Translations under genes and position numbers: made by a program
Assembly (NCBI GenBank): GCA_018668695.1
Contig: JABJBS010000383.1
Location: 16,753-80,752 of the forward strand
Reading direction: 5' to 3'
Length of the DNA stretch: 64,000 bases
Source: Deltaproteobacteria bacterium
GTDB taxonomy: Bacteria > Myxococcota > XYA12-FULL-58-9 > JABJBS01
The notes under the pieces: generated by a model
What the model saw: only the letters and a program-made list of their open reading frames with translations
The model's database searches: none
What the model was told of the DNA's origin: nothing
Part shown: positions 1-64,000 of the stretch, piece by piece
How the letters are laid out: every line of letters begins with the position of its first letter
How positions within the stretch are numbered: position 1 is the stretch's first letter

Positions 1-733
1 CGCCGCCTTTGACTTCGGCGCTTTCGAGTTTCGTGCTGGTCATGACGTCGATGCCGCGCTTTTTATAGCACTTGGCCATTTCTTCACTTACTTCACGATC
101 TTCGAGCGGAAGTACGCGGTCGAGCATTTCGAGAACGGTACACTTGGTTCCAAAGCGTGAGTAAATCGACGCGAACTCCATGCCCACTGCTCCGGCACCC
201 AGAACGATCAAGGATTTGGGCGGGTCTTTGAGCTCAAGCGCTTCGTCAGAGCTAACAACGTGCTTGCCGTCGACTTTGAGAAAAGGGAGGTGGCGAGGAA
301 CGCTACCGGTAGCCAAAATAACATTTTTGGCCGTCAGCGTTTTACTGCCCTCATCTGATTCAACAACAACTTGTGTAGCTGATTTCAGACTACCGAATCC
401 TTTATGGACATCGATTTTGTTCTTTTTCATCAAGTACGCAACGCCTGCAGCACTTTTCGTAACAACCTTTTTACGGGCTTTTTGTGCAGCGGGGTAATGA
501 AACTCGATCTCTCCACTGATGAGCCCGTCTTTTTTTGCATGCTCTAATTCGCTGACGACGTCAGCAGAGTGCAAAAGACTCTTCGTGGGAATACAGCCTC
601 GTAGAAGACATGTGCCTCCCAGTTTACTGTCTTTTTCAACAATAGCCGTTTTTAACCCAAGGTGTGCACCGCGAATAGCAGCAACATAGCCACCAGGGCC
701 GGCTCCGATTACAATTAAATCATAGGTACTCAT
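1..733 (-). CDS. lpd: dihydrolipoyl dehydrogenase (E3 component), N-terminal ~244 aa; 3' end lies beyond the window start
   Basis: Reverse-strand translation from ATG (revcomp of cat at ~731-733) gives MSTYDLIVIGAGPGGYVAAIRGAHLGLKTAIVEKDSKLGGTCLLRGCIPTKSLLHSADV... This is the FAD-binding GxGxxG plus redox-active CxxxxC motif of class I pyridine nucleotide-disulfide oxidoreductases (Lpd). Not in the ORF track because it runs off the window edge. Confidence 0.85.
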   Translation of the reverse strand, partial: MSTYDLIVIGAGPGGYVAAIRGAHLGLKTAIVEKDSKLGGTCLLRGCIPTKSLLHSADVVSELEHAKKDGLISGEIEFHYPAAQKARKKVVTKSAAGVAYLMKKNKIDVHKGFGSLKSATQVVVESDEGSKTLTAKNVILATGSVPRHLPFLKVDGKHVVSSDEALELKDPPKSLIVLGAGAVGMEFASIYSRFGTKCTVLEMLDRVLPLEDREVSEEMAKCYKKRGIDVMTSTKLESAEVKGG

Positions 734-881
734 AGCGCCAAGCTCTTACCGCGAGCGCACTCACTACGCAACGTCTGAATATCAATTTACACCCCTCTAT
801 CGTATGTGACACGAGGCCCTTGCTGCGCTACTCTGAAATACGGCTTTCGATATGTGAGCTGATGTTCAAACATGAAGAGGT

Positions 882-3449
882 ATGACCGAAATGAAGGTCT
901 TTACAATTATCCTCTGGGCACTCTTTAGTGCCCTTGGGTTTACAGGCTGTAGCACCGGCTCATCGACCGGTTGTGGTGACCAGGAAGATGCCTGCCAGGC
1001 AGGTTATATTTGCCAAGAATCATCCTGTTTACAGGTCTGTAATAGCTCAGAGGACTGTTTAAGTTCAGAAGCTTGCATCGATAATTTGTGCCAACGATAC
1101 GATGAATTTTGCAGTGTCTCCACTGACTGCGAATCGGGCTGGTATTGCCTTGAGGGCAGCTGCTCTCCTCAAACACCCCTTGGTCAGCAGTGCACGGAAG
1201 ACGAAGCTTGTGGTTCGGGGCACTGCGTCGAGGGTTTATGCTGCGATGCGTTGTGTGATGGCGATTGCATGGCCTGCACCAACGCAGAAACCGGTGAGCT
1301 CACCGGCAGTTGTTCGCCGACTCTTTCGGGCCAAGATCCTGCAGATATTTGTGCAGGCCCGCTCGCCTGTGACGGTACCGGCAGCTGCTTTAATAAAGGT
1401 GAGGGCGAGAGTTGCCAGGAAAACTATGAGTGCATCTCTGGCGAATGCGATGAGGGTTATTGCTCACCGCCGTCATGTGGAAATGCAGATGTACAAGTGG
1501 GCGAAGATTGTGACGACGGCAACATGATCGATGATGGTAACGGTTGTTCTGAGGACTGCGAACGCAATGATGTTTGTGGAAACGCCATCAATGAGTTTCT
1601 TTATGAGACATGCGATGACGGAAATACGACCGATGGAGATTACTGTTCAAGCGATTGCCAAGAAGTCACAGGGCTTTGCGGGGATGGGGTCATTCAGATC
1701 AACGAAGAGTGTGATGATGGAAACGACGTTGATGACGGCAATGGCTGTTCCGTGGAGTGCTTAGCAAACCATACTTGTGGAAACGGAGTGCTGGAGAGCG
1801 CCATTGAGCTTTGCGATGATTTTAACACAGAGGCCGGTGATTATTGCTCTTCGGATTGCCTGGAGGTTACCGGGTTTTGCGGGGATGATTTGGTTCAGAC
1901 CAATGAAGAGTGTGACGATGCCAACGACATTGATGATGGCAACGGTTGCAGCGCGATGTGCATTAATAACTCTGATTGCGGTAACAATGTTGTCGAGTCG
2001 TATTTTGAGTCATGTGATGATGGCAATAATACAGACGATGGCAACGGTTGCAGTGAGACCTGTGACCGGCTGGGTCTTTGCGGTGACGGCGTTTTGGACG
2101 AGGCCTTCGAGGCGTGTGACGACGGTAACAACAACGGCGATGATTATTGCGACGCTCTTTGTGAAACAGTCACAGGGTTTTGCGGGGATGGCGCAACACA
2201 AGGCAATGAGGCTTGTGATGACGGCAATACACTCAACGGAGACTATTGCAGCGCCGACTGCCTCTTGCAGATTGGTAGCTGCGGCGACGGCGTGATCCAG
2301 CTTAATGAAACATGTGACGACGGCGATGCGGTTGCCGGTGATGGCTGCTCCAGTGAATGTTCCGTTGAACCGTTTTTTACATGCGCCCAAAGCGCACCGT
2401 ACAGCTGCACACGTGTCGTATTTGTTGATCCCTCGGCAAATGGATCAAACGACGGCAGTAGCTGGGACAATGCATACAACACTCTTCAACCTGCTTTAGA
2501 CACTTCTTCAGGCTTTTTCATAACATATGGCTACAACGAAGTATGGCTTGCCAACGGTGTTTACCGGCCTTCGGAAACCCTTGATTCAAGTGATGGCAGA
2601 ACACGAACCTTTGAAGCCAACACTGGCCTGGTTTTACTTGGCGGATTCGCTGGAGGCGAAACAAACCATAAATCAAGAAGCCCTTTAATTTATGAGGCAG
2701 TGTTGTCTGGGGATTTCAATGTCACAGGTAACATCGATGGCAATGCTTACCATGTTGTGGTGGTTGGTTCAGACCAAACGCCGATTATCGACGGGGTCGT
2801 GATTGAGCAGGGCAATGCTGAAAGCGGCTGCATCAACTGCAACGATAAAGAGGGCGGCGGTCTATTAAATCTGGGGGGAAGTCCACAGATTTTGAATACC
2901 GTATTTCGAAATAATGAGGCGCCGGGTAATTTCGGTTATGGCGCGGCGATTTCCAATATTGGCGGCTCTCCAACTTTTGTAAATGTGTTGGTGCATAGCA
3001 ACGAAGGACATTCCGCGGCGATTCGAAATTATAATACAGAAGCAACCTTTATTAACTGCACTGTGGCCAACAACACGGCTCAAGAGCTTACTGGCGGGAT
3101 GATGAATACAAACGCCGAGGTAACGATTTCCAACTCGATTATTTGGGGCAATACCGCGCTGAATGGAAGCGCCGATCAGATCACGGGAACGTATGTTCCT
3201 GAAATTCGATATTCTGTGATCCCGGGCTTTTCGGGAAGCGGCAACATCTCGTCTGATCCGGGTTTAAATAGCAGTTATTATCCCTCAAATTCCTCTTGTA
3301 TTGATGGAGGAGCTTTTGTTTATCTTCCATTGGACAACACCAATACAGATGATGATTTATCATTCACGGAGCGTTTCCCAGTGGACTTAGCCGGGAATCA
3401 GCGAATCAGCGGTTCGGAAGTAGACATCGGCGCGCTTGAGCAATTTTAA
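882..3449 (+). CDS. secreted lipoprotein with ~10 tandem Myxococcus-type cysteine-rich repeats and a C-terminal parallel beta-helix-like domain
   Basis: Signal peptide with lipobox (LFSALGFTGCSTG). N-terminal EGF-like Cys spacing. Repeated ~30-aa unit CGDGVxxxxEECDDGNxxDGDGCSxxC (CDDGN/DDGNGCS motifs) from ~aa 200-505. C-terminal region VVFVDPSANGSNDGSSWDNAYNTLQPALD...NNEAPGNFGYGAAISNIGGSP is typical of right-handed beta-helix (pectate-lyase-like) repeats. Confidence 0.75.
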   Translation: MTEMKVFTIILWALFSALGFTGCSTGSSTGCGDQEDACQAGYICQESSCLQVCNSSEDCLSSEACIDNLCQRYDEFCSVSTDCESGWYCLEGSCSPQTPLGQQCTEDEACGSGHCVEGLCCDALCDGDCMACTNAETGELTGSCSPTLSGQDPADICAGPLACDGTGSCFNKGEGESCQENYECISGECDEGYCSPPSCGNADVQVGEDCDDGNMIDDGNGCSEDCERNDVCGNAINEFLYETCDDGNTTDGDYCSSDCQEVTGLCGDGVIQINEECDDGNDVDDGNGCSVECLANHTCGNGVLESAIELCDDFNTEAGDYCSSDCLEVTGFCGDDLVQTNEECDDANDIDDGNGCSAMCINNSDCGNNVVESYFESCDDGNNTDDGNGCSETCDRLGLCGDGVLDEAFEACDDGNNNGDDYCDALCETVTGFCGDGATQGNEACDDGNTLNGDYCSADCLLQIGSCGDGVIQLNETCDDGDAVAGDGCSSECSVEPFFTCAQSAPYSCTRVVFVDPSANGSNDGSSWDNAYNTLQPALDTSSGFFITYGYNEVWLANGVYRPSETLDSSDGRTRTFEANTGLVLLGGFAGGETNHKSRSPLIYEAVLSGDFNVTGNIDGNAYHVVVVGSDQTPIIDGVVIEQGNAESGCINCNDKEGGGLLNLGGSPQILNTVFRNNEAPGNFGYGAAISNIGGSPTFVNVLVHSNEGHSAAIRNYNTEATFINCTVANNTAQELTGGMMNTNAEVTISNSIIWGNTALNGSADQITGTYVPEIRYSVIPGFSGSGNISSDPGLNSSYYPSNSSCIDGGAFVYLPLDNTNTDDDLSFTERFPVDLAGNQRISGSEVDIGALEQF
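1477..2390 (+). repeat. diverged tandem coding repeats (~90-100 nt units) encoding the Cys-rich CDDGN..DDGNGCS modules
   Basis: Recurring DNA motifs such as gatgatggcaacggttgcagc (near 1929 and 2038), gatgacggcaatggctgttcc and gatgatggtaacggttgttct at roughly regular spacing. The periodicity is clearer at protein level. Confidence 0.6.
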
Positions 3450-3455
3450 AGCTGC

Positions 3456-5246
3456 TTATTTTAAGACCACCAGTGAAGTGGTGGGAGTGACAAGGACATC
3501 TTGAACCTTGGTCTCGCCCTTGGCGTCCCTAAACTCTAAAGAATAATTACCCGGTTCTAAACTAAGCCCGATCGTAGGTAGCTCGATGGGGGGTTGCCCC
3601 ATGATTCGAATGGTCTCAAACCGTGGACCGAGAATTGTGATGCCGGAAGTGAGGTTGGTTGGCAGCGGGAGGTCAAAGCTGTGGCGCTCGCGCTGAGCTT
3701 GGCACAGTTTGAAGAATTGAAGTGATTGCTCTGTTTGCGGAGCGTTGTTTCGATGTTTGTAAATTGAAGCCATCGAACCATGCAGCTCTGGATTATAGGG
3801 GTTTCGCAGTTTAACTTTGTCAAAGTGACCTTCGGCTGCATCATAACCTCCGCGCTTTAACTCGAGTCGCCCGGCCAGCAGGCGCCCATCAGTATCGTCG
3901 GGGTGAATCACAAAGGACTTTGTTAAAAGCGAAACGGCTTGGTCATCCTTGCCCATATGGGAATAAGCCTTGGCAAGTCGATAATTTAACGTTGGATAAC
4001 GTTCTCCAACTTCAAGGCGAGCTTTTTCGTATTCTATGGCCGCCGCCGCGTGCTTGTCTCGCATTTGGAGAAGCTCACCAAGACGCGAAAACCGCTGGGC
4101 GTCGGGATTGCTTAGAGCCTCAAGCGGGTCCTCTTCTTTACTGGACGCGTTTTTAGAATCTTTAAGGGCAATGGTCTGAGCCCGCGCGCCGGGTACCAAT
4201 GTGAACTTGCGCTTCTTCACCCAGTTTTGCCACTTTTTCTCGAGCCTACCGAGCCCGGACCCAAATACCTTTTTGAGAGCAGCTTCAAAGCCCAGCCCCG
4301 CACCCGTGAGCTCTAAAACTTTGGGGATACTGGACACACCATGAGTTTGTCGAAGGTACTCTACGACCGTGAAAACTTCGGCAAAGGCTAAAGCGGTAGC
4401 CTCCTGAGAGGGTAATTTGGCCATGGATGGATGCATTTGGTCAAAGGTAATGAAGGCTTTGTCGCGTGTAGCTTCCGCTAAAAGCTTCTCGCTAAAGGCA
4501 GTGAGGGCAAGCCCGGCTTCTCCGCGCCAAAGTGTCTCGTAATATTTAGCGATGCCTTCATGAAACCAAATTGGAATGGTGTTGCGTGATTTTTTTGAAA
4601 TGACCAAGTGGGTGAATTCATGAGCAATGGTATCGGCCCAGCTGTACCCGTTAGCGGTCCCCAGTGGGGATGTGATCATCAGCCGGTGGTATTTAGCCAC
4701 TGCAATAGTGCCGCTTGTTTCGATTTCACCAACAGTGAGCCCGGTGGCCGCCGCCAGGCCGAGGGCATCAGGGTAGATTTCGACGACGATTTTCTCATCC
4801 CGCTCTGCGGCGAGAAAGTCCAGGCCTCCCCCTATCTCTCGGTAAGCAGCTTCAAGGACGTCTTTGGCATAGGTAGCGGTGATGACATCTTTATCAATGT
4901 AGCGGATCTTAAAGTGTTTGGTCTCGAGCGTTTGAAAGTAAGGAGCGTAACGCGCGGTATCTTGAACACGGTCAAAGAGCCCGCCAATTTTAGGACCGCC
5001 GAGGGCTTGCGCTTTTTCTAAAAGACCCAGCGCGCTGAGGTGCTCGCCGCGAAAGTATTGTACCCGGCCGGCCAAGATGTACGCATCACTAGAACTTGGG
5101 TTTTCTAGGAGAAGCTCTTGGGCGAGAAGTTTAGCCTCTTCAAGTTGCCAAGCTTCCAAGAGCGCGTGCCCTTGGTTGACTGAGCCCAGAGCTATCTGGG
5201 GAATCAGCAGCGTTAAGAATAAAGCGATAGATAAGGTGCGCATCAT
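3456..5246 (-). CDS. secreted TPR-repeat protein with HExxH zinc-metallopeptidase-like motif
   Basis: N-terminal signal peptide (MMRTLSIALFLTLLIPQIALGS). HEFTHLV...WFHEGIAKYYE (HExxH plus a downstream Glu, gluzincin-like). TPR-like helical repeats in the N-terminal and C-terminal thirds. Start overlaps the upstream gene by ATGA (coupled). Confidence 0.5.
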   Translation of the reverse strand: MMRTLSIALFLTLLIPQIALGSVNQGHALLEAWQLEEAKLLAQELLLENPSSSDAYILAGRVQYFRGEHLSALGLLEKAQALGGPKIGGLFDRVQDTARYAPYFQTLETKHFKIRYIDKDVITATYAKDVLEAAYREIGGGLDFLAAERDEKIVVEIYPDALGLAAATGLTVGEIETSGTIAVAKYHRLMITSPLGTANGYSWADTIAHEFTHLVISKKSRNTIPIWFHEGIAKYYETLWRGEAGLALTAFSEKLLAEATRDKAFITFDQMHPSMAKLPSQEATALAFAEVFTVVEYLRQTHGVSSIPKVLELTGAGLGFEAALKKVFGSGLGRLEKKWQNWVKKRKFTLVPGARAQTIALKDSKNASSKEEDPLEALSNPDAQRFSRLGELLQMRDKHAAAAIEYEKARLEVGERYPTLNYRLAKAYSHMGKDDQAVSLLTKSFVIHPDDTDGRLLAGRLELKRGGYDAAEGHFDKVKLRNPYNPELHGSMASIYKHRNNAPQTEQSLQFFKLCQAQRERHSFDLPLPTNLTSGITILGPRFETIRIMGQPPIELPTIGLSLEPGNYSLEFRDAKGETKVQDVLVTPTTSLVVLK

Positions 5247-8200
5247 TTAATGAGCTCCTGGTAATATTTACGAACAGCTTCCTCGTAGTTTTGCGGAGCG
5301 TCTTGTTTCGCGGCGTCCAAGAGCTCTTCCCGGAAGGATGGTCCGCCGGCCTTGGTGTCGGCTCCTGGAAGCTCAACGTCTTCAGAGCGCATTTTTCGGC
5401 CTTGCCCTTTTTGATTATTTTTCTTCATCTGGCTGCTAAGTGGCAGCGGAATGCCCTGTCCTTGGCCTTGTGAAGATTGTTCAAATGCCTGCCGCATTTT
5501 CTTGAGTTGTTCGAGCGCCCGTTCACCGTGGTGGGATGCCTGTGGGAGTTGTCCTTCCCGGGTCTTGTTACCGGAGGCTTTCATTTCTTGACGAGCTGCC
5601 TGAAGCATTTGCATTGGCTCGCTACCAAAGAGCGGGACTTCTTGGGCGAGCTCTTGCATGCGCTGGCCCACCTCGCCGGCTTGCTCATGGAGCTCGTCCT
5701 GCTTTTGGGCCATTTGTTGCAAATCTTGCATCTCGTCTTGGGTGAGCACGTCTTCGGGGTCTGGGAAAAGCTCTTCGAGAAGCTCCCTGATCTCTTGCAC
5801 TGTTTCGACAAGCTTTTTACCAGAAGCAGTTAGCTTGCGGCTTTCTTGTTCAGGAAGAACGTTTCGCCCTTGGGTCTGCCGGCTTATGCGGGTTCGCAAG
5901 TTGTTTGCATATTGCAGGGCGCTTCCAGAAAGCTTGAGGCTCTCAGAAAAGTCTTTTTGCTCAATCAGCAGTTGGAGATCCATGAGCCGCTCTCGAAGGC
6001 CGGTAAGTTGTCGCTGAGCAAAGGCGGAGAGGAACTCTTTGGTGGCGAGAAAGTCGACCTCACCTTGCGCGGTGACAATCAGCCCGAGCAATTTCTCGGA
6101 GAGTGCGTCTGGGTTTTTACCAGCCTTTTTCATGGCGCGCTCGCGGTAGCGTTCCACCATCTCGTCGGTCCGGGTCTTCAGAGCTTTTTGTTGTTGCTCA
6201 AGCCCTTCGAACTCTTGCGCGAATTTTTCCATGTTTTCGCGAAGCTCGTCATACTTCTCACCGCCGTAGCTCTCTCCGGCATCGTCGATGGATTCGACCA
6301 TCTGCTCGATCATATTCGCAAGCTGCTCAAGCTCTTGAGCGGCGCCTTCTAAATCGCCAGATTTGAGCATCTCCTCGAGGCGCCCCAATTGGTCATCGAC
6401 CTTGAGCATAGAAGCCGATTCCATGTTGCGGTACTCGCCGGGTAGAGTTTTCTTGATCTGACTCATCCGGTTTAAGAGCTCTAGCATCTGCTTGCGCAGG
6501 CTTTCGATTCGCGCCTCAAGTTCCTGCTTGAGTTTGGGGTCTTGGGTGTTTCGAAACGCATCGAGAAGCCCTTGAAGCTCTTTTTGGTTGGACAAGAGGT
6601 CTGCGGCGGTTTGCTTAAGGTCTTGGATTCGGCCCAAGGCGAGAAGGTCATCGAGGTAAGCGATGTCGTTCTCAAGCTTCGGTATGAACCGGCTTTGGGT
6701 GGTGGTGACCAGATTCAAAGCACTGCGTATTGAACTGACGTGCTCTTGGCGTTTGATTGCGTTTTCTCTGGCGCTAAGGGCCTGGGCGACTCGCTCTTGA
6801 GTGTTTTTAAAGGCTGCAATGGTGTCAGGCGCTGAGAGTGTATCTGCGCTGAGGTCAGCGGCGAGCTTGGTGAGATCTGCGTAAACGGTTTGGAGTAAGA
6901 CAAAGCCTGTTTTTTGGTCGGCGACCAAAGTCTCCATGTTTTTCCCGGCCGGCTGACTGGCCGCTGCAAAAGAAACGAGCTCGGAGGCAAGTAAGTCGAC
7001 AAGTTTGTCGAGCGCACCTTGAAGCTGGGCCTGAACCCGAGCGTGGTTTCTGCGCGCGCTGAAAATGGTGATTTTGCGGCGAGCGGATGTGGTTCGCTTG
7101 GGCCCGGTGACAGGGTCGTTGTCGATGGCTTCGAGGTAAATCACCACCCCATCATCAGATCCGAGGGCCTCTTTGCCGGGACGGTAAGTGTAGCGGCCTT
7201 CTCGAGCCTTGGCCTTTTGTTTCGGTCCAGCGAGAACAGTGCGGATGCCCGTCTCGGCGCCGGTGCTGCTCTCCACAATAAGGGCGACCTCACTGACGGC
7301 AAAATCGTCGCGAGCTCTCCAAAGAACCTGAACCGATTCGGTTTGCTTGATCTCTACATCGGAGGCGGGCGTATCCATGCTGATGGTGGGATGAGCATCC
7401 GCCTGAACCACAATGGGATACTCTCGGCGGCCGCGCTTTTGGTCACCTTCGGCGCTGGTGAGCGCGACATGATAGCGCCCATTCTCCATCACTGAGAACT
7501 GCGCTTGGAGTTGTCGTTCGTTTTTAATGGTTGCTGGAACCGTGCGGATGGGCTTCCCGGCTGTATTTAAGAGCACAAGAGACGCGGCTTCAACGGGTTC
7601 ATCCGCCACAGCTTCAAAAAGTACTTGGGTGGCGCGAAGTGTTTCGATTCTTCCGTCGCTGCCTTCGATGACCCGGGGGCTAAGCCCCGTGTAAGAGGGG
7701 TAATTGTAGGTGAGCCGCATGTCACCAACCAACGGAAGCTCGCTGATCTGAATGGTAGCATCGCCCGAGAGGTGCTGAACGAGTCGAGTGCGCCCCGCGT
7801 CGAGATTGGTGATTAAAGCGGCAGAGACTAAAAGTGCGGCGCCGCAGGCCAGAGGGGCCCAGCGATAAAGGCCTCCCAAATAATCGCTTACACGTTCCTC
7901 AAGAGAAACCTGGCTCAGTTTATGAGCAGTTTGTTCCACGTGTGCCCGCGCTAAAGATTCGGAAAACTGAGCGTTGGTTGTTGCGGAAACAAGTTCTTCC
8001 GAGAATTCAACGGCGCTGCTTGGCCCTGTTCCGAGGCTTGGCTCAAGTATTTGGGCAAACCGAGCAGTTTCTAAAACACTCTCAAGCCGGTCGATTTCAG
8101 GTTTGCGGTATCTAAACCAAAAATATCCGCCCAGCGGTATAGAAAGAGTTGCTAAGAGCAAAGATTTGGCTGCCGACAATCCCAGGTGCGTGAATAAAAC

Positions 8201-8341
8201 GGCAAAAGCGCTCACTAAAAATAGTAAGCCCAGCCCTAAGAGTCCAGCTTCGCGGATTAAATGAGTCCGTAAAGAATTTTGTAGCGACGAAAGCGTTCGC
8301 CGGATGGATTCAAATGTGGGCACTGAAACTCCCGAAAACAA
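5243..8341 (-). CDS. large (1032 aa) membrane-anchored coiled-coil protein of unknown function
   Basis: Two or three N-terminal hydrophobic helices (LLGLGLLFLVSAFAVLF; LLLATLSIPLGGYFWF; PLACGAALLVSAAL). Long E/Q/K/L-rich heptad regions from aa ~450-950. C-terminal Gly/Gln-rich tail. Translationally coupled (ATGA) to the downstream TPR/HExxH gene. Confidence 0.5.
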   Translation of the reverse strand: MFSGVSVPTFESIRRTLSSLQNSLRTHLIREAGLLGLGLLFLVSAFAVLFTHLGLSAAKSLLLATLSIPLGGYFWFRYRKPEIDRLESVLETARFAQILEPSLGTGPSSAVEFSEELVSATTNAQFSESLARAHVEQTAHKLSQVSLEERVSDYLGGLYRWAPLACGAALLVSAALITNLDAGRTRLVQHLSGDATIQISELPLVGDMRLTYNYPSYTGLSPRVIEGSDGRIETLRATQVLFEAVADEPVEAASLVLLNTAGKPIRTVPATIKNERQLQAQFSVMENGRYHVALTSAEGDQKRGRREYPIVVQADAHPTISMDTPASDVEIKQTESVQVLWRARDDFAVSEVALIVESSTGAETGIRTVLAGPKQKAKAREGRYTYRPGKEALGSDDGVVIYLEAIDNDPVTGPKRTTSARRKITIFSARRNHARVQAQLQGALDKLVDLLASELVSFAAASQPAGKNMETLVADQKTGFVLLQTVYADLTKLAADLSADTLSAPDTIAAFKNTQERVAQALSARENAIKRQEHVSSIRSALNLVTTTQSRFIPKLENDIAYLDDLLALGRIQDLKQTAADLLSNQKELQGLLDAFRNTQDPKLKQELEARIESLRKQMLELLNRMSQIKKTLPGEYRNMESASMLKVDDQLGRLEEMLKSGDLEGAAQELEQLANMIEQMVESIDDAGESYGGEKYDELRENMEKFAQEFEGLEQQQKALKTRTDEMVERYRERAMKKAGKNPDALSEKLLGLIVTAQGEVDFLATKEFLSAFAQRQLTGLRERLMDLQLLIEQKDFSESLKLSGSALQYANNLRTRISRQTQGRNVLPEQESRKLTASGKKLVETVQEIRELLEELFPDPEDVLTQDEMQDLQQMAQKQDELHEQAGEVGQRMQELAQEVPLFGSEPMQMLQAARQEMKASGNKTREGQLPQASHHGERALEQLKKMRQAFEQSSQGQGQGIPLPLSSQMKKNNQKGQGRKMRSEDVELPGADTKAGGPSFREELLDAAKQDAPQNYEEAVRKYYQELIK

Positions 8342-8528
8342 AACAACCTATTTGCACCATACGGCGGTTAGGCTGAGCCTGCAACGTATTGAGATTACGC
8401 GGGATCGGAAAAGATGTTGAAGAGTTTTGGGTTCTCACGGTTTGAGTGCTATGGCAAGCTTCCCAAATGTTTGAACTCCGGGGTGGATGGTTCAAATAAA
8501 GAAGTAGTAAGCTGGGGGGGAATGTATC

Positions 8529-11312
8529 GTGTTACCGGTTACCATGGGACTACGTTCACAGGAGAAACCTACCTTGAAGGACGACGGTGGCGCAGTTCTC
8601 GCGGCCATTGATGAGGCGCTAAGCGAGACAGTTCGCCTTGAAGATTCATTGGCAGACTTCCTTGAAGTGTTGCGCAATTATTGCGGCTCGGAAGTTGCGG
8701 CGATTTATCTGGTCCCACCAGGTGAGCGCGGTCTGGGCTCTGCTCGAATGACGGCAATTTCTGGTGCCGGATTCAAGCGTCAAGAATATATGGTTTTGCC
8801 CAGCGCCTTGATTTCAGCTCTGAGCCATGCGCCAGACGCAATCCACCGAGTGGGTGACGATGCCGCAAGTGTTGTATCGATGCAGTCGGTCTTACCTCTT
8901 CTAAGGGGCCGTTTACGATCTGGCTTTGTTTTAGCCATGCGTCTTGGGGACAGAGTTACCGGCGTCTTACTTTTAGGCGACCAAGTTTCACGCCGACTCC
9001 GCCCTGGTGAGAGAGAGCTATTGGGCCGCGTGGCTAGAAGTTTAGCTTTATCCGTAAACCGTAAGATGGCTTACGAGCTCCTTGCCAACACCCGTTTGAT
9101 CACAGCCGTGGAATTTGCTGGTGAAGCGATTGAAATTCGCGATGCCCAGGGCCGGCTCGAATACGTGAACCCAGCCTTCGAAAAAATCACGGGTTTTCAT
9201 GCAGCCGATGTGCTCGGTTCCTTACACACCGATTTTTTGCGCCGAGAGCCTGCAGATATTGCCCAGCAACGAGATCTTAAGACTACGGTTGAGCGGGGCG
9301 ATGTTTGGCGGGGTAAGTTGGTGGGAGTCTGTGAAAATGGTTCGTTTTGGCACCAAGGTGTCACGGAATCTCCGGTATTTGGCCCCGATGGCCGTATCAG
9401 CCACTTCGTTTCGGTAAAACGAGATATCAGTGAGCGTGTCCACGCTGAGCAAGCCGTTCGAACCAACGAAAGAAAACTCTCAGCCACACTCGATAGTATG
9501 GGCGACGGGCTCATTGTAACTGATCTCTCTGGTGCAGTGGTTCGTATGAACCCGGCAGCAGAGGAGCTTGCTGGGATGAAGGCAGACGACTGCCGCGGTA
9601 AGCAGGTGGTCGAGGCGCTAAATTTTGCCGGGTATCCAAAAACCGAAGAAGAAGCTTCGATTCCGCAAGGCTCCGTGGTTTTGCGAAGCCCACAGGGCGA
9701 TGAGCGCCCAGTCGTGGTGAGCAGTGCCCCGGTGATTGGCCGAGGAGGTCATGAAGAAGGTCATGTTTTGATGCTTCGGGACGTCTCAAGCCAGCAAGCA
9801 GCGATGAATGCGTTGATGCAGAGTCAGCGCGACTTTCGGGAATTGATTGTTCGAAGCCCCGATGGTGTTGCAATCAGCCGAGATGGTTGCTGGGTCTTTG
9901 TGAACCCTGCGTTTGCAACTGCCCTTGGCTACTCCAGTGCTCAGGAGCTTGTTGGTACGCCCATGGCTAAAAGCATTTTGCCGGACGATATCGACAAATT
10001 CTCGAGGGTTGGCGTGGAGGGAGCCGATGTTGCTGTGGAAGCTCGCTTGATTCGAAAAGATGGTCAGCAGGCTACTTTTGAAATCTCTCCGCCTCGAGAC
10101 GTGGAGTACGAGGGAAGCACCGCGTGGATTTACTTTGCTCGAGACGTTACGGCCCGAAAAGAAATGGAAAGCCAGCTGATGCTTGCAGACCGCATGGTCA
10201 GTGTAGGAACGATGGCCGCCGGTGTTGCCCACGAGGTGAATAACCCGCTGGCTTATGTGATGGCGAACCTAGCTTTTGTTCAAGAAGAGTTTGAAAAAAT
10301 CAAACTGACGATGCCTCATGACGCGGCTGACAAAATTGAGATGGCATTGGCTGAAAGCTGTGAAGGTGCAGAGCGCGTGCGCTTGATTGTACGTGACTTA
10401 AAGCACTTTACCCGCGGCGATGAAGAACGCCTTGAGCCGGTGAATATCCAGGAAGTTCTCAACTCTTCAATCAACGTTGCTTGGAATGAAATTCGACACC
10501 GGGGCAATCTGGTGAAGACATTTGAAAAGATTCCCGATGTTTTGGGCAATAAGGCCCGGATGGGGCAGCTTTTCTTAAACTTACTGATTAACGCGGCACA
10601 AGCGTTAGATATTGAGCATTCCCAAACGCACGAGATTCATGTTTCGACGAGTATCAGCGATAACAGTATGGTTTTGGTTGTGATTCGCGACAGTGGCCCG
10701 GGGATTGAACCTGCCATCCGAGAGCGTATTTTTGATCCCTTCTTCACCACCAAAGCGGTTGGCGAGGGCACGGGGCTGGGCTTGTCGATTTGTCATAATA
10801 TTGTGACGTCCATGGGCGGGAATATTGGCTTCAATACGCGGGTTCAAAAAGGGACAGAAGTGTGGGTAGAGCTGCCTGCGCATGCGGTTGCGATTCAAGG
10901 CGGTGCACGCTTGGCTTCAGATGGAGTGGTTCAGGCCGCCGCCGATGTTCGGGCGCGTATTCTAGTTGCTGATGATGAGCCGCCGGTTGCTCGGGCATTG
11001 AAGCGGGCGCTGGCACAACATGACGTTGTGGTGGTCAACAATGGTAAGGATGCGTTGGAAGCTTGGGCCAAAGAGCCGTTTGATGTCATGTTTTGTGACG
11101 TGATGATGCCAGGATTGATGGGAATGGATATCTATGAAGCCCTAAAAGAGCGGGGTGATGGTTACCATGAGAGAATTATTTTTATGAGCGGTGGGGCCTT
11201 CACGCCCGAAGCCCAGAATTTTCTAACAGCGGTTGAAAACCCGAGCATAGAAAAACCTTTTGACCTCAAGCAGGTTAAATCTCTGGCGCTTGAAGTGGCT
11301 TCTCGCCGCTAA
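8529..11312 (+). CDS. GAF-PAS(x3) sensor hybrid histidine kinase with C-terminal receiver
   Basis: HisKA H-box ([20 protein letters not shown]). HATPase_c G-boxes ([20 protein letters not shown]; [13 protein letters not shown]). C-terminal REC ([14 protein letters not shown]...[22 protein letters not shown]). Multiple PAS-like segments. N-terminal GAF-like region. Exact start uncertain. Confidence 0.85.
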
Positions 11313-11342
11313 AGACGAGCTATTAAAATTAGGGAATATGAA

Positions 11343-12647
11343 ATGTTGCGAGTGCTTTTATTTCTAGCAGTAACCCTGGGTTGCACCTTTTCTGCTCAAG
11401 CTAAAGATAAAGAATTGATGGTGCTGGTGCTAATCGACGCTCTCAGGCCTGACCATATGGGTTCTTACGGCTATACGGAGCCGACCACCCCAGAGCTTGA
11501 TAAGCTGGCAGCTCTTTCGACTCGGTACACCCGAGTCTATGCCAATGCACCTTGGACTCGGCCCTCGACCGCCAGTTTTTTAACGGGGCTCAACGCATCC
11601 AGACACCGCACGGAAACCAGCAAGCAGAAGCTGCCTAAAGAGATTACAACCTTGGCTCAGCGTTTAAAGAAAGCTGGATGGACCACCGCCGGGTTTGTTG
11701 CCAATGGCAATGGTGGCTCTTTGGCTAAGCTGCAAAAAGGCTTCGATGTTTTTCGAGATCCCACCAATACCTATACGAAGAAAAAAAGGGGGAAAACCTA
11801 TAATGGCTTACCCACCGGCCACTTTTTGGTGGAGAAGGCTTTTCAATGGCTTGACCAGGACAAGTCGGACAAAGTTTTCCTTTTCCTTTTTACAGTTGAT
11901 CCCCACGACCCCTATGCCGCTCCGAAGCACTTGGAGAAACAATTCCTAAAAGGCTACAAAGGTAAAATCACCAGAAGCCCAATCTGGGAATACAAAAATA
12001 ATTATCCTCCGGAACGGCGCAAAGCCATTGTTGCCGTGTACGACGCTTCCATTCGTTACGGAGACGAGGCCATGGGCAGATTGGTCAAAGGGCTTAAAAA
12101 GCGAAACCTTTTTGAGAAAAGCACCATGATGATCACCGCGGATCATGGTGAGGGGATGGGCGAACACGGCTTCTACATGCATGCGCATCAATTTTGGGAT
12201 GAAGTCGTTAAAATTCCCCTTTTAGTGAAGTCACCAAGTTTTACCCCGGGTAAAGTAGATGAACGCCTGACCCAGTCTTTGGATATAGCGAAAACGTTGG
12301 CGGCTCTGGGAGGAGCGAGCACAAAGGGGATGCCGGGTTATCACCTCCTAAAAGAGGAGGCTCCCCATGTTATCAGTGAGTACAATGAACACGGGATTCA
12401 TCGTCAGGCGATCGTTGGCAAGCGCTACAAAGTTATTTGGCAAAAGCCTGCGGACGAGGCCTGGTATATGCGCGCAGCGAAGAAAAAAGAGTATTTCCCC
12501 TCAGTTTCGTTTGGGAAAGAAGTCGTTCGAGTTTTTGATTTGAAAGCCGATCCAGGTGAAACCAAGGATTTGGCGGCTCAAATGCCTGCGGAAGCTGCCC
12601 AATTGCTTAAAACATTGCGCGAATTTGTCGCTAAAAGCGATAGCTAA
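11343..12647 (+). CDS. secreted alkaline-phosphatase-superfamily hydrolase (sulfatase/NPP-like), Thr nucleophile
   Basis: Signal peptide. VLVLIDALRPDHMGSYGY metal-binding start. APWTRPSTASFLTGL carries Thr in the nucleophile position, as in NPP/phosphodiesterase or phosphoethanolamine-transferase-type enzymes rather than the Cys/Ser of true sulfatases. ITADHGEGMGEHG is the distal metal site. Confidence 0.7.
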   Translation: MLRVLLFLAVTLGCTFSAQAKDKELMVLVLIDALRPDHMGSYGYTEPTTPELDKLAALSTRYTRVYANAPWTRPSTASFLTGLNASRHRTETSKQKLPKEITTLAQRLKKAGWTTAGFVANGNGGSLAKLQKGFDVFRDPTNTYTKKKRGKTYNGLPTGHFLVEKAFQWLDQDKSDKVFLFLFTVDPHDPYAAPKHLEKQFLKGYKGKITRSPIWEYKNNYPPERRKAIVAVYDASIRYGDEAMGRLVKGLKKRNLFEKSTMMITADHGEGMGEHGFYMHAHQFWDEVVKIPLLVKSPSFTPGKVDERLTQSLDIAKTLAALGGASTKGMPGYHLLKEEAPHVISEYNEHGIHRQAIVGKRYKVIWQKPADEAWYMRAAKKKEYFPSVSFGKEVVRVFDLKADPGETKDLAAQMPAEAAQLLKTLREFVAKSDS

Positions 12648-12693
12648 GGCGTCGTCTTGTGCCTCTTAACCTCGGGTGTTAGAGCGTTTATCA

Positions 12694-13659
12694 ATGAAAA
12701 GCTCGCTTCTTATCAGTGTGTGTTTAGCTCTTGGCTCTCAAGCTTTGCTTGGTTGCCAGGCAGATGCGCCCGATGCCTCCCATGAGGTGAAGCGTGATGT
12801 GCTGGCACGGGTAAATGGTGAGCCTATTTATGCGTCCGAATTCAAGCGCGAACTCAGCGCCGTCCGTGTGGATGATCCCGAGGGTGCACCGATTGGTCTC
12901 GCGGATATGGTTCAGCTGCGCAACTTACTCAGAGATCAAATTGAGCGTCGACTTCTGCTCCAGGCCGCCAGCAATAAAAAGGTTGTGGTCAGTGCAGCTC
13001 AGGTTGAAGGCGCTTACCGGCGGATGCGGATGGGCTGGGAGAGTGAAGCTTTCCAGGCCATCCTGAAGGGCCGCTCTATCTCGGTTGCAGGGCTCAAGCG
13101 TGAATTACGAGAGAGCTTAACGGTTCAACAGTATTTACTGGACCATATCTATGCGCGTCTGGCGATTACTGAGCAGCAAATTACTGTGTATTTGGAAGAG
13201 CATCCGGAGCGTCTTGTTGATGCACCTTCGGTGAGAGCTCTGCAAATTGTGGTGGCTAGCCGAGAGAAGGCTAAAGAAATCGCTCGGGAAATTCGCCGCG
13301 GCTTAAGTTTTGAAGACGCAGCGATGCAATATTCTCTGAGCCCAGAAGGTAAATCAGGCGGAGACTTGGGCTTTTTTGCCAAGGGTACGATGCCGCTGGT
13401 TTTTGAGCGCGCGTTTACCATGTGGCCGGGCCAGGTCAGTGAGATACTCGAAAGTGATTATGGGTTTCATCTTTTAAAGCTTTTGGAAAAGCGAGATGAA
13501 GAAGAACTCCCTTTAATGAAAGTTCGTGATGCGGTAGAGGACGAGCTTTTGCGAAGCGCTCAAAGAGAAGCGATGCGCAAAACAGTCGAGAAATTACGTG
13601 AGGCGGCAACTCTTGAGATGCCATCGGAGAAAGATCTTGAAAAATTTATGCGCCCCTAG
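12694..13659 (+). CDS. periplasmic SurA-like chaperone / parvulin-type peptidyl-prolyl isomerase (lipoprotein)
   Basis: Lipoprotein signal MKSSLLISVCLALGSQALLGC. SurA_N-like N-terminal region. PpiC/parvulin domain GDLGFFAKGTMPLVFERAFTMWPGQVSEILESDYGFHLLKLLE. The track start at 12676 was trimmed to the internal Met. Confidence 0.75.
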   Translation: MKSSLLISVCLALGSQALLGCQADAPDASHEVKRDVLARVNGEPIYASEFKRELSAVRVDDPEGAPIGLADMVQLRNLLRDQIERRLLLQAASNKKVVVSAAQVEGAYRRMRMGWESEAFQAILKGRSISVAGLKRELRESLTVQQYLLDHIYARLAITEQQITVYLEEHPERLVDAPSVRALQIVVASREKAKEIAREIRRGLSFEDAAMQYSLSPEGKSGGDLGFFAKGTMPLVFERAFTMWPGQVSEILESDYGFHLLKLLEKRDEEELPLMKVRDAVEDELLRSAQREAMRKTVEKLREAATLEMPSEKDLEKFMRP

Positions 13660-14620
13660 TTGGTTAATTGTAGCGCTCTTGGTGATGGTTGCTTTGCCGG
13701 TATCTGCAGCTGAGGTTGTGGATCGTATTGTTGCGGTTATTGAGGGTGAGATCATTACCTTGCGTGAGCTCGAAGTTCGGGCCCAGCCCTTTATGGAGAA
13801 AGTCGCAAGTATCGCCGATCCCGTTGAGCGAGAGAGCCAGCGCCAAGCGGTGATGCTGAAGGTTCTTGATATCCAAATTGGCGAAAAGATGGTCGATCTG
13901 GAGCTTAAAACCAACGCCGAGATGCTCGGTGTGGGCGAGCCCGACATCAACCGGGCGATTGAAGAAGTTCTTCGAATGAACTCTCTTAACCGAGAGCAGC
14001 TTCAAGCCGCTCTCTACAATCAGGGAATGACCTGGACGGAATACAGAACGAAGCTCAAATCTCAGATCGAGCGAGCTCGTTTGATTCAATATAAAGTTCA
14101 AGGACGCATTCAAGTAAAACCAGAGGATGTTCAAGGCTTGTGCCGCGAGCGCCAAAACGATGGTAACCAGAACGTTAAAGTCTGCGCATCGCATATTTTA
14201 CTGGGAACAAAAAATGCGAGCAGCGAGAAGGATCTTGAAGAGCTTCGTCTTGAAGCAGCTAAGCTTCAGGCTGAGCTGAGTGCTGGCGCTGACTTTGCGG
14301 CTTACGCGCTTGAGCGCTCCGACGACAAGGGTTCTCCGGATGGCAATTTGGGCTGTTTTGAGCGTGGGATGATGGTTAAAGAGTTCGAAGAGACAGCATT
14401 CAGTACGCCGATTGGTACCGTTTCTAAAGTAGTACGCACACAGTTTGGTTTTCACATCATCAAGGTGACTGACCGAAAAGTTCAAGCCCCCAGTGGTTGT
14501 GAAACCCCTGAAGAACTCGAACCGTTTCACAGCGAACTTTATCAAAAGAAGATGGAAGAGCAGATGAAGGTCTGGGTATCGGAACTTCGTAAAAAAGCTT
14601 TTGTAGACGTCCGCCTCTAA
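13598..14620 (+). CDS. second SurA-like parvulin-type peptidyl-prolyl isomerase
   Basis: Signal peptide LIVALLVMVALPVSAAE. Parvulin domain ASHILLG...GNLGCFERGMMVKEFEETAFSTPIGTVSKVVRTQFGFHIIKV. The track start overlaps the preceding gene by 62 nt, so the true start is probably downstream. Confidence 0.7.
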   Translation: MRRQLLRCHRRKILKNLCAPSWLIVALLVMVALPVSAAEVVDRIVAVIEGEIITLRELEVRAQPFMEKVASIADPVERESQRQAVMLKVLDIQIGEKMVDLELKTNAEMLGVGEPDINRAIEEVLRMNSLNREQLQAALYNQGMTWTEYRTKLKSQIERARLIQYKVQGRIQVKPEDVQGLCRERQNDGNQNVKVCASHILLGTKNASSEKDLEELRLEAAKLQAELSAGADFAAYALERSDDKGSPDGNLGCFERGMMVKEFEETAFSTPIGTVSKVVRTQFGFHIIKVTDRKVQAPSGCETPEELEPFHSELYQKKMEEQMKVWVSELRKKAFVDVRL

Positions 14621-14635
14621 AGGGGAGGTTCATCC

Positions 14636-15124
14636 ATGGCTTCATCGAAAAAGAGTAAACTCACCCACCTCAACCAGCGCGGCGAAATGCACATGGTTGA
14701 TATAGGGCAAAAACAAGTGACCAGCCGACAAGCCGTCGCTCAGAGCCGCTTGCGTTTGAATAAAGCATCCATTGAGGCACTGAAAAATGGGGCCGATAAG
14801 GGTGATGTCTTTGCGGCGGCCCGTTTGGCGGGCATCATGGCGGCGAAAAAGACCTCCGAATTGATTCCTTTGTGTCACCCGCTCGGTCTTACCCGAGTTG
14901 ATGTAGAAGTTGAACTGAAGCCACCGCACGTGGAGATTTTGGTTGTGGCCGAAAATGCCGGTAAAACTGGCGTTGAAATGGAAGCCATGACTGCGGCGAG
15001 CATAGCTGCCCTCACGGTCTACGATATGCTTAAAGCTGTTGATCGGGGCATGACCATCGAGCGAGTTCGTTTGATTAAGAAAACAGGCGGTAAAAGCGGA
15101 GAGTGGAAGCGCCGCGGTCGCTAA
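14636..15124 (+). CDS. moaC: cyclic pyranopterin monophosphate synthase MoaC
   Basis: HMVDIGQKQVTSRQAVAQ...GDVFAAARLAGIMAAKKTSELIPLCHPLGLTRVDVEV...GVEMEAMTAASIAALTVYDMLKAVD. Full-length MoaC signature. Confidence 0.9.
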   Translation: MASSKKSKLTHLNQRGEMHMVDIGQKQVTSRQAVAQSRLRLNKASIEALKNGADKGDVFAAARLAGIMAAKKTSELIPLCHPLGLTRVDVEVELKPPHVEILVVAENAGKTGVEMEAMTAASIAALTVYDMLKAVDRGMTIERVRLIKKTGGKSGEWKRRGR

Positions 15125-15867
15125 GCTCTGGGGACGTAATTTATCATCGCTTCGATGAGTTCTTCGGTACCGGGCTGGTCTGGTACCAATGTGATTTTAA
15201 GGCCCGCCGCTTCAGCGGCTTTCTGAGTGGTCGGTCCCATACAGATAATTTTTGCGTTTTCGATGGGGTGCAGGTGAGTCACAAAGCCCTCTACAGCACT
15301 TGGACTGGTTAGCAAAACCCAGCTGGGGCGAGACACTTCAATAGGAATCGGGCCAGGAACACAGGTTTGTGGCTCGTAGAGCTCGAGGCGGTGGGTTTGA
15401 ATCCCTCTTTCGGCCATCTTCGCGGCAAACGTTGGGTGTGCACTTTTTGAGCAAGGAAACAATACGGGGTGTTCTGGTGTGGTGCCAAAGTGGTTCCACA
15501 CTGCCTCGGCCAGTCCTTCCCCGGTTCGAGTTTTGGCTTCGACGACTGGGCCATAGGGGCGCATTGCCTCACTGGTTGCTGGCCCAATACTAAATCTTGG
15601 GGTCTTCTCGGGCAGTTTTCGGTCATTTTCTTCGAGTTGAGCAAGAAAGAAGTTCCAGGCGTTTTGACTTGAAAAGGCCAGAGCGCAATAAGGGGTCTCT
15701 AATAAGTTAGGTAGCTCGGGTTGTAAGGCAACGAGCTTGACCGTTGGAATGTGAACAACCGAGGCGCCGTGCTTTAGCAATTGGTCGCGAAGGTTGAGCG
15801 AGCTTTTAAGGGGCCTGGTAAGCAAAATGGTTTCGCCCCGAAGGGGGAGTGATGGGCTGTGCGGCAT
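15121..15867 (-). CDS. hemD: uroporphyrinogen-III synthase
   Basis: ILLTRP...LLKHGASVVHIPTVKL, and a HemD-like two-lobe pattern through to the C-terminus. Sits in a heme gene neighbourhood. Confidence 0.65.
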   Translation of the reverse strand: MPHSPSLPLRGETILLTRPLKSSLNLRDQLLKHGASVVHIPTVKLVALQPELPNLLETPYCALAFSSQNAWNFFLAQLEENDRKLPEKTPRFSIGPATSEAMRPYGPVVEAKTRTGEGLAEAVWNHFGTTPEHPVLFPCSKSAHPTFAAKMAERGIQTHRLELYEPQTCVPGPIPIEVSRPSWVLLTSPSAVEGFVTHLHPIENAKIICMGPTTQKAAEAAGLKITLVPDQPGTEELIEAMINYVPRA

Positions 15868-15925
15868 TGTCAGAATTCTTCCTCTTGAGGACGTTTCAAT
15901 AGTATTATTTCAACCATGATTCAAA

Positions 15926-16957
15926 GTGGTTAGAAGAAAGGCCAAGATTGCTATGCGATACACCATCATGATTCTAGTGATGTTCACTGCTTTCGGGGTG
16001 CAAGCGGCCGAACACGCCAATTGGCAAGACTACATTAAAGCCAACCGTTATGCCTGCCCGGGACCTTTGGATACCTTGGCGGAAGCACGCATTTTTGAGG
16101 CAGGCGGTAAAAAGTACGTTCAAACTGGATACCGGGTTGAGGTTGAAGGTGGAGATGAGGACAAGCACATCAAGATCGGTGTGTTGAGTGCGAGTAAAGA
16201 TCTCTCAGACTTTACCCGTAAAAACCTCGAGCAAACTTTGGCTTGGTTCAAGAAAGAGGGTGCGGAGTGGATTGTAGCCAATGGTGACCTTGCAATTGAT
16301 GAATTTGATTTTGAAGAGTTTGTGGAGATTCTAGCGAAAACGCAGCTTCCAACACTGATTGTTTTGGGCAACAGCGACAGCCGGGGAGGCTGGGCCCGGA
16401 TTTACCGCTCGATGTCGAAAAAATACCCCAACCTTTTTGATGGGACTCTTGTTCGGCAAATTGTAGCTGACGATGCAGAGTTTTGGACACTTTCGGGTTA
16501 CCATAACAAGGCATTTATTCATCAGACCGGTGCGTGTAGCTATAAGACTGAAGACGTTGATTTGGTTCGTCGCCACCTCAAAGAATCTAAAAAGGCACCC
16601 GTGGTGCTGGTTTCACATGGCCCGCCGCAAGGTAGAGGCTTTCACGCCATCGACCGTATTGGCGACAAAAAGAACGTGGGCGATCCTGATTTGACTAAAC
16701 TTTTAAAGAAACGAAATATTCCTTTTGGGATTTTTGGACACATTTTAGAAGCAGGCGGCCGAGCCAATGGTGGGGCGCTTAAGAATAGAATTAAGCAAAA
16801 TCAATACAGCCCAAAGCTTTATATCAATGCGGGAAGTATGTCGGGCGATCCGTGGGGTATGCTTGACGGTTCAGCTTCCTATGGTCTGGCGATGATGTTC
16901 GAGATTAAAGACGGCAAGGCTCGTTACAAGGTGAAGCGCTTTAAGTCGCAGTTCTAA
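15926..16957 (+). CDS. secreted calcineurin-like metallophosphoesterase
   Basis: Signal peptide. Motifs VANGDLAID, VLGNSDSRG, VLVSHGPP, FGIFGHILEAGG (metallophosphoesterase GD/GNH[DE] blocks). The start may be the internal Met at ~15953. Confidence 0.65.
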   Translation: MVRRKAKIAMRYTIMILVMFTAFGVQAAEHANWQDYIKANRYACPGPLDTLAEARIFEAGGKKYVQTGYRVEVEGGDEDKHIKIGVLSASKDLSDFTRKNLEQTLAWFKKEGAEWIVANGDLAIDEFDFEEFVEILAKTQLPTLIVLGNSDSRGGWARIYRSMSKKYPNLFDGTLVRQIVADDAEFWTLSGYHNKAFIHQTGACSYKTEDVDLVRRHLKESKKAPVVLVSHGPPQGRGFHAIDRIGDKKNVGDPDLTKLLKKRNIPFGIFGHILEAGGRANGGALKNRIKQNQYSPKLYINAGSMSGDPWGMLDGSASYGLAMMFEIKDGKARYKVKRFKSQF

Positions 16958-17047
16958 TGCTGTCGTTTTGCTTTTTGAATGGCGACTCAATTTGCGTACC
17001 GGAGACAGCCGGGCATTGAAAACATTGGACTTTTAGAGGTTTTGGTG

Positions 17048-17063
17048 TGGCACTGGGATTGCT
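17048..17063 (+). promoter_or_regulatory. near-consensus sigma-54 (-24/-12) promoter TGGCAC-N5-TTGCT
   Basis: gtgTGGCACtgggaTTGCTtgg with exact GG-N10-GC spacing. It lies 35-50 nt upstream of the AGGAG RBS and ATG at 17099. Confidence 0.55.
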
Positions 17064-17098
17064 TGGAATAGGGGGAACCTTAGAACCAGGAGTTTCCC

Positions 17099-17326
17099 AT
17101 GGAAGTAAATAAGCACAAAGCAGTCTATGTCATTATCGAGAATGAGCGCCTTGAGAAGCCGCTCTTTCGCCGAATCGGCACCGCGTTTGTTAATAAAGAC
17201 CAATCATTGAACGTAATTTTGGAAGCTTTGCCAATTGAGGGTAGATTACATATTCGCGAACCCAGGGCTCATGATGAAAAAAGCGCGAAGTTGCAAAGCC
17301 AAGGGGCTGCACGACCCGTGTTATAA
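17099..17326 (+). CDS. small hypothetical protein (75 aa)
   Basis: ORF with AGGAG RBS 8 nt upstream, directly downstream of the sigma-54-like promoter. No recognisable motif. Confidence 0.4.
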   Translation: MEVNKHKAVYVIIENERLEKPLFRRIGTAFVNKDQSLNVILEALPIEGRLHIREPRAHDEKSAKLQSQGAARPVL

Positions 17327-17388
17327 TGGTGAGGCAAGAGCCGGTTAGGGTTGACCGGTGGCCGCACGAGCCCTAAGAGCGAGTAAGT

Positions 17389-18225
17389 ATGCTTGGATTA
17401 ATTGATCTTTTGACCGCGGCGCTACCGCTTCTTTACGGTTTAACAGCCGTGAATTATGCCGTCTATTTTATGCGTGAAGATCCCTTCGCGGAGCGTACTT
17501 GCAGTCTGTTCTTGGCTGGTACCGTTTTTGTCCACGTCGGTTTTGTTGTTTTACTCTCGGCGCATTTTAGCCGGGTTCCCGTGGCAACACTCCCGGAGGC
17601 TCTGAACCTCATGGCCTTATCGGTCGCCTTAACTTATCTGTACGTGGAACGCATTGAGCGTCACCGAAGCACGGGTATGTTCATTCTGCCACTGGTCGTT
17701 ATGCTTCAATTGGCATCATCAGCCCTCTTACCGCATTCCAACCCAGAAGTTTTACCGCAGAGTCACCTTTTCGAGTCTTCGTTTTTCGGCTTCCACGCCA
17801 TTGCGGCGATTCTTGGGTACACGGCTTTTGCGGTCGGCGCAGTTTACGGCCTGATGTACGTTTTGCTCTACCGTTCGCTTAAAGCGAAAACTTTCGGCCT
17901 GATGTTTGAGCGGCTGCCGTCACTTGATGTGCTCAGCAAGATGATGTTCGGCGCCACCTTCTTAGGTTGGGTATTTCTTACGGTCACGATTGGTTTGGGC
18001 GTGGGAATGAGCATGGGGCAGCTCCCAGAATTTTATCTCGACCCAAAGTTTCTATCGACTGTTGCGGTGTGGATCGTTTATGGCGCGGGTGTACTAACTT
18101 GGTATGCCCTGAGTTGGCGCGGGGCTCGCGCGGTTTATTTTTCGCTGGCAGGCTTTGTTTTTGCGTTGGTTGCAATGATGGGTTCAGCATTTTTTTGGCG
18201 CTCTTTTCATGCGTTTTTAACATAA
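17389..18225 (+). CDS. CcsA/HemX-like cytochrome c assembly family membrane protein
   Basis: About eight predicted TM helices. C-terminal WxxxRGARAVYFSLAGFVF region typical of the CcsA/ResC/HemX family. Positioned immediately upstream of hemA, as commonly seen. Confidence 0.55.
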   Translation: MLGLIDLLTAALPLLYGLTAVNYAVYFMREDPFAERTCSLFLAGTVFVHVGFVVLLSAHFSRVPVATLPEALNLMALSVALTYLYVERIERHRSTGMFILPLVVMLQLASSALLPHSNPEVLPQSHLFESSFFGFHAIAAILGYTAFAVGAVYGLMYVLLYRSLKAKTFGLMFERLPSLDVLSKMMFGATFLGWVFLTVTIGLGVGMSMGQLPEFYLDPKFLSTVAVWIVYGAGVLTWYALSWRGARAVYFSLAGFVFALVAMMGSAFFWRSFHAFLT

Positions 18226-18238
18226 GTGGCGATGTATT

Positions 18239-19543
18239 GTGGCTGGTGAACTTTCAATCGATCTCAACCTAACAGGAATCAGTATTCATACTGCTCCTAT
18301 TGGTGTGCTTGAGCGCTGCGCATTAAGCGCTGATGAGATCAAAGAAGTATACAAGCGTTTGCTGGCCCATGATGAAGTACAAGATGCTCTGATTCTATCC
18401 ACCTGCAATCGAACTGAAGTCTATACCACGATCGAGTCGGGTTTGGCGGGAGGCCCGTTGGTGGGCAATGTCTTACGAGCGGTAACCGGCGAGAATCGGT
18501 ACCCGGCAACTGGTCACATCTATGAGAAGCAAGGTCGTTCTGGGATTGAGCACCTTTTTAGGGTGGCCTGTGGTTTAGACTCCCAAGTACTTGGCGAGGC
18601 ACAGATTCTTGGGCAGCTTAAGGCAGCCTGGGAGTCCCTAGGCGCTGTCTTCAGCCCGTCCACTTATTTCAACAAGCTCGTTCAAGGAGCTTTTCGTGTA
18701 GCCAGTCAAAGCCGAACCGACACAGCGATTGGTACGGGCGCAGTTTCGGTGGCCTCAGCCGGTGTCCATTTAACAAGTCGAATTTTCTCAGACTTTTCAC
18801 AGCTTAATGTTTTGGTCGTTGGCGCCGGTGAAACGTCGAAACTCGTAACTCAGCATCTTATGTCTCATAACCCCAAGTCATTAACGATTGTGAATCGAAA
18901 CGGAGCGCGAGCCCATGAGCTCGCTGGGAGCTTTGGGGGAGTGGGCTTTGGTCTTGAGCAGTTGGAACAGGCACTCGGCAAGGCAGATATTGTTGCTTCA
19001 GCTGTGAGCGTAACAGAACCATTGATTACGACTGGGATGGTAGCACGGGCTTTTGAGGGCCGCGGGCGGCGCAGTTTAGCGGTTCTTGATCTCGGTTTGC
19101 CTCGCAACGTGGAGAGCACTACAGGGGACCTGGCCAATGTTTTCGTTCAAGATATCGAGAGCCTCGGGCGCGTGGTGGACGCCAATTTAAGTCGGCGCCG
19201 CAAAGAGGTTCCGAGAGTTGAAGCGCTGATTGATGATGAGATCACAAAGCTTATTGAGTGGAGAAGATCGCTGCGTGCAGTTCCGGTGATCACTGCACTC
19301 AAGACCCAAGTAGAAGCTTTTCGACAAGCCGAGGTGGTTCGAGCGACTAAGGGATTGAGTGAAGCTGAAAAGCAAGCCGTGGAAATAGCGACTCGAGCAG
19401 TCACAAATAAAATCCTCCACGGCCCAATGACCGCAATTCGTGAATACGGTAAGCAAGCGGAGCAGGAAGCTGAAGCTTTGAATGTGATCAAAAAGCTTTT
19501 CTTGAATATAGACGAGCCTAACTCAGACGACGAAGATTTATGA
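18239..19543 (+). CDS. hemA: glutamyl-tRNA reductase
   Basis: LILSTCNRTEVY (active-site Cys), GEAQILGQLK, and NADPH Rossmann VLVVGAGETSKLV. Full-length HemA architecture with a C-terminal dimerisation helix. Confidence 0.9.
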   Translation: MAGELSIDLNLTGISIHTAPIGVLERCALSADEIKEVYKRLLAHDEVQDALILSTCNRTEVYTTIESGLAGGPLVGNVLRAVTGENRYPATGHIYEKQGRSGIEHLFRVACGLDSQVLGEAQILGQLKAAWESLGAVFSPSTYFNKLVQGAFRVASQSRTDTAIGTGAVSVASAGVHLTSRIFSDFSQLNVLVVGAGETSKLVTQHLMSHNPKSLTIVNRNGARAHELAGSFGGVGFGLEQLEQALGKADIVASAVSVTEPLITTGMVARAFEGRGRRSLAVLDLGLPRNVESTTGDLANVFVQDIESLGRVVDANLSRRRKEVPRVEALIDDEITKLIEWRRSLRAVPVITALKTQVEAFRQAEVVRATKGLSEAEKQAVEIATRAVTNKILHGPMTAIREYGKQAEQEAEALNVIKKLFLNIDEPNSDDEDL

Positions 19544-19888
19544 ACCAGCTTTCGTCACGACAACCTTTTTAAAAAACCTAACAATATCAGACGATTCGTA
19601 GAGTGGTTTACCGTTGATGATCAAACAAGGGACCTGAGGTTTACCGCCCAGCTTGATCAATCTCTTACGGGCCCCAGGATCGCGCCGTGTGTCTTGAAGC
19701 ACCAAGGGGATACTCAGGCTGTTTACCGCCTCAAGTACCCGGTGACAATAAAAGCAAGTGTCTGATTTATAAAGGATTAATTCGAGTTCCTCGCCTTTTG
19801 CGGTTTGGGCTTGGAACTGTTGGAAGAGCTTTTTGGGCGTATTCGAAGTCATGCTTGCAACATTGGTGGTAAAGGTGGGGTTCGGCAA
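19538..19888 (-). CDS. glutaredoxin-like protein
   Basis: CFYC redox motif in ILYKSDTCFYCHRVLEAV, with the downstream thioredoxin-fold pattern (GGKPQVPCLIINGKPLYESSDI). Confidence 0.6.
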   Translation of the reverse strand: MPNPTFTTNVASMTSNTPKKLFQQFQAQTAKGEELELILYKSDTCFYCHRVLEAVNSLSIPLVLQDTRRDPGARKRLIKLGGKPQVPCLIINGKPLYESSDIVRFFKKVVVTKAGS

Positions 19889-20060
19889 GGGTTATATGGT
19901 ATTTCTTAACCTTTAATGAATGGGTTGACGCCGTGGGGTCGCCTCCCTATAAGCCACGTGGCAGCCATGGGCTCCTCAAGGTTTGTGAGCCTGACGAAGC
20001 GCCTGATATGTAATAAATGGCTTTTAATTCAACTGTTTCGAGCTTGTTTGAGAGAAAAGT

Positions 20061-20969
20061 GTGAAAACACAAGAGGGTTCAACCATATTGGACGAAGTGA
20101 AGGTGGCTCCTCCGCTTTGGGCACAGTTCAAAGATTTGATGTCGCTGGCTAAACCGCGGCTGTCTTTGTTTGTGATCTTGACTGCTGTGGGCGGGATCTC
20201 CTTTGCCCCGGGTAGTCATCCTCCGCTTAAATCTCTCATCGCAATTCTTTGCACTTCGCTCATCGTGGGTGGAGCAAACGCTCTAAACTGCTTTTTCGAA
20301 CGCGACAAAGATGGCCAGATGCGGCGGACAATGACCCGCCCCTTTCCATCCGGAAGACTACCTCTGTTTTGGCCCATGCTTTTTTGGCTCACGGTGGTTT
20401 TGGTCTCCTTGCCTCTTTTGGCTTGGTCGGCAAACCTTCTTACGGCAGGGATTGGCCTGGGTGCACTGGTCACCTATGCATTCATTTACACGCCTCTTAA
20501 GTACAAAACGCCTCAGGCTTTATATGTCGGTGCAATTCCAGGAGCGGCCCCGCCCCTTATGGGTTGGACCACAGTGACCAATTCTTTGGATTTAGGCGGA
20601 CTTTCTTTGTTCGCCGTACTCTTTTTTTGGCAACTTCCGCATTTTCTCGCCATAAGCCTCTACTTAAAAGAGGATTACGGTCGGGCCGGTATGCAATTGT
20701 ACTCCATTGTATATGGGGAACGCCGTACCCGGATCGCGATTGTGGTGACATCGGTTCTTTTAGTGCCAGCCACTCTCAGTCTTGTTCCTCTTGGGCTCGC
20801 AAATATGTTCTACGGGGCGTGTGCGTTGGCTCTAGGTGCGGCTTTGGTTGTTTACGCCCTTAAGGGGTTTCGACCGGGAGCAGGGAACAAGTGGGCGAGA
20901 AGTATGTTCTTGGCCACACTTATTTATATTCCTTTGCTTTTCGGCGCGATGGTAGCTGGAGCAGTTTAA
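20061..20969 (+). CDS. ctaB: protoheme IX farnesyltransferase (heme O synthase)
   Basis: UbiA-family polytopic membrane protein. NALNCFFERDKDGQMRRTMTRPFPSGRL matches the heme O synthase N..x.D...D..M.RT..RP motif. Second Asp-rich region around FFWQLPHF. Confidence 0.8.
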   Translation: MKTQEGSTILDEVKVAPPLWAQFKDLMSLAKPRLSLFVILTAVGGISFAPGSHPPLKSLIAILCTSLIVGGANALNCFFERDKDGQMRRTMTRPFPSGRLPLFWPMLFWLTVVLVSLPLLAWSANLLTAGIGLGALVTYAFIYTPLKYKTPQALYVGAIPGAAPPLMGWTTVTNSLDLGGLSLFAVLFFWQLPHFLAISLYLKEDYGRAGMQLYSIVYGERRTRIAIVVTSVLLVPATLSLVPLGLANMFYGACALALGAALVVYALKGFRPGAGNKWARSMFLATLIYIPLLFGAMVAGAV

Positions 20970-20973
20970 ATCA

Positions 20974-21969
20974 GTGGCAGTACATCTTGCTATGACGGAT
21001 TTGGAAAACAATTTTTCCGAAGCATCCGATTCGCCTCTTCCCAGATTGGCGGTGCGTGGGTTTTCGCTCATGCTAGACAACCGCGTGGTTTTGGACGACC
21101 TCTACTTTGAGGTGGCCAAAGGCGAGGTGCTCGGCATCTTAGGCCCCAATGGCTGCGGCAAATCGACTTTACTCAAATGCATGACCGGTCTCTGGAAGCC
21201 AGATCGCGGAACGCTCTGGCTTGACGGAGCTGCTCTCGACGATACCGCGCGTAAGCTGCGAGCAGTTATGGGCGTTGTGTTTCAGGAACCCAGTTTGGAC
21301 AACGAGCTGAGCGCTGCCGGGAACTTAAAGCTGGCGGGTGCTCTCTTTGGTTTAACCAGTTCTGAAACAACCCAGCGGATTGAAGATCTTCTGGGTTTTA
21401 TGGAGCTTTCAGGCAGAGCCAAAGACAAGACCTCCACTTTCTCCGGAGGAATGCGAAGGCGCCTCGAGCTTGCGCGCTCTTTGATTCATAATCCTGAGAT
21501 TCTTTTGCTCGACGAACCAACCGCTGGCTTAGACCCCGTTTCAGTTCAGCGAACTTGGCAGCGTATCTTGGCTTTGCGTGATTTTAGAGATCTCTCCGTG
21601 TTGGTAACCACACATCGAGCCGAAGAGGCAGCCAGCTGTGACCGGCTTGTGGTCATGGACCGAGGCCATGTGATTTGCACAGAGACTCCCGACCGACTGA
21701 TGAGCAATGTTGCGGGCGATGTGATTTCGATGAATGTTGATGAACCCGAAGCAATGCTCGAAGGGTTGAAGTCGGTATTCGGTGCGAATGCCCGGATTGT
21801 TGATGGGGCAGTTGAGTGGGAGAGACCCGAGGCTCATGCTTGGGTACCACGTATTGTAGAATCGTTTGAAACCCGTATTTTTAATTCTATTACGGTTCGC
21901 AAGCCTACGTTGGCCGACGCTTTTTATCACCTAACGGGCCACGGTTTGACCGCCGAGGATGAACTATGA
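20974..21969 (+). CDS. ABC transporter ATP-binding protein
   Basis: Walker A GPNGCGKSTLLK, ABC signature LSGGMRRRLELARSL, Walker B LLLDEPTAGLD. C-terminal extension of ~100 aa. Confidence 0.85.
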   Translation: MAVHLAMTDLENNFSEASDSPLPRLAVRGFSLMLDNRVVLDDLYFEVAKGEVLGILGPNGCGKSTLLKCMTGLWKPDRGTLWLDGAALDDTARKLRAVMGVVFQEPSLDNELSAAGNLKLAGALFGLTSSETTQRIEDLLGFMELSGRAKDKTSTFSGGMRRRLELARSLIHNPEILLLDEPTAGLDPVSVQRTWQRILALRDFRDLSVLVTTHRAEEAASCDRLVVMDRGHVICTETPDRLMSNVAGDVISMNVDEPEAMLEGLKSVFGANARIVDGAVEWERPEAHAWVPRIVESFETRIFNSITVRKPTLADAFYHLTGHGLTAEDEL

Positions 21970-22751
21970 CCGGGCTAAAATACGATTTAAGTACGATTTA
22001 CGTTTTGTGGCGCCGCGACCTCATGCGCTTTTTTACCCAGCCAGCTCGGTTGGTAGGGGCATTGCTGCAGCCACTTATCCTTTGGCTCATTTTGGGATCG
22101 GGTCTAACACCGACCTTTGAATTGCCGGGAATTGAAATTGCTTACCTGGAGTATTTTTTCCCTGGTGTGGTGATGATGGTCTTGGTGCTCTCATCTATTT
22201 TCTCTACGCTCAGTATTATTGAAGACCGTTCTCAGGGCTTTATCCAAATGGTTTTGGCAGGTCCGGGCTCTCGGTCAGCTTTGGTCATTGGTAAATGCTT
22301 GGGTTCAACAAGTGTGGCTTTGATTCAGGTGGCCTTCTTTATCTTGTTGGCTCCAGCGGCTGGTATCTCACTGGGCAATATTGCTTGGCCTTTGCTTTTA
22401 TCAACGATGATGTTGATGAGCTTGGGTCTCACGGCGTTTGGTTTTTTTGTTGCTTGGTTGGTGAACAATTCAAATGGTTACCATGCAGTTCAAATGACGC
22501 TTCTGGTGCCGTTATGGGTTTTGAGCGGAGCGATGTTCCCACCCCACGCCGAAGGCTCGGTTTTGGGATTTTTAATGGGTCTCAATCCCATAGCTTATGG
22601 GATGACCGGTCTTCGTCACGCATTTTATGAAGGCAGTGCGCCGATAAGCACGATACTTAACTTGACCCCGGAGGCTGCTTTGATGGCAGTGTCCGCGTTT
22701 GCTTTGTGTGCTTTGGTGATGGCGATGCTCTGTTGCGAGCAGCGCCGCTAG
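21966..22751 (+). CDS. ABC-2 family transporter permease
   Basis: Six predicted TM helices. ATGA overlap with the upstream ATPase gene. Confidence 0.7.
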   Translation: MTGLKYDLSTIYVLWRRDLMRFFTQPARLVGALLQPLILWLILGSGLTPTFELPGIEIAYLEYFFPGVVMMVLVLSSIFSTLSIIEDRSQGFIQMVLAGPGSRSALVIGKCLGSTSVALIQVAFFILLAPAAGISLGNIAWPLLLSTMMLMSLGLTAFGFFVAWLVNNSNGYHAVQMTLLVPLWVLSGAMFPPHAEGSVLGFLMGLNPIAYGMTGLRHAFYEGSAPISTILNLTPEAALMAVSAFALCALVMAMLCCEQRR

Positions 22752-22758
22752 CTAAAAG

Positions 22759-23145
22759 CTAGTCTTCGTCGCGCGGCTTTAGCCCGATGTGGCTGTCAAA
22801 CTCATCTTCAACAGTATTTGGGTCTTCAGCATTGAACCGAATCAAGTTACGGAGGTGCTCGAGATCATCAAGTGGAACACCGGTGAACTCAATGGCCATG
22901 CCGCCCTCGTTTTGACGCGTCACTTTTCCTACCACTTCCAGGCGAATATCCCGGCCATCTAGAAAAAGCGCGATAGTACATTCAGTACCGATCGGTAACT
23001 TCCCAGTGCTTGGAATGTAGACGCCGTTAAGACTTAAGTCTTCGGCTACGCCATTGATAGAAGCTTTGTCGTCGGCACTTATTTCGGCATCGAGCTGGAT
23101 TCGAACGCGAGTGAACTCACGCCGATTTTCTCCATTTTCACTCAT
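22759..23145 (-). CDS. PilZ domain (c-di-GMP binding) protein
   Basis: RREFTRVR (RxxxR) and DLSLNGVYIP (DxSxxG) PilZ signature pair. Start taken at the internal Met (MSENGEN) rather than the track start at 23193. Confidence 0.7.
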   Translation of the reverse strand: MSENGENRREFTRVRIQLDAEISADDKASINGVAEDLSLNGVYIPSTGKLPIGTECTIALFLDGRDIRLEVVGKVTRQNEGGMAIEFTGVPLDDLEHLRNLIRFNAEDPNTVEDEFDSHIGLKPRDED

Positions 23146-23289
23146 TTTCGAACTCCCCAAACCAGATAATTGGACTAGACCACAATCAACCACATCCCCA
23201 GCCGTGGGTCCAGCTTCTGGTGCAGTTCTACCCTATTCTGGCCCTTCGTGCGTTCTTTCTCAAGTCACGAATCACTCGGTCGGAAATTC

Positions 23290-23370
23290 TTGCATTTTGG
23301 TAAAAGTATGCAAAAATTGCATAGACAACTGACTTCTTTGCATACTTGCCGAAAATTATCGTTCGGCAAG
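23290..23370. promoter_or_regulatory. pair of perfect 9-bp inverted repeats plus repeated TTGCAT motifs upstream of the minor-pilin operon
   Basis: GTATGCAAA (~23306-23314) and TTTGCATAC (~23337-23345) are separated by 22 bp. CTTGCCGAA (~23345-23353) and TTCGGCAAG (~23362-23370) are separated by 8 bp. TTGCAT occurs three times. Confidence 0.4.
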
Positions 23371-23389
23371 ATTTCATACTAGCCTGCAC

Positions 23390-23947
23390 TTGTTAGGTTT
23401 TTTAGCAGCCGACAATGGCACGACTTCTGAAACGGTAAGTATTGTGAGCAACCCAACCAAATCTCGACTTAGAGTCGCCCGCGGGCCTGATGAGCGGGGA
23501 TTTACCCTCATTGAGGTCACCGTTGCGCTTGTGATTTTCACACTGGCAGTTTTGATCGCAGCCAGAATGCAAGGCAATGCCGTGCGCAGCTTAAAGCGAA
23601 CCGGTGAGACTTCCATGGCGATGAACCTAGCGGCATCGACACTTGAGAGTTTACGCGTTGAGATGGCTTTTGATGACATCGATGGGACGGGCCCCAATGT
23701 TTATTACGACCGATTTGGCTATGGCTTTCTAAATACCGGCTTGGCGAACCCCGCTCCATTAAACGCCGCGAATTCAAAGTACATGGTCCGGTGGAGTGCG
23801 GAGAGCCGTGATTATTACGTTGATGTTAATGTAGCCGTTTATTGGAACGCCGGCGGTGTTGGCGCTCCCGTGGTCCCCAGTGAAGCGAAGTACAAGGTGC
23901 GAACTGTGAATACGAGAATCGTGAACCGGGAAGTGTTCAGACGATGA
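23390..23947 (+). CDS. type IV pilus minor pilin (PilV/FimU-like), prepilin-type N-terminus
   Basis: DERG|FTLIEVTVALVIFTLAVL is a class III signal / N-methylation motif. The track start gives a 37-aa leader, so the true start is probably downstream (in-frame GTG near 23444). ATGA overlap with the next gene. Confidence 0.65.
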   Translation: MLGFLAADNGTTSETVSIVSNPTKSRLRVARGPDERGFTLIEVTVALVIFTLAVLIAARMQGNAVRSLKRTGETSMAMNLAASTLESLRVEMAFDDIDGTGPNVYYDRFGYGFLNTGLANPAPLNAANSKYMVRWSAESRDYYVDVNVAVYWNAGGVGAPVVPSEAKYKVRTVNTRIVNREVFRR

Positions 23948-25068
23948 AAAGAACACTGAGATCAAGAGAGCGCGGCGTTACATTGATTGAACTCGCGATA
24001 ACCACTGTGGTTGCTAGCCTTACGATGAGTGCCATTGCACTGACTTCGTTCAACTGGCACCGGTTTTACAATCGCCAGCTTGATGCAGCTGAAGGCCAGC
24101 AAAATGCGCGGGTCTCGCTAAGCGTTTTCAAAGATTACGTCACCCGAGCCGGTTATGGTTTCGTGGCACATACCGACCTGCAAGGCCTCTTGCCCATCGG
24201 AGGATGCTTTAACGATTCAGGTATGGATAGCCTTGACTGCAATGGGGTTGATGGCGGCGCCGACAGGCTGCGCGTTTACTACGGTGATTCTGACGGCATG
24301 GTTCGAACCCGTGAGGGCGATACGAGCACAGGAACCGGTATGGATGGTATCCCGATTGCGGATCAAACCATTTGGGATTCAGACCCTCACGACGGGGTAG
24401 ACGTTCAGGGTAAATACGCGTTTATATCTGGTCAGTGTGATTCAGCCGATGGAACTTATGGATCGGATGTTGTTCGAATCACCGGCGACTCTCCAGGAAA
24501 CCGAAACGCTTTTCACAATTACGATTTTGAGAATATTAATACCGGTGGTCCGGAGTTTTTAGGCTGCCCCGATGGATACCTTGCCTTTAATTTTGGGCTG
24601 GTGAGCATCGCTGATTTTTATCTCGACCAAAGCAACGACAAACACCCCGTACTTAAATTAAGGATCAATGATCCCAACGGCGACTGGGAAGAAGCTATGG
24701 CGCTATCAACCGACATCGACACTATTCAGATTGAATACGGCGTCGATGACGGTCTCAATGGAGGCGATTCAAGCGAGACGCGGCCTGATGGACTGGTCGA
24801 TTTTTGGTGCGATGATCCCCGTGGTGATGGTGACTGCAGTTCACCGGGTCTTTCGGATCGTGAATTACAGGCTCGTATCGTGGCCATTCGAATCGCCATT
24901 GTGGCGCGTACGAGGCAGTACCGACAGGATTTAAACCGTTTGGGTGACCACCGGCTTTTTGTCCAAGATCACATGATCCCGGACCGCAGCGATGGCTATA
25001 ACCGGTACGTGTATCGATCGACTGTATCGATGAGAAATAACGACATTATTTTGAAAGATGGAACATGA
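23944..25068 (+). CDS. pilW: type IV pilus minor pilin PilW-like
   Basis: MKRTLRSRERG|VTLIELAITTVVASLTMSA prepilin N-terminus. Size and position fit PilW. Confidence 0.6.
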   Translation: MKRTLRSRERGVTLIELAITTVVASLTMSAIALTSFNWHRFYNRQLDAAEGQQNARVSLSVFKDYVTRAGYGFVAHTDLQGLLPIGGCFNDSGMDSLDCNGVDGGADRLRVYYGDSDGMVRTREGDTSTGTGMDGIPIADQTIWDSDPHDGVDVQGKYAFISGQCDSADGTYGSDVVRITGDSPGNRNAFHNYDFENINTGGPEFLGCPDGYLAFNFGLVSIADFYLDQSNDKHPVLKLRINDPNGDWEEAMALSTDIDTIQIEYGVDDGLNGGDSSETRPDGLVDFWCDDPRGDGDCSSPGLSDRELQARIVAIRIAIVARTRQYRQDLNRLGDHRLFVQDHMIPDRSDGYNRYVYRSTVSMRNNDIILKDGT

Positions 25069-25616
25069 ACCGCTCCATAAAAAAAGGTGAACGTGGTTGG
25101 ATCCTCATTGTCTCAATGGCCATGACCATTGTTATCACATTTATGGGGATGCTTGTTTTGCAAAGTGCGTCGGTTGACGCTCGGCTTGCGGGCGCGGAAA
25201 GAAACTCTGAGACGGCTCGTTATATTGCTGAAGCAGGGATTGCCTGGGCCGTTGAAAAGCTCAACACCGAGCCAGGACTTATTTCTGGCTCTAATCTTCG
25301 AATCAATACGCTGCTTACCTACAGCACCTATGAATCCTTAGGGGATGATTCGCTTTGTACAGCTGCACAAATTACGCAAAACGAAAATTGTTATCCCAAT
25401 GAGCTGGCGCAGTGGGGCCGGCTTCACCCAGACCAAACGAGTATCGCTTACAACGGCGGCCATTTTCGAGTGGGTGTGCGTGACGATAATGACGACAATA
25501 ACTATTTAGAAGATTCGAACGAGCAATTTTTTATCAGGGCCTATGGCGTGAGTATTCGCGGCGCACGCTCTGTGGTTGAAATTCTCGTATCTCAAAGTGC
25601 AGAGAGTAATTTCTAA
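25065..25616 (+). CDS. pilX: PilX-like minor pilin / pilus assembly protein
   Basis: GERGWILIVSMAMTIVITFMGMLVLQSASVDARLAGAE matches the PilX N-terminal domain (hydrophobic helix followed by ...RLAGN/E). Confidence 0.6.
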   Translation: MNRSIKKGERGWILIVSMAMTIVITFMGMLVLQSASVDARLAGAERNSETARYIAEAGIAWAVEKLNTEPGLISGSNLRINTLLTYSTYESLGDDSLCTAAQITQNENCYPNELAQWGRLHPDQTSIAYNGGHFRVGVRDDNDDNNYLEDSNEQFFIRAYGVSIRGARSVVEILVSQSAESNF

Positions 25617-28600
25617 TGAAATATTTTATTCACCTTGGGCTATTACTCGTTTTGGTCGGTACCGGCGCAACCGTTTGGGCTGATGCAGAAGCTATTTTGT
25701 TAGCGCCACGAACCTTTTCTGAATATTTTACCGACGACTTGTTGGAGGACACGACTGAGGCCGGTAATGGTGAACCTTGCTCCGAACTCGGCTGTGCCCG
25801 TTCATATGGTTGGGGTAAAGGTTATGTGACTCATGCACGTGTTGGCTTTGCGGTACGAGAAGGTAATTACACGCGTATGCCTCAAGCCAGGCCTCCAGCG
25901 CCTGCACCTCTTCCTCCCAGTATTAAGCCCACGCAGGTTGTGGCGGGTCACTTTCGGACCAACTCAAACGGCGGAACGCCTCAGGTGCCTCAAGATGTGA
26001 TCGCGCTAACTGCCAGCAGCGGCGGTTGCCACTTGCACTATATGATGAATAAGGGTCCCGACGATTCTGGTGAAAACCATCTAGGTTGGAACGTCGGGGT
26101 TTTGGTCCCCAGTAACACCTGGACCACCGGGCACTTTGTTTCAGGTCAAGCTAACGGTGCAGACAACTGGTGGTTGGATGTTGACGGGCAGACTGGTGGC
26201 GGCGATGGGATCAATGATCCAGGGGCGGATTGCCAGGCTGATGAGAACAACGACCTCTCGGCGGACAATCAATACGGGACAGCACTTTTTGCCGGTGACT
26301 TTGACAGCGACGGATGGACGGATGTGCTTTATTTACGTGCGGCAGACCGCAACCGAGCAGGCTTTCTAGATTTGGCATACATGTTTTGGAATACGGGTGT
26401 ACTGAATGCCCAAGGTGTGCCGGTTTTTCAGCGGGCTAAATTAGCCAGCAACACACCTCTCTACGAGAAGGGCGTCGCTTGGCACTTTTCCTCTGATATT
26501 GGGGAAGTCGTAGACATGGACAATGATGGTCGCTCGGATTTGGTACTCGCATCAAGCTCAGGATCATCTCACAGAATCATCGTCTTTAGGCAGCAGGGCT
26601 CGCCCAATCGCAGCGACCCATTTCGCAACGGCGAGGTTGTAATCGTCGACCAGGCTATTGGTCCGGCGGCAGACAGCAATAACCCTGCTCGAACAAATTT
26701 TGGGTGTTTGGCTAACGATGGCCCCACACGGGGTATCACTGCGTTAACGGTGGCTGATTTTAGTGGTGATGGCCAAAAAGATATTATCATTGGCTCAATG
26801 AGCGAACAGTATATGTTCTACTATTTTAAAACCGGCCCGGCTAATACGGCCTACGAGTCCACCACAATTTTGAATCCCCGCGGAGGCGTAACCGGTCTTC
26901 ATAAAGGGAATTGGAACCTAGAAGGCGGCGAAGACATCCTGCTAACCCGTTCAGGAAAGGGTTGTTACGGAGACCTCTATCCGGAAGCCAACTTGTGGCT
27001 ACTTGAAAACCAAGAAGCCGATCTGGAACGCGCGCGCTTTAATTTCGACTACGATGCCCCACTTGCGTCTATGAGCAACCACATCCACTACGCAACGCCT
27101 CTAGACTTAGATCATGATGAAGACGGTTATCTCGACTTTATGATGGGCACCAATCAAACTTGGGGCAGCTATTATTATTACGTTCATAATATTTGGAAGG
27201 GTCTCTACAACGCAGATGCTGTGATCATGTCCAAGCGTATGGATAATCTCAATTCACGCGAAGAGGCGATTGTACGAGCAACTTTTTCGGGAGTGATTGC
27301 TGAGGACTATGACGACACGACGATGGACGTTGAGTTTTACTTAAGTAACAACGGCCAAGATTGGGACTTATTGCCCCTCGATGAATTACCGCCCTCAGTA
27401 GGTGGTACCGGCCCCAATCCTCACATTTTTACAACCTTCGGTACGGATCTGCGATGGGCGATTGTTTCTAAAGCCCAAGCGGTTGCGACGGTGGGTGACG
27501 CGGAAAACGCAGCTCTGAATCAAACGGATAAGGTCGCTAAAGTCGTCCCCAAATTCAGTGGGATTCAAATAGCGGTCAATGGCATTGGCGCGGAGTATTA
27601 TTCAAGATCTGGGCTCTCTCAAAAACTCGGCACAGACGAGCGTATTATTTATTCTGCATCTTTTCGATACCCCGGTAACGAAGGCTTTTTACGAGCGTAT
27701 GATTTAACCGATGTTGGAGTGGGTCAGGCTCAAAGTGGTGTGAACCCCGGACCGAACCCTCATTTGTCTTTGATGTGGGAGGCTGGAGCTTTGTTGAAAG
27801 ACCGAGCAAGCACAAGCAGAAGAATTCTAACCTATGAGGTTAATGACTCGGGCGATGTTGGATCTTTGGTCGAGTTGTCGGAAGGGACCCCAGATCTTGC
27901 CAATATGTTGGGATTCACTGAGAACGACGATGCGGTCTCGCTTTTTCAATTTGTTCGCGATGGCCTCGACCACCCAGATGGCTGGAAGTTTTATGACGTG
28001 GGGCACTCCTCGCCCGTGTATGTTGGGGCGCCGACCGGCCCGGCTGAGTATGGCGCATATTCGGTGAATAACTACGAGGCCTTTCAAGAAGCCGAGGTAA
28101 GCCGAAATGGTGTGGTTTACATCGGTTCCAATGGCGGCGGACTGCATGCTTTCGATGCAGATACAGGTCATGAGAAATGGATGTTCATTCCAAACAACTT
28201 GCTGAGCAAGCTTAAAGATCTCAGAGACGATTCAAACAACTACCGTGCCGATTACATCATGGATGGACCGATTGTGATTCAGGATGTCTACCAGGAATCT
28301 TTGGGGAAGTGGCGAACCGTGTTGTTAGCCGGTCAAGCCAAGGGCGTTGGTGGCGACGGGTTCAACTATTATTTTGCATTAGATATTACCGATCCTGGAA
28401 CTGACCCGATACCATTATGGGAATACAGCGATACGACAGACAATGAAGGTGACGTTTGCTCAGGTAATCCACAATACGAAACAGAAGAGTGTCAACCCGG
28501 CGCATGCGATGACGGATGCTCTCAAGACGGACGCGTTTATGCGCAACAAGACAGCGAAACTTACGGCGAGATGGTGGTTCTAGACGCAGCATACGCCGAT

Positions 28601-30418
28601 GTACTTGTGGATATGACTGCGATCAGCGGTAACAATTCTCGGCTGACGGTGGATGCTGGGTCGCAGAGCTGCCCCACGCCCTCTTCGAGCCAAAGCTTGC
28701 AGGGCGTTTACGCAAGTGGCTGCCCGCTGGCTCAATACAAGTTTAACCTTGAAGCAGCGAAGGATAAGTTCTTCGTCTTTATGCGTGTTCGAAATACAGA
28801 AGATACCGGCGCCAACTTGCTTTGGTATTCCATTAATAACGATGAATCTTATGCTCGCGTGGATGAAACAATTAAAGTGACTGCTGGAAGTGGCACCGAC
28901 TGGAAGTGGGTCAAAAGTTTGGTTCAACCGGTATTGGGATCAGGGAATCACGATTTAACGATCTGGAGCCTGAGCGACAAGCTAGAGGTTGAACAGATTG
29001 TCATTACGACCAAGGACTTAAATATAGGTAGCTTGGAAGCGGCAAACCTTTCCTCAGAGTGTTTGGAGATTTGCCAGCCTCAAGTTTGTCAGACAGTGAC
29101 GAAAGTTGTTGCAGACCCGACGAATATGGAATGGCCCGAATGCGGAGTTGGTAAGGAGTTGAAGTGTTGCAGTTATGCTTCAAACTCAAGCACCTATCTT
29201 GAGGGCGGAAGTTTTTGTCGGCCGGTGGCAGAAGACTGTGCAAGCTCTGTTCCGGATGCGGCCATGGGTGAAACGTGGAGTGAACCCGCGATTGGCCGAG
29301 TGCTATTAAACAACAAGGCAGAATGGGTTGTGTTCTTTGCCAGCGGTTACAGCAATCTTAAAAACAGCAATGTTGGCCGTACCGTTTACGCACTGGATGC
29401 TTACACGGGCGAAAAGTTAAAAGACTGGACTCTTAAAGAAGAGGCGCCTGCTCTTGGTGAGGGCTCGGCTGAGATTCCAACGATCAATATTGAAAACGCT
29501 TTGACGGCCTCACCGATGCTTGTGGATCTGAGTACTGAGGACAAGCCTGGTTATGGCTATGTGGACCGGCTTTATATTGGCGATCTAGAGGGCAGGGTTT
29601 GGAAGATTGTGATGGACGTGAACAGCCGTGGCAATATCGATCAATGGAAGCGCTGCGTATTCTTCGATGCCGGTGATTATGATGGAGATGGTCTGCGTAA
29701 CTGGGCACCGATTATCACTCGGCCGCAAGTTGCGATGATTGAAACAGGGCAACCCAACGTTTTCTTTGGTACCGGTGGAGACGATAGAGCACCCAATGAT
29801 GTGCGCTACCGGTTTTACGCGGTTCAAGATGAAGAGCCTCCTGGGGTTTGCGCTGCAGAAACAGATCTTTCGAAAGCCAAGAACGCAACAGATATGCGTT
29901 TCGGCAACACGGGCAACTTCGAATGGGTCATGGGCGATGGCTTTAAAAACTCCGAGTGGCCACTTCAGCCCGTGACGAATGCAAGTGAAGAAGGCGACAG
30001 CGGAGACCGGTACTGGTCAGATCCTCTTATCGTTGACAATGAACTGATTTACTTTGCCTCTTTGGCGGGCAAGATCGAGTCTGTGGATCCAACGGTTAAT
30101 ATCGCGGGCGGTGATTCAAAGATATACTGCGTGGCGATTCGAAACTCTTCGGAGCTTAACCTCAAAGCCGGTGAGTCTTGTTGGACATCCGGTTCTGTGT
30201 TTGAGCGTGAGTCGGTGAAGATTAGAAAAGCGATGATGGTTCAAGGTATTGCCCAGGAAGCATGGGCCCGAGATGCTTTGCCGCAAGGCACGGATGAGGC
30301 GAATATTTTTTATCAGCGCTTTTCTGAGTCTGAAACTCCTCCGCCAACACTTGTTCACCAAGGAACTGGCCGCGCAGGGTTGATTAAAATTCTACGCTGG
30401 CGTGAGGTACCGTTATGA
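25616..30418 (+). CDS. pilY1: PilY1/PilC-like type IV pilus tip-associated adhesin (1600 aa)
   Basis: Signal peptide. N-terminal FG-GAP-like Ca-binding repeats (FAGDFDSDGWTDVLYL, DMDNDGRSDLVLAS, TVADFSGDGQKDIIIGS, LDLDHDEDGYLDFMMG). C-terminal PilY1-type beta-propeller blades (VVYIGSNGGGLHAFDADTGHEKWMFIPN; RLYIGDLEGRVWKI; LIYFASLAGKI). Operon position is between pilX and a fimT-like gene. Confidence 0.75.
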   Translation: MKYFIHLGLLLVLVGTGATVWADAEAILLAPRTFSEYFTDDLLEDTTEAGNGEPCSELGCARSYGWGKGYVTHARVGFAVREGNYTRMPQARPPAPAPLPPSIKPTQVVAGHFRTNSNGGTPQVPQDVIALTASSGGCHLHYMMNKGPDDSGENHLGWNVGVLVPSNTWTTGHFVSGQANGADNWWLDVDGQTGGGDGINDPGADCQADENNDLSADNQYGTALFAGDFDSDGWTDVLYLRAADRNRAGFLDLAYMFWNTGVLNAQGVPVFQRAKLASNTPLYEKGVAWHFSSDIGEVVDMDNDGRSDLVLASSSGSSHRIIVFRQQGSPNRSDPFRNGEVVIVDQAIGPAADSNNPARTNFGCLANDGPTRGITALTVADFSGDGQKDIIIGSMSEQYMFYYFKTGPANTAYESTTILNPRGGVTGLHKGNWNLEGGEDILLTRSGKGCYGDLYPEANLWLLENQEADLERARFNFDYDAPLASMSNHIHYATPLDLDHDEDGYLDFMMGTNQTWGSYYYYVHNIWKGLYNADAVIMSKRMDNLNSREEAIVRATFSGVIAEDYDDTTMDVEFYLSNNGQDWDLLPLDELPPSVGGTGPNPHIFTTFGTDLRWAIVSKAQAVATVGDAENAALNQTDKVAKVVPKFSGIQIAVNGIGAEYYSRSGLSQKLGTDERIIYSASFRYPGNEGFLRAYDLTDVGVGQAQSGVNPGPNPHLSLMWEAGALLKDRASTSRRILTYEVNDSGDVGSLVELSEGTPDLANMLGFTENDDAVSLFQFVRDGLDHPDGWKFYDVGHSSPVYVGAPTGPAEYGAYSVNNYEAFQEAEVSRNGVVYIGSNGGGLHAFDADTGHEKWMFIPNNLLSKLKDLRDDSNNYRADYIMDGPIVIQDVYQESLGKWRTVLLAGQAKGVGGDGFNYYFALDITDPGTDPIPLWEYSDTTDNEGDVCSGNPQYETEECQPGACDDGCSQDGRVYAQQDSETYGEMVVLDAAYADVLVDMTAISGNNSRLTVDAGSQSCPTPSSSQSLQGVYASGCPLAQYKFNLEAAKDKFFVFMRVRNTEDTGANLLWYSINNDESYARVDETIKVTAGSGTDWKWVKSLVQPVLGSGNHDLTIWSLSDKLEVEQIVITTKDLNIGSLEAANLSSECLEICQPQVCQTVTKVVADPTNMEWPECGVGKELKCCSYASNSSTYLEGGSFCRPVAEDCASSVPDAAMGETWSEPAIGRVLLNNKAEWVVFFASGYSNLKNSNVGRTVYALDAYTGEKLKDWTLKEEAPALGEGSAEIPTINIENALTASPMLVDLSTEDKPGYGYVDRLYIGDLEGRVWKIVMDVNSRGNIDQWKRCVFFDAGDYDGDGLRNWAPIITRPQVAMIETGQPNVFFGTGGDDRAPNDVRYRFYAVQDEEPPGVCAAETDLSKAKNATDMRFGNTGNFEWVMGDGFKNSEWPLQPVTNASEEGDSGDRYWSDPLIVDNELIYFASLAGKIESVDPTVNIAGGDSKIYCVAIRNSSELNLKAGESCWTSGSVFERESVKIRKAMMVQGIAQEAWARDALPQGTDEANIFYQRFSESETPPPTLVHQGTGRAGLIKILRWREVPL

Positions 30419-30936
30419 GCCGAGGGATGCGAAGGGCAGAGCGAGGTTTTACGCTCACTGAGTTGATGGTCATCGTGGGTATCATTGGTATCTTGGCAAC
30501 TATCTCGGCTGGTGATTTTCGCAAATGGCTACGGAGTCAAAAACTTAATGAGCTTACGCGAGAAGTGTTTCATACCTTGGTGGTGGCCCGCAGTAAGGCT
30601 GTTAAAAATGGTGTGACTGTAACCGTTACGTTTAGCAACGCTGGGCTTTTGGCGTTTGTTGATTACGACGAAGACGGCGTGTTCACGAGAAATTCAGATT
30701 CGATAATCTATCAGGGTAAAGTTGGCGATCGACAGCTTTCAACGCGCGCCAATACCGTGGTGGAGGTGACCGATGCTCCCGCCAAAGTGCTCTTCAATGG
30801 GCAAGGTTACAGTGTAAACGACGACGGCGAACCGAGGCCGGCTCGGGTCCGCATTTTCGACACCCATCCGACAGTGGCCAGTGATAACATCCACTTTTTG
30901 GGTATTACTTATCCGGGCGCCGTACGTATCGAATAA
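30415..30936 (+). CDS. FimT/GspH-like type IV minor pilin (pseudopilin)
   Basis: MSRGMRRAERG|FTLTELMVIVGIIGILATI prepilin motif. About 170 aa, as for FimT/GspH-family proteins. Confidence 0.65.
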   Translation: MSRGMRRAERGFTLTELMVIVGIIGILATISAGDFRKWLRSQKLNELTREVFHTLVVARSKAVKNGVTVTVTFSNAGLLAFVDYDEDGVFTRNSDSIIYQGKVGDRQLSTRANTVVEVTDAPAKVLFNGQGYSVNDDGEPRPARVRIFDTHPTVASDNIHFLGITYPGAVRIE

Positions 30937-31038
30937 ACGCCTTTTCCCACCAAATCTTCTAAGCCTTTGATAATAAAAGTAAATGATGCTTTGCGGCAAT
31001 TGGATCTGACGTGGGGGCCATGTTAATGTGACCCGGTT

Positions 31039-31527
31039 ATGGCCAATGATAGTGTTGAAGCAACGTTTGCTGCCCTTGTGGAGTTTGTCGCTAATTCGTT
31101 TATGCGCGGAGACATTACCGTCTCGGATCTGCTGGGCCTCGATGATGAGGAAATCGAAACGGTTTTTCTCATGGGCCACTATCTCTACAACTTCGGTAAG
31201 TATCAGCCATCCTTAAATGTTTTCAGTGTTTTAACGCTTTATAAGCCGTTTGTGAGCCGTTACTGGCGAGCTGCGGGTGCGGCGAACCAAGCTCTGAAAA
31301 ACTATAAGGAAGCCATTGCGGCTTACGACATGGCACTGACGACGAACACGGGGGATGTCATCAGCTACACCTACCGAGGTGAGTCTAAAATCAGTGCAGG
31401 TCTCACGGATGAAGGTCTTGAAGATCTTAAGGTAGCCATCGAGGTGGGCCAGGCCCAGCCTTACTATGCCCAGTGGGTCAATCGTTCGCGTATGCTCTTG
31501 GAAGTGCGCGGAATTGAGGTGGAATGA
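31039..31527 (+). CDS. cytoplasmic three-TPR protein resembling type III secretion class II chaperones (SycD/LcrH/CesD family)
   Basis: No signal peptide. 162 aa. DEEIETVFLMGHYLYNFGKYQPSLNVFSVLTLYKPFVSRYWRAAGAANQALKNYKEAIAAYDMAL...YTYRGESKISAGLTDEGLEDLKVAI aligns position-by-position with SycD (LEQLYSLAFNQYQSGKYEDAHKVFQALCVLDHYDSRFFLGLGACRQAMGQYDLAIHSYSYGA...AAECLLQKGELAEAESGL). Conserved GKY, VF, SR(Y/F), GA, Y..AI..Y and GL positions. Confidence 0.6.
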   Translation: MANDSVEATFAALVEFVANSFMRGDITVSDLLGLDDEEIETVFLMGHYLYNFGKYQPSLNVFSVLTLYKPFVSRYWRAAGAANQALKNYKEAIAAYDMALTTNTGDVISYTYRGESKISAGLTDEGLEDLKVAIEVGQAQPYYAQWVNRSRMLLEVRGIEVE

Positions 31528-31599
31528 TTCTTTTTGGATTTTGCTTTAACCTAAGTGAAGCTTAATCCGGTAGAATGAACACGCGTTAAGGAGTGTGTT

Positions 31600-32313
31600 A
31601 TGGCAGGTCCCGGAGATATTCGCTCAGGCAAAGCAGGCCCAATTCAGGTTCCAGCCACCGAGCAAAAGACCCAAGCTCAAGTTCAGAAAAAAGATGCGAA
31701 GAAGGTAAGCCCCCAAGATGCGGCAAGGCTTGCTCAGCAGGCAGGCTTTCACAAATCGAAGAGAGGCCGCGGAGGGTTCGATGTTGGGGATTCGTCCCAG
31801 GCGCCCATTCCATTGCCAGATGACGAACTCGATCCTGACGCCTGGAGTCAGCAAGGCCTTGATAATGCTCAGCAAACACTCAGCTCGGCCGGACCTCAAT
31901 TGGAGAGTGCCATTGCAGACTTAAAAGATGGTTTGGGTTTGGGAGAGGCTTTTGTCGAAGGGGCATTTATGCCCACTGAAAAAGATTTAGCCCGTTTACA
32001 GGCACTTAAAGAGCGTGAGCCTGAGCCTCAGCCGGATATGAACTCCGTTTCAGAGAGCTTAAAAAATCTTTTTGGGGTGGAGTTTAACGAGGATATGTCA
32101 GTGGCCGAACGTGCCATGGCTGTCGGCTTGATGGTTGCTGGGCAGTCAGAACAGGTCAAAATCGACGCCGGAACGATCAATCGAGAGGAACTTTTGGCTG
32201 GACTGCGAAAAGTCACTGAAAAAGGTAACCAATCAGTGGGCCAAGCGCAAAAGATGAATAAGGGAATTGACCAGCAATTGAACCTGCAGCGAACTTTCGT
32301 TTTTAAACGCTGA
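31600..32313 (+). CDS. hydrophilic low-complexity protein (237 aa), candidate chaperone substrate
   Basis: Strong RBS (taAGGAGtgtgtt ATG). No TM segment or signal peptide. Q/A/K-rich and predicted largely disordered or coiled-coil. Confidence 0.45.
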   Translation: MAGPGDIRSGKAGPIQVPATEQKTQAQVQKKDAKKVSPQDAARLAQQAGFHKSKRGRGGFDVGDSSQAPIPLPDDELDPDAWSQQGLDNAQQTLSSAGPQLESAIADLKDGLGLGEAFVEGAFMPTEKDLARLQALKEREPEPQPDMNSVSESLKNLFGVEFNEDMSVAERAMAVGLMVAGQSEQVKIDAGTINREELLAGLRKVTEKGNQSVGQAQKMNKGIDQQLNLQRTFVFKR

Positions 32314-32393
32314 TGTGAGTTCTTCCCGACGAATCGATGATTTATGGCTCGTAAAGAGCCGATAGTTTTAACTTAAAATTTTTGGAGTCTTCC

Positions 32394-33113
32394 ATGTCTA
32401 TCCCTTCCTCTGGAAACGTGGGTCAAATGCCCCCTGCCGTTTCTTCCGTAGCTACTTCCAAGACCGCTTCTCTTAATGAGCAAATTACCAATGTCCTTGC
32501 GGAGATTATGGCGATTGTTGCTCAAGCTCAGCAGCTTAGTGAATCCGTAAAGGGCCTCAAGGAAGCTAAAAAGTCTTTAAATGCTCAGCGACCCAACCGC
32601 GAGAACTTCGATAAAGACGAAGATTACTCAGCGGCCTTGAGCGCTTGGCAGAGCAATGTGGGTGATTTGCAGGGTCAAATCGATGGCCTCAACGACCAAA
32701 TCGAAAAACTCTTTCAAGATGTGGCGCAGGCGCAGCAAAAGGTTCAAGGGCTAGAAAGTCAAAAAGGCACGGCGGCATCGGAAGATGCTGAAGCGATGCG
32801 CCAAGAGATGGACCGGCTCAAGGATTCGGTCTCTGCACTTGATAAGGCGGCAGACGAAGTTTCTGAGGGAACGAGTGAAAAGAGCTCGTCACGCGCGGGC
32901 CGTAAGCTCGAAATCAAAAAGATTGAGCGCCAAGTTCCAGTTGAAGACGTTAACAACCCGGAGCTTAAGGCAGCGATTCGCACGTTTGCGTTAATGCTCT
33001 CAGATATGGGCGATGCTTCCAGCACCCAGAATATGTACACGGGCGGCGCTAAAACAGCTCCCGCATCAGGCTTACCGATGCCAGGAACTGGCGAACCTAA
33101 AGCAACACGTTAA
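32394..33113 (+). CDS. coiled-coil protein (239 aa) paralogous to the next gene; EspA/translocon-like candidate substrate
   Basis: Starts MSIPSSGNVGQMPP, trimmed from the track's TTG start. Preceded by TTTTTGGAGTCT. Central heptad region (LQGQIDGLNDQIEKLFQDVAQAQQKVQGLESQK). No TM segment. Confidence 0.5.
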   Translation: MSIPSSGNVGQMPPAVSSVATSKTASLNEQITNVLAEIMAIVAQAQQLSESVKGLKEAKKSLNAQRPNRENFDKDEDYSAALSAWQSNVGDLQGQIDGLNDQIEKLFQDVAQAQQKVQGLESQKGTAASEDAEAMRQEMDRLKDSVSALDKAADEVSEGTSEKSSSRAGRKLEIKKIERQVPVEDVNNPELKAAIRTFALMLSDMGDASSTQNMYTGGAKTAPASGLPMPGTGEPKATR

Positions 33114-33122
33114 TACATGACG

Positions 33123-33163
33123 GGTGAAGGCTGACCAACATTCAGCGGCCTTCACCCTTTTGA
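33123..33163 (+). terminator. rho-independent terminator
   Basis: gggtgaaggc-N16-gccttcaccc hairpin followed by TTTTG, 10 nt after the stop of the 239-aa gene. Confidence 0.6.
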
Positions 33164-33203
33164 ATCGATACATTTTAAACACTTATTTTTTTGGAGTCTC
33201 AAC

Positions 33204-34049
33204 ATGACATCACCTATTGGAAATAATCCAGGCCTCAGTATCCCTCAAATCCCAACGGCAGCTCAGCCGGCAGCCACTCCTGCAGCGGCTCAGGCGCAGC
33301 TACCAACAGACGGATTTGAGGCAGGTGGGCAAGCAGCCAACAATGCTGTGAATCAAATTCTTAGTAGCCTCGGGCTCGAGGTTGGAAACAGCACCATTGT
33401 TTCCCAGCTAAGCAGCAGCCAGCTTGGCCAACTCAGTGCAATTGGCGCGAGTATGAACGGTTCTTCTACCAGCGAGTTACAGGGACAGTTTGCAGAATTT
33501 CTTCAGGCAGGCCCAACGATTCATTACCAAGATGTGAACGCGCTGGTTCAGCAAGTGTTGCGCGAAGCTTATACGCAAAACACTGAAGACCTGCGTATGT
33601 ATGCTGAGAAAGTTAAAGACTTTAACAAGCAAAAAGAAATGATTCGTGACCACTTGAGCGATATGCGCAAAGAGCTAACGTCTGCGCGTGAAGGTGCGAT
33701 TTCAAGCGGCGTAACGGGTGATGATGCAATGAGCACACATGGCCTAAGCGGTGATGTTGTAGCTTACGACCCAGCTACCGCCACTGAAGGCAGTGACGCT
33801 CACGCCAAGATGATGATGGGAATGTCTTCTAGCCTTTCAGCTGGCGGCGTCGATACCATCGGTAAGCTCGAGGATGAAATCCAAACTTGGGAAGATAAGT
33901 TAAACAGTGTGGGCGACGATGCTCAGCTTGCAAACGTAGATCTTCAGAACATGCTTCAAAAGCAGCAGCAGACTTTGCAGATGATGAGTAATATCTCGAA
34001 AGCACTGCATGACACAGCAATGGCCATCATTCGTAAGATGGGCGGTTGA
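33204..34049 (+). CDS. coiled-coil protein (281 aa) with an EspA/needle-family-like C-terminal helix; candidate secreted filament/translocon-type substrate
   Basis: N-terminus MTSPIGNNPGLSIP parallels the preceding gene. Same upstream TTTTTGGAGTCT. C-terminal LANVDLQNMLQKQQQTLQMMSNISKALHDTAMAIIRKMGG resembles the conserved C-terminal heptad helix of EspA / T3SS needle / flagellin-type proteins. No TM segment. Confidence 0.5.
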   Translation: MTSPIGNNPGLSIPQIPTAAQPAATPAAAQAQLPTDGFEAGGQAANNAVNQILSSLGLEVGNSTIVSQLSSSQLGQLSAIGASMNGSSTSELQGQFAEFLQAGPTIHYQDVNALVQQVLREAYTQNTEDLRMYAEKVKDFNKQKEMIRDHLSDMRKELTSAREGAISSGVTGDDAMSTHGLSGDVVAYDPATATEGSDAHAKMMMGMSSSLSAGGVDTIGKLEDEIQTWEDKLNSVGDDAQLANVDLQNMLQKQQQTLQMMSNISKALHDTAMAIIRKMGG

Positions 34050-34072
34050 TGTCTAGTATGATAGACTGATTG

Positions 34073-34100
34073 GGCGGGCGCCAAGCCCGCCCTTTTTTTG
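34073..34100 (+). terminator. strong rho-independent terminator
   Basis: GGGCGGGCgccaaGCCCGCCC followed by TTTTTTT, 24 nt after the stop of the 281-aa gene. Confidence 0.8.
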
Positions 34101-34113
34101 AGTTGAGGACGCC

Positions 34114-36387
34114 ATGGCAGTCGAAAAAATCGATATGCAAATTCAAGGCATGATTTCAGATGCGCAGATGCGCACTCAGAAAGATGTCGGAAAAGATGAT
34201 TCGGCGGATGCCGCACGGCGTGCCGCTGAGAAAAAAATAGCGGAACGAAAATCTTCTATGAAGTCGTCCGTGGTGCAAAAGGAAAGCTTCACCAAAGGGC
34301 CGCGACTTCAGCAAAAAATTCAGGATATCTTAGGCGGAAGCGCCGGGCAGGAAGCTGGCGATGCTTTGCAAAGTTGGGGTGACAACTCCAAGCTGCAAGG
34401 GAAGCTGAGCGACGCTCAAAAGCGCATGTTTCAAGAGGCGATGGTCAAAGACCCGCAAAAGGGCGCCAAGAGTGCCCAAGCCATGAATCGGATATCATCT
34501 CAGCCAGCATTTGAGCAGTCTGTGAAAGACTCTCAGCAGCTTGGAACCTTACAGCAATCGATCATTGAAAACCCAAGCCTTGAGAAACCAGCTGCGGAGC
34601 TTTTATCGAAGCGATTTATGACTTCCCCGAAAACCGATGGGGAGACCAAGCAGAGATTTATGCGATTTGGTCTCGACCAGGCGAAAAAGGGCGGTACGGA
34701 TTTCAAGCTCGGAAGCGTTAAGCATGCATCTGATATGCTCAACTCATTGAGCCAAGCTTCGATGCCAAAAGGCGCCCAAAAAGCGGCCATGAACATGGTT
34801 GAGCGCCAGCCAAGTGACACCAACGCAATGAACCAGGTTGATAGCTTCGCAAGCAAAGCAGATGTGCAAAAAATGCCGTCATTTGCCAAGGGCCGCGCCA
34901 CAGAGCTTTTAGCGAAAAGCGGCGGCGATGCTGAAGTAAAACAAGGCTTTGAGAAGCTTGCAGCGGATCCAAAGTTTCAAGCGCAATCTACACAGAACAA
35001 AGGTCGCTTTTTCGCAACGATAGGCAGCGGCAACGCGAATGAATTTCGCGCGCTCACCGATCAGTCATTGATGGCTTTACAGTCGAATTCATTTCCGAAG
35101 CGTGCGGGTAAAGTTGCAAGCTTGCTTACGAAGATGGCAAGCCAGGCTAAGACAGGGGGCGCCAAAAGCGTCGACGCCAATAGCCTCCTTAAAGGTAAGA
35201 CACGTACATCGACCTTGCCTACGCCGCCAAAGCTGACTTCCACAGAAGGCTTGGACGATGATGAAGCGCAAAAGGTTCGCTCTCAAAACCGGGGCCGGAT
35301 CATTCAGTTTTATACGCAAGTTCAACGCTCCTACGAACAAGCTGAAAAGAAGTTAAAGACCGCTCGCTTTATTGAAGACGTTAACAAGCTTCAAAACCTC
35401 AAAGAGGCGCCGCCGCTTGAAGCTTCGGTTTTATCGGCCGAAGAGCAAAAGTTTGTGATGGAGCGCCGAGAGTCGGTGAAGCAAAAGTTAGATCAGGTTA
35501 AGAAGTTCCAGCGTCAACGCGCCCGTGAACTGCGTGGGAAGCGGATGCCTCCGGCCCGTCGCCGTGCAAAAACAGCGGCAGCGCGCACCCGGGGCCGTCA
35601 GCCGAAGTACTTTTCTCCGGCATCGTCGCGGGCAACCACTGCAACTCAAGCTTTTCTGCAGGCAACCGGCACCGATGGTCGCCCAGGTTTGGCATCCACG
35701 CCTCAGCAAGGTTTACGACAAGCTGCCCAGGCTCAAACTTCACAAGGTGCCGGCGGTGATATTCAATCTCAAGTCGCAAGTGCTTTAGCTCAAATGGGCG
35801 GAGGACCGATGACGGCCGATAAGGCTGGGAAGGTCGCTCAAACCATCGCAAATCAGGTCGCCTCAGAGGTGGCAACTCAAGTGGCCCAGCAATTAATGGG
35901 AGGCCAGGCGCAAGGTGCAAAGCCATCTGCTCAGGGTCAAAAACCAGCAGCTCAAGGCCAAGTCGACGGTTGGGGAATCCCGCGAACGTTTGAGCGCGAT
36001 TTAGGCGCGGCATCAACTCGGCCCGTTAAAGAGCGTGCGGCTGTGGATACACCAGAGAGTGCACCCGGTATGAACGAGGCCCTAACCGAACGTTACACGG
36101 GCCGAACACTGGTCAAAGACCCATCACAAATTCGTATGTTGGTGGCTATTTTTCAGTCGAACTGGAAAGAGCTTAGCCGTGCAGAATCGGCATTGCTTCG
36201 AAACTTAGGTTGGACTCAGCAGCTTTGGGACACCCGGGAAACACCAGCGGCCAAGTGGCCTGTCGCGATGGCCACAGCGTTTGTAAATTTGAATCCAACC
36301 CAGCGCGAGGCTGTTCGCAGCCTCGGGATGAGTGCCCATGATTGGGATACGAAAATCCAGGGATTTACGATGGGTAAAAACGCCTAA
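34114..36387 (+). CDS. large (757 aa) K/Q/A-rich, predicted intrinsically disordered protein
   Basis: No TM segment or signal peptide. Recurrent KxxQK / AQ-rich segments. Strongly basic patch RELRGKRMPPARRRAKTAAARTRGRQPKYF. Only the C-terminal ~100 aa look globular (W-rich: WKELSRAESALLRNLGWTQQLWDTRETPAAKW). Confidence 0.5.
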   Translation: MAVEKIDMQIQGMISDAQMRTQKDVGKDDSADAARRAAEKKIAERKSSMKSSVVQKESFTKGPRLQQKIQDILGGSAGQEAGDALQSWGDNSKLQGKLSDAQKRMFQEAMVKDPQKGAKSAQAMNRISSQPAFEQSVKDSQQLGTLQQSIIENPSLEKPAAELLSKRFMTSPKTDGETKQRFMRFGLDQAKKGGTDFKLGSVKHASDMLNSLSQASMPKGAQKAAMNMVERQPSDTNAMNQVDSFASKADVQKMPSFAKGRATELLAKSGGDAEVKQGFEKLAADPKFQAQSTQNKGRFFATIGSGNANEFRALTDQSLMALQSNSFPKRAGKVASLLTKMASQAKTGGAKSVDANSLLKGKTRTSTLPTPPKLTSTEGLDDDEAQKVRSQNRGRIIQFYTQVQRSYEQAEKKLKTARFIEDVNKLQNLKEAPPLEASVLSAEEQKFVMERRESVKQKLDQVKKFQRQRARELRGKRMPPARRRAKTAAARTRGRQPKYFSPASSRATTATQAFLQATGTDGRPGLASTPQQGLRQAAQAQTSQGAGGDIQSQVASALAQMGGGPMTADKAGKVAQTIANQVASEVATQVAQQLMGGQAQGAKPSAQGQKPAAQGQVDGWGIPRTFERDLGAASTRPVKERAAVDTPESAPGMNEALTERYTGRTLVKDPSQIRMLVAIFQSNWKELSRAESALLRNLGWTQQLWDTRETPAAKWPVAMATAFVNLNPTQREAVRSLGMSAHDWDTKIQGFTMGKNA

Positions 36388-36398
36388 GAGCTGCCGGC

Positions 36399-36890
36399 CT
36401 ATTCAGGCGCGCGCATATGTAAGCTTAAAAGAAGTTCCGCTCTTTGAACCCATGGGGCAAAGTTTGGCATGTTTGAGCCGATTTGAAGGACTGCTTGGAG
36501 ATCTTCGAGCCCGGCTGGAACATTTCTTGAGAGTATTTGAGATTCTCCTCGATACACGTAGCTCACAACATCCATATCATCGTTGGCAATCGCCATATCG
36601 TAGGCCGCGACGGCTTCAGGGTACTCTTTGAGCTGTTGATTGACTGCACCGAGGGCTCGCCAATAGTGGGCAGTGTAGGGCGCATAAGCCGTTAGGCCGG
36701 TGAAGATGTCTTTAGCAGCATCGTATTTACCGTAGGTGAAGAAGTTGTAACCAAGGGCGTAGATGGTTTCCATCTCCTCGTCACTGATGCCCTCGAGTTC
36801 TTGAAGGGTGATTAAACCATTCATGAATCCATGGATCATAAATTCGAGATATTGCCCGGCTGTATTGTCGATTTCGCTCGATTGACTCAT
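36399..36890 (-). CDS. second cytoplasmic SycD/LcrH-like three-TPR chaperone-type protein (paralog of 31039-31527)
   Basis: 163 aa. ISDEEMETIYALGYNFFTYGKYDAAKDIFTGLTAYAPYTAHYWRALGAVNQQLKEYPEAVAAYDMAIANDDMDVVSYVYRGESQILSRNVPAGLEDLQAVLQIG is ~50% identical to the first copy. Convergent with the 757-aa gene, 11 nt apart. Confidence 0.6.
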   Translation of the reverse strand: MSQSSEIDNTAGQYLEFMIHGFMNGLITLQELEGISDEEMETIYALGYNFFTYGKYDAAKDIFTGLTAYAPYTAHYWRALGAVNQQLKEYPEAVAAYDMAIANDDMDVVSYVYRGESQILSRNVPAGLEDLQAVLQIGSNMPNFAPWVQRAELLLSLHMRAPE

Positions 36891-36990
36891 GCCTTACTAT
36901 ACTTGGGCTCATCTTTTTGGCCAAGTCGCTCGAAGGATTTGAAATAAAGAGCACAACCGCCTAATCTGCATCATCAAGACAACGTACGAT

Positions 36991-38178
36991 ATGGGGACGC
37001 CTCGAATGCGAATTTTCGCCACGATCTCAATGTTTTTAGTTCTGGTTGGCTGTATTGAGCCGGTTCAGTTGGAATGGAAGTTTGACTTAGGCGCACCAAG
37101 TCTTTCGACACCTTTGGTTACCGATGCTTTTATCGCCGTTGGCACAAGCCAGGGCGTTCGTATTTTAACGCGCCAGGGCTCACAGCGTTGCTCGTTCGAC
37201 AAGGCAGGTGAGGTGATTAGCCGTCCAGCAACGGATGGTGAGCGTATCTTCTTTGGCAGCACGAATTATCTCATCTATGCCATGGATAATCACTGCAAGG
37301 AGCTTTGGAGCTTTCAAACGCGCGATCGGGTAAAAGCTGATCCGATTGTTGAAAATGGTGTGGTGTACGTGGGCAGCTACGATGGCCACTTTTACGCACT
37401 TGATGCGAAAACAGGTAAAGCGGTTTGGACCTTCCCAGAGAACCAGGCAAATACGAAGAAGCCCTCTGAGTTTGAAATCGTAAACGAGGATCCGAAATCA
37501 GCCGCAACAAAGGCACCAAATGAAGCTGCGGCGCCTCAAGTTCAAAACCAGGGTCCAACGGATGTTGGAGGCTTTTCTTACTCGTCCGCAGCTATTCAGG
37601 ACGGGGTTATTTTTGTAGGCAACTTGGATTACCGACTTTACGCTCTCGACGCCGCGACCGGGCAGATGCTCTGGCGGTATAAAACGGAAGCTCCTATTAC
37701 TTCGTCTCCAACAGTAGCCAACTCAACCGTTTACTTCGGGAGCAATGATGGCAACGTTTACGCCATCAATATTGAAAACCCGAAACAACCCACCGTGCGC
37801 TGGAAAGTGCCGACTCGGGATTGGGTAAACTCGTCGGTATGCCTTGATGAGGGCTCGGCCTACGTTGGTTCAAACGACCGGCGCCTCTACGCCTTGGATG
37901 CCAAGAGTGGAGGAGCACGGTGGAGCTTTGCGACACGGGGACCCGCTATTTCCGTCCCAGCGGTTTTCAAGAACCTGGTCTTCATTGCAGGCGGAGCCGG
38001 CGACGGAACTGTTTATGCTTTGAATAAGAAGACCGGTGATTTGCATTGGCGTTTTCGGACCGGTGATAAAATCGAGTCAGACCCCATTGTTTCCGTTGAA
38101 GACCGTCATCTTTATGTCTCCAGTTCCGACGGCTATTTCTACGCTTTCCTGATTAATTCAACGGTTCAGAGGCGCTAA
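36991..38178 (+). CDS. PQQ-like beta-propeller repeat lipoprotein (BamB-like)
   Basis: Lipobox LVLVGCIEP. Repeated VYVGSYDGHFYALDAKTGKAVWTF / VIFVGNLDYRLYALDAATGQMLWRY / AYVGSNDRRLYALDAKSGGARWSF blades. Low-complexity insert KKPSEFEIVNEDPKSAATKAPNEAAAPQVQNQG. Confidence 0.6.
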   Translation: MGTPRMRIFATISMFLVLVGCIEPVQLEWKFDLGAPSLSTPLVTDAFIAVGTSQGVRILTRQGSQRCSFDKAGEVISRPATDGERIFFGSTNYLIYAMDNHCKELWSFQTRDRVKADPIVENGVVYVGSYDGHFYALDAKTGKAVWTFPENQANTKKPSEFEIVNEDPKSAATKAPNEAAAPQVQNQGPTDVGGFSYSSAAIQDGVIFVGNLDYRLYALDAATGQMLWRYKTEAPITSSPTVANSTVYFGSNDGNVYAINIENPKQPTVRWKVPTRDWVNSSVCLDEGSAYVGSNDRRLYALDAKSGGARWSFATRGPAISVPAVFKNLVFIAGGAGDGTVYALNKKTGDLHWRFRTGDKIESDPIVSVEDRHLYVSSSDGYFYAFLINSTVQRR

Positions 38179-38842
38179 GCTTTCGTTTAACCAAGACCGT
38201 TTGGCAGCACACGTCGTGAAACGTGCGGTGGTAAGGGTCGAGAATCGGCAAAAAATACCCAGCGCCAAAGCTTAACCACGACACGAGTGAGAGCAGAGTT
38301 CGAAAGATGAGGCGGCTTCGGCTGAGCTCTACGCCCTTGCGGTGAACCAGCACCAATCCCGCAACCCAACGACCAGGAGTAAAGCCCGACCTCGCCAGTG
38401 CAGTGCATTGGTAAGCGGTATAAGCGCCAAAGACGAAGACAAGAGCTGGAGCGATGGCCTCGAGGTGCCCGGCGAGTGAAAGCAATACAGCGTCAACGGC
38501 GTGAGCCCCTTTGTGAAGTTTCACGCCCAAACTGGCGGAGAAGGTGAGGCTTAAAACAAAGACGGCGGCAAGTGAGATAAAACCGTCTAGACAATAAGCG
38601 AAGAGTACCCGAAAACTACCTGCGGGGTTTAGAAAGAGGGCAGCCTCATGAGCGTTTTTAGGTGGAGTCATGAAGGGATTGAGGAGTTTGTGACATTGTT
38701 GGCAGCGAAATAAGCCAAGTGAAGTTGGTTTTTCGCAATTCGGACAAACTCTTGCCTCGGCCTGGATTAAAGGCGAGCGGTAAGCACGGCCGCGGCTGCG
38801 ATGGCTGCGGTTTCGGTTCGTAATACGTGAGGGTTCAACCAC
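38153..38842 (-). CDS. zinc-ribbon plus RDD-family membrane protein
   Basis: CPNCEKPTSLGLFRCQQCHKLL zinc ribbon. Three TM helices. GFTPGRWVAGLVLV is an RDD-domain-like motif. The N-terminal 76 nt overlap the rsmE 3' end, so the start is uncertain. Confidence 0.5.
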   Translation of the reverse strand: MVEPSRITNRNRSHRSRGRAYRSPLIQAEARVCPNCEKPTSLGLFRCQQCHKLLNPFMTPPKNAHEAALFLNPAGSFRVLFAYCLDGFISLAAVFVLSLTFSASLGVKLHKGAHAVDAVLLSLAGHLEAIAPALVFVFGAYTAYQCTALARSGFTPGRWVAGLVLVHRKGVELSRSRLIFRTLLSLVSWLSFGAGYFLPILDPYHRTFHDVCCQTVLVKRKLSASEPLN

Positions 38843-39489
38843 AACAAATTGTACCCCGAGTTTTTGAATTGCTCCAATTCATGGTCAGTAAATCCGCCTT
38901 CTGGACCAATCGCGATTAAAACCTTCCCTTTGAGAGGGCTTGGCAGCGGCGTATCGCTCTCTTTGATCGGTGAAGCGACGAAACGGTGGTCGAATTCGAA
39001 TGTTTTAAGCTCTTCAAGGGTGAGCGGTCCCTCGAGTGTGGGAACCCGCATCCGGCGCGATTGCCGAGCTGCTGCGTCGGAAAGTCTTGCCCACCTCTCA
39101 AACTTTTTGGAACCGGGCTTAGGGATGACGACACTGCGCTCGGTTTTAAGCCAAATCAGGCCAGAGGCTCCCAGCTCAGTGACTTTCTCGACCAACCAAT
39201 CAGCGCGGTCGCCTTTCGGCGTCGCGGAGGCCACATAGAGCTCAAGCTCCGGCCGCGGGGCCTCTTGAGGTTTTGAGACCTCCAAATAAGCGTCCCCGGC
39301 CTCTACGCCGAGCAAAGTGGCAAGGGCGTAAAAGCCATCGCCATCAAAAACTTCAAGCTTTTCACCATCGCCAAGGCGCAGCGCTTTAAGCAAATAACGG
39401 CCTTCATCTTGGCTCAGTGAGTGAGTCCCCTCGCGTAATGGGCTAAGGGGCATTCTCCGGCGGGTTGGTTTTTGGGAATCTTCAGTCAT
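38767..39489 (-). CDS. rsmE: 16S rRNA (uracil1498-N3)-methyltransferase
   Basis: PUA-like N-terminus (LRLGDGEKLEVFDGDG). SPOUT C-terminus (IAIGPEGGFTDHELEQF...LRTETAAIAAAAVL). Confidence 0.75.
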   Translation of the reverse strand: MTEDSQKPTRRRMPLSPLREGTHSLSQDEGRYLLKALRLGDGEKLEVFDGDGFYALATLLGVEAGDAYLEVSKPQEAPRPELELYVASATPKGDRADWLVEKVTELGASGLIWLKTERSVVIPKPGSKKFERWARLSDAAARQSRRMRVPTLEGPLTLEELKTFEFDHRFVASPIKESDTPLPSPLKGKVLIAIGPEGGFTDHELEQFKNSGYNLLWLNPHVLRTETAAIAAAAVLTARL

Positions 39490-39554
39490 CGATGAGGGTT
39501 ATAACCCTGAAAGGGCCGCTTGACACGCTTAAACGCCATCGGTACTTCGCACTC

Positions 39555-40973
39555 ATGAGCCAAAACACAGCAGCTATCATTCTCGCAGCGGGGCAAGGAA
39601 CGCGGATGCGCTCAGCCTTGCCCAAGGTCTTACACCCAGCTTGTGAACTTCCTTTGATTGTCCATGTCGTTCGCTTGGCGCTGGCCTCTGGTGCTTCGCC
39701 CACCGTGGTTGTGATCGGCCCCGAGAGTAAACGCACCCGCGACTTATTAACGGCGACTTTTCCAGACGCACCTCTTGTCTTCGCTGTTCAAGAAGTTGCG
39801 CGTGGAACTGGCGACGCCGCGCGTGTGGGCCTTGAAGCTATTCCGGATTTCAAAGGGCATGTATTGGTCTTGGCCGGTGACGTTCCGCTCTTACAAAAAA
39901 AGACGGTCAGCCGTCTTCAGAAAAGTGGGGCCAACAAAGCTGTGGCTGTATTAACCACTTTCGTTGATGACCCCACCGGTTACGGACGCATCATCCGAGA
40001 CGGCAAAAAGCTACTCCGAATCGTTGAACAAAAAGACGCGAGTAAGGGCGAAAAGGAAATTTCGGAGATCAATTCCGGTGTTTACCTTTTTCACACAGCA
40101 CTTCTACGGCCAGCGGTTTTAGCCCTGCGTTCGGATAATGCCCAAGGTGAGTTCTACCTCACGGATGTGGTTGAGCAGGCGGGAAGCCAAGACCAGGCAG
40201 TTGCAGTGGTGGCGGCTGACCCAAGTGAGTGCGCCGGTGTGAATAACCGTGAGCAGCTCGCTTTCGTTGAAGCCACCCTACGCACCCGTTTGATTCGCTT
40301 CTGGCAGGATAAAGGGGTCACCTTCCTTGATCCCGCGGGAACTTTTATCGGTAGCGATGTAAAGCTTGCTCAAGATGTAACCATTGGGGTTGGCGTTCAG
40401 CTTTGGGGGCAAACGAAAATCGCCAAGGGTGTTGTGATTCATGGCCCCTGCTTTGTGAAGGATACTCAAATCGGGTCTGGAACAATGGTTCATTCCTTCT
40501 CACATTTAGAGCAGGCCAAAGTCGGTAAAGACGCGCAGATAGGACCCTTTGCAAGACTCCGCCCTCAAGCCGCGCTCGCTGATGAAGTAAAGGTCGGTAA
40601 TTTTGTGGAAGTGAAGAAGAGCCAAATCGGTAAAGGTGCCAAGCTCAATCACTTATCTTATGTGGGGGACGCAACCATCGGTCCAAGGTCCAACGTGGGC
40701 GCAGGAACGATAACTTGCAACTACGATGGGCATAATAAGCACCAAACCGTATTGGGCAGTGATGTCTTTATCGGCTCTAACAGTACACTCGTGGCACCTC
40801 TTGAATTAGGTAATGGTGCTTATGTGGCGGCCGGTTCGACGATTACGAAAGTGGTCCCTGCAGATGCACTGGCATTTGGGCGCAGCAAACAAGTTAATAG
40901 GGAAGACTACGCAGCCCTGCTCAAGGAACGAAACGAGCAGGCAAAGGCAGCTCGCTTGAAAGGCAATAAATAG
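39555..40973 (+). CDS. glmU: bifunctional UDP-GlcNAc pyrophosphorylase / GlcN-1-P acetyltransferase
   Basis: AIILAAGQGTRMRS...PKVLHP nucleotidyltransferase motif. C-terminal left-handed beta-helix hexapeptide repeats. Start trimmed to MSQNTAAIIL. Confidence 0.9.
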   Translation: MSQNTAAIILAAGQGTRMRSALPKVLHPACELPLIVHVVRLALASGASPTVVVIGPESKRTRDLLTATFPDAPLVFAVQEVARGTGDAARVGLEAIPDFKGHVLVLAGDVPLLQKKTVSRLQKSGANKAVAVLTTFVDDPTGYGRIIRDGKKLLRIVEQKDASKGEKEISEINSGVYLFHTALLRPAVLALRSDNAQGEFYLTDVVEQAGSQDQAVAVVAADPSECAGVNNREQLAFVEATLRTRLIRFWQDKGVTFLDPAGTFIGSDVKLAQDVTIGVGVQLWGQTKIAKGVVIHGPCFVKDTQIGSGTMVHSFSHLEQAKVGKDAQIGPFARLRPQAALADEVKVGNFVEVKKSQIGKGAKLNHLSYVGDATIGPRSNVGAGTITCNYDGHNKHQTVLGSDVFIGSNSTLVAPLELGNGAYVAAGSTITKVVPADALAFGRSKQVNREDYAALLKERNEQAKAARLKGNK

Positions 40974-42788
40974 ATGTGTGGTATTGTTGGATATGTAGGC
41001 TCTCCAGAAGCAGCAGATTATGTTCTCGATGGGCTGCGACGGCTTGAATACCGCGGCTATGATTCTGCAGGTATCGCTGCAATAGAAGATGGTAAAATGA
41101 CGGTCCGTCGGCGCAAAGGTAAACTTTTAGAGCTGGCAAAGGCTCTTAAAGAAGAACCTCTGGTGGCTGAGTCAGCCATTGGCCATACACGCTGGGCAAC
41201 GCACGGCCGTCCTTCGGATGAGAATGCTCACCCACACCTCGTGGATGACGTGGTGGTGGTCCACAATGGGATTATTGAAAACTTCCTCGAACTCAAAGCC
41301 GAGATGGCTAAGAGCGGCCGAGAGTTTCAAAGTGAGACAGATACAGAGTTGATCAGCCACGTTATTGCTTTGTCTGACGCGCCCAGCCTGGAAGAGCGAG
41401 TTCGCGAAGGTCTTAACCGCGTCGAAGGTGCATATGCCATTGCGGTGATGAGTGAGCGGGAGCCAGATAAAATCGTCGTGGCGAAGAACGCATCGCCTTT
41501 GATTTTGGGTGTGCTTGAGGAAGGCGGCATGCTTGCCTCAGATATCCCCGCGCTTTTGCCCTACACCCGTGATGTTTTGATCATGGAAGAAGGCGAAATG
41601 GCCATCGTTGAAAAAAGCGGTATTCGCCTGATGAGTATGCAGGGCGCTGCAATCGATAGGGCGCCGCGACGCATTGAGTGGTCTCCTGTGATGGCGGAAA
41701 AAGCTGGCCATAAGCACTTTATGCACAAAGAGATCTTTGAGCAGCCGCGGGCGCTTGGTGACACACTTAGAGGCCGAATCAACGATGATGATTGCGATGT
41801 GATTTTGGACCCCGCTTTACTTGAGCGGGCGGCTAAGTGTGAACGGGTGATGTTAACAGCTTGTGGAACGAGCTGGCACTCTTGCTTGGTGGCGCGCATG
41901 GCACTGGAAGAAATGGCCCGAATTGGTTGTGAGGTCGAACTCGCCAGCGAGTTGCGCTACCGCCACCCTCTTTTGGATGAGAAGACTCTTTTGATAGCTG
42001 TAAGTCAGTCGGGGGAAACTGCCGACACCTTGGCTGCGATTCGTGAGGCCAAACGTCTGGGATCACCCGTCTTGTCTATCGTGAATGTTTTAGACTCCTC
42101 GATCGCACGGGAATCCGACTTTGTTCTGTATACGCACGCTGGACCCGAAATCGGTGTCGCATCGACCAAGGCGTTTCTAACGCAAGTGGCGGTGCTGATA
42201 CTTTTTGCAGTTGGCTTGGGTCGTAAGCGCAACCTGAGTAAAGAGCGAGCGGGGGAAGTTCTTAAGCAATTACGAACAGTTCCGTTACTGATTGAGCAAA
42301 TCCTCAAGCAAGAAAATGAGATTCTTGCCGTTGCGCACAAGATGGTGGCGGCTCATTCATCGCTATATTTGGGCCGGGGATACGGTTTTCCAGTTGCTTT
42401 AGAAGGCGCCTTGAAGCTCAAAGAGATCTCTTACCAGCATGCAGAGGGTTATGCGGCAGGTGAAATGAAACATGGGCCGATCGCTTTGATCGAAAAAGGA
42501 GTTCCGATCGTCGCGATTTGTCCACGAGGATCTCTCTACGAGAAGGTGATTTCCAATATTCAAGAGGTTCGGGCACGAGAGGGGTTTGTCATTGCTGTGG
42601 CAACAGACGGTGACGAGCATATTCGCTCTGTAGCTGACGAGGTGCTCTATATACCGGCCTCTGAGGGACTTTTAGTACCCTTGCTTGCAACCATCCCTTT
42701 GCAGCTTTTGGCGTACCATGTGGCGGATCTACGTGGGACGGACATCGATCAACCAAGAAATCTTGCGAAAAGTGTGACCGTCGAATAG
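40974..42788 (+). CDS. glmS: glutamine--fructose-6-phosphate aminotransferase
   Basis: MCGIVGYVG (Ntn Cys2). Two SIS domains. C-terminal ...NLAKSVTVE. Start abuts the glmU stop. Confidence 0.95.
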   Translation: MCGIVGYVGSPEAADYVLDGLRRLEYRGYDSAGIAAIEDGKMTVRRRKGKLLELAKALKEEPLVAESAIGHTRWATHGRPSDENAHPHLVDDVVVVHNGIIENFLELKAEMAKSGREFQSETDTELISHVIALSDAPSLEERVREGLNRVEGAYAIAVMSEREPDKIVVAKNASPLILGVLEEGGMLASDIPALLPYTRDVLIMEEGEMAIVEKSGIRLMSMQGAAIDRAPRRIEWSPVMAEKAGHKHFMHKEIFEQPRALGDTLRGRINDDDCDVILDPALLERAAKCERVMLTACGTSWHSCLVARMALEEMARIGCEVELASELRYRHPLLDEKTLLIAVSQSGETADTLAAIREAKRLGSPVLSIVNVLDSSIARESDFVLYTHAGPEIGVASTKAFLTQVAVLILFAVGLGRKRNLSKERAGEVLKQLRTVPLLIEQILKQENEILAVAHKMVAAHSSLYLGRGYGFPVALEGALKLKEISYQHAEGYAAGEMKHGPIALIEKGVPIVAICPRGSLYEKVISNIQEVRAREGFVIAVATDGDEHIRSVADEVLYIPASEGLLVPLLATIPLQLLAYHVADLRGTDIDQPRNLAKSVTVE

Positions 42789-42965
42789 CCCGGTACAACG
42801 CTGTTTGCTACGATTTAGGACTCAGCTTCTTGCAACGAAATGGGCACGGGCATTGCCTGCAAGTAGGCTTTTCGATATTTCTCATATGTCTCGGTCCATA
42901 AGGGATCGGTGCCCGGTTGTTTCGATAACTATGATATTTTGAGATGTTTAGGGTTGGGTTTTCCA

Positions 42966-43787
42966 ATGCCGATTTTACAAGCTGATTTTGACCAAATACG
43001 CAAGCTGGTACTTGATCGGTCAGGTATCGTTTTAGATTCCAGCAAAATAGCAATGGTCGAACAAAAGATGGGCCCTCTGGCAAAAGATAACGGGGGCATG
43101 GATACCAGTACGCTTGCTCGCGATATTTTGAAGAACCCCAGTGGCTCACTCGCGACGAAACTAATTGAAGAGATCGCTACGCCGGAAACCGGGTTTTTCC
43201 GCGATAACCGTGCTTTTAAGGCACTTAAGCAAGAAGTCATCCCGCGCATCATCGAGAAACGCGGTGTAGAGCGAACTTTAAATATTTGGTCAGGTGGTTG
43301 TTCGACTGGACAAGAGCCCTACAGCATCGTGATGATGTTGCAGGAAAACTTTCCGCAGTTAAAAGGCTGGACGATTCGTTTTATTGCGACTGACATGTCT
43401 TCAAAAGTTCTCGAGCGTGCGCGCTCAGGAAAGTATACTCAGCTCGAAATGAACCGCGGATTGCCCGCACCTATGCTTCTTAAATACTTTCAGAAGCAGG
43501 GTCTAGAGTGGCAAGTTAAACCAGCGATTCGCAGCCTTATTGAATTTAGAGAATTCAATCTGGTTTCAAACTGGCCTCCATTGCCGAAAATGGACATTAT
43601 TTTTCTAAGAAACGTACTCGTGTACTTTCAGCCAGACACCAAGCGAACCGTGTTGGGTAAAGTTGCCGATACACTTCGTCCTGATGGTTTCTTGTTCATG
43701 GGAATGGCCGAAATTCCAATGACCCGTGAAAACAAGTTCGAGAAGCTCGATGTAGAGCGCTCAGGCTGTTTTGTTCTGCGTTCTTAA
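42966..43787 (+). CDS. cheR: chemotaxis protein methyltransferase CheR
   Basis: ILQADFDQIRKLVLDRSGIVLD (CheR N-terminal domain). SAM-binding IWSGGCSTGQEPYSIVM. Start trimmed to the internal Met; coordinates are tied to the track frame. Confidence 0.8.
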   Translation: MPILQADFDQIRKLVLDRSGIVLDSSKIAMVEQKMGPLAKDNGGMDTSTLARDILKNPSGSLATKLIEEIATPETGFFRDNRAFKALKQEVIPRIIEKRGVERTLNIWSGGCSTGQEPYSIVMMLQENFPQLKGWTIRFIATDMSSKVLERARSGKYTQLEMNRGLPAPMLLKYFQKQGLEWQVKPAIRSLIEFREFNLVSNWPPLPKMDIIFLRNVLVYFQPDTKRTVLGKVADTLRPDGFLFMGMAEIPMTRENKFEKLDVERSGCFVLRS

Positions 43788-43913
43788 GCCGCACATTCCC
43801 GTTTTATAACTGTCCCGCACAATCAATTTTCAGACGCTTAGGCATGATAGTCCACAGGTATACCTTGTGAGTATCTTAACCTACACGCAGTAGTTTGTCT
43901 GAAATTTACTGGG

Positions 43914-43945
43914 TAAAATAAAATGAAAGCGGGGATGAATCCCCG
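43914..43945 (-). terminator. rho-independent terminator for the minus-strand cheX-like gene
   Basis: cggggat-gaa-tccccg hairpin preceded on the plus strand by taaaataaaatgaaa. This is a U-tract on the minus strand, 14 nt past the stop at 43959. Confidence 0.6.
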
Positions 43946-43958
43946 TAGAACTTGAAGT

Positions 43959-44441
43959 CTAAGCTAGGTAGTTACCGACGATTGTGGCCTCGGTTGTGAG
44001 GCTTAAAAGCAGCTTTGATGAGCCGAGCTGAACGGGCATATGCCGCCATCGATCGTCATCTATAGAGTCGCTGAATTCACCTTTAGTAAGTACTTTCGGT
44101 AGGCCGAGGTTCTGGCTCAGGTTGAGGAACCCTTTAAGTTGACCCGCAAACATGTTGGATAACTCAGCCATGGTATCGCCGATCATATCGATTTCAACAT
44201 CCGTTGGCTCAAGCGCGAAGAGCGCTGATGCCAGCTGGGTGCAACCCTGAAGATCCGAGGATACTGCCACTGTGATGGGAGTAGGCCCAGGCATCGCAAG
44301 TACTCCCGTGCAATAAAGGAGATCCTTTTTCTGCTCGTTCGTTTGCGTAGCGCTGCAACTTTGCGAGTCTAAACTCAGCATGGTGCTCGTGATATTATGA
44401 AAGACCCCAATGAGGGTTTCGTTGTCTGGAATTGTTACCAT
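43959..44441 (-). CDS. CheX/CheC-like chemotaxis phosphatase family protein (paralog 1)
   Basis: 160 aa. DTMAELSNMFAGQLKG matches the E(L/I)xNxxxG motif of CheX/CheC. Paralogous to 47041-47505 and 58688-59158. Confidence 0.5.
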   Translation of the reverse strand: MVTIPDNETLIGVFHNITSTMLSLDSQSCSATQTNEQKKDLLYCTGVLAMPGPTPITVAVSSDLQGCTQLASALFALEPTDVEIDMIGDTMAELSNMFAGQLKGFLNLSQNLGLPKVLTKGEFSDSIDDDRWRHMPVQLGSSKLLLSLTTEATIVGNYLA

Positions 44442-44505
44442 TTTTACCTAAAGGCCTCGTAGTAATTACACTCTATATCCATCATGACGCATGCAAGAGA
44501 TTCAA

Positions 44506-45327
44506 TCAATCTTTGATGCGATAACAGCCAGCTCGAGCAGCGTTCACACGCTCAAATGAGCGGTCTACGCTCATCGGCATTTCTGCTGCTCCAAGAAACA
44601 AAAAGCCATTGGGCTTCATCAGCTCTTTGATCTTACCAAGTATCCGCCGTTTGGTCGGAACATCGAAGTAGATAAGTACGTTTCGTAGGAAAATAATGTC
44701 CATTTTGGGCATTGGAGGCCAGTTGGCGACTAAGTTGAGCTGTTTGAACTGAATCAAGTTGCGAAACTCAGGTTTCATCTGCCATTCGAGACCATCTTTT
44801 TGAAAATATTTCAGCAGCAGTGGCGCCGGTAGTCCACGGTTGATCTCAAGCTGGCTGTATCGACCCTGTCTCGCCTTATCTAAGATCTTGTTGGAAATAT
44901 CGGTGGCCACAAAATTTACTTTCCAGCTTCGTAGTTGAGGAAAGTGTTGATCGAGAATCATGGAGATCGTGTAGGGCTCTTGGCCGGATGACGAAGCCCC
45001 GCACCACATGGAGAGCGATCTCTCTGCGCGATTGTTCTCAAGTACGTTCGGAATGATTAGTTCTTGAAGCGCTTTGAACGGGTGCATGTCGCGAAAGAAA
45101 CTGGTTTCGTGAATCGTAATTGCTTCGGTGACCCGTTGAAACCAAACTTCAGTTCCCTTGGTCTTGAGCATTTTTACAAACTCTTCGATGGTTTTCAGGC
45201 CTGCCTCTTCAACGACAGGGCCCAGCCGAGACTCGACAAAGTAATGTTTGTTGTTGTCGAGGACGATCGCAGCGCGGTCCTGAATCAACTTTTGTACAAA
45301 ATCAAAATCTTGTTGTCGAAGTGCCAT
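44506..45327 (-). CDS. cheR: chemotaxis protein methyltransferase CheR (second copy)
   Basis: MALRQQDFDFVQKLIQDRAAIVLD... MWCGASSSGQEPYTISM. About 45% identical to the plus-strand CheR. Confidence 0.8.
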   Translation of the reverse strand: MALRQQDFDFVQKLIQDRAAIVLDNNKHYFVESRLGPVVEEAGLKTIEEFVKMLKTKGTEVWFQRVTEAITIHETSFFRDMHPFKALQELIIPNVLENNRAERSLSMWCGASSSGQEPYTISMILDQHFPQLRSWKVNFVATDISNKILDKARQGRYSQLEINRGLPAPLLLKYFQKDGLEWQMKPEFRNLIQFKQLNLVANWPPMPKMDIIFLRNVLIYFDVPTKRRILGKIKELMKPNGFLFLGAAEMPMSVDRSFERVNAARAGCYRIKD

Positions 45328-45381
45328 AGTGAGGCTCCCTAAATTTTTCTCGAACATGTACGTCCGAAAAATTTCTCAAGT

Positions 45382-46473
45382 CTATATTCGTTTTCGCACA
45401 GCCATTCTCGCTCTAACCTCTTCGGCTATCGCAGGGATGGGTAATATTTTTAGAGCTATTCCAGCATTGGCGATGTACCCGGGCATTCCCCAGACTACAG
45501 AGCTTGCTTCGTCTTGAACCAGTACTTCACCACCGGCTTCGTAGATCTTTTGGCTTCCTTTTAATCCGTCTGACCCCATGCCCGTCAGTACGACCGAGAG
45601 GCTGGAGGAGCCATAAACATCTGCTACGGATCTAAATAGTGTATCCACAGCGGGCCGGCAGGAGTTTTCAGGATCACCTTGATGGGTCTGGAGCCTTGGG
45701 CCGCTTGGTGCCTTGGTGACGACCATATGAAAGTTGCCTGGTGCGATCCAAACACAGCCTGGCTCGACGACCGTTCCTGAAACACACTCGAAACAACGGT
45801 GTCCGGTGTTGGCGGTCAGGCGCTCGGCGAGAATACTCGTAAAGATCGGCGGCATGTGTTGAACGATTAAAATCGGTACAGGAAAAGGCCGGGGCAAACA
45901 CTTTAAGAGCTCCGTCAAAGCATTTGGGCCACCCGTAGAAGTACCAATCGCAAGAATTCTTACAGGAAGCGGCTTGGGACGACGCCGGGAAGCATCTACG
46001 GCCTTTGTACCAGGAGGCAGCGGTTTGTAGCGGATGGGTTGCTTCACTAAAGCAGCGGAGCCGGTGCGACGTACAAATATTTTTATTTTCGGGATTAATT
46101 CTTCCCGAATGGTCTCTAGGGCAGAGCGCCCACCGGTACGACTCGATGGTTTGGTGACGTAATCAGTTGCGCCTTTGCTCAGTGCTTCTAGGGTAACCTT
46201 AGCGCCACGCATGGTCTGGGTGCTAAAGGCGATCACCGGAAGCCTTGCCTGGGTCTTACGAATACGCTCAAGCGTTTCGAGACCGTTCATTTCGGGCATA
46301 TCCATGTCCAAAATGACAACGTCAGGCTTTAAGGTGGGTATCTTTTTGAGCGCTATCTTCCCATTAGCGGCGGTGCCGACAACAGTGAGAAGAGGATCAC
46401 TCGATATAATATCGGAAAGCATTCTGCGGACGACAACTGCATCGTCCACAATCAGAACGCGAATAGAGCCCAC
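45382..46473 (-). CDS. cheB: chemotaxis response regulator protein-glutamate methylesterase CheB
   Basis: REC (IRVLIVDDAVVVRRML...DMDMPEMNGLETL) plus methylesterase (AIGTSTGGPNAL; catalytic HMPPIFT). Confidence 0.85.
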   Translation of the reverse strand: MGSIRVLIVDDAVVVRRMLSDIISSDPLLTVVGTAANGKIALKKIPTLKPDVVILDMDMPEMNGLETLERIRKTQARLPVIAFSTQTMRGAKVTLEALSKGATDYVTKPSSRTGGRSALETIREELIPKIKIFVRRTGSAALVKQPIRYKPLPPGTKAVDASRRRPKPLPVRILAIGTSTGGPNALTELLKCLPRPFPVPILIVQHMPPIFTSILAERLTANTGHRCFECVSGTVVEPGCVWIAPGNFHMVVTKAPSGPRLQTHQGDPENSCRPAVDTLFRSVADVYGSSSLSVVLTGMGSDGLKGSQKIYEAGGEVLVQDEASSVVWGMPGYIANAGIALKILPIPAIAEEVRARMAVRKRI

Positions 46474-46476
46474 AGA

Positions 46477-46845
46477 TCAACTCGTTAGCCCAAGAATCTC
46501 CAGCTTTTCAGCGATCATCTCTTTGGTAAACGGCTTCATGAGGTACTCATTGGCGCCGGCCTCTAGGGCTTTTGCCATTTGTGAGATTTCACTCTCCGTC
46601 GTGACCATCATAACATTCAGGTCATTGTACTTGGAATCTGCTCGAATATTACAGAGAAATTCGTACCCGTTCATTTCGGGCATGTTCCAGTCGACGAGTG
46701 CGAGATCGGGAACGCCGATTTCGCCAAGCTTTGTCAATGCTTGTTTGCCATCACCTGCTTCAAATACCTCGAAGCCGAGGTCTTTGAGAATCTTGCCGAT
46801 GATACGGCGAATAGCTTTGGAGTCATCAACTACCAGTGCACGCAT
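46477..46845 (-). CDS. cheY: chemotaxis response regulator CheY
   Basis: MRALVVDDSKAIRRI...DWNMPEMNGYEFL...MVTTESE...EYLMKPF. Single-domain receiver. Confidence 0.8.
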   Translation of the reverse strand: MRALVVDDSKAIRRIIGKILKDLGFEVFEAGDGKQALTKLGEIGVPDLALVDWNMPEMNGYEFLCNIRADSKYNDLNVMMVTTESEISQMAKALEAGANEYLMKPFTKEMIAEKLEILGLTS

Positions 46846-47040
46846 GTAAATTATCCGTCTCGAAAGGTTTTCAGCCCTTAACTGCTTACTTTCATAATCC
46901 TACCGCTCAACGGTATTGGTTTCCCTGATTTGGGTCAATCACCAATGTGACAGCTCCAAATCGCCTTAAGGTCCCCATTTAGATTACTTATAAAAATAAC
47001 TCCAAAGTCACTTCGGAGCAAATATTAGCTATTTTATATT

Positions 47041-47505
47041 CTAAGCTTCCGGTACATATTTCCAAACTTCCACGCGAAACCAGACACCTTCTGACTCCAT
47101 TGTGGCAGCCCCAATGGGCTGACAGTGTGGAATATCCACCGTTAACTCGATTCCTTCTGTGATCGTAGGAAGGCTCAGCAGGCTCTTTGGCGCGAGCTTT
47201 CCTTTGATCAATCCGCCCACTTGGTTGGCCAGTTCGCCAACCGCATCGTGAACATCTTCAGCTTCAACTTCGTCTGTTTCCATTCCGAAAATATGGCCTG
47301 CCGACATTTTAGCCAATCTATTTTCGAAATCTAGCGTTACGCCGCCCTTCCAAGTGCCTTCTAGCAAAATGGAACCAATGGTTGCGCGACCCTGTGGACG
47401 ATCATCGCCTCCACGGTCAGCTTTCAATATCAAACCAAATCCTAGCATCGGGGCCCAAACTTGCTGGGTAATCCGAAAGATCTCTTCAGCTGAAATACTA
47501 TCCAT
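47041..47505 (-). CDS. CheX/CheC-like chemotaxis phosphatase family protein (paralog 2)
   Basis: 154 aa. DAVGELANQVGGLIKG motif. Confidence 0.5.
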   Translation of the reverse strand: MDSISAEEIFRITQQVWAPMLGFGLILKADRGGDDRPQGRATIGSILLEGTWKGGVTLDFENRLAKMSAGHIFGMETDEVEAEDVHDAVGELANQVGGLIKGKLAPKSLLSLPTITEGIELTVDIPHCQPIGAATMESEGVWFRVEVWKYVPEA

Positions 47506-47805
47506 GAGTCTTCACCAAACTTAACTCGTTTGAGTTGAACTCTTGAATATTAATTGCCCAGCTAAATGTAGCTTTGGTTTGAACATGCGAAAACAACTTT
47601 TGCTTCTCCCCCTTGGCAACTTCCGCCAGACATTAGATCGACTATCGCCGATTCGAGTGCCGATCAACGGCCAGCGGAATTTCGTTCTCTACCCCGCTGA
47701 AACAGTCTCTAATTTCCTGCCTCTGAATTAGCTTCGCCTGTTTGCCGATTAAATGCAAATCCCCTGATACCATAGGCTTAAGCGATACCCGGGATGGCGC
47801 TAAAT

Positions 47806-48381
47806 CTAAGGACTATTGGCCACGATCGTGGCTCCTTGATTCACGAGGTATTTCACCAACTCTGTATGCGATCCTGCAATTGCGGTGACCAAAACGGTGA
47901 ATCCACCCTCATCTTGCGCATTGATATTTGCTCCTGAGCCCAGCAATCTTTTTACACTTTTTAGGTCTCCGGATTCAGCGGCCGCCAAAAGAAGTTCGTT
48001 CTGACCGAGTCCTTCACCAAAAAGTCTTTTCGATTCATCATTATTTTTTGGCTTTTCTAAGCCTGTTTCGGCTCCTTGTTTGACCAAAAAATCAACGATC
48101 GCGACATTGTAGTTGGCCATTGCATTCACAAGCACACGAAAACCGTATTCATCAGCAGCGTTTACATCTGCGCCAGCTTCGACGAGTGATTTTACTGCTG
48201 CGATATCGCTAGCAAGAACCGCCTCGATCAGTGGAACCGGCTCTGTAGCCGCAGGGGCCACAGAGGCCACAGAGGCCTTTGGTACGGCTTGTGGTTGAGC
48301 CACGGGTACAGCGGAGCCGGAACAGGCTGTCAGGCTCAGTGACAGTGTCAGCAGAGCTCTCATGATCTTTGAATCAAGCAT
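47806..48381 (-). CDS. ankyrin-repeat lipoprotein
   Basis: Lipobox LSLSLTACSG. Three or four ANK repeats (LIEAVLASDIAAVKSLVEAGADVNAADEYGFRVLVNAM...; LLLAAAESGDLKSVKRLLGSGANINAQDEGGFTVLVTAIAG). Start trimmed to the internal Met. Confidence 0.65.
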   Translation of the reverse strand: MLDSKIMRALLTLSLSLTACSGSAVPVAQPQAVPKASVASVAPAATEPVPLIEAVLASDIAAVKSLVEAGADVNAADEYGFRVLVNAMANYNVAIVDFLVKQGAETGLEKPKNNDESKRLFGEGLGQNELLLAAAESGDLKSVKRLLGSGANINAQDEGGFTVLVTAIAGSHTELVKYLVNQGATIVANSP

Positions 48382-48463
48382 ACTTTCCCCCTTGTAAGAG
48401 CAGCTCAAGCTAGCTCGGCGCCATGGGGGAGTCAAACAATGTGGAGGGGACGGGAATCAGGAA

Positions 48464-49270
48464 TTAGAAGCGGCTGCGAATAGCCCAAAGATCCGGAAAG
48501 AGCGGCGTAAAAAGGGTTTTACGCAGGTATTCTGCACCCGCTGAGCCGCCGGTACCTATTTTGGCGCCGATGGTACGCTCGACCATCTTAACGTGCCGGT
48601 AGCGCCATTCTTGAACACCCTCATCAATGTCGACCATGAGTTCACAAATAAGGGTAATCACCGGAGCATTCTTGTAAACCTCGAGCAAAGCATCCTGGAT
48701 TTTTTCGTCTGGATGAATAGAATCTTCTCTTGGATATGGTTTTTCGGGCATTGGGATCCCGTGCCCTTTATCGCGCAGATACTGCAGAAAAGTCTCGTAT
48801 AAGCTTGGCTTATCCATGCGCTCTTCAATGCGGCGACGCTGCTCAGAGCCCTCTGGATGGGTCTTTAAAAGCGCTGCACTTCTCTTGCCCAGAGCACATT
48901 CAAATTCTCGAAACTGCGCCGATTGAAAGCCGCTGGAGGTCGATAATCGATCTCTAAAAGATTCGAAGCTCATAGGCGTCATCGTTTCAAGGATATCAAT
49001 TTGAGACACCATCGTTTTTAAGATGGTGCGCATTCGCTTCATCGTATGCAGTGCAGTCGGGGTTTCACCTTGGGCGAGTTTGACCGCTAAATAGTCGATC
49101 TCGTGCAACATTTGTTTGAACCAAAGTTCATAAACTTGGTGAATGATGATGAAAAGAAGCTCATCGTGTTCGGGCCCGTCTGAGAGCTCATTTTGAAGTT
49201 TTAGGAGCTCGTTAACCTGAAGGTAACTCGTATAGGTGACTTCCATTTTTTGATTCCTTGATCCGGGCAA
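48464..49270 (-). CDS. kynA: tryptophan 2,3-dioxygenase
   Basis: YTSYLQVNELLKLQ...DELLFIIIHQVYELWFKQMLHEIDY. TDO family signature including the proximal-His region. Confidence 0.8.
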   Translation of the reverse strand: MPGSRNQKMEVTYTSYLQVNELLKLQNELSDGPEHDELLFIIIHQVYELWFKQMLHEIDYLAVKLAQGETPTALHTMKRMRTILKTMVSQIDILETMTPMSFESFRDRLSTSSGFQSAQFREFECALGKRSAALLKTHPEGSEQRRRIEERMDKPSLYETFLQYLRDKGHGIPMPEKPYPREDSIHPDEKIQDALLEVYKNAPVITLICELMVDIDEGVQEWRYRHVKMVERTIGAKIGTGGSAGAEYLRKTLFTPLFPDLWAIRSRF

Positions 49271-51400
49271 TTATTCTGAACACCACTTGCGGATCATGCG
49301 AACCAAAACTTCCTTATTGGCAGGGAGGCTAATGATGTCGCTCATGCCTGCTTTTAAACAAGATTGTGCTTCCACTTTTTGGGTGTCACCGGTCATACCG
49401 ATGACGGGAACATTGCCACTTGTGCGACTTAAGGTCAGCAGGGCATCCAAACTTTTTCCAGCCAGGGAGTCGATAGCTAGCAAAATGAGATCGAAGCTCA
49501 CTTTAGAAATCTCGTTGACCGCCTCGGCCATGGAGCAAGAGGGGACCACTTGAGTGCCGAGTTGGCTTAAAAGCTTTAAACTTTGTGCTTCCGTGGTGGG
49601 ATTGTCATCAATAAGGAGAATTTTTTTATTTTTGAAAAGTTCTTCTCGGGCGCTGTGCCTTGTGATGATCGGATTTTGCCCGCTTTGCGGTTCGGTGCCG
49701 AAAATAGTGCATAGAACGTCACGCATCGCCCCGCGGGGAACTGGTTTCGGCAAATATCCTTCAAATCCGATCGATTGGCAGAGCCTAGCGGAGCCAGGGC
49801 TTGCTTCAGAAGTAAGGACGACCAAGTGAATGCCACGAAAAGAGGGGTGGCTCGTAAACTGCCGCATCGCTTCGGGTGCTTCAAGATCGGGCCGCATCAT
49901 ATCAATCAGAGCCACTTCGGGTTTATTTTCTGTCTTTGATAGGTGCCCGAGTGCCTCTGTTACCGAGCTAAAAGCCAGCGGCTTCATACCCCACTCCTTC
50001 AGAGTGCGGGAGGTAATGGAGAGAGCGACCCGGTTATCGTCGATTAGAATTGCAGTGCGTCCCTCAAGCTCGGTTGAGCGAATCGGTGGATGAGCCCGGT
50101 GGGCTATGGACGCCTTGTCGAGGTTGATTTGGAAACAAAAAGTACTGCCTTCTCCTACCGTGCTGTCCACCCACATTTGGCCGCCCATTTGTTCGACTAA
50201 GTTCTTGGAGATAGCCAGCCCCAAGCCGGTTCCTCCAAACTTTCGGGTGGTTGAACCGTCAGCTTGCCTAAAGGACTCGAAAATAACGGACTGTTGATCT
50301 TCGGCGATTCCAATCCCGGTATCTTCAACCGCAAATTGGATGGCAATGGTCTCGTCGTTTTCTTCTTCGACACAGGTGCGAAGAATAATATGGCCCTCGG
50401 CGGTAAACTTAGCGGCATTGTCCACAAGGTTCATCAGGATTTGACGAACACGGGTCGGATCGCCCGAGACAGTGCTGGGGATGTTTTCAATATCAACGAT
50501 AAATTCTACAGGGCTGTCTTTAAAGCGTCGTTTGATAATGTCACAAACATCAAAGAGCATCAGCTCGAGGTCAAAATCGATATTATCCAGAGCCAAGCTC
50601 TGGCTTTCAACCTTGGAGAGGTCGAGAATCTGGTCGATGATCCCCATGAGGTTATCTGCTGAATGTTTAATAAATTCAACGGACTCCAGATGCTCGGGGC
50701 TGAGGTCTTCATCGTCTACGAGGATATCCACAAAGCCAAGGATGCCGTTCATCGGCGTGCGAATCTCGTGGCTCATATTGGCCAAAAACTCACTTTTGAT
50801 GCGGTTGGCTGCCACCAGCTCATCACGTGCCGCTTGGATCTCACGGGTGCGGCTTTGCACCATGCTCTCGAGCTCCTCACGTTGCATCTCGGCGAAACGG
50901 GCCAAGCTCCATTTGCGGGTGAGTGAAATGGCAAGCTGGCTCACCTCAACATTATCGAACGGTTTTTTAAGAATCAGAAGCCTGTCTGTATGACCGAGGC
51001 GTTCAATGATCTCTCCCCAGGAGTAATCTGCAAAAGCCGTACAGATGACAACTTGAATATTGGGATCGACTTTCCAAAGGTGCTCGATGGTTTTTAAGCC
51101 GTCCCAGCCAGGTGGCATGCGCATGTCTACAAACGCAACGGCAAATGGTTTACCGTTTTCCATGGCTTGCTGGGCCTTTTGAAGCCCTTCGGCTCCTTGG
51201 CTTGCGAAGGTTAATTCAAAGCCTGCTCCCATGGATTGGGCATCGCCGGAATTATCCTCACCAAAGAGGCTCGCTTCGAGATCTTCGAGTTCCCCAGCAT
51301 GGTCCTCGGCGGAGAGAATTTTACGAAAATCCTCATGAATTGCCTCGTTGTCATCAACGACAAGGATTCTGCTGTTATCGTTTTCATCAGCTCTAAGCAT
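49271..51400 (-). CDS. hybrid sensor histidine kinase with three receiver domains (REC-HisKA-HATPase-REC-REC)
   Basis: [14 protein letters not shown] (REC1). [14 protein letters not shown] (H-box). [19 protein letters not shown] (G2-box). [11 protein letters not shown] and [11 protein letters not shown] (REC2/3). The stop abuts the kynA ATG. Confidence 0.8.
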
Positions 51401-53270
51401 TGTGGTCACCTGCAAAGACTAATGGCATTTCAAGAATAAAGGTAGCCCCTTTGCCCTCTCCTGCGCTGGATGCCGTTAAAGAGCCCCCCATTTCGGTAGC
51501 CGCGATGGCCCCTGTGTGGAGTCCGAAACCGTGCCCGGTTTTTTTCGTGGTAAATCCGTGGGCGAAAATACGGGTTAAGTTGTCTTCTGAAATCCCGGTT
51601 CCAGTGTCTTCTACTGTCACCTGCACATTCGGACCTTCCACTCGGTGGATAGCAATGAAAAGCTTTTTTGTACTTTCAGGGTTTTCGGTGATTGCTTCGC
51701 ATGCGTTTTTCACCAAATTCACAAGAATTTGGAGCACTTTCTGCTTCTCAAGCATAATTGTAGGGAGGAGCAACTCACCTGTTCTGACGATCTGAACTTG
51801 GCCTCGGTCGATGGCCAATCGGTTAATGTGAACGGCGTCTTCCACAAGCTCTTGGAGTGAGAGTGATTCTGCTACGCCCGCAACTTTTGCGTACGATTGC
51901 TGGAGTCCGACGATATCTTTGATGTGGGCAATGTTTTTGGTCAGTGTTTGCATCTCACCAAGCAAAAGCTCGCGCTCGTCGTCGACCTTGTCCGCCAAGA
52001 GGCCAAGGTAGCGGGGGAGCTGTTTGCCACGTGAGTCGTTTGTTAAGAAGTTGCCGATATCTTCGTCATTCTCTTTGAGCATGTTGGTCACTTTACGCAG
52101 CCCCATGGCTTGAGAGGTGCGGACTTTGTCGGCTACGAGCGTTGCGGAGACGTTGACGCTGTTGAGCACATTTCCAACGTTATGAAGAACTCCGGTGGCC
52201 ACTTCTGCCATACCCGCTTGGCGTGAGGTCTCAAGCAGTTGGGCCTGCATTTCTGTGAGCTGAGCTTGCGCTTTTTTACGTTCCTGGATTTCGTTGGTGA
52301 GGTTATCGTTTGCCTTTTTAAGGGCAATCGCCTGCATCTCAAGGCTTGCGATGTTGCTTTCGATAGCGGCCTGGTGGTTTTTCAAGTTGGCAGCCATCGT
52401 ATTCATGGCTTCACCTAAGGTGTCGTATTCTGATGCGAGCGCGACCTTCACGGAGAGATCACCGGCTGCGATATCTTCGGCAAGACGCACTTTATTATTA
52501 AGGTTATCGGCAAACTCATCCATGGCCCGAGCCATTCGGCCAATTTCATCGTTGGTATCAATGCGCAGTCTTCTCTCGAGACGGCCGCGCCCTAAATCCT
52601 CAAGCATCCGAACGGTTCTCGCGAGCGGTCGTGTGATAAGCCGATTAATTGCCAGCTGCATGATGACACTTGAAGCAGCGATGGCGATCACAAAGGCCAA
52701 GAGGTTCAGCCTTTGACCCTGCTCTGTATCTTTGACGACGGCTTTTAAGCCTTGCTTAAGTTCTTTTGAGAAGACGTCGGCTAGGTTGACGAGCTCTTTG
52801 AGAAGAACTTGTTGTTCTTGCCTCAGATTCCCCATTTGTTTGCCGATGCTGGGATCGTTGAGCGTTCCGGCGGCGCTTGCGGCGTAGACTTCGTTGGCCG
52901 TTCGGGTAAACGCGGCGAGTTTGCGACTGAAGTTATGCACCTCTGCAACATTGTCCATATTCAAGTTTACAAGTTGAGTGAGCTGCTCCAGCGAGTCACG
53001 TACCCGTTCCCCGTACTCTTGAGCGCGCTCGACTTGGCTGGGTTCGCCAAGAACGACGGCATTTTCATAAAGCTTTAACTGGTTTTCAAATGCCGACAAA
53101 GCTTGTTGACTGTAGCGAGTGGCTGGAAAAAGTGTGTCGGTGGTGTCTTCAAGCAAGCGAATATTTTCGATACCCACGACCACGCTCAAAACCATCGAGA
53201 AAAGATACCCGAGAATGATGATGCTGGTGGAAAGTAAAATCTTTCCATTGATCTGTAAGGCTATTCGCAC
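51393..53270 (-). CDS. membrane sensor histidine kinase with HAMP domain
   Basis: N-terminal TM, ~170-aa periplasmic/4HB region, second TM, HAMP ([24 protein letters not shown]). Kinase core ([16 protein letters not shown]; [20 protein letters not shown]). Confidence 0.75.
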
Positions 53271-53280
53271 CGAGCTCCCC

Positions 53281-54651
53281 TTAGCTTCCGCTGATGGTCA
53301 TGTCTTGAATTCGAATAGAGGGAGCGCGGGTAGAGCCTTTGACCATGAGATCATTACCGACGCAATCTACGTTTTGCAGCATCTCTAAGAGGTTACCGGC
53401 AATGGTGACTTCTTGAACAGCATGCACAATTTCTCCGTTTTCAACCCATAGACCATTGGCGCCCCGCGAGTACTCTCCGGTAATCGCATTAAGCCCGCGT
53501 CCCAGACCTCGGGTGAGGATGAGGGCTCGAGGTACCGAACTTAGCATTTCTTTGAGCGAGGTTTGCCCGGGCTCAATACAGAAATTATAGGTACCGATTG
53601 ACGGCATGCCGGTAGCTCCTCGCCGGCCATTTGCAGTTGAGCTGACGCCGACCTTACGAGCAGTGTAACTGTCATAGAGAAAAGTTGTCAGTTTTCCGCG
53701 GTCTAAGATGCGTTTCGGGTAAGTGGGTAGCCCCTCGCCATCAAATGGGGTGCTCGCAAGCCCGCGATAAACGTGAGGATCGTCAATCATGGTGATATCC
53801 GGCGAGGCGATTTGCTCACCCAGTTTATCTCCCAAAAATGAGGCCTTTTTGTAGACAAGATCACCATTGATGGCGCCGATAAGGCCACCGAGCAAACCCG
53901 CGGCAATCATTGGTTCAAAAATAACCGCGGCCTTTTGAGTGGCTACCGGTTTAGCTCCAAGCATACGCGCAGCCCGGGCGGCAGCGTTTTGGCCAATGGA
54001 TTCCATACTTTCAAGATCTTCAAGATGCGCCCGCGAATCATACCAAACTTCTGTTTGAAGTTGACCATCGGCTTCTGCAATGGGGTTGCACCACGCGCTG
54101 ATCCCAGTTCCCCGAGTTGTTCGAATGGTGCCGGTTGAGGTTTGCAGCGCAGACCATGATTCGCCAGAGGCAATGCCGCTGTCGCGAAACTTTTGAACCC
54201 TTGAATCGGTATCTCGGGCCGCTTGTTCCAGGGTATGGGCCATCCGAATTTTTTCGTCTGTAGATAAAGCGGCGATTGAAGGATCGTAGGGATCAAATTG
54301 GCTACCAGCATCAAGGGTACCTGACTCGGCGCGAGCAATATCGTTAAATTCGTCTTCCTCAACCTCATGGGCCATGGCAACCGTTCGTTCAACGAGCGCT
54401 TGAAGGCTCGATTTTCTGAAATCGCTGGTGGTGCAAAACCCAAGTTTTTTTCCGACGAAAACACGCAGCCCAACAGCTTTGGCCGTGGCCTGAGTGAGCG
54501 TACCGATTTTTCCGCTTTCGACTTTAACCTCAAAGTCGGTTCCGTAAGAGGCCATGCTGTCGGCCAGATCGACCCCAGCAGTTTTCGCGAGCTTTAAAAG
54601 CTCAGACGTAACTTCCAGAAGGGGCTCATGACTTAACTCGTTTTGTTCCAT
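53281..54651 (-). CDS. pmbA: TldD/PmbA-family metalloprotease (PmbA/TldE-like)
   Basis: TldD/PmbA fold. C-terminal GEYSRGANGLWVENGEIVHAVQEVTIAGNLLEML. Confidence 0.7.
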   Translation of the reverse strand: MEQNELSHEPLLEVTSELLKLAKTAGVDLADSMASYGTDFEVKVESGKIGTLTQATAKAVGLRVFVGKKLGFCTTSDFRKSSLQALVERTVAMAHEVEEDEFNDIARAESGTLDAGSQFDPYDPSIAALSTDEKIRMAHTLEQAARDTDSRVQKFRDSGIASGESWSALQTSTGTIRTTRGTGISAWCNPIAEADGQLQTEVWYDSRAHLEDLESMESIGQNAAARAARMLGAKPVATQKAAVIFEPMIAAGLLGGLIGAINGDLVYKKASFLGDKLGEQIASPDITMIDDPHVYRGLASTPFDGEGLPTYPKRILDRGKLTTFLYDSYTARKVGVSSTANGRRGATGMPSIGTYNFCIEPGQTSLKEMLSSVPRALILTRGLGRGLNAITGEYSRGANGLWVENGEIVHAVQEVTIAGNLLEMLQNVDCVGNDLMVKGSTRAPSIRIQDMTISGS

Positions 54652-54670
54652 TGTGCAGTATCCCCTTTAC

Positions 54671-56092
54671 CTATTGGCTTATGCCGGTGCCGCCAACCGT
54701 GACGTCGTCCATGCGAATGGTTGGCATACCCACGCCCACAGGTACTGTTTGACCATCTTTTCCGCAGCTTCCAATACCAGGATCCAGCTCTGGGTTGTTG
54801 CCCACCATGGATACGTTCTTCATGGCTTCAGGGCCGACGCCGATGAGCGTGGCATTTTTCACTGGCGCTGTGATGCGCCCGTTTTCAATCAGGTAACCTT
54901 CGCGGACTTCAAAGACAAAGTTTCCGTTGGAGATATCGACCTGCCCGCCACCAAAAGATGCGCAGTAGAGGCCATTTTGAACGCTTTGAATAATCTCTTC
55001 GTGAGTATGGGGACCCGGTGCCATGTAGGTATTGGTCATGCGGGGCATGGGTGCGCACTTGTAGTTTTGTCGCCGCCCACTGCCGGTGGATTCAATTCCC
55101 ATAATACTGCCTGAGAGTTTATCGACCATATACCCCTTAAGAATGCCGTTTTCGATAAGTACTTTTTCTTTCGCGACGGTGCCTTCGTCGTCAACGTTGA
55201 GTGAACCGCGCCGATTCATAAGCTCGCCGTTGTCGATGACCGTCACAAGATCTGAGGCGACCTGTTCTCCGAGCTGCCCGGCATAAAGAGATGTCGCTTT
55301 GTGAATAAAGTCTGCTTCAAGTCCGTGACCCACAGCTTCATGCAAGAAAACGCCGCTCCAGCCAGGGCTCAGTACAACGGTTTGAGGACCGGCCGGTGCA
55401 GCTCCCGCCCCTATTTGGGAGATCGCCATACGGGCTGCTTCGGTGGCGACCATCTCGGGATTGAAATCAGTGAAAAAGTCAAAACCCACACGTCCGCCGC
55501 CGCCATGGCTTCCAGTGTGTCGCTCGCCCTTTTCATCAATGACCATCGCCATAAAACTCAGCCGGCACATCGTGCGCCGGTCGTCGACGAGTGTTCCGTC
55601 ACTTGTGGCGATGAGGATATCTTTGGTGCTGTCGGAGAAGCTTCCCATCACCTGGGTGATACGAGGGTCGTACGCGTGGGCCACTTCGTCGCCGCGTTTA
55701 AGTAAGGCGACTTTTTCTGCTGGCGCAATGCTGTCGGGGGCTACGTTGATGGGGTAACGGTTTGGGACAGGACACGCTTTGATTTGAATCGGGCCAGGGC
55801 TTCCGCCTTCTTTGGCAATTGAAGCGGCGACCTCTGCGGTTTTTTTCAAAGCGGCAGGGTCTAGGTCATCGCAGTAGGCGTAACCAACTTCTGTGCCGGC
55901 GATGACTCGAATTCCAACCCCCATGGATACGCTATGGGCCGTGGCTCGAATTTTTTTCTCTTCCAATGAAACGCTGCTGGCAGTGGTTCGTTCCACGTAG
56001 ATATCGGCTGCGCTTGCTCCACGTCCCATGGCGATGCTGAGCAGTTCTTCGAGAAGGGATACCGGAACGGACTGTGTGAGCTGTGTTTGCAT
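54671..56092 (-). CDS. tldD: metalloprotease TldD
   Basis: HEAVGHGLEAD (HExxxH). C-terminal GGGQVDISNGNFVFEVREGYLIENGRITAPV typical of TldD. Confidence 0.8.
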   Translation of the reverse strand: MQTQLTQSVPVSLLEELLSIAMGRGASAADIYVERTTASSVSLEEKKIRATAHSVSMGVGIRVIAGTEVGYAYCDDLDPAALKKTAEVAASIAKEGGSPGPIQIKACPVPNRYPINVAPDSIAPAEKVALLKRGDEVAHAYDPRITQVMGSFSDSTKDILIATSDGTLVDDRRTMCRLSFMAMVIDEKGERHTGSHGGGGRVGFDFFTDFNPEMVATEAARMAISQIGAGAAPAGPQTVVLSPGWSGVFLHEAVGHGLEADFIHKATSLYAGQLGEQVASDLVTVIDNGELMNRRGSLNVDDEGTVAKEKVLIENGILKGYMVDKLSGSIMGIESTGSGRRQNYKCAPMPRMTNTYMAPGPHTHEEIIQSVQNGLYCASFGGGQVDISNGNFVFEVREGYLIENGRITAPVKNATLIGVGPEAMKNVSMVGNNPELDPGIGSCGKDGQTVPVGVGMPTIRMDDVTVGGTGISQ

Positions 56093-56162
56093 AGTTATCT
56101 AGGGATAGCAGCAAAAACAGCGTAGGCAAACACCTGAAAAATCACGAAAAAAAGGGGATTGA

Positions 56163-56969
56163 TTACGATGATGGAGCACTGGTGATTTCGCTTAAAATTT
56201 GCTCACACAACTGGGCGTTCCAAAGAATGCTCAAATGACCTGAGCCGCCGAGGCTACTGACGCGTTGACCGAAGCAGGCTGACTCTGCGGGAATGATTTG
56301 GCTGTCGAGTGGGCTGTGGAATGTAAGCACGCAGTCGCCAGGTTCGTGATTTAAAGCCTGGAGCAAGGGTGAACCCGGTTGGAGCTGAAAGCCAAGCTGA
56401 CCCGGCATAAAAACCGCAAGACGGGTTCCGTGGTGCGGCGTAGCGACGGTGAAAGTTGCTTGGCAATAGCGCCCAGGACTTTGGGATGGTCCGAGGCGTG
56501 CAGCGAGCCCGGCGATACCGTGGGCGACGAGGTAAGGTTTTTCTCCGCCAATCAGGCTGCTGAAGCGTTCGAGTTCTTCACATAAGTTGTCGGCCATACG
56601 GTCAATAGCCCCACGTGAAAAAGCAACGGGTAGGATGTAGACATTACGTGCGCCTTTTGCCCGGAGGGATTTGTAAAGCCCGTACATCGGTCCTCCCCAG
56701 CCCCACAATGTGCCGCTGACCAAGCAAATGGGCGGTCCTCCATTGGGGTCGAACTCTCTTCTTTTGTGCATGATGATGGCCCATGGGCACAGTGCCACGG
56801 CTACCAGCGTTGCTAAGAAGTTTCCAAGAGCGGCTTCGGCATAATCTCTAATAATGGAGGGGCCTGCGGTGCGCCCACTGCTTACGCTATCGAAGTGGTG
56901 AATCGCGGCGGCCAAGACTTCGCCAATAACTAAGACCGTTGAGATAAACTGTAAAAGAAATAGGATCAT
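56163..56969 (-). CDS. membrane-anchored alpha/beta-hydrolase-like (lipase-like) protein, possibly non-catalytic
   Basis: N-terminal TM. ICLVSGTLWGWGG and VYILPVAFSRG resemble small bacterial lipase/PGAP1-like folds. The nucleophile elbow reads AHGIAG (Ser replaced by Gly). Confidence 0.3.
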   Translation of the reverse strand: MILFLLQFISTVLVIGEVLAAAIHHFDSVSSGRTAGPSIIRDYAEAALGNFLATLVAVALCPWAIIMHKRREFDPNGGPPICLVSGTLWGWGGPMYGLYKSLRAKGARNVYILPVAFSRGAIDRMADNLCEELERFSSLIGGEKPYLVAHGIAGLAARLGPSQSPGRYCQATFTVATPHHGTRLAVFMPGQLGFQLQPGSPLLQALNHEPGDCVLTFHSPLDSQIIPAESACFGQRVSSLGGSGHLSILWNAQLCEQILSEITSAPSS

Positions 56970-56974
56970 ATACT

Positions 56975-58606
56975 TTATTTAGCGACCGCGACTGCACATG
57001 AATGACGGATAACCGTGACTCGAATTTGACCCGGGAAAACCATTTCATCCTCAAGGTCGCGAGCAACGTCTTCAGCCAGTGGATGCAGCTCTTCGTCGGG
57101 AACGTATCGCATTTTGGTGTTTTTATTGCCGCTCTCTGGGTTTTCTTCACGGCCGGGCACCATGATGCGAACTTCGCGGCCAGCATGCATTACATCCACC
57201 CTTTCAACTTCAGGGTGGCGGCTTGCGATATCTTGAATTTGTCGAACCCTATCGAGGTAGAGCGTGATGGTCTCTCGCCGCGCACCAGGTCGCGCTCCGC
57301 TGATCGCGTCGGCGGCCGTGACGATAAAGGCGTAGGGCGTCTCCATGGGTTCGTCGTTGTGGTGCGAGCCAATGGCATTGCTGACCCATTCATTTTCTCG
57401 GCATCTTCGTGCAACTTCGGCTCCTAGGACGGCGTGGGAACCTTCCCGTTCGTGAGTCATCGCTTTACCGATGTCGTGTAAAAGACCGGCCCGTCTTGCC
57501 AATTGAACATCGAGTCCCATTTCCTGAGCCAGCATGCCTGAGAGGTAAGCAACCTCAACGGCATGTTTAAGCTGGTTTTGACTGTAGCTTAAACGGAACT
57601 TGAGTCTTCCCACGAGGGCCATAATGTCTGGATGAGCTTCTTTGAGCCCGAGCTCTTTAAAGGCTTTGCGAGCAGCATTTTTAAGTTCGCGGTCAATCTC
57701 TTCGTTGGTACGTTTACAGATTGTTCGAACCTTGTTGGATGCCGAGATGCTTTTGTTGGAAAGCTGCCTCAAAACACGCCGACCGATTTCACGCCCTAGA
57801 GGGTCGTCGCCACGAACAAGTAGAGAGTTCTCCAGCTTGCCTTCTTCAAGTGTGAAGTCGATGTGCTCGTGCAGGATTTTTCGAGCATCGCTCTCTGGAT
57901 CTGCGAAGATAATTTTTGTTTTAGGATTAGGGAACGGGATGATATTTTGAATTCTTTCAAGGTGACCTGAAACGGAAATTCGTTCCATCATTCTCCCCAT
58001 AAGCTGGCGGGCATTGAAGGTAGCGTTTTGCTCTTGCTCATCGCGGCTCTTCGTTAAAAACCGTTTTGCTCGCCACTTAGCTTCGTCTTTGCGCTCTTGG
58101 ACACATTCTTTGAGCAAGGCCTTTTGTAAAGCGCCGGAGCGCTCTTCGAGCAATGCCAGCTCTTTAGCTTCCGCAGCTACAGCTTGCTGAACGAGATTTT
58201 CAAGTTGGGCTTGCTGGCTCTTTAAGTTGGTTTCGCGGCCTTGAATGACTTGTTGATCTTCACGAGATCTTTGGAGCCGCTGGGCTTGGCGTTCCAGCCG
58301 GTTTTTCAGAGCTGTTTCACGCTTCTCTACAATCGAGGTGTTTTCTTCACTTTCGTTGTTTAGCTGAATCTGGAGCAGCGTCTTACGAGCAGTAGCATCC
58401 CGCTGCGCTTTTTCTTCTGAAGCTTTTTGAAGCGCGCGGGTTTCATTTTTGAGGCGGTCCATGTCTCGTTGAATCTGAGTACGCTTCTGGTTGTAACGTA
58501 AATGGAGCAGGAAGGCGCTTAAGAGCGCGGCGCCTCCTCCAAAGATACATATGTTCCAAAAGCTTAGATTAATCATCGCGTGATAGCCTAAATAAGAGTC
58601 TACCAT
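56975..58606 (-). CDS. rny: ribonuclease Y
   Basis: N-terminal TM, long coiled coil, KH domain, HD domain (LLHDIGKAMTHEREGSHAVLGAEVARR). Confidence 0.9.
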   Translation of the reverse strand: MVDSYLGYHAMINLSFWNICIFGGGAALLSAFLLHLRYNQKRTQIQRDMDRLKNETRALQKASEEKAQRDATARKTLLQIQLNNESEENTSIVEKRETALKNRLERQAQRLQRSREDQQVIQGRETNLKSQQAQLENLVQQAVAAEAKELALLEERSGALQKALLKECVQERKDEAKWRAKRFLTKSRDEQEQNATFNARQLMGRMMERISVSGHLERIQNIIPFPNPKTKIIFADPESDARKILHEHIDFTLEEGKLENSLLVRGDDPLGREIGRRVLRQLSNKSISASNKVRTICKRTNEEIDRELKNAARKAFKELGLKEAHPDIMALVGRLKFRLSYSQNQLKHAVEVAYLSGMLAQEMGLDVQLARRAGLLHDIGKAMTHEREGSHAVLGAEVARRCRENEWVSNAIGSHHNDEPMETPYAFIVTAADAISGARPGARRETITLYLDRVRQIQDIASRHPEVERVDVMHAGREVRIMVPGREENPESGNKNTKMRYVPDEELHPLAEDVARDLEDEMVFPGQIRVTVIRHSCAVAVAK

Positions 58607-58687
58607 TGAGAATACGACTGGTAAGAGACTTTACCAACTAGAAGATCGATTTTTAAGGAAATGGCGTTTTTGATGGCTGGGCGAAGT

Positions 58688-59158
58688 TTATTCTTCGTCC
58701 CATCGAAAAAGCGAAACATAGAGCATTTGATCGTCGTTGTGGGTCGCAATATTGAGCTGGGGCCATGTGCTTAAGCAAGCTTCCGGCAATTCGGCTTCTT
58801 CAAGAACCATGGGCTGCTCAAGGGTGACGCCCGCGGGCAGCAAAACCTTGGTCGAACCGGCAATCATGTTGGCCAGCTCGCCAAATGTGTCATGAACCGC
58901 ATCTTCACCAAGCATGCTGTCGTCAACTTCGTACATAATGGATGCAGCTTCTCGGGCCAGTGATTCTTGGCAGCTCAGGAGGAGACCACCTTGCCATGTG
59001 CCGGTTGCTTCCATCCAGGCGCAGAGAAATTCACTGTTGATATCGTCTCGTGACGAGCCATCCGCACTGCGTTCGAGATCAAGGGACACGACTGTCGACC
59101 AGACCGAGCGGACAATGTCGAATAAGTCGTTATCGTTTACGGACATACCTTGATTCAT
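58688..59158 (-). CDS. CheX/CheC-like chemotaxis phosphatase family protein (paralog 3)
   Basis: 156 aa. DTFGELANMIAGSTK motif. Same length and architecture as the other two copies. Confidence 0.5.
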   Translation of the reverse strand: MNQGMSVNDNDLFDIVRSVWSTVVSLDLERSADGSSRDDINSEFLCAWMEATGTWQGGLLLSCQESLAREAASIMYEVDDSMLGEDAVHDTFGELANMIAGSTKVLLPAGVTLEQPMVLEEAELPEACLSTWPQLNIATHNDDQMLYVSLFRWDEE

Positions 59159-59315
59159 CCCAATTCTTTAGCCACCAACCAGCCTACTGCGCCGCATAGG
59201 TGCCATATTGACTAGCGGGTGTATACCGCTATCGTATTCTATACCAGCAATCCCGACAAAAAATGCACGTAGTGCGCAGCTTTCCTAAACCAAGTGCCTA
59301 GAAAACCTAAAAATT

Positions 59316-60410
59316 TTAGCCAGTTGTCCGTTTTTGTTCTTCTGCATTGATGCCGATCTTATTAAAAAATAGGCCTTCCACGGTTTTCTTGGAAATATCC
59401 CATAAAAGCTCGCGGTCGGTGTTGTTTGAAAATAGCCCTAAATCCACTTTGAAGGCTCCTTTATCGGCTCTGCCGCCCCCATAAAACTCACCATGGGGAC
59501 CTTTACCAAGAAGCTCTTTGATGAATCGGTCGGGTTCAACCACATTACTGGTTGTCCGCAGCGAGCCATCTATAAATTGATTGTTGACGATCCCGTAGCA
59601 AAGGACCGTGTCGATTCCTTCTCGCTGCAGTAAGTAATCGGCTGCTTGGCCGATGCTGTCGCGGTCTTCTTCCCTCACAAAGCCAGCGCCGGCGATCATG
59701 AACGTGTCGGCGATCACCTTGTTGGCAAAGCAGCGCTGAGTGATTTCCATCGTTCGCGGCGAGATGCTTTGCATTGAAATCGACATCAAAAGCTCGTGGT
59801 CAGCGTAGGGTGCTAGATACGAGGCAGCTCGGTAGTCAATTTCGCGTGCCAGGAGGTAATCGTCGGTATCGCTTCGGATTCCGTAAAGCAGAGCACTGGC
59901 AAGTTTTGCACAGGCTGGGTTTTCTCTGTCGAAGATCGCCAGACCTTCCATGAAGTATTCTGCATAAATTGAGCAGGTTGAACCGCAATCTTCACGAACA
60001 TCCACGAATTCCGCTTCGGTTTCGATCTGGAGCTTATGGTGGTCGACAATGGATATGACGGGCAGGTTCTCAAGGCGTCCCGGAAGCTGAAAGAGCTGGG
60101 AGTCTACGATCACAACGCCATCAAAGTTGTCTGGATCGAGTTTGGCCTCATACCGAACCATTTCAATCGCAAGCTTCTTCACCAGCGCCCGGTTCTCTTG
60201 ATGCGAAATATCATCGAAGTAGAGGATAATCGTTTCAATGTCGTAGTTCTGGCAAAGAAAAGCGTGTGCCATTGCGCTGCCAATGCTGTCGGGATCCGGA
60301 AAACCACGAATGGCAATGATGTGCTTTTGACCAGCACACTTTTTCAGCACATCGGCAAGTCCGGGGCGCGACGTTTCCGGCAGTACTTCTTCTGGATTAC
60401 TTGAAGTCAT
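59316..60410 (-). CDS. DHH/DHHA1-family phosphoesterase (NrnA-like oligoribonuclease / pAp phosphatase)
   Basis: DHH motifs (IIAIRGFPDPDSIGSAMA; VVIVDSQ; ISIVDHHKL). C-terminal DHHA1-like GGG region (GGGRADKGAFKV). Confidence 0.65.
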   Translation of the reverse strand: MTSSNPEEVLPETSRPGLADVLKKCAGQKHIIAIRGFPDPDSIGSAMAHAFLCQNYDIETIILYFDDISHQENRALVKKLAIEMVRYEAKLDPDNFDGVVIVDSQLFQLPGRLENLPVISIVDHHKLQIETEAEFVDVREDCGSTCSIYAEYFMEGLAIFDRENPACAKLASALLYGIRSDTDDYLLAREIDYRAASYLAPYADHELLMSISMQSISPRTMEITQRCFANKVIADTFMIAGAGFVREEDRDSIGQAADYLLQREGIDTVLCYGIVNNQFIDGSLRTTSNVVEPDRFIKELLGKGPHGEFYGGGRADKGAFKVDLGLFSNNTDRELLWDISKKTVEGLFFNKIGINAEEQKRTTG

Positions 60411-60526
60411 GGAGAAATCTTAAGGGTTTCCGGAGATGCCAACAAGCGGCAGAAGAATGTATTTACTCTGAGCGTGACCTCTGACCCAAGTATGTTAGGG
60501 TATGTCCTCTGCATACCTAGCGAGGA

Positions 60527-61309
60527 ATGATGCCCCAATTATCAGAATTATCGATTGCTCAACTCTCTAAGCTCCTGGAGCAAAATAAACTAGGAGAGGT
60601 GGAGATCGCTGAACTTAAAGGGGATTCTCGTCAGGGCGCCCGTAAGTTGGCTGCGGCGGCGATCCGGAAAAAAGAACAGGACACCCAAGAGCAAGAGCGC
60701 TTGGTTCAAATGACTAACTTCGAGCGTAAGCTTTGGAAGGGCGGCATTCTCCATGTAGCGGGCGTGGATGAAGTGGGAGCTGGGCCCTTGGCTGGGCCGG
60801 TGGTCGCAGCTGCTGTGGTGCTACCCCCTGAGGTCCTCATCCCCTATGTGAATGACTCAAAAAAGCTGAGCGCAAAACGCCGGGAAACCTTGGAGCAAGA
60901 GATCAAAGAGTTGGCCGTAAGCTATTCGCTTGGTTTTTGCTCACCCGCTGAAATCGATGACCTCAATATTTATCAAGCCTCTCGCGAAGCAATGCGCCGG
61001 GCTGTCAGCGGCTTGAATATTAAGCCAGATTATCTCTTGGTCGATGCACGCTCGGTGCCGGGCATTGGTGTGGAGCAACTTGCAATCAAGGGCGGTGACG
61101 CCAAAAGCCAAACCATTGCGGCGGCGAGTATTTTGGCGAAAGTGTATCGCGATGAACTTATGCATGAATATGCGAAGGAGTACCCGGGCTATGGTTTCGA
61201 AAACCACGCAGGCTATCCGACCAAAGTGCATGTGGAAGCTTTAAAGCGTTTAGGCCCAACACCTATTCATCGGCAGACGTTTGGTCCTGTTCGCGATTGC
61301 TTGCTTTAA
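60527..61309 (+). CDS. rnhB: ribonuclease HII
   Basis: VAGVDEVGAGPLAGPVVAAAVVL (DEVGRG catalytic motif), ...DDSKKLS..., C-terminal YPTKVH. About 65-aa N-terminal extension, so the start may be downstream. Confidence 0.85.
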   Translation: MMPQLSELSIAQLSKLLEQNKLGEVEIAELKGDSRQGARKLAAAAIRKKEQDTQEQERLVQMTNFERKLWKGGILHVAGVDEVGAGPLAGPVVAAAVVLPPEVLIPYVNDSKKLSAKRRETLEQEIKELAVSYSLGFCSPAEIDDLNIYQASREAMRRAVSGLNIKPDYLLVDARSVPGIGVEQLAIKGGDAKSQTIAAASILAKVYRDELMHEYAKEYPGYGFENHAGYPTKVHVEALKRLGPTPIHRQTFGPVRDCLL

Positions 61310-61559
61310 ACTGTCGAACGATTCGGACCACGGCTTTGATTGCGGCGCCGGTTCCTACCACCAGGCCGAATAGAAAGAGCCAGGGTTTGGTTCCGAAATG
61401 CCTGTCTGCGTAATGACCTGCCAAAGTTGAACCGCCAATACACACGGCCATCTCAACACCGACACTTGAATAACGTCCCGCAAGACGCCACATCCGTTGT
61501 CGCTCAGTCAGTCCTTTATTTTTCTGGCCCATACCTAATCCTTTAGATTTCGTTCGCAC
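61263..61559 (-). CDS. small two-TM membrane protein (AtpZ/AtpI-like family?)
   Basis: RLAGRYSSVGVEMAVCIGGSTLAGHYADRHFGTKPWLFLFGLVVGTGAAIKAVV is a two-helix pattern resembling small AtpZ-type proteins, but no atp operon follows. Overlaps both neighbours. Confidence 0.35.
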   Translation of the reverse strand: MRTKSKGLGMGQKNKGLTERQRMWRLAGRYSSVGVEMAVCIGGSTLAGHYADRHFGTKPWLFLFGLVVGTGAAIKAVVRIVRQFKASNREQDQTSADE

Positions 61560-63978
61560 GGCGTCGGTATATCAAGAGAAATGGGATAACAAGCGCGAGG
61601 GCGGAAATAGGCGTGCTTTGGCAGCCGCCGCCGCCAATGGATTCAGGGGCCCGTTCAGTACCGGTAACTTGAGGGGTGGGGCTTGGGCTTTGGATTTGAA
61701 CAACCTCAAAACTTACGGCAAGTTCAGTGCGGTTGGTCCGCGCGCTAGAATCCTTCGCTATAATCGTGGCGTAGGCTTTGTACCCAGCACTGAGATCTGT
61801 GGCATCGAAAATCAGGGTTTGAGGCGCCGGGTCAAAACTTAAATGAGCATTGAGCCCAACGACCTCGAGATCGATATTGTCACCCTCGGGGTCGGCGGCA
61901 TTGATCCGAACCGCCACACTGGTTCCTTCTTCGGCCTTTATGTGAGCAGGTTGCAACGAATCGTCTTCACCTGAGAGTGAAAGTATAGGGGCGTCGTTGA
62001 GGGTAAAGCGCAGGACTCGGCTAAACCCCCGGTCGGCGATAAAGATAAGCTTTCCGTCCGGGGTTACAGCAACTCCCGATGGCGCATTGACGCTGCGGTT
62101 GTCGGCTCTGTAGGCGCCGGAGCCGGGGTGGAAATTACTGCCTAAGGTATGAGTGGCTCGTGCCATGCCACTGGTTGGATCCGCGATATGAGGCGTTGGA
62201 AAATAGAGGACGCGGCTGTTGCCTGCATCAATGGCCCAGAGCCCGGGCTCCTCGCCGCCCGTGAGAGCAAAGTCCCCGACTTCAACAAATCTTGAATAGG
62301 CATCATCGCCTGCGCCGGCAAATGATGCATTGCTGAGCATATTGGGTTGGCCGATGACCAGATCGGCAATCACTGACTCAAGCCGAGCCGATTCGTCGGC
62401 ACCGGTAAGGTGGGCCGTTGGATCTTGAAACATCAGAATGCGATTGTTGCCGCGGTCGCCTACCCAAAGGTTTCCAAACTCATCGGTCGCAAGATTCTTT
62501 ACGTCGCAGATTGTATCGGGGCCTGTTGTGTCATTTTGATTGCAGACGTTGACGGGAAGAGATACGCCGTCGAAGTCTTGCCCAATGACATGGACCGGTA
62601 AATAGATTGAATCAGGCGCGCCATCTTCCGTGGCCAGATTACGCAAATCGTAGATTTGGATTCGGTTGGCCAAAATATCGTTTTCATTGTCTCCGGATGC
62701 GGCAAAGACAAAGTTGCCGTGAATCGCGAGGCCGTGAAAAGTTTGTCTAATACCAAGCGGGCCTTCAGGGTTACGTCCAATAATCGCTATGGGGGCCGTA
62801 CCTGAATTGTAAGAATCATAAACAACGATCCTCTGGTTGTTGAAATCGCAAACTGCTACCCGATTGGATATGGGATCAACATCGATGCAGGTGGGGTAGT
62901 TAAAACCCTCTCCATCTTCATTGTTGGTGCCTTGATTCGAAGCATAGTCAAAAAGAGTAGCTTGGCCTCGTAAAGTTTCCGCATCTGCCATAGCGCCATT
63001 GGCAGCTCTATCGGCGAGGGTGTGAACGACCACGCGATGAGCGCCAGAGTCGGTTGTAAGTAGGTGGGAACTTTGACCGTTGGAAACCAGGGCCACATCG
63101 TTTGGAGCAATGATAGAGCGGCCGTCCACTCGGTTACGATGAGTGTGGGTATAATCAACCTGACCAATCACTTGTTGTGCGGTGAAGATCTCTTCGGCTT
63201 CTTCCTCGAGGTTCGCAATACTGGTCTGAAAGCGAACAACTCTATGATTGTTTTGGTCGGCCACCCAAAGTTCGTCACCACTCCAGGCAAGATCTCTTGG
63301 AGAGTGAAGTCCCCATTGTGATGGGTTGCCCAGTTGCTCTGGATCGGGGTGGTAATTGGGGCCTCCGGCAAGAGCTGGGTCAACTGCGCCGAGACTCAAA
63401 TCGGCATGGCCAAGGTAACGTTGGAAGTCTGGATGCACAGTGACATCATAAGGCTCAACTTGAAGGCCGTCTCGGCGTGTATCGATATAATACACAGGGC
63501 GCGGCACAGGCACGACACGGTGAGTGGAGAACTCCGCAATAAAAGCCTCATCGCGTTCTTCCCCGTTAACGATTCCGCCCACACCGTCAATGGCGCTGAT
63601 ATCGGAAAAGCCTTGAAGAACATGGGTCCAATTGGCCTGAGTGGGGTCACTGTCTAAGGGTTCTAAGAAGCCTGTGGTTTCGTCGATGATGGCAGCATAA
63701 ACCCCGGTAGCGCAGGCAACGGTGAAATAATTTTGAAGTCTTACAAAGCCTCGGATGCCGCTGTCCCCGTTGCAGGGCGAGGGGACATCTCCTTGGCGCA
63801 GTGCAGGAGCGTCGAGGTGATCGGTTGCATAAAAATGAATGGTCTCATCACTTGTGCTGGGACCACCACTGACAACAAAGCGATCAGGAGCAATCGACCC
63901 TATAGCGCTGACTTCTTGAGGGAGGTCGAGGAGTTCATACTCATGAGACGAGTCGTGAATAAACGGGTTATCGTACAC
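61543..63978 (-). CDS. NHL-repeat beta-propeller surface protein with MYXO-CTERM-like sorting signal (N-terminus likely beyond window)
   Basis: NHL repeats (ADQNNHRVVRF; CDFNNQRIVVYD; GDRGNNRILMF). C-terminus GGGGCQSTPISALALVIPFLLIYRRRANEI is a Cys + TM + Arg cluster. No signal peptide at the track Met, so the start is probably upstream of 64000. Confidence 0.7.
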   Translation of the reverse strand: MYDNPFIHDSSHEYELLDLPQEVSAIGSIAPDRFVVSGGPSTSDETIHFYATDHLDAPALRQGDVPSPCNGDSGIRGFVRLQNYFTVACATGVYAAIIDETTGFLEPLDSDPTQANWTHVLQGFSDISAIDGVGGIVNGEERDEAFIAEFSTHRVVPVPRPVYYIDTRRDGLQVEPYDVTVHPDFQRYLGHADLSLGAVDPALAGGPNYHPDPEQLGNPSQWGLHSPRDLAWSGDELWVADQNNHRVVRFQTSIANLEEEAEEIFTAQQVIGQVDYTHTHRNRVDGRSIIAPNDVALVSNGQSSHLLTTDSGAHRVVVHTLADRAANGAMADAETLRGQATLFDYASNQGTNNEDGEGFNYPTCIDVDPISNRVAVCDFNNQRIVVYDSYNSGTAPIAIIGRNPEGPLGIRQTFHGLAIHGNFVFAASGDNENDILANRIQIYDLRNLATEDGAPDSIYLPVHVIGQDFDGVSLPVNVCNQNDTTGPDTICDVKNLATDEFGNLWVGDRGNNRILMFQDPTAHLTGADESARLESVIADLVIGQPNMLSNASFAGAGDDAYSRFVEVGDFALTGGEEPGLWAIDAGNSRVLYFPTPHIADPTSGMARATHTLGSNFHPGSGAYRADNRSVNAPSGVAVTPDGKLIFIADRGFSRVLRFTLNDAPILSLSGEDDSLQPAHIKAEEGTSVAVRINAADPEGDNIDLEVVGLNAHLSFDPAPQTLIFDATDLSAGYKAYATIIAKDSSARTNRTELAVSFEVVQIQSPSPTPQVTGTERAPESIGGGGCQSTPISALALVIPFLLIYRRRANEI

Positions 63979-64000
63979 AAAGATCCGCCAAATACCGCTG

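Follow-up and report, generated by a model that had tools for sequence, protein, structure and literature searches.

An FG-GAP-type PilY1 with a nested carbohydrate-binding-module-like insert, encoded in a minor-pilin operon of an uncultured deltaproteobacterium

Introduction

What a type IV pilus adheres to is determined by PilY1, which in Pseudomonas aeruginosa also determines how the cell senses a surface. In this species, the core minor pilins and a Sec-exported PilY1 are encoded together in the fimU-pilVWXY1Y2E cluster and serve in pilus priming and tip adhesion. In Myxococcus xanthus, three minor-pilin/PilY1 clusters (clusters 1–3) are unlinked to the genes of the pilus machine and encode large, Cys-rich PilY1 proteins whose N-terminal domain varies and has been proposed to determine adhesion specificity (PMC7541494, PMC13190605). 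PilY1.1 and PilY1.2 contain DUF4114, which is a sugar-binding-type domain, and PilY1.3 contains vWFA; these two are the only recognized PilY1 N-terminal domains in that literature (PMC7541494, PMC13190605). A 2026 survey of PilY1 identified no conserved domains beyond vWFA and DUF4114, and the words FG-GAP, VCBS, sandwich, and carbohydrate are absent from it.

The locus described here lies in a 64-kb stretch of DNA that was analyzed as a whole (hereafter the window). It resembles the P. aeruginosa cluster in encoding core minor pilins together with a PilY1 that is predicted to be Sec-exported, and a role in pilus priming and tip adhesion is presumed. However, the gene order is V-W-X-Y1-(GspH type), without pilY2 or pilE. 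The window PilY1, presumably about 440 aa longer than that of P. aeruginosa, has a homologous C-terminal beta-propeller, but its N-terminal half is of the FG-GAP rather than the vWA type, a CBM-like insert of about 280 aa breaks the propeller, and a 14-residue loop stands in place of the 9-residue calcium-binding loop. As in M. xanthus, the cluster is apart from machine genes and the PilY1 is large and Cys-rich, with an N-terminal half that may confer specificity. In contrast to M. xanthus, its lectin-like module is nested in the C-terminal propeller instead of being N-terminal.

Operon structure and genomic context

Five open reading frames on the plus strand (positions 23444–30936 of the window) form a run in which each gene overlaps the next. 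The stop/start overlaps, from gene 1 to gene 5, are ATGA, ATGA, TAATG, and ATGA, such that the junction sequences bear out the chain reported in the earlier note. The identical set of four overlaps is found in the orthologous locus L003 (65% identical). This chaining by overlapping stop and start codons favors coupled translation and matched product amounts.

Gene 1 (23444..23947) encodes a PilV/GspI-like minor pilin. Although the mechanical ORF begins at TTG 23390, the start is most likely GTG 23444, which gives a 19-aa leader, because in the L003 orthologue the leader is 18 aa long and a stop codon closes the frame upstream of it. The N_methyl domain (PF07963) scores 31.2 bits, above the cut-off, whereas the PilV model TIGR02523 reaches 42.2 bits against a cut-off of 52.2 and covers the N-terminal 64 aa only; the gene is thus named by its N-terminus and position. 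Gene 2 (23944..25068; 374 aa) encodes a PilW (GspJ-like) minor pilin, with PF16074 at 49.7 bits (E 4.8e-13; cut-off 26) and N_methyl below its cut-off (18.9 vs. 21.2). Gene 3 (25065..25616; 183 aa) encodes a PilX (GspK-like) tip minor pilin with PilX_N (PF14341) at 29.7 bits (cut-off 25.5). It is followed by gene 4 (25616..30418; 1600 aa), which encodes the PilY1-family adhesin, and gene 5 (30415..30936; 173 aa), which encodes a GspH-family (FimU/FimT-type) minor pilin supported by PF12019 (26.1 bits; cut-off 21), N_methyl (28.4 bits, above the cut-off), and TIGR01708 GspH (5e-8). Pfam and NCBIfam assignments agree with each other and with the PilV-, PilW-, PilX-, PilY1-, and GspH/FimT-like labels proposed earlier. 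All four core families (PilV/GspI-, PilW/GspJ-, PilX/GspK-, and FimU/GspH-like) are represented and, apart from the PilY1 architecture, the operon is an ordinary minor-pilin/PilY1 module.

Family by family, the set of four minor pilins is also homologous to the GspH-I-J-K tip complex of type II secretion systems (T2SS), which like the window set is presumed to prime and cap a filament. The PilY1, PilW (PF16074), and PilX_N signatures place the module with type IVa pili (T4aP) rather than T2SS, and no T2SS genes are present near the operon.

Upstream, a divergent intergenic (promoter) region (23194..23443, no strand assigned) contains sequence blocks that are invariant in four lineages (the window, L088, L089, and L003). 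One invariant block, TGGCACGACTTCTGAAAC (23416–23433), includes in its first 16 bases (23416–23431) a sigma-54-like −24/−12 element, a pattern matched once against 0.13 matches expected. An inverted-repeat search revealed an invariant palindrome, TATGCAA-N3-TTGCATA (23307–23323). On the other side of this region, a PilZ-domain protein (PF07238, E 3.3e-13) with the RxxxR (RREFTR) and DxSxxG (DLSLNG) motifs is encoded on the minus strand (22759..23145). The position of this gene is conserved in L001–L003, L088, and L089, and this adjacency suggests that the protein belongs to the pilus system, possibly as a regulatory partner. No genes for a major pilin, PilB/T/C/M-Q, or PilD are present within the 64-kb window, and we assume that the operon is linked to a working pilus machine. 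A block of T3SS-chaperone-like (SycD-like)/coiled-coil and family-less genes lies 3′ of the operon, with no detectable terminator in between.

Prepilin leaders

The four prepilin leaders are PDERG↓FTLIEV (gene 1), SRERG↓VTLIEL (gene 2), KGERG↓WILIV (gene 3), and RAERG↓FTLTEL (gene 5). Genes 1, 2, and 5 follow the class III signal peptide pattern with Glu+5, i.e., ERG↓(F/V)TL(I/T)E, whereas gene 3 lacks Glu+5, as do PilX and GspK. A shared R-x-E-R-G leader had been proposed; E-R-G is common to all four, but Arg at −5 occurs in gene 5 only (RAERG). By itself, ERG is a common leader ending: in 80 related loci, 13 of 175 prepilin leaders have it (9 of 171 when orthologues are left out). Three or more identical −3 to −1 tripeptides occur in only one of the 47 loci with at least three detectable prepilins, namely the orthologue L003. 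The unusual uniformity of the leader set is therefore real and is conserved in the lineage (L003, L004, L088, and L089).

Identity of PilY1 and its C-terminal propeller

The gene 4 product has 24 Cys residues, a number within the range reported for PilY1 proteins (PMC13190605). Its N-terminus, MKYFIHLGLLLVLVGTGATVWA↓DA (aa 1–23, ending in VWA↓DA), reads by eye as n-, h-, and c-regions followed by an AXA-like site, i.e., a predicted Sec-type signal peptide. A comparison of the C-terminal domain with the PilY1 propeller had been set in advance as a check on the identification, and the two match: PF05567 scores 42.9 bits (cut-off 28.1), and P. aeruginosa PilY1 (3hx6_A) aligns to aa 795–946 (E 7.8e-14) and, weakly, to a second stretch (aa 1292–1333). 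When aa 937–1216 are removed in silico, a single contiguous PF05567 match is obtained (profile positions 5–282 of 411, 51.8 bits), and the last ~130 profile positions remain unmatched by Pfam. The gene also adjoins and overlaps core minor pilin genes, with genes 1–3 upstream and gene 5 downstream. On these sequence grounds, the identity as PilY1 is solid.

The propeller is encoded in two parts on the plus strand. Part 1 (aa ~676–936; 27641..28423) is delimited by PF05567 positions 6–166, 3hx6 residues 47–190, and the family alignment, and closes with a conserved P-L-W-E motif. Part 2 (aa 1218–1600; 29267..30418), which is joined to part 1 by the insert-deleted PF05567 match spanning the junction, starts with G-E-T-W-S and ends in ILRWREVPL, a C-terminus that is conserved in the alignment as LRWRE(V/I)PL. 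At the position of calcium-binding motif 1, most relatives in the alignment keep the 9-aa D-x-[DN]-x-D-G-x-x-D, but the window lineage lacks this motif and has the 14-aa DLSTEDKPGYGYVD instead (29525..29566, plus strand). This motif is common but not universal in characterized PilY1 proteins (PMC13190605). Because the canonical loop is swapped for a longer one, calcium-controlled behavior may differ. The NCBI name of the protein is only ‘PQQ-binding-like beta-propeller repeat protein’, which makes it invisible to keyword surveys of pili.

N-terminal FG-GAP half

The FG-GAP (integrin-alpha-like) repeat region (aa ~100–520; 25913..27175, plus strand) was defined by Pfam and loop alignment. It contains four canonical DxDxDG loops (aa 228–236, 300–308, 381–389, and 497–507) and two degenerate ones (aa ~110–127 and 432–440). 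FG-GAP_3 (34.9 bits vs. 26.9) and FG-GAP (31.2 vs. 22.1) both exceed their Pfam cut-offs. The Pfam and NCBIfam matches at E ≤ 0.1 include no vWA domain. These scores and loop positions agree with the four calcium loops, and with FG-GAP in place of vWA, as read from the sequence earlier. The structural model of this half is poor (mean pLDDT 50); Foldseek searches with it returned FG-GAP propellers on top (4a7k, CRTAC1, PVL lectin, and integrins), at TM scores of only 0.2–0.36.

A nested beta-sandwich with Cys-rich flanks

Alignment with insert-free relatives places the insert at aa ~937–1217. The earlier note was right that an insert is present, but its extent is ~280 aa rather than ~150 aa near aa 960–1120. 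It is a true insertion, since the insert-free relatives P0006 and P0007 and 66 genome loci have 20 aa or fewer between PLWE and GxTWS. The insert has three parts, all on the plus strand. The N-terminal flank (aa 937–974; 28424..28537), which is missing from insert-free relatives, contains four Cys residues (C948, C959, C964, and C968) that are invariant in five orthologues, and is modeled at pLDDT below 50–60. The core (aa ~975–1135; 28538..29020) contains two Cys residues and is assigned to a galactose-binding-domain-like beta-sandwich of the CBM6/CBM35/GH115_C type by model, Foldseek, and family profile. The C-terminal flank (aa 1136–1217; 29021..29266) has eight Cys residues and was delimited by aligning 21 insert-bearing proteins, in which it shows a class-wide motif (EWPECGxGxxLKCC...FCxP...C) with W1173, C1176, C1184, C1185, and C1201 nearly invariant. 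The Cys-rich stretch noted previously after the sandwich (ECLEICQPQVCQ...ECGVGKELKCC, aa 1148–1185) is indeed there, but Cys-rich sequence also precedes the sandwich. All 14 Cys residues of the insert are invariant in the five orthologues.

The insert model was built from five sequences and has a mean pLDDT of 67, with the Cys-rich flanks at low confidence. In this model, the core is a predicted all-beta sandwich (pLDDT 76–87), which Foldseek matches to CBM35 and CBM6 at TM 0.72–0.74. A profile of 16 inserts searched against the PDB gave CBM35/CBM6 at 1e-6 to 3e-5, GH115 at 7e-4, and 8zvk at 9e-16. The window protein itself is divergent: GH115_C (PF17829) scores 15.7 bits, below its cut-off of 24.1, and the first-strand motif ‘EAE’ of relatives is ‘DAA’, but two motifs typical of CBM modules, WxW and that of the final strand, are retained. 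Among homologous inserts, those of P0013 (39.8 bits) and P0030 (25.5 bits) exceed the PF17829 cut-off. Whether the insert folds independently, or is simply a propeller loop, had been set beforehand as a check; the all-beta model, the Foldseek and profile matches, and GH115_C in relatives argue for a separate fold and support the suggested likeness to a carbohydrate-binding beta-sandwich. Fold and sequence family suggest that the insert may bind carbohydrates. To our knowledge, sugar binding by the C-terminal domain itself is not established for GH115 enzymes, so the fold is no proof of binding. The window module also differs from CBM6/CBM35/CBM36 and GH115 domains in its setting, being located within a pilus adhesin rather than a glycoside hydrolase and flanked by Cys-rich segments.

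Within the insert, pN is 0.13–0.38, far below the saturated pS of ~0.8. No other part of PilY1 evolves as fast as the sandwich (45–80% amino acid identity vs. 73–92% for the propeller), whereas the flanks are the most conserved part of the insert (63–85%).

Distribution of the architecture

The 1600-aa protein was found identical on three independent contigs, and four more full-length orthologues (1593–1618 aa; 65–86% identity) have no internal stops and keep the synteny. Throughout PilY1, pS far exceeds pN. Another ~16 metagenomic clusters at 50% identity (15 of 1470–1720 aa and one of 1226 aa) share the nested architecture, so the uniqueness implied earlier does not stand. Likewise, the length of 1600 aa is correct but ‘unusually large’ holds only in part, as three of these clusters are longer. 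Among the insert-bearing relatives, the V-W-X-Y1-GspH order recurs in L085, and L086 and L087 likewise lie in minor-pilin clusters.

Insert-free proteins from Aminicenantes and other MAGs (P0006, P0007, and L005–L083) have the same FG-GAP N-terminal half and PilY1 propeller and are 26–31% identical to the window protein over aa ~223–1598. They are common in Aminicenantes MAGs, with a median of 1204 aa, and 132 species genomes in the scan encode a relative. P0006 is likewise encoded in a minor-pilin cluster (fimU/T-like, pilV, pilW, pilX, and pilY1), which adjoins a prepilin peptidase gene. Unlike the window locus, the insert-free group keeps the canonical calcium-binding motif 1 and has heterogeneous leaders. 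Neither type of FG-GAP-PilY1, with or without the insert, is described in the literature searched; the window PilY1 is an undescribed but not unique architecture variant of a well-known adhesin family.

Discussion

Taken as a whole, the locus is probably best explained as a self-contained module of core minor pilins and PilY1 that forms the tip/priming complex of a type IVa pilus. By analogy with P. aeruginosa and M. xanthus, prepilin peptidase would cleave each minor pilin after the Gly of ERG, and the four minor pilins and PilY1 would assemble in the inner membrane, prime a major pilin encoded elsewhere, and then travel at the pilus tip, as in the priming/tip-complex model (PMC7541494). By the same analogy, the PilY1 C-terminal propeller would dock on PilX, and the remaining PilY1 would face outwards as the adhesin; PilX-PilY1 strand complementation and N-terminal domain variability have been described (PMC13190605). 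The N-terminal ligand-binding module would then be a calcium-loop propeller of the FG-GAP (integrin-alpha/PVL-lectin) type instead of vWA or DUF4114. A second module, the CBM6/CBM35/GH115_C-type sandwich, is set into a C-terminal propeller loop between PLWE and GETWS, on a pedestal of two Cys-rich segments whose 12 invariant Cys residues are presumably disulfide-bonded in the periplasm. Judging from fold and family, the sandwich may be a second surface- or glycan-binding head, giving a tip with two adhesive sites.

Whether both heads act as lectins is more doubtful. Integrin alpha and the GlcNAc-binding PVL lectin share the FG-GAP propeller fold, but the proposal that this propeller and the CBM6/35-like sandwich both bind cell-surface or matrix glycans is speculative and, in our view, rather unlikely. 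Possible, though still short of probable, is that the sandwich has a structural or regulatory role and that adhesion depends on the N-terminal FG-GAP half alone; the sandwich may, for instance, brace or shield the propeller, mediate oligomerization, or make contact with minor pilins or the secretin. The loss of the ‘EAE’ motif in the window lineage and the strong conservation of the rigid pedestal relative to the sandwich are consistent with such a role. However, the inserts match CBM35/CBM6 better than GH115 in profile searches, the CBM-typical WxW and final-strand motifs are kept, and the sandwich evolves faster than its frame, as expected of an exposed recognition surface.

The module may also serve another type IV filament, such as a T2SS-like pseudopilus, a DNA-uptake pilus, or a predation-specific fiber, possibly with the products of the downstream SycD-like/coiled-coil genes as cargo. 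The homology to GspH/I/J/K, the lack of T4aP machine genes in the 64-kb window, the conserved block that follows without a detectable terminator, and the Bdellovibrionales/Deltaproteobacteria labels of the MAG relatives would fit this scenario. Nevertheless, we consider it improbable, as PilY1, PilW, and PilX_N are hallmarks of T4aP rather than T2SS clusters, T4aP minor-pilin/PilY1 clusters are commonly apart from machine genes (PMC13190605), and the synteny of the downstream block is limited to close relatives (65–86% identity) and absent from L085–L087. Finally, the sequences come from metagenome-assembled genomes, in which a fused ORF, a chimeric contig, or a decaying pseudogene could produce a long protein with an apparent insert. 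The chance of such an artifact is negligible: the independent contigs and the intact, syntenic orthologues rule it out, and the low pN relative to pS and the presence of the nested layout in more distant proteins also contradict it.

The tip/priming module of a type IVa pilus remains our preferred interpretation, and the data point to two further PilY1 architectures: an FG-GAP type that is frequent in Aminicenantes MAGs and a rarer subclass with a nested CBM-like domain. If both propeller and sandwich are lectin-type heads, the pilus tip could recognize polysaccharides of prey cells or particles, given that relatives are labeled Bdellovibrionales; the altered calcium loop would place extension and retraction outside the classical PilY1 calcium switch; and FG-GAP-PilY1 proteins, with the nested CBM or lacking it, would make up a third and fourth major PilY1 class beside the vWFA and DUF4114 types. 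If the nested module binds glycans, these proteins would exemplify a naturally occurring pilus tip with a pair of binding heads and would offer a way to study how uncultured lineages recognize substrates or prey.

Organization of the minor-pilin operon

Five ORFs on the + strand (23390–30936) form an operon that belongs to the well-known minor-pilin/PilY1 class. As described in an earlier note, made from the sequence alone, these genes are chained by short overlaps. The junctions on the + strand read ATGA between genes 1 and 2 (23944–23947), genes 2 and 3 (25065–25068), and genes 4 and 5 (30415–30418), and TAATG between genes 3 and 4 (25614–25618). The four-base ATGA is the commonest overlap type in bacterial operons. 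The orthologous locus L003 has an identical set of four overlaps, though its PilY1 is only 65% identical, which indicates that this arrangement is conserved rather than accidental.

Gene 2 encodes PilW (PF16074, 49.7 bits vs. a cut-off of 26), gene 3 matches PilX_N (29.7 bits vs. 25.5), and gene 5 has the N_methyl and GspH domains (GspH 26.1 bits vs. 21). Gene 1 also has an N_methyl match, while the PilV and GspI models score below their trusted cut-offs and cover only the N-terminal ~64 residues. Gene 4 (25616–30418) matches the PilY1 propeller (PF05567, 42.9 bits vs. 28.1), the FG-GAP_3 and FG-GAP models, and the solved C-terminal domain of Pseudomonas aeruginosa PilY1 (3hx6; E = 7.8e-14). 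By these assignments, the operon has one member of each of the four core minor-pilin families (GspH-, I-, J-, and K-like), accompanied by PilY1 and no further gene. In Myxococcus xanthus, the same composition forms a priming complex for pilus assembly that ends at the pilus tip (PMC7541494). For gene 1, the mechanical start (TTG, 23390) corresponds to a 37-aa leader and the GTG at 23444 to a 19-aa leader. Because a stop codon shuts the equivalent upstream frame of L003, where the leader has 18 aa, the GTG is the likely start. A lipoprotein signal was considered and is unsupported. A composition bias indicative of horizontal transfer is likewise unsupported, the GC content being flat at ~0.50 across the window.

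The leaders of the four minor pilins end in PDERG, SRERG, KGERG, and RAERG. Thus, E-R-G is present in all four, whereas the longer R-x-E-R-G motif given in the earlier note is not common to them. ERG is retained by every minor pilin in the four orthologous loci (L003, L004, L088, and L089). Across 80 related loci, ERG outnumbers every other tripeptide, yet it ends only 13 of 175 leaders (9 of 171 without the orthologues). Three identical tripeptides were found in one of the 47 loci with at least three recognizable prepilins, and that one is the orthologue L003. In the distant loci that bear the PilY1 insert described below, the leader endings are mixed (xRG/xAG). The presence of ERG in all orthologous loci and the rarity of such uniformity elsewhere indicate a genuine lineage trait, which shared descent or a preference of the prepilin peptidase could explain. 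The window contains no major pilin or PilD with which to compare the leaders.

Domain architecture of PilY1

PilY1 has 1600 aa and a Sec-type N-terminus. Four canonical DxDxDG loops (aa 228–236, 300–308, 381–389, and 497–507) are present in its N-terminal half, and no vWA domain was detected with Pfam or NCBIfam, in agreement with the earlier note. Two more loop positions (aa ~110–127 and 432–440) are canonical in relatives and degenerated in this protein. Membership of the N-terminal half in the FG-GAP repeat family is established by these sequence matches. A seven-bladed propeller fold is suggested by modelling: the top-ranking Foldseek matches are FG-GAP propellers with seven blades, namely aldos-2-ulose dehydratase, CRTAC1, the GlcNAc-binding PVL lectin, and integrin alpha chains, with TM scores of only 0.2–0.36 for a model (alignment A4, 10 sequences, aa 24–700) that has a mean pLDDT of 50 and leaves the first ~200 residues unmodelled.

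Alignment with insert-free relatives shows that the C-terminal propeller is interrupted at aa 937–1217, between the conserved PLWE and GETWS motifs. When this segment is removed in silico, two Pfam stretches become one contiguous match (profile positions 5–282) and the PF05567 score rises from 42.9 to 51.8 bits. Together with the 3hx6 match, these results answer the question of whether the C-terminal domain is a PilY1 propeller in the affirmative. The C-terminus, (I/L)LRWRE(V/I)PL, is kept across the class. At the loop equivalent to calcium-binding motif 1 of PilY1, most relatives have D-x-[DN]-x-D-G-[FY]-x-D. The corresponding loop in the window lineage is DLSTEDKPGYGYVD (29525–29566; aa 1304–1317), with 14 residues vs. 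nine, such that the classical calcium site is not conserved in this lineage. Three relatives (P0030, P0031, and P0035) have a Cys pair within a still longer motif-1 loop.

The insert has three parts: a 4-Cys flank, a core of ~160 aa (aa ~975–1135) with two Cys, and an 8-Cys flank. The earlier description of a beta-sandwich resembling a carbohydrate-binding module (CBM), followed by a Cys-rich stretch, holds, while the extent had to be revised to aa 937–1217 and a Cys-rich flank also precedes the core. All 14 Cys residues are invariant among five orthologues, and C948, W1173, C1176, C1184, C1185, and C1201 are nearly invariant in 23 class members. When modelled alone (five sequences), the core is all-beta with a pLDDT of 76–87, the flanks being unreliable in the model. 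Foldseek TM scores of 0.72–0.74, normalized to CBM35 2w1w and CBM6 5fui, further indicate a separate fold. In comparison with PDB chains, a profile of 16 inserts matches 8zvk (9e-16), CBM35 2w3j/2vzp (1e-6), CBM6 1uxz (3e-5), and GH115 4zmh (7e-4). The homologous inserts of two relatives, P0013 and P0030, pass the Pfam GH115_C threshold, whereas the window copy (15.7 bits) is below it (24.1). The first-strand motif is 'EAE' in relatives and 'DAA' in the window insert.

Outside PilY1, the closest relatives of the sandwich are two tandem arrays of four GH115_C domains each, namely a secreted subtilase (P0023; Peptidase_S8 + 4x PF17829) and a 957-aa protein (P0028). GH115_C also occurs alongside an amidohydrolase in Gemmatimonadaceae (P0155). 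These combinations suggest that the module moves among secreted proteins well beyond glycoside hydrolases.

Distribution of related proteins

With the insert as query, an exhaustive HMMER search gave 33 matches at E < 1e-3. Based on the whole-insert alignment, there are ~16 further clusters at 50% identity (15 of 1470–1720 aa and one of 1226 aa), all metagenomic, with FG-GAP and PilY1 domains and the same three-part insert layout. An insert-only profile search (alignment A8) returned only six proteins and missed the query sequences themselves; a fragment from a Myxococcota MAG (P0034) comes from this search. With a full-length profile (alignment A3, 23 sequences), the matches in a word-indexed protein database were dominated by generic FG-GAP/VCBS proteins and the insert-bearing relatives were not recovered.

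In a scan of contigs representing one genome per species, relatives are encoded on 132 stretches, most of them from Aminicenantes MAGs. The scan relied on peptide patterns characteristic of close family members and may thus miss distant insert-bearing proteins. L004 (labelled uncultured Bdellovibrionales; 75% identity) is the only one of the 80 retained loci to have the insert. The remaining loci have at most 20 residues at that position, with a median protein length of 1204 aa. An apparent 342-aa motif spacing in one locus (L057) was a false motif match. Regarding gene order among the more distant insert-bearing loci, L085 has the V-W-X-Y1-GspH order of the window, L086 and L087 have other minor-pilin arrangements, and L084 is an orphan. 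L087 has two FG-GAP-PilY1 paralogues (8001–12575 and 17540–20575; 1524 and about 1492 aa) on one metagenomic contig. Genes for a CheA-like kinase, CheW, and an MCP are located between these paralogues, a layout that hints at a chemosensory link for the FG-GAP-PilY1 class.

In NCBI, the PilY1 of the window is named 'PQQ-binding-like beta-propeller repeat protein', and the name given to P0046, a relative from Kofleriaceae, is 'FG-GAP-like repeat-containing protein'. As neither name says PilY1, surveys that look for pilus genes by name miss this class.

Upstream and downstream regions

A gene for a PilZ-domain protein (22759–23193, - strand; PF07238, 3e-13) is located divergently upstream of gene 1 and has the same position at all orthologous loci. 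The protein, which gene callers begin 16 codons in (128 aa), has intact c-di-GMP-binding motifs RxxxR (RREFTR) and DxSxxG (DLSLNG). The conserved position and intact motifs make this gene a candidate c-di-GMP input to the pilus module. The 250-bp intergenic region (23194–23443) contains several blocks that are invariant across four lineages with 65–86% identical PilY1. Among these, the end of the 18-bp TGGCACGACTTCTGAAAC (23416–23433) is 11 bases upstream of the gene 1 start codon (GTG). This block matches the sigma-54 -24 box perfectly (TGGCACG) and the -12 box imperfectly (CTGAA vs. TTGCW). Its first 16 bases, expressed as TGGCACG-N4-YTGMW, occur once in the window vs. 0.13 expected by chance. 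The other invariant blocks include a palindrome, TATGCAA-N3-TTGCATA (23307–23323), and GAAAATTATCGTT. For the canonical sigma-54 pattern, TGGCAC-N5-TTGCW, the window shows no enrichment. A promoter/terminator scan of 22700–31700 found nothing beyond chance and thus sets no 3' boundary to the operon.

Downstream of the operon, without a detectable terminator, is a conserved block (31039–36890) that is also present in L003, L088, and L089. It is bracketed by two genes for TPR proteins resembling T3SS class-II chaperones of the SycD/LcrH family (31039–31527, + strand, and 36399–36890, - strand), with TIGR02552 scores of 92.3 bits, just below the cut-off of 104.8, and 107.7 bits, above it. Their best PDB match is SycD 4nrh_B (7e-9). 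Between them are four family-less proteins, one of 237 aa, a coiled-coil protein of 243 aa, one of 281 aa, and one of 757 aa. The 281-aa protein ends in …DLQNMLQKQQQTLQMMSNISKALHDTAMAIIRKMGG, which may resemble the C-terminal helices of T3SS needle/tip proteins; its sequence has no match in PDB. No T3SS apparatus genes are present in the window. The rest of the window contains genes for haem/cytochrome biogenesis, ABC transport, GlmU/GlmS, sensor kinases, and chemotaxis (CheR/CheB/CheX), and it has no pilus machine genes. The chemotaxis accessory set is dense (42909–47505 and 58688–59158), with two CheR, one CheB, and three phosphatases of the CheX-like type. Genes for an ankyrin-repeat protein (47806–48435) and hybrid sensor kinases are interspersed among them. 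Another large Cys-rich neighbour, an 855-aa protein with DUF4215 repeats (882–3449; PF13948, 3e-20), is probably secreted.

Proposed function of the pilus module

Gene content, coupling signals, domain architecture, and the fold of the insert are demonstrated by these data, which also indicate its family through relatives, and a working model may be drawn by analogy with model systems (PMC7541494; PMC13190605). Cleavage by prepilin peptidase would fall just behind the ERG tripeptide. Together with PilY1, the four minor pilins would form a priming complex that later caps the fibre, in which the C-terminal domain of PilY1 would contact PilX through strand complementation, with the rest of PilY1 facing outward. 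Judging from fold, there are two putative binding modules, the FG-GAP domain and the CBM-like sandwich nested in the propeller, and the Cys-rich flanks may form a disulfide-stabilized pedestal.

In the main alternative, the sandwich would have a structural role and would not bind a ligand, which appears unlikely, if worth serious consideration. The sandwich is the fastest-evolving segment among orthologues (45–80% identity vs. 73–92% for the propeller). As synonymous sites are saturated (pS 0.68–0.87), pN was compared with pS and relative rates were used in place of dN/dS; pN (0.13–0.38) is far below the synonymous differences. The sandwich is thus constrained but plastic. That the operon serves a different type IV filament is considerably less probable still. 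A gene fusion or assembly artefact behind the size and insert of PilY1 is excluded by full-length orthologues and independent contigs, an identical protein being encoded by three contigs, among them those of two NCBI MAGs that are labelled Deltaproteobacteria bacterium.

This PilY1 is a family member through its propeller and differs from the characterized proteins in N-terminal domain type, nested CBM-like domain, non-canonical calcium loop, and length. A 2026 survey of PilY1 diversity states that vWFA and DUF4114 are the only conserved domains identified so far and does not mention FG-GAP or carbohydrate-binding folds (PMC13190605). Literature on PilY1 with FG-GAP, 'carbohydrate-binding module', or Bdellovibrio was also searched, and no description of this architecture was found. 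Given the variants of the motif-1 loop, calcium-dependent control of the pilus may differ within this class. Taken together, these findings extend PilY1 diversity in a concrete way that is open to testing, by a form that is unsurprising in kind and not confined to one genome.

Follow-up and report, generated by a model that had tools for sequence, protein, structure and literature searches.

We consider it likely that the genes at positions 42966-47505 form a conserved accessory chemotaxis cassette, i.e., the adaptation and signal-termination half of a chemosensory system, which would work in trans with cheA, cheW and mcp genes located elsewhere in the genome. Within the analysed stretch of 64 kb (hereafter, the window), the cluster consists of cheR1 on the forward strand, followed by cheX1, cheR2, cheB, cheY and cheX2, all on the reverse strand; a third cheX gene lies at 58688-59158. 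The clustering of the six che genes is not a matter of chance, since the same arrangement recurs in at least eight independent contigs. Public records already give most of the cassette proteins these names, and a literature search found no description of a cheX-cheY-cheB-cheR-cheX arrangement accompanied by an additional cheR.

Genes of the cassette and candidate transcription signals

Pfam matches and the positions of the ORFs bore out the gene identities proposed by the first-pass annotation (two cheR, cheB, cheY and cheX-like genes). The product of cheY (46477..46845, reverse strand) is a 122-aa response regulator with a single receiver domain (Pfam REC). It shares 48% of its residues with E. 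coli CheY, and D12, D13, D57, T87, Y106 and K109 are all identical in the alignment; its best NCBIfam model is CheY, at a score below the equivalog cut-off (101 versus 189 bits). By these features, the protein is a typical CheA-type CheY, closely related to the CheA-dependent CheYs. Moreover, CheY is 91-99% identical among relatives whose GlmS proteins are 57-68% identical (98% where GlmS identity is 57%), and comparison with cheY of the related contig L003 revealed 68 synonymous and 4 nonsynonymous codon differences; these counts indicate that purifying selection on cheY is very strong.

The adaptation enzymes also retain their characteristic residues. CheB (45382..46473, reverse strand; 363 aa) combines a REC domain with CheB_methylest (201 bits), reaches 380 bits with the NCBIfam CheB subfamily NF001965 (cut-off 293), and keeps D56, S164, H190 and D286, which comprise the Ser-His-Asp triad and the phospho-acceptor Asp. 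The operon-internal methyltransferase CheR2 (44506..45357, reverse strand; 283 aa) and the protein-glutamate methyltransferase CheR1 (42966..43787, forward strand; 273 aa), whose gene is convergent with the cassette, both match PF01739 with more than 180 bits (185 and 191, respectively), and their alignment with E. coli CheR showed that the catalytic residues are kept. For the CheR_N domain, CheR2 scored 39.7 bits, whereas CheR1, at 21.4 bits, fell short of the cut-off of 27. CheR1 and CheR2 share 49% identity, and in a neighbour-joining tree their clades are sisters, with L025 as the outgroup. According to this tree, cheR1 is a lineage-specific duplicate of cheR2; its orthologs are found in L002, L003, L083 and L085-L088.

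A consensus scan revealed a terminator-like GC hairpin with a T-run at 43930..43945 (reverse strand), 14 nt past the cheX1 stop codon, and this pattern match probably marks the end of a cheY-cheB-cheR2-cheX1 operon. Alignment of the cheX2-cheY spacers of nine lineage contigs yielded a sigma-70-like block, TTGACC-N17-TA[CT]CGT (46910..46938, reverse strand), which is unique in the window and lies approximately 65 nt upstream of cheY; we infer that it is probably the promoter of the cheY operon. Because a second terminator-like hairpin with a T-run, detected in the consensus scan at 46999..47019 (reverse strand) and partly conserved among close relatives, is situated directly past the cheX2 stop codon, the sequence suggests that cheX2 is transcribed separately from the four genes behind it. 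A search upstream of cheY, cheX2 and cheR1 for promoters that would link the cassette to a regulon found no flagellar sigma-28-like site and a single sigma-54-like string, at 42843 on the forward strand. No Rfam family matched anywhere in the window.

CheX paralogs and their putative phosphatase activity

A profile search set beforehand placed all three small proteins above the PF13690 cut-off of 27 bits: CheX1 (43959..44441; 160 aa) with 32.0 bits, CheX2 (47041..47505; 154 aa) with 52.9 bits and CheX3 (58688..59158; 156 aa) with 56.1 bits, each encoded on the reverse strand. CheX proteins are approximately 150 aa long and possess a single phosphatase site, whereas CheC and FliY are longer and possess two. 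This site, D/S-x3-E-x2-N, reportedly described by Park et al. in 2004, lies on the central helix and precedes a conserved Pro. CheX1 (DTMAELSN), CheX2 (DAVGELAN) and CheX3 (DTFGELAN) carry one copy each of D-x3-E-x2-N, and the D, E and N residues as well as the downstream Pro are invariant in the three-way alignment. The longer shared motif noted earlier is indeed present in all three proteins, except that its fourth position must be relaxed from G to [GA] to accommodate CheX1 (DTMAELSNMFAG), giving D-x-x-[GA]-E-L-[AS]-N-x-x-[AG]-G. Among CheX-like ORFs from related loci, the CheX motif was found in 57 of 61.

The AlphaFold model of CheX2, the only paralog modelled, reached a pLDDT of 89.4, and the best 13 matches in a Foldseek search of the PDB were all CheX or CheX-like proteins (including 3H4Y, 3HM4, 6VPW, 3H2D, 1XKO, 3HZH, 3IIC and 1SQU); according to the model, CheX2 has the CheX fold. 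The solved CheX proteins of Thermotoga maritima (1XKO/1SQU) and Borrelia burgdorferi (CheX-CheY3, 3HZH) resemble CheX1-3 in size (approximately 150-160 aa) and in the single D-x3-E-x2-N on a long central helix, and the predicted fold of CheX2 superimposes on them with TM scores of 0.60-0.75, although sequence identity to the solved proteins is only 15-23%. Unlike those systems, a single genome region here encodes three deeply diverged paralogs, whose CheX activity is putative. The over-representation of CheX-like genes remarked upon earlier is not confined to this locus, since Pirellulaceae clusters L052, L057 and L063 (cheY-cheB-cheR-cheX-cheY-cheX) also carry two cheX genes.

Given that identity among the three paralogs is only 19-24%, it is possible, but rather unlikely, that at least one of them in an otherwise functional cassette (the divergent CheX1 or the unlinked CheX3) is not a CheY-P phosphatase, and serves instead as a CheY-P binding adaptor or as a phosphatase for another receiver, e.g., that of the nearby hybrid kinase. 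CheX1 is the most divergent paralog, barely exceeding the Pfam cut-off and matching no NCBIfam model; CheX3 sits in a non-che context; and the Foldseek list shows that the CheC/CheX/FliY fold also occurs in the non-enzymatic middle domain of FliM. However, D-x3-E-x2-N is kept in all three proteins and in their orthologs (those of CheX1 being 55-88% identical), along with the downstream Pro in all three. The position of cheX1 corresponds to the slot that cheX takes behind cheR in complete operons, and CheX3, which NCBI also names CheX (MBT6177899.1), scores weakly against the Thermotogales CheX equivalog.

The cheX3 gene was confirmed to lie 11.2 kb from the cassette, flanked by genes for an RNase Y-like protein and a DHH phosphoesterase; the more precise names first given to these neighbours hold only partly, as the 'rny' product matches RNase Y over the full length yet scores below threshold (TIGR03319, 320 bits versus a cut-off of 454) and the 'nrnA-like' product matches the DHH N-domain only. 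A similar situation is seen in the F3 chemosensory class of Campylobacterota, in which che genes are scattered beside conserved unrelated neighbours and cheX, which like cheX3 has unrelated housekeeping genes as neighbours, is still counted as a chemotaxis component (PMC9321776).

Relation to complete chemotaxis operons

No complete core (CheA, CheW and MCP) is encoded beside the accessory genes. The local absence of these components, already remarked upon in the first-pass annotation, was upheld by Pfam, which detected no CheA, CheW or MCP domain among the 50 main window ORFs (140 aa or longer), and by phmmer searches with E. coli CheA, CheW and Tar, which found no match among the window ORFs of 60 aa or more. 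Nor does a complete set lie just outside: exact-protein look-ups extending the flanks beyond the window revealed no cheA, cheW or mcp in approximately 6 kb upstream (L001) or approximately 7 kb downstream, and the examined flanks of lineage contigs L002, L003 and L083-L089 contain none either. A search with CheA of L025 returned thousands of CheA proteins at a flat 57-66% identity, and the two candidates that were looked up came from short contigs of unrelated samples that cannot be tied to the lineage.

Outside the lineage, the closest relatives of the CheB/CheR/CheY/CheX block are ordinary complete operons, cheA-cheW-mcp-cheY-cheB-cheR-cheX, from Planctomycetota, Verrucomicrobiota, Acidobacteriota, Nitrospirales, Competibacteraceae and Myxococcota MAGs, and the CheR tree places L025, with its complete cluster, as the nearest outgroup. 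These operons (e.g., L011, L017, L025, L041 and L048) share the order and orientation of cheY-cheB-cheR-cheX with the window; their CheB proteins are 50-57% identical to that of the window, and CheY, CheR and CheX are best mutual matches. Of the CheB relatives from outside the lineage, 54 had 7 kb or more of upstream DNA to inspect; 48 of these possess cheA and mcp upstream of cheB on the same strand, and approximately 20 of those 48 extend to the complete order. More broadly, cheY directly precedes cheB in 26 of 78 CheB relatives, and cheX lies within 2.5 kb downstream in 22 of 66. Since cheB of the relatives is mostly preceded by cheA and mcp, the window carries the back half of this operon type; unlike the complete operons, it lacks the front half and possesses the extra cheX2 before cheY as well as the duplicated, convergent cheR1. 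The cassette without the front half was found in at least eight contigs of one marine lineage, with CheB identity down to 57%, and is kept in L002, L003, L083, L084 and L085-L089; MAGs of this lineage are labelled 'Deltaproteobacteria', 'Bdellovibrionales' or 'Myxococcota' by NCBI.

These comparisons lend no support to the earlier suggestion of an alternative, non-motility pathway of myxobacterial type, as the closest relatives are ordinary complete operons and CheY is so similar to that of E. coli. The neighbours of the closest relatives gave no sign of a non-motility output. In the chemosensory class scheme of Wuichet and Zhulin, CheA, CheW, CheB and CheR are used as phylogenomic markers (PMC9321776). 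Placing a pathway in the alternative-cellular-function (ACF) class or in an F class calls for a CheA.

A proposed split operon acting in trans and its alternatives

In our reading, the cheA-cheW-mcp front half is no longer at the locus in one marine lineage, in which cheR was duplicated and a second cheX stands in front of cheY. A CheA-CheW-receptor array encoded elsewhere would phosphorylate CheY and the receiver domain of CheB; the receptors would be methylated by CheR1 and CheR2 and demethylated by CheB-P, resulting in adaptation, and CheY-P would be dephosphorylated by CheX1, CheX2 and CheX3 through the conserved Glu/Asn pair, which would terminate the signal. The existence of CheA, CheW and MCP partners elsewhere in the genome is our assumption, and we likewise infer the enzymatic activities, the operon structure and the reason for two CheR proteins. 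CheR and CheB enzymes act on methyl-accepting substrates; therefore, the intact CheR and CheB proteins imply that such substrates exist. It is common for che genes to be distributed over more than one locus. The block of the relatives is almost always physically linked to cheA, which makes the separation atypical and counts against the trans reading. In the F3 class of Campylobacterota, cheY, cheZ and cheX, each beside conserved unrelated genes, are similarly located away from cheA, conserved and vertically inherited, but that system belongs to another phylum and class and comprises single scattered genes, in contrast to the intact five- to six-gene block with cheB and cheR described here (PMC9321776).

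Alternatively, the cassette could be a CheA-independent module, in which two neighbouring kinases, a hybrid kinase (REC-HisKA-HATPase-REC-REC by Pfam; 49271-51415, reverse strand) and a HAMP sensor histidine kinase (51393-53270, reverse strand) with overlapping genes, replace cheA-cheW-mcp and phosphorylate CheY and CheB directly or by relay, the signal being reset by CheX. Both kinases occupy the side of the cassette on which complete operons have cheA-cheW-mcp, no DNA-binding response regulator was detected near them by Pfam, and their adjacency to the cassette is kept in L002, L003 and L083 and, partially, in L086 and L088; however, the synteny of glmS-glmU and tldD is equally conserved, so that this adjacency could simply reflect synteny. 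In Verrucomicrobiota L026, too, a che cluster adjoins a kinase with the same core (286 bits), and CheS3 of the Rhodospirillum centenum Che3 system exemplifies extra histidine kinases beside che genes, but clusters of that type keep CheA, CheW and MCP, all three of which the window lacks, and the link between kinases and cassette is putative here (PMC3868531). We regard this module as improbable: the interval between the kinases and cheY holds genes that vary (TDO, ankyrin, fatty-acid hydroxylase), a terminator-like site, and gaps of 300 and 195 bp, no Hpt domain for a relay was detected with Pfam or NCBIfam, and CheY is of the typical CheA type. Furthermore, the kinases show ordinary rates of divergence (48-53% identity to those of L003, where CheY is 98% identical) and vary in architecture, two REC domains being lost in L003, and CheR and CheB would be left without an evident substrate, as the HAMP kinase lacks an MCP signalling domain. 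The HAMP kinase was itself considered as a methyl-accepting protein and rejected; it showed no MCPsignal match, and its HAMP-to-H-box region consists of a second HAMP-like segment and a coiled coil.

A further version, in which the lineage has lost the CheA-CheW-receptor core from its entire genome, the adjacent HAMP and hybrid kinases drive the cassette, and CheR and CheB act on a non-MCP target or orphan receptors, seems to us highly doubtful. If it were true, a chemotaxis-type adaptation and termination module would have been re-plugged into a classical two-component kinase. The cassette would become interesting only if the genomes of the lineage truly encoded no CheA. That the cassette is a decaying, functionless leftover of a lost chemotaxis operon, as the local absence of cheA, cheW and mcp might indicate, is extremely improbable and is effectively refuted by the purifying selection on cheY, along with the six intact ORFs with their catalytic residues, the conserved promoter-like block upstream of cheY, the maintenance of the cassette across contigs with such divergent GlmS, and the 78-90% nucleotide identity of the lineage contigs, which excludes recent transfer of one sequence.

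The cassette that we propose to act in trans is a tidy, unsurprising variant of a known system, with every protein belonging to a well-known family. The locus documents the splitting of a cheA-cheW-mcp-cheY-cheB-cheR-cheX operon and a cheR duplication in an uncultured marine lineage, and its near-invariant CheY, together with three deeply diverged CheX proteins, offers a natural system for asking why several CheY-P phosphatases would be needed.

Gene content and surroundings of the cassette

The gene set and coordinates proposed in the first-pass annotation (two cheR genes, cheB, cheY and cheX-like genes) are borne out by both the ORF list and Pfam. cheR1 (42966-43787, + strand; Pfam CheR, 191 bits) converges on five minus-strand genes, namely cheX1 (43959-44441; Pfam CheX PF13690, 32.0 bits), cheR2 (44506-45357; Pfam CheR, 185 bits), cheB (45382-46473; receiver plus CheB_methylest, 201 bits, and above the NCBIfam CheB subfamily cut-off), cheY (46477-46845, from the ORF list) and cheX2 (47041-47505; Pfam CheX, 52.9 bits). 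cheX3 (58688-59158, - strand; Pfam CheX, 56.1 bits) lies 11.2 kb from this cassette; its position had been placed correctly, but the neighbours called rny and nrnA-like are a full-length, sub-threshold RNase Y match on one side and a DHH-family gene on the other. The public record of the CheX3 protein already carries the name CheX, and the proteins of the source contig are also deposited (among them MBT6177884-MBT6177899). The genes cheY-cheB-cheR2-cheX1 are tightly packed (intergenic gaps of 3, 24 and 64 bp), and a pattern scan found terminator-like hairpins on the minus strand at the end of this run (43945-43930) and after cheX2 (47019-46999). Moreover, a block TTGACC-N17-TA[CT]CGT (46938-46910), about 65 nt 5' of cheY, is kept in most contigs of the marine group sharing the CheA-less cassette (hereafter the lineage: the window, L002, L003 and L083-L089). 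Inspection of upstream regions found no sigma-28-like site at the cassette, and an Rfam scan of the window gave no matches; a sigma-54-like string, GGCACGGGCATTGC, lies at 42843 (+) between glmS and cheR1, as a pattern match only.

The reported absence of kinase, coupling protein and receptors from the neighbourhood was confirmed: Pfam detected no CheA, CheW or MCP domains in the other main window ORFs, and E. coli CheA, CheW and Tar, used as phmmer queries, matched no window ORF of at least 60 aa. Within the window the cassette is flanked by 42 kb to one side and 16 kb to the other, and exact-protein look-ups extended this by about 6 kb on the left (L001: radical SAM, glycosyltransferase, shikimate dehydrogenase, FAD synthase and dihydrolipoyl dehydrogenase) and by about 7 kb on the right (genes for an NHL protein, unknown proteins and ATP synthase). 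Neither extension contains che genes, so the complete cheA-cheW-mcp set that had been envisaged just outside the window is not found in these flanks.

Past cheX2 lie a lipoprotein-like ankyrin-repeat gene (47806-48435), seen in some relatives too, and a tryptophan 2,3-dioxygenase gene (48464-49270, -) that starts 1 base past the stop of a hybrid histidine kinase (49271-51415, -); the kinase-dioxygenase pair is present in L002, L083 and L088 and absent from L003 and L086. The window version of this kinase has 714 aa and the architecture REC-HisKA-HATPase-REC-REC, against REC-HisKA-HATPase only (438 aa) in L003 (3418-4734); two receiver domains were gained or lost inside the lineage. Two tandem TldD/PmbA-family metallopeptidase paralogs (53281-56092, -) sit directly upstream of a HAMP kinase (gap of 10 bp); L083 keeps this arrangement, and L003 keeps it for one of the copies. 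Elsewhere, a PilZ-domain gene (22759-23193, -) adjoins a minor-pilin set of the type IV pilus (region 22759-30936) with N-methyl pilin, PilW-like, PilX-like and GspH/FimU-like pilin genes and, within it, a PilY1-like protein of 1600 aa with FG-GAP repeats (25616-30418); this set shows that type IV pili are present in the organism. The window contains no flagellar genes. Four sizeable ORFs are without a Pfam match (31600-32313, 33204-34049, 34114-36387 and 56163-56969); the last (268 aa) has no NCBIfam match either, and in both L083 and L086 the 757-aa gene at 34114-36387 is conserved beside a TPR gene.

Family assignment of the Che proteins

CheY shares 48% identity with its E. coli counterpart and retains D12, D13, D57, T87, Y106 and K109, while CheB retains the phospho-acceptor Asp and the Ser-His-Asp triad. 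CheR1 and CheR2 share 49% identity with each other and 31-35% with E. coli CheR. Both (42966-43787 and 44506-45357) are about 5 residues shorter than the E. coli enzyme in the beta-subdomain segment (E. coli ...RGTGPHEGLV...). An insertion in this segment marks enzymes that dock on the receptor C-terminal pentapeptide; if this rule holds here, both CheR proteins, missing the insertion, may be pentapeptide-independent.

The three CheX paralogs share pairwise identities of only 19-24%, and all three passed the suggested profile check, scoring above the PF13690 gathering cut-off of 27. Their common motif is D-x-x-[GA]-E-L-[AS]-N-x-x-[AG]-G, plus a Pro downstream; the motif described earlier is thus present in all three, with Ala in place of its Gly in CheX1. 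Each paralog has one copy of D-x3-E-x2-N, a motif present in 57 of 61 CheX-like ORFs of related loci, and which reportedly supplies the catalytic Glu and Asn in solved CheX proteins (Park et al. 2004, a study cited in PMC10542144). The predicted model of CheX2 (pLDDT 89.4) has only CheX or CheX-like structures as its best PDB matches, including T. maritima CheX (1XKO) and the B. burgdorferi CheX-CheY3 complex (3HZH), with CheC, FliY and FliM lower in the match list. Given the profile matches, the retained catalytic residues, the fold match and the motif, the proteins can be assigned to the CheX, CheY, CheB and CheR families on every feature testable from sequence. A non-phosphatase role for one CheX paralog, with CheX1 and the unlinked CheX3 as candidates, is rather unlikely.

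Origin and conservation of the CheA-less arrangement

A genome-collection scan with CheB revealed two syntenic relatives, L002 (92% identity) and L003 (63%), and 78 further relatives from many phyla (48-58% identical); che genes were mapped on all loci by phmmer and then counted. Among non-lineage loci, 54 have at least 7 kb of sequence upstream of cheB, and in 48 of them cheA and mcp lie upstream on the same strand; cheY immediately precedes cheB in 26 of 78 loci, and cheX follows within 2.5 kb downstream in 22 of 66. The complete arrangement that recurs is cheA-cheW-mcp-cheY-cheB-cheR-cheX, often with a further cheY or cheX behind it (e.g., loci L011, L017, L025, L041, L048, L052 and L057). 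The lineage locus shares the order cheY-cheB-cheR-cheX with these complete operons but not their cheA-cheW-mcp front half, and the window therefore holds the back half of such an operon. A neighbour-joining tree of CheR places lineage CheR1 and CheR2 as sister clades, with L025, a complete cluster from a Myxococcota MAG, as nearest outgroup, which identifies the second CheR as a lineage-specific duplicate. In a single instance, a Verrucomicrobiota MAG (L026), the kinase encoded at L026 2039-3448 shares the unusual kinase core, H-box included, of the window HAMP kinase (286 bits); immediately downstream of it come cheX, a receiver protein and a full cheA-cheW-mcp-cheY-cheB-cheR cluster.

Further lineage contigs were obtained through CheB homologs of 57-88% identity (L083/L084, L085 from the Kilo Moana vent, and L086-L089). 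All carry cheX2-cheY-cheB-cheR2, followed, where they extend, by cheX1, convergent cheR1 and glmS-glmU, and none of these contigs carries cheA, cheW or mcp. Upstream neighbours in the lineage are the hybrid kinase and tryptophan 2,3-dioxygenase, and sometimes an ankyrin or fatty-acid hydroxylase gene; L003 and L083 additionally have the HAMP kinase and tldD genes. Identities to L003 (CheY 98%, CheX2 76%, CheR1 68%, CheB 63%, CheX1 58% and CheR2, its ortholog assigned by the CheR tree, 56%, with GlmS at 57%) show that the che genes are constrained at least as much as housekeeping genes. Codon differences between the window and L003 cheY comprise 68 synonymous and 4 nonsynonymous changes, residues 78-121 (the C-terminal 44) are invariant in 9 of 9 contigs, and the protein is 91-99% identical among contigs whose GlmS is only 57-68% identical. 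Such constraint is unusually strong for a response regulator, and the cassette is, judging from sequence conservation, clearly functional.

Possible modes of action

We consider it probable that the cassette acts in trans on a CheA-CheW-receptor array whose genes lie elsewhere, as suggested by the canonical proteins throughout, a CheY of the CheA type, the fact that CheR and CheB require methyl-accepting substrates, and a known case of scattered yet conserved che genes (PMC9321776). A search through CheA homologs for the complementary half-cluster gave no candidate that could be linked to the lineage. Phosphate would pass from phosphorylated CheA to CheY and CheB; the receptors would be methylated by CheR1 and CheR2 and demethylated by CheB; and the three CheX proteins would strip phosphate from CheY-P. 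That the neighbouring HAMP kinase and hybrid kinase have replaced CheA is very unlikely: they have stayed next to the cassette, but glmS-glmU and tldD have done so equally; the kinases are separated from cheY by variable genes, gaps and a terminator-like site; profile scans found no Hpt domain; the kinases show an ordinary evolutionary rate and architecture changes while CheY is frozen; and CheR and CheB would find no target in the HAMP kinase, which lacks an MCP signalling domain. Purifying selection on the cassette refutes the reading as a decaying remnant. The suggested link to a non-motility, myxobacterial-type pathway found no support, and class assignment would require a CheA.

Genome-wide absence of CheA is very unlikely, and only if it were true would the finding be of high interest. 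The extreme constraint on CheY fits a protein obliged to suit many partners. The proteins belong to known families, and the arrangement of their genes represents a widespread kind of operon that has been split and elaborated in this lineage.
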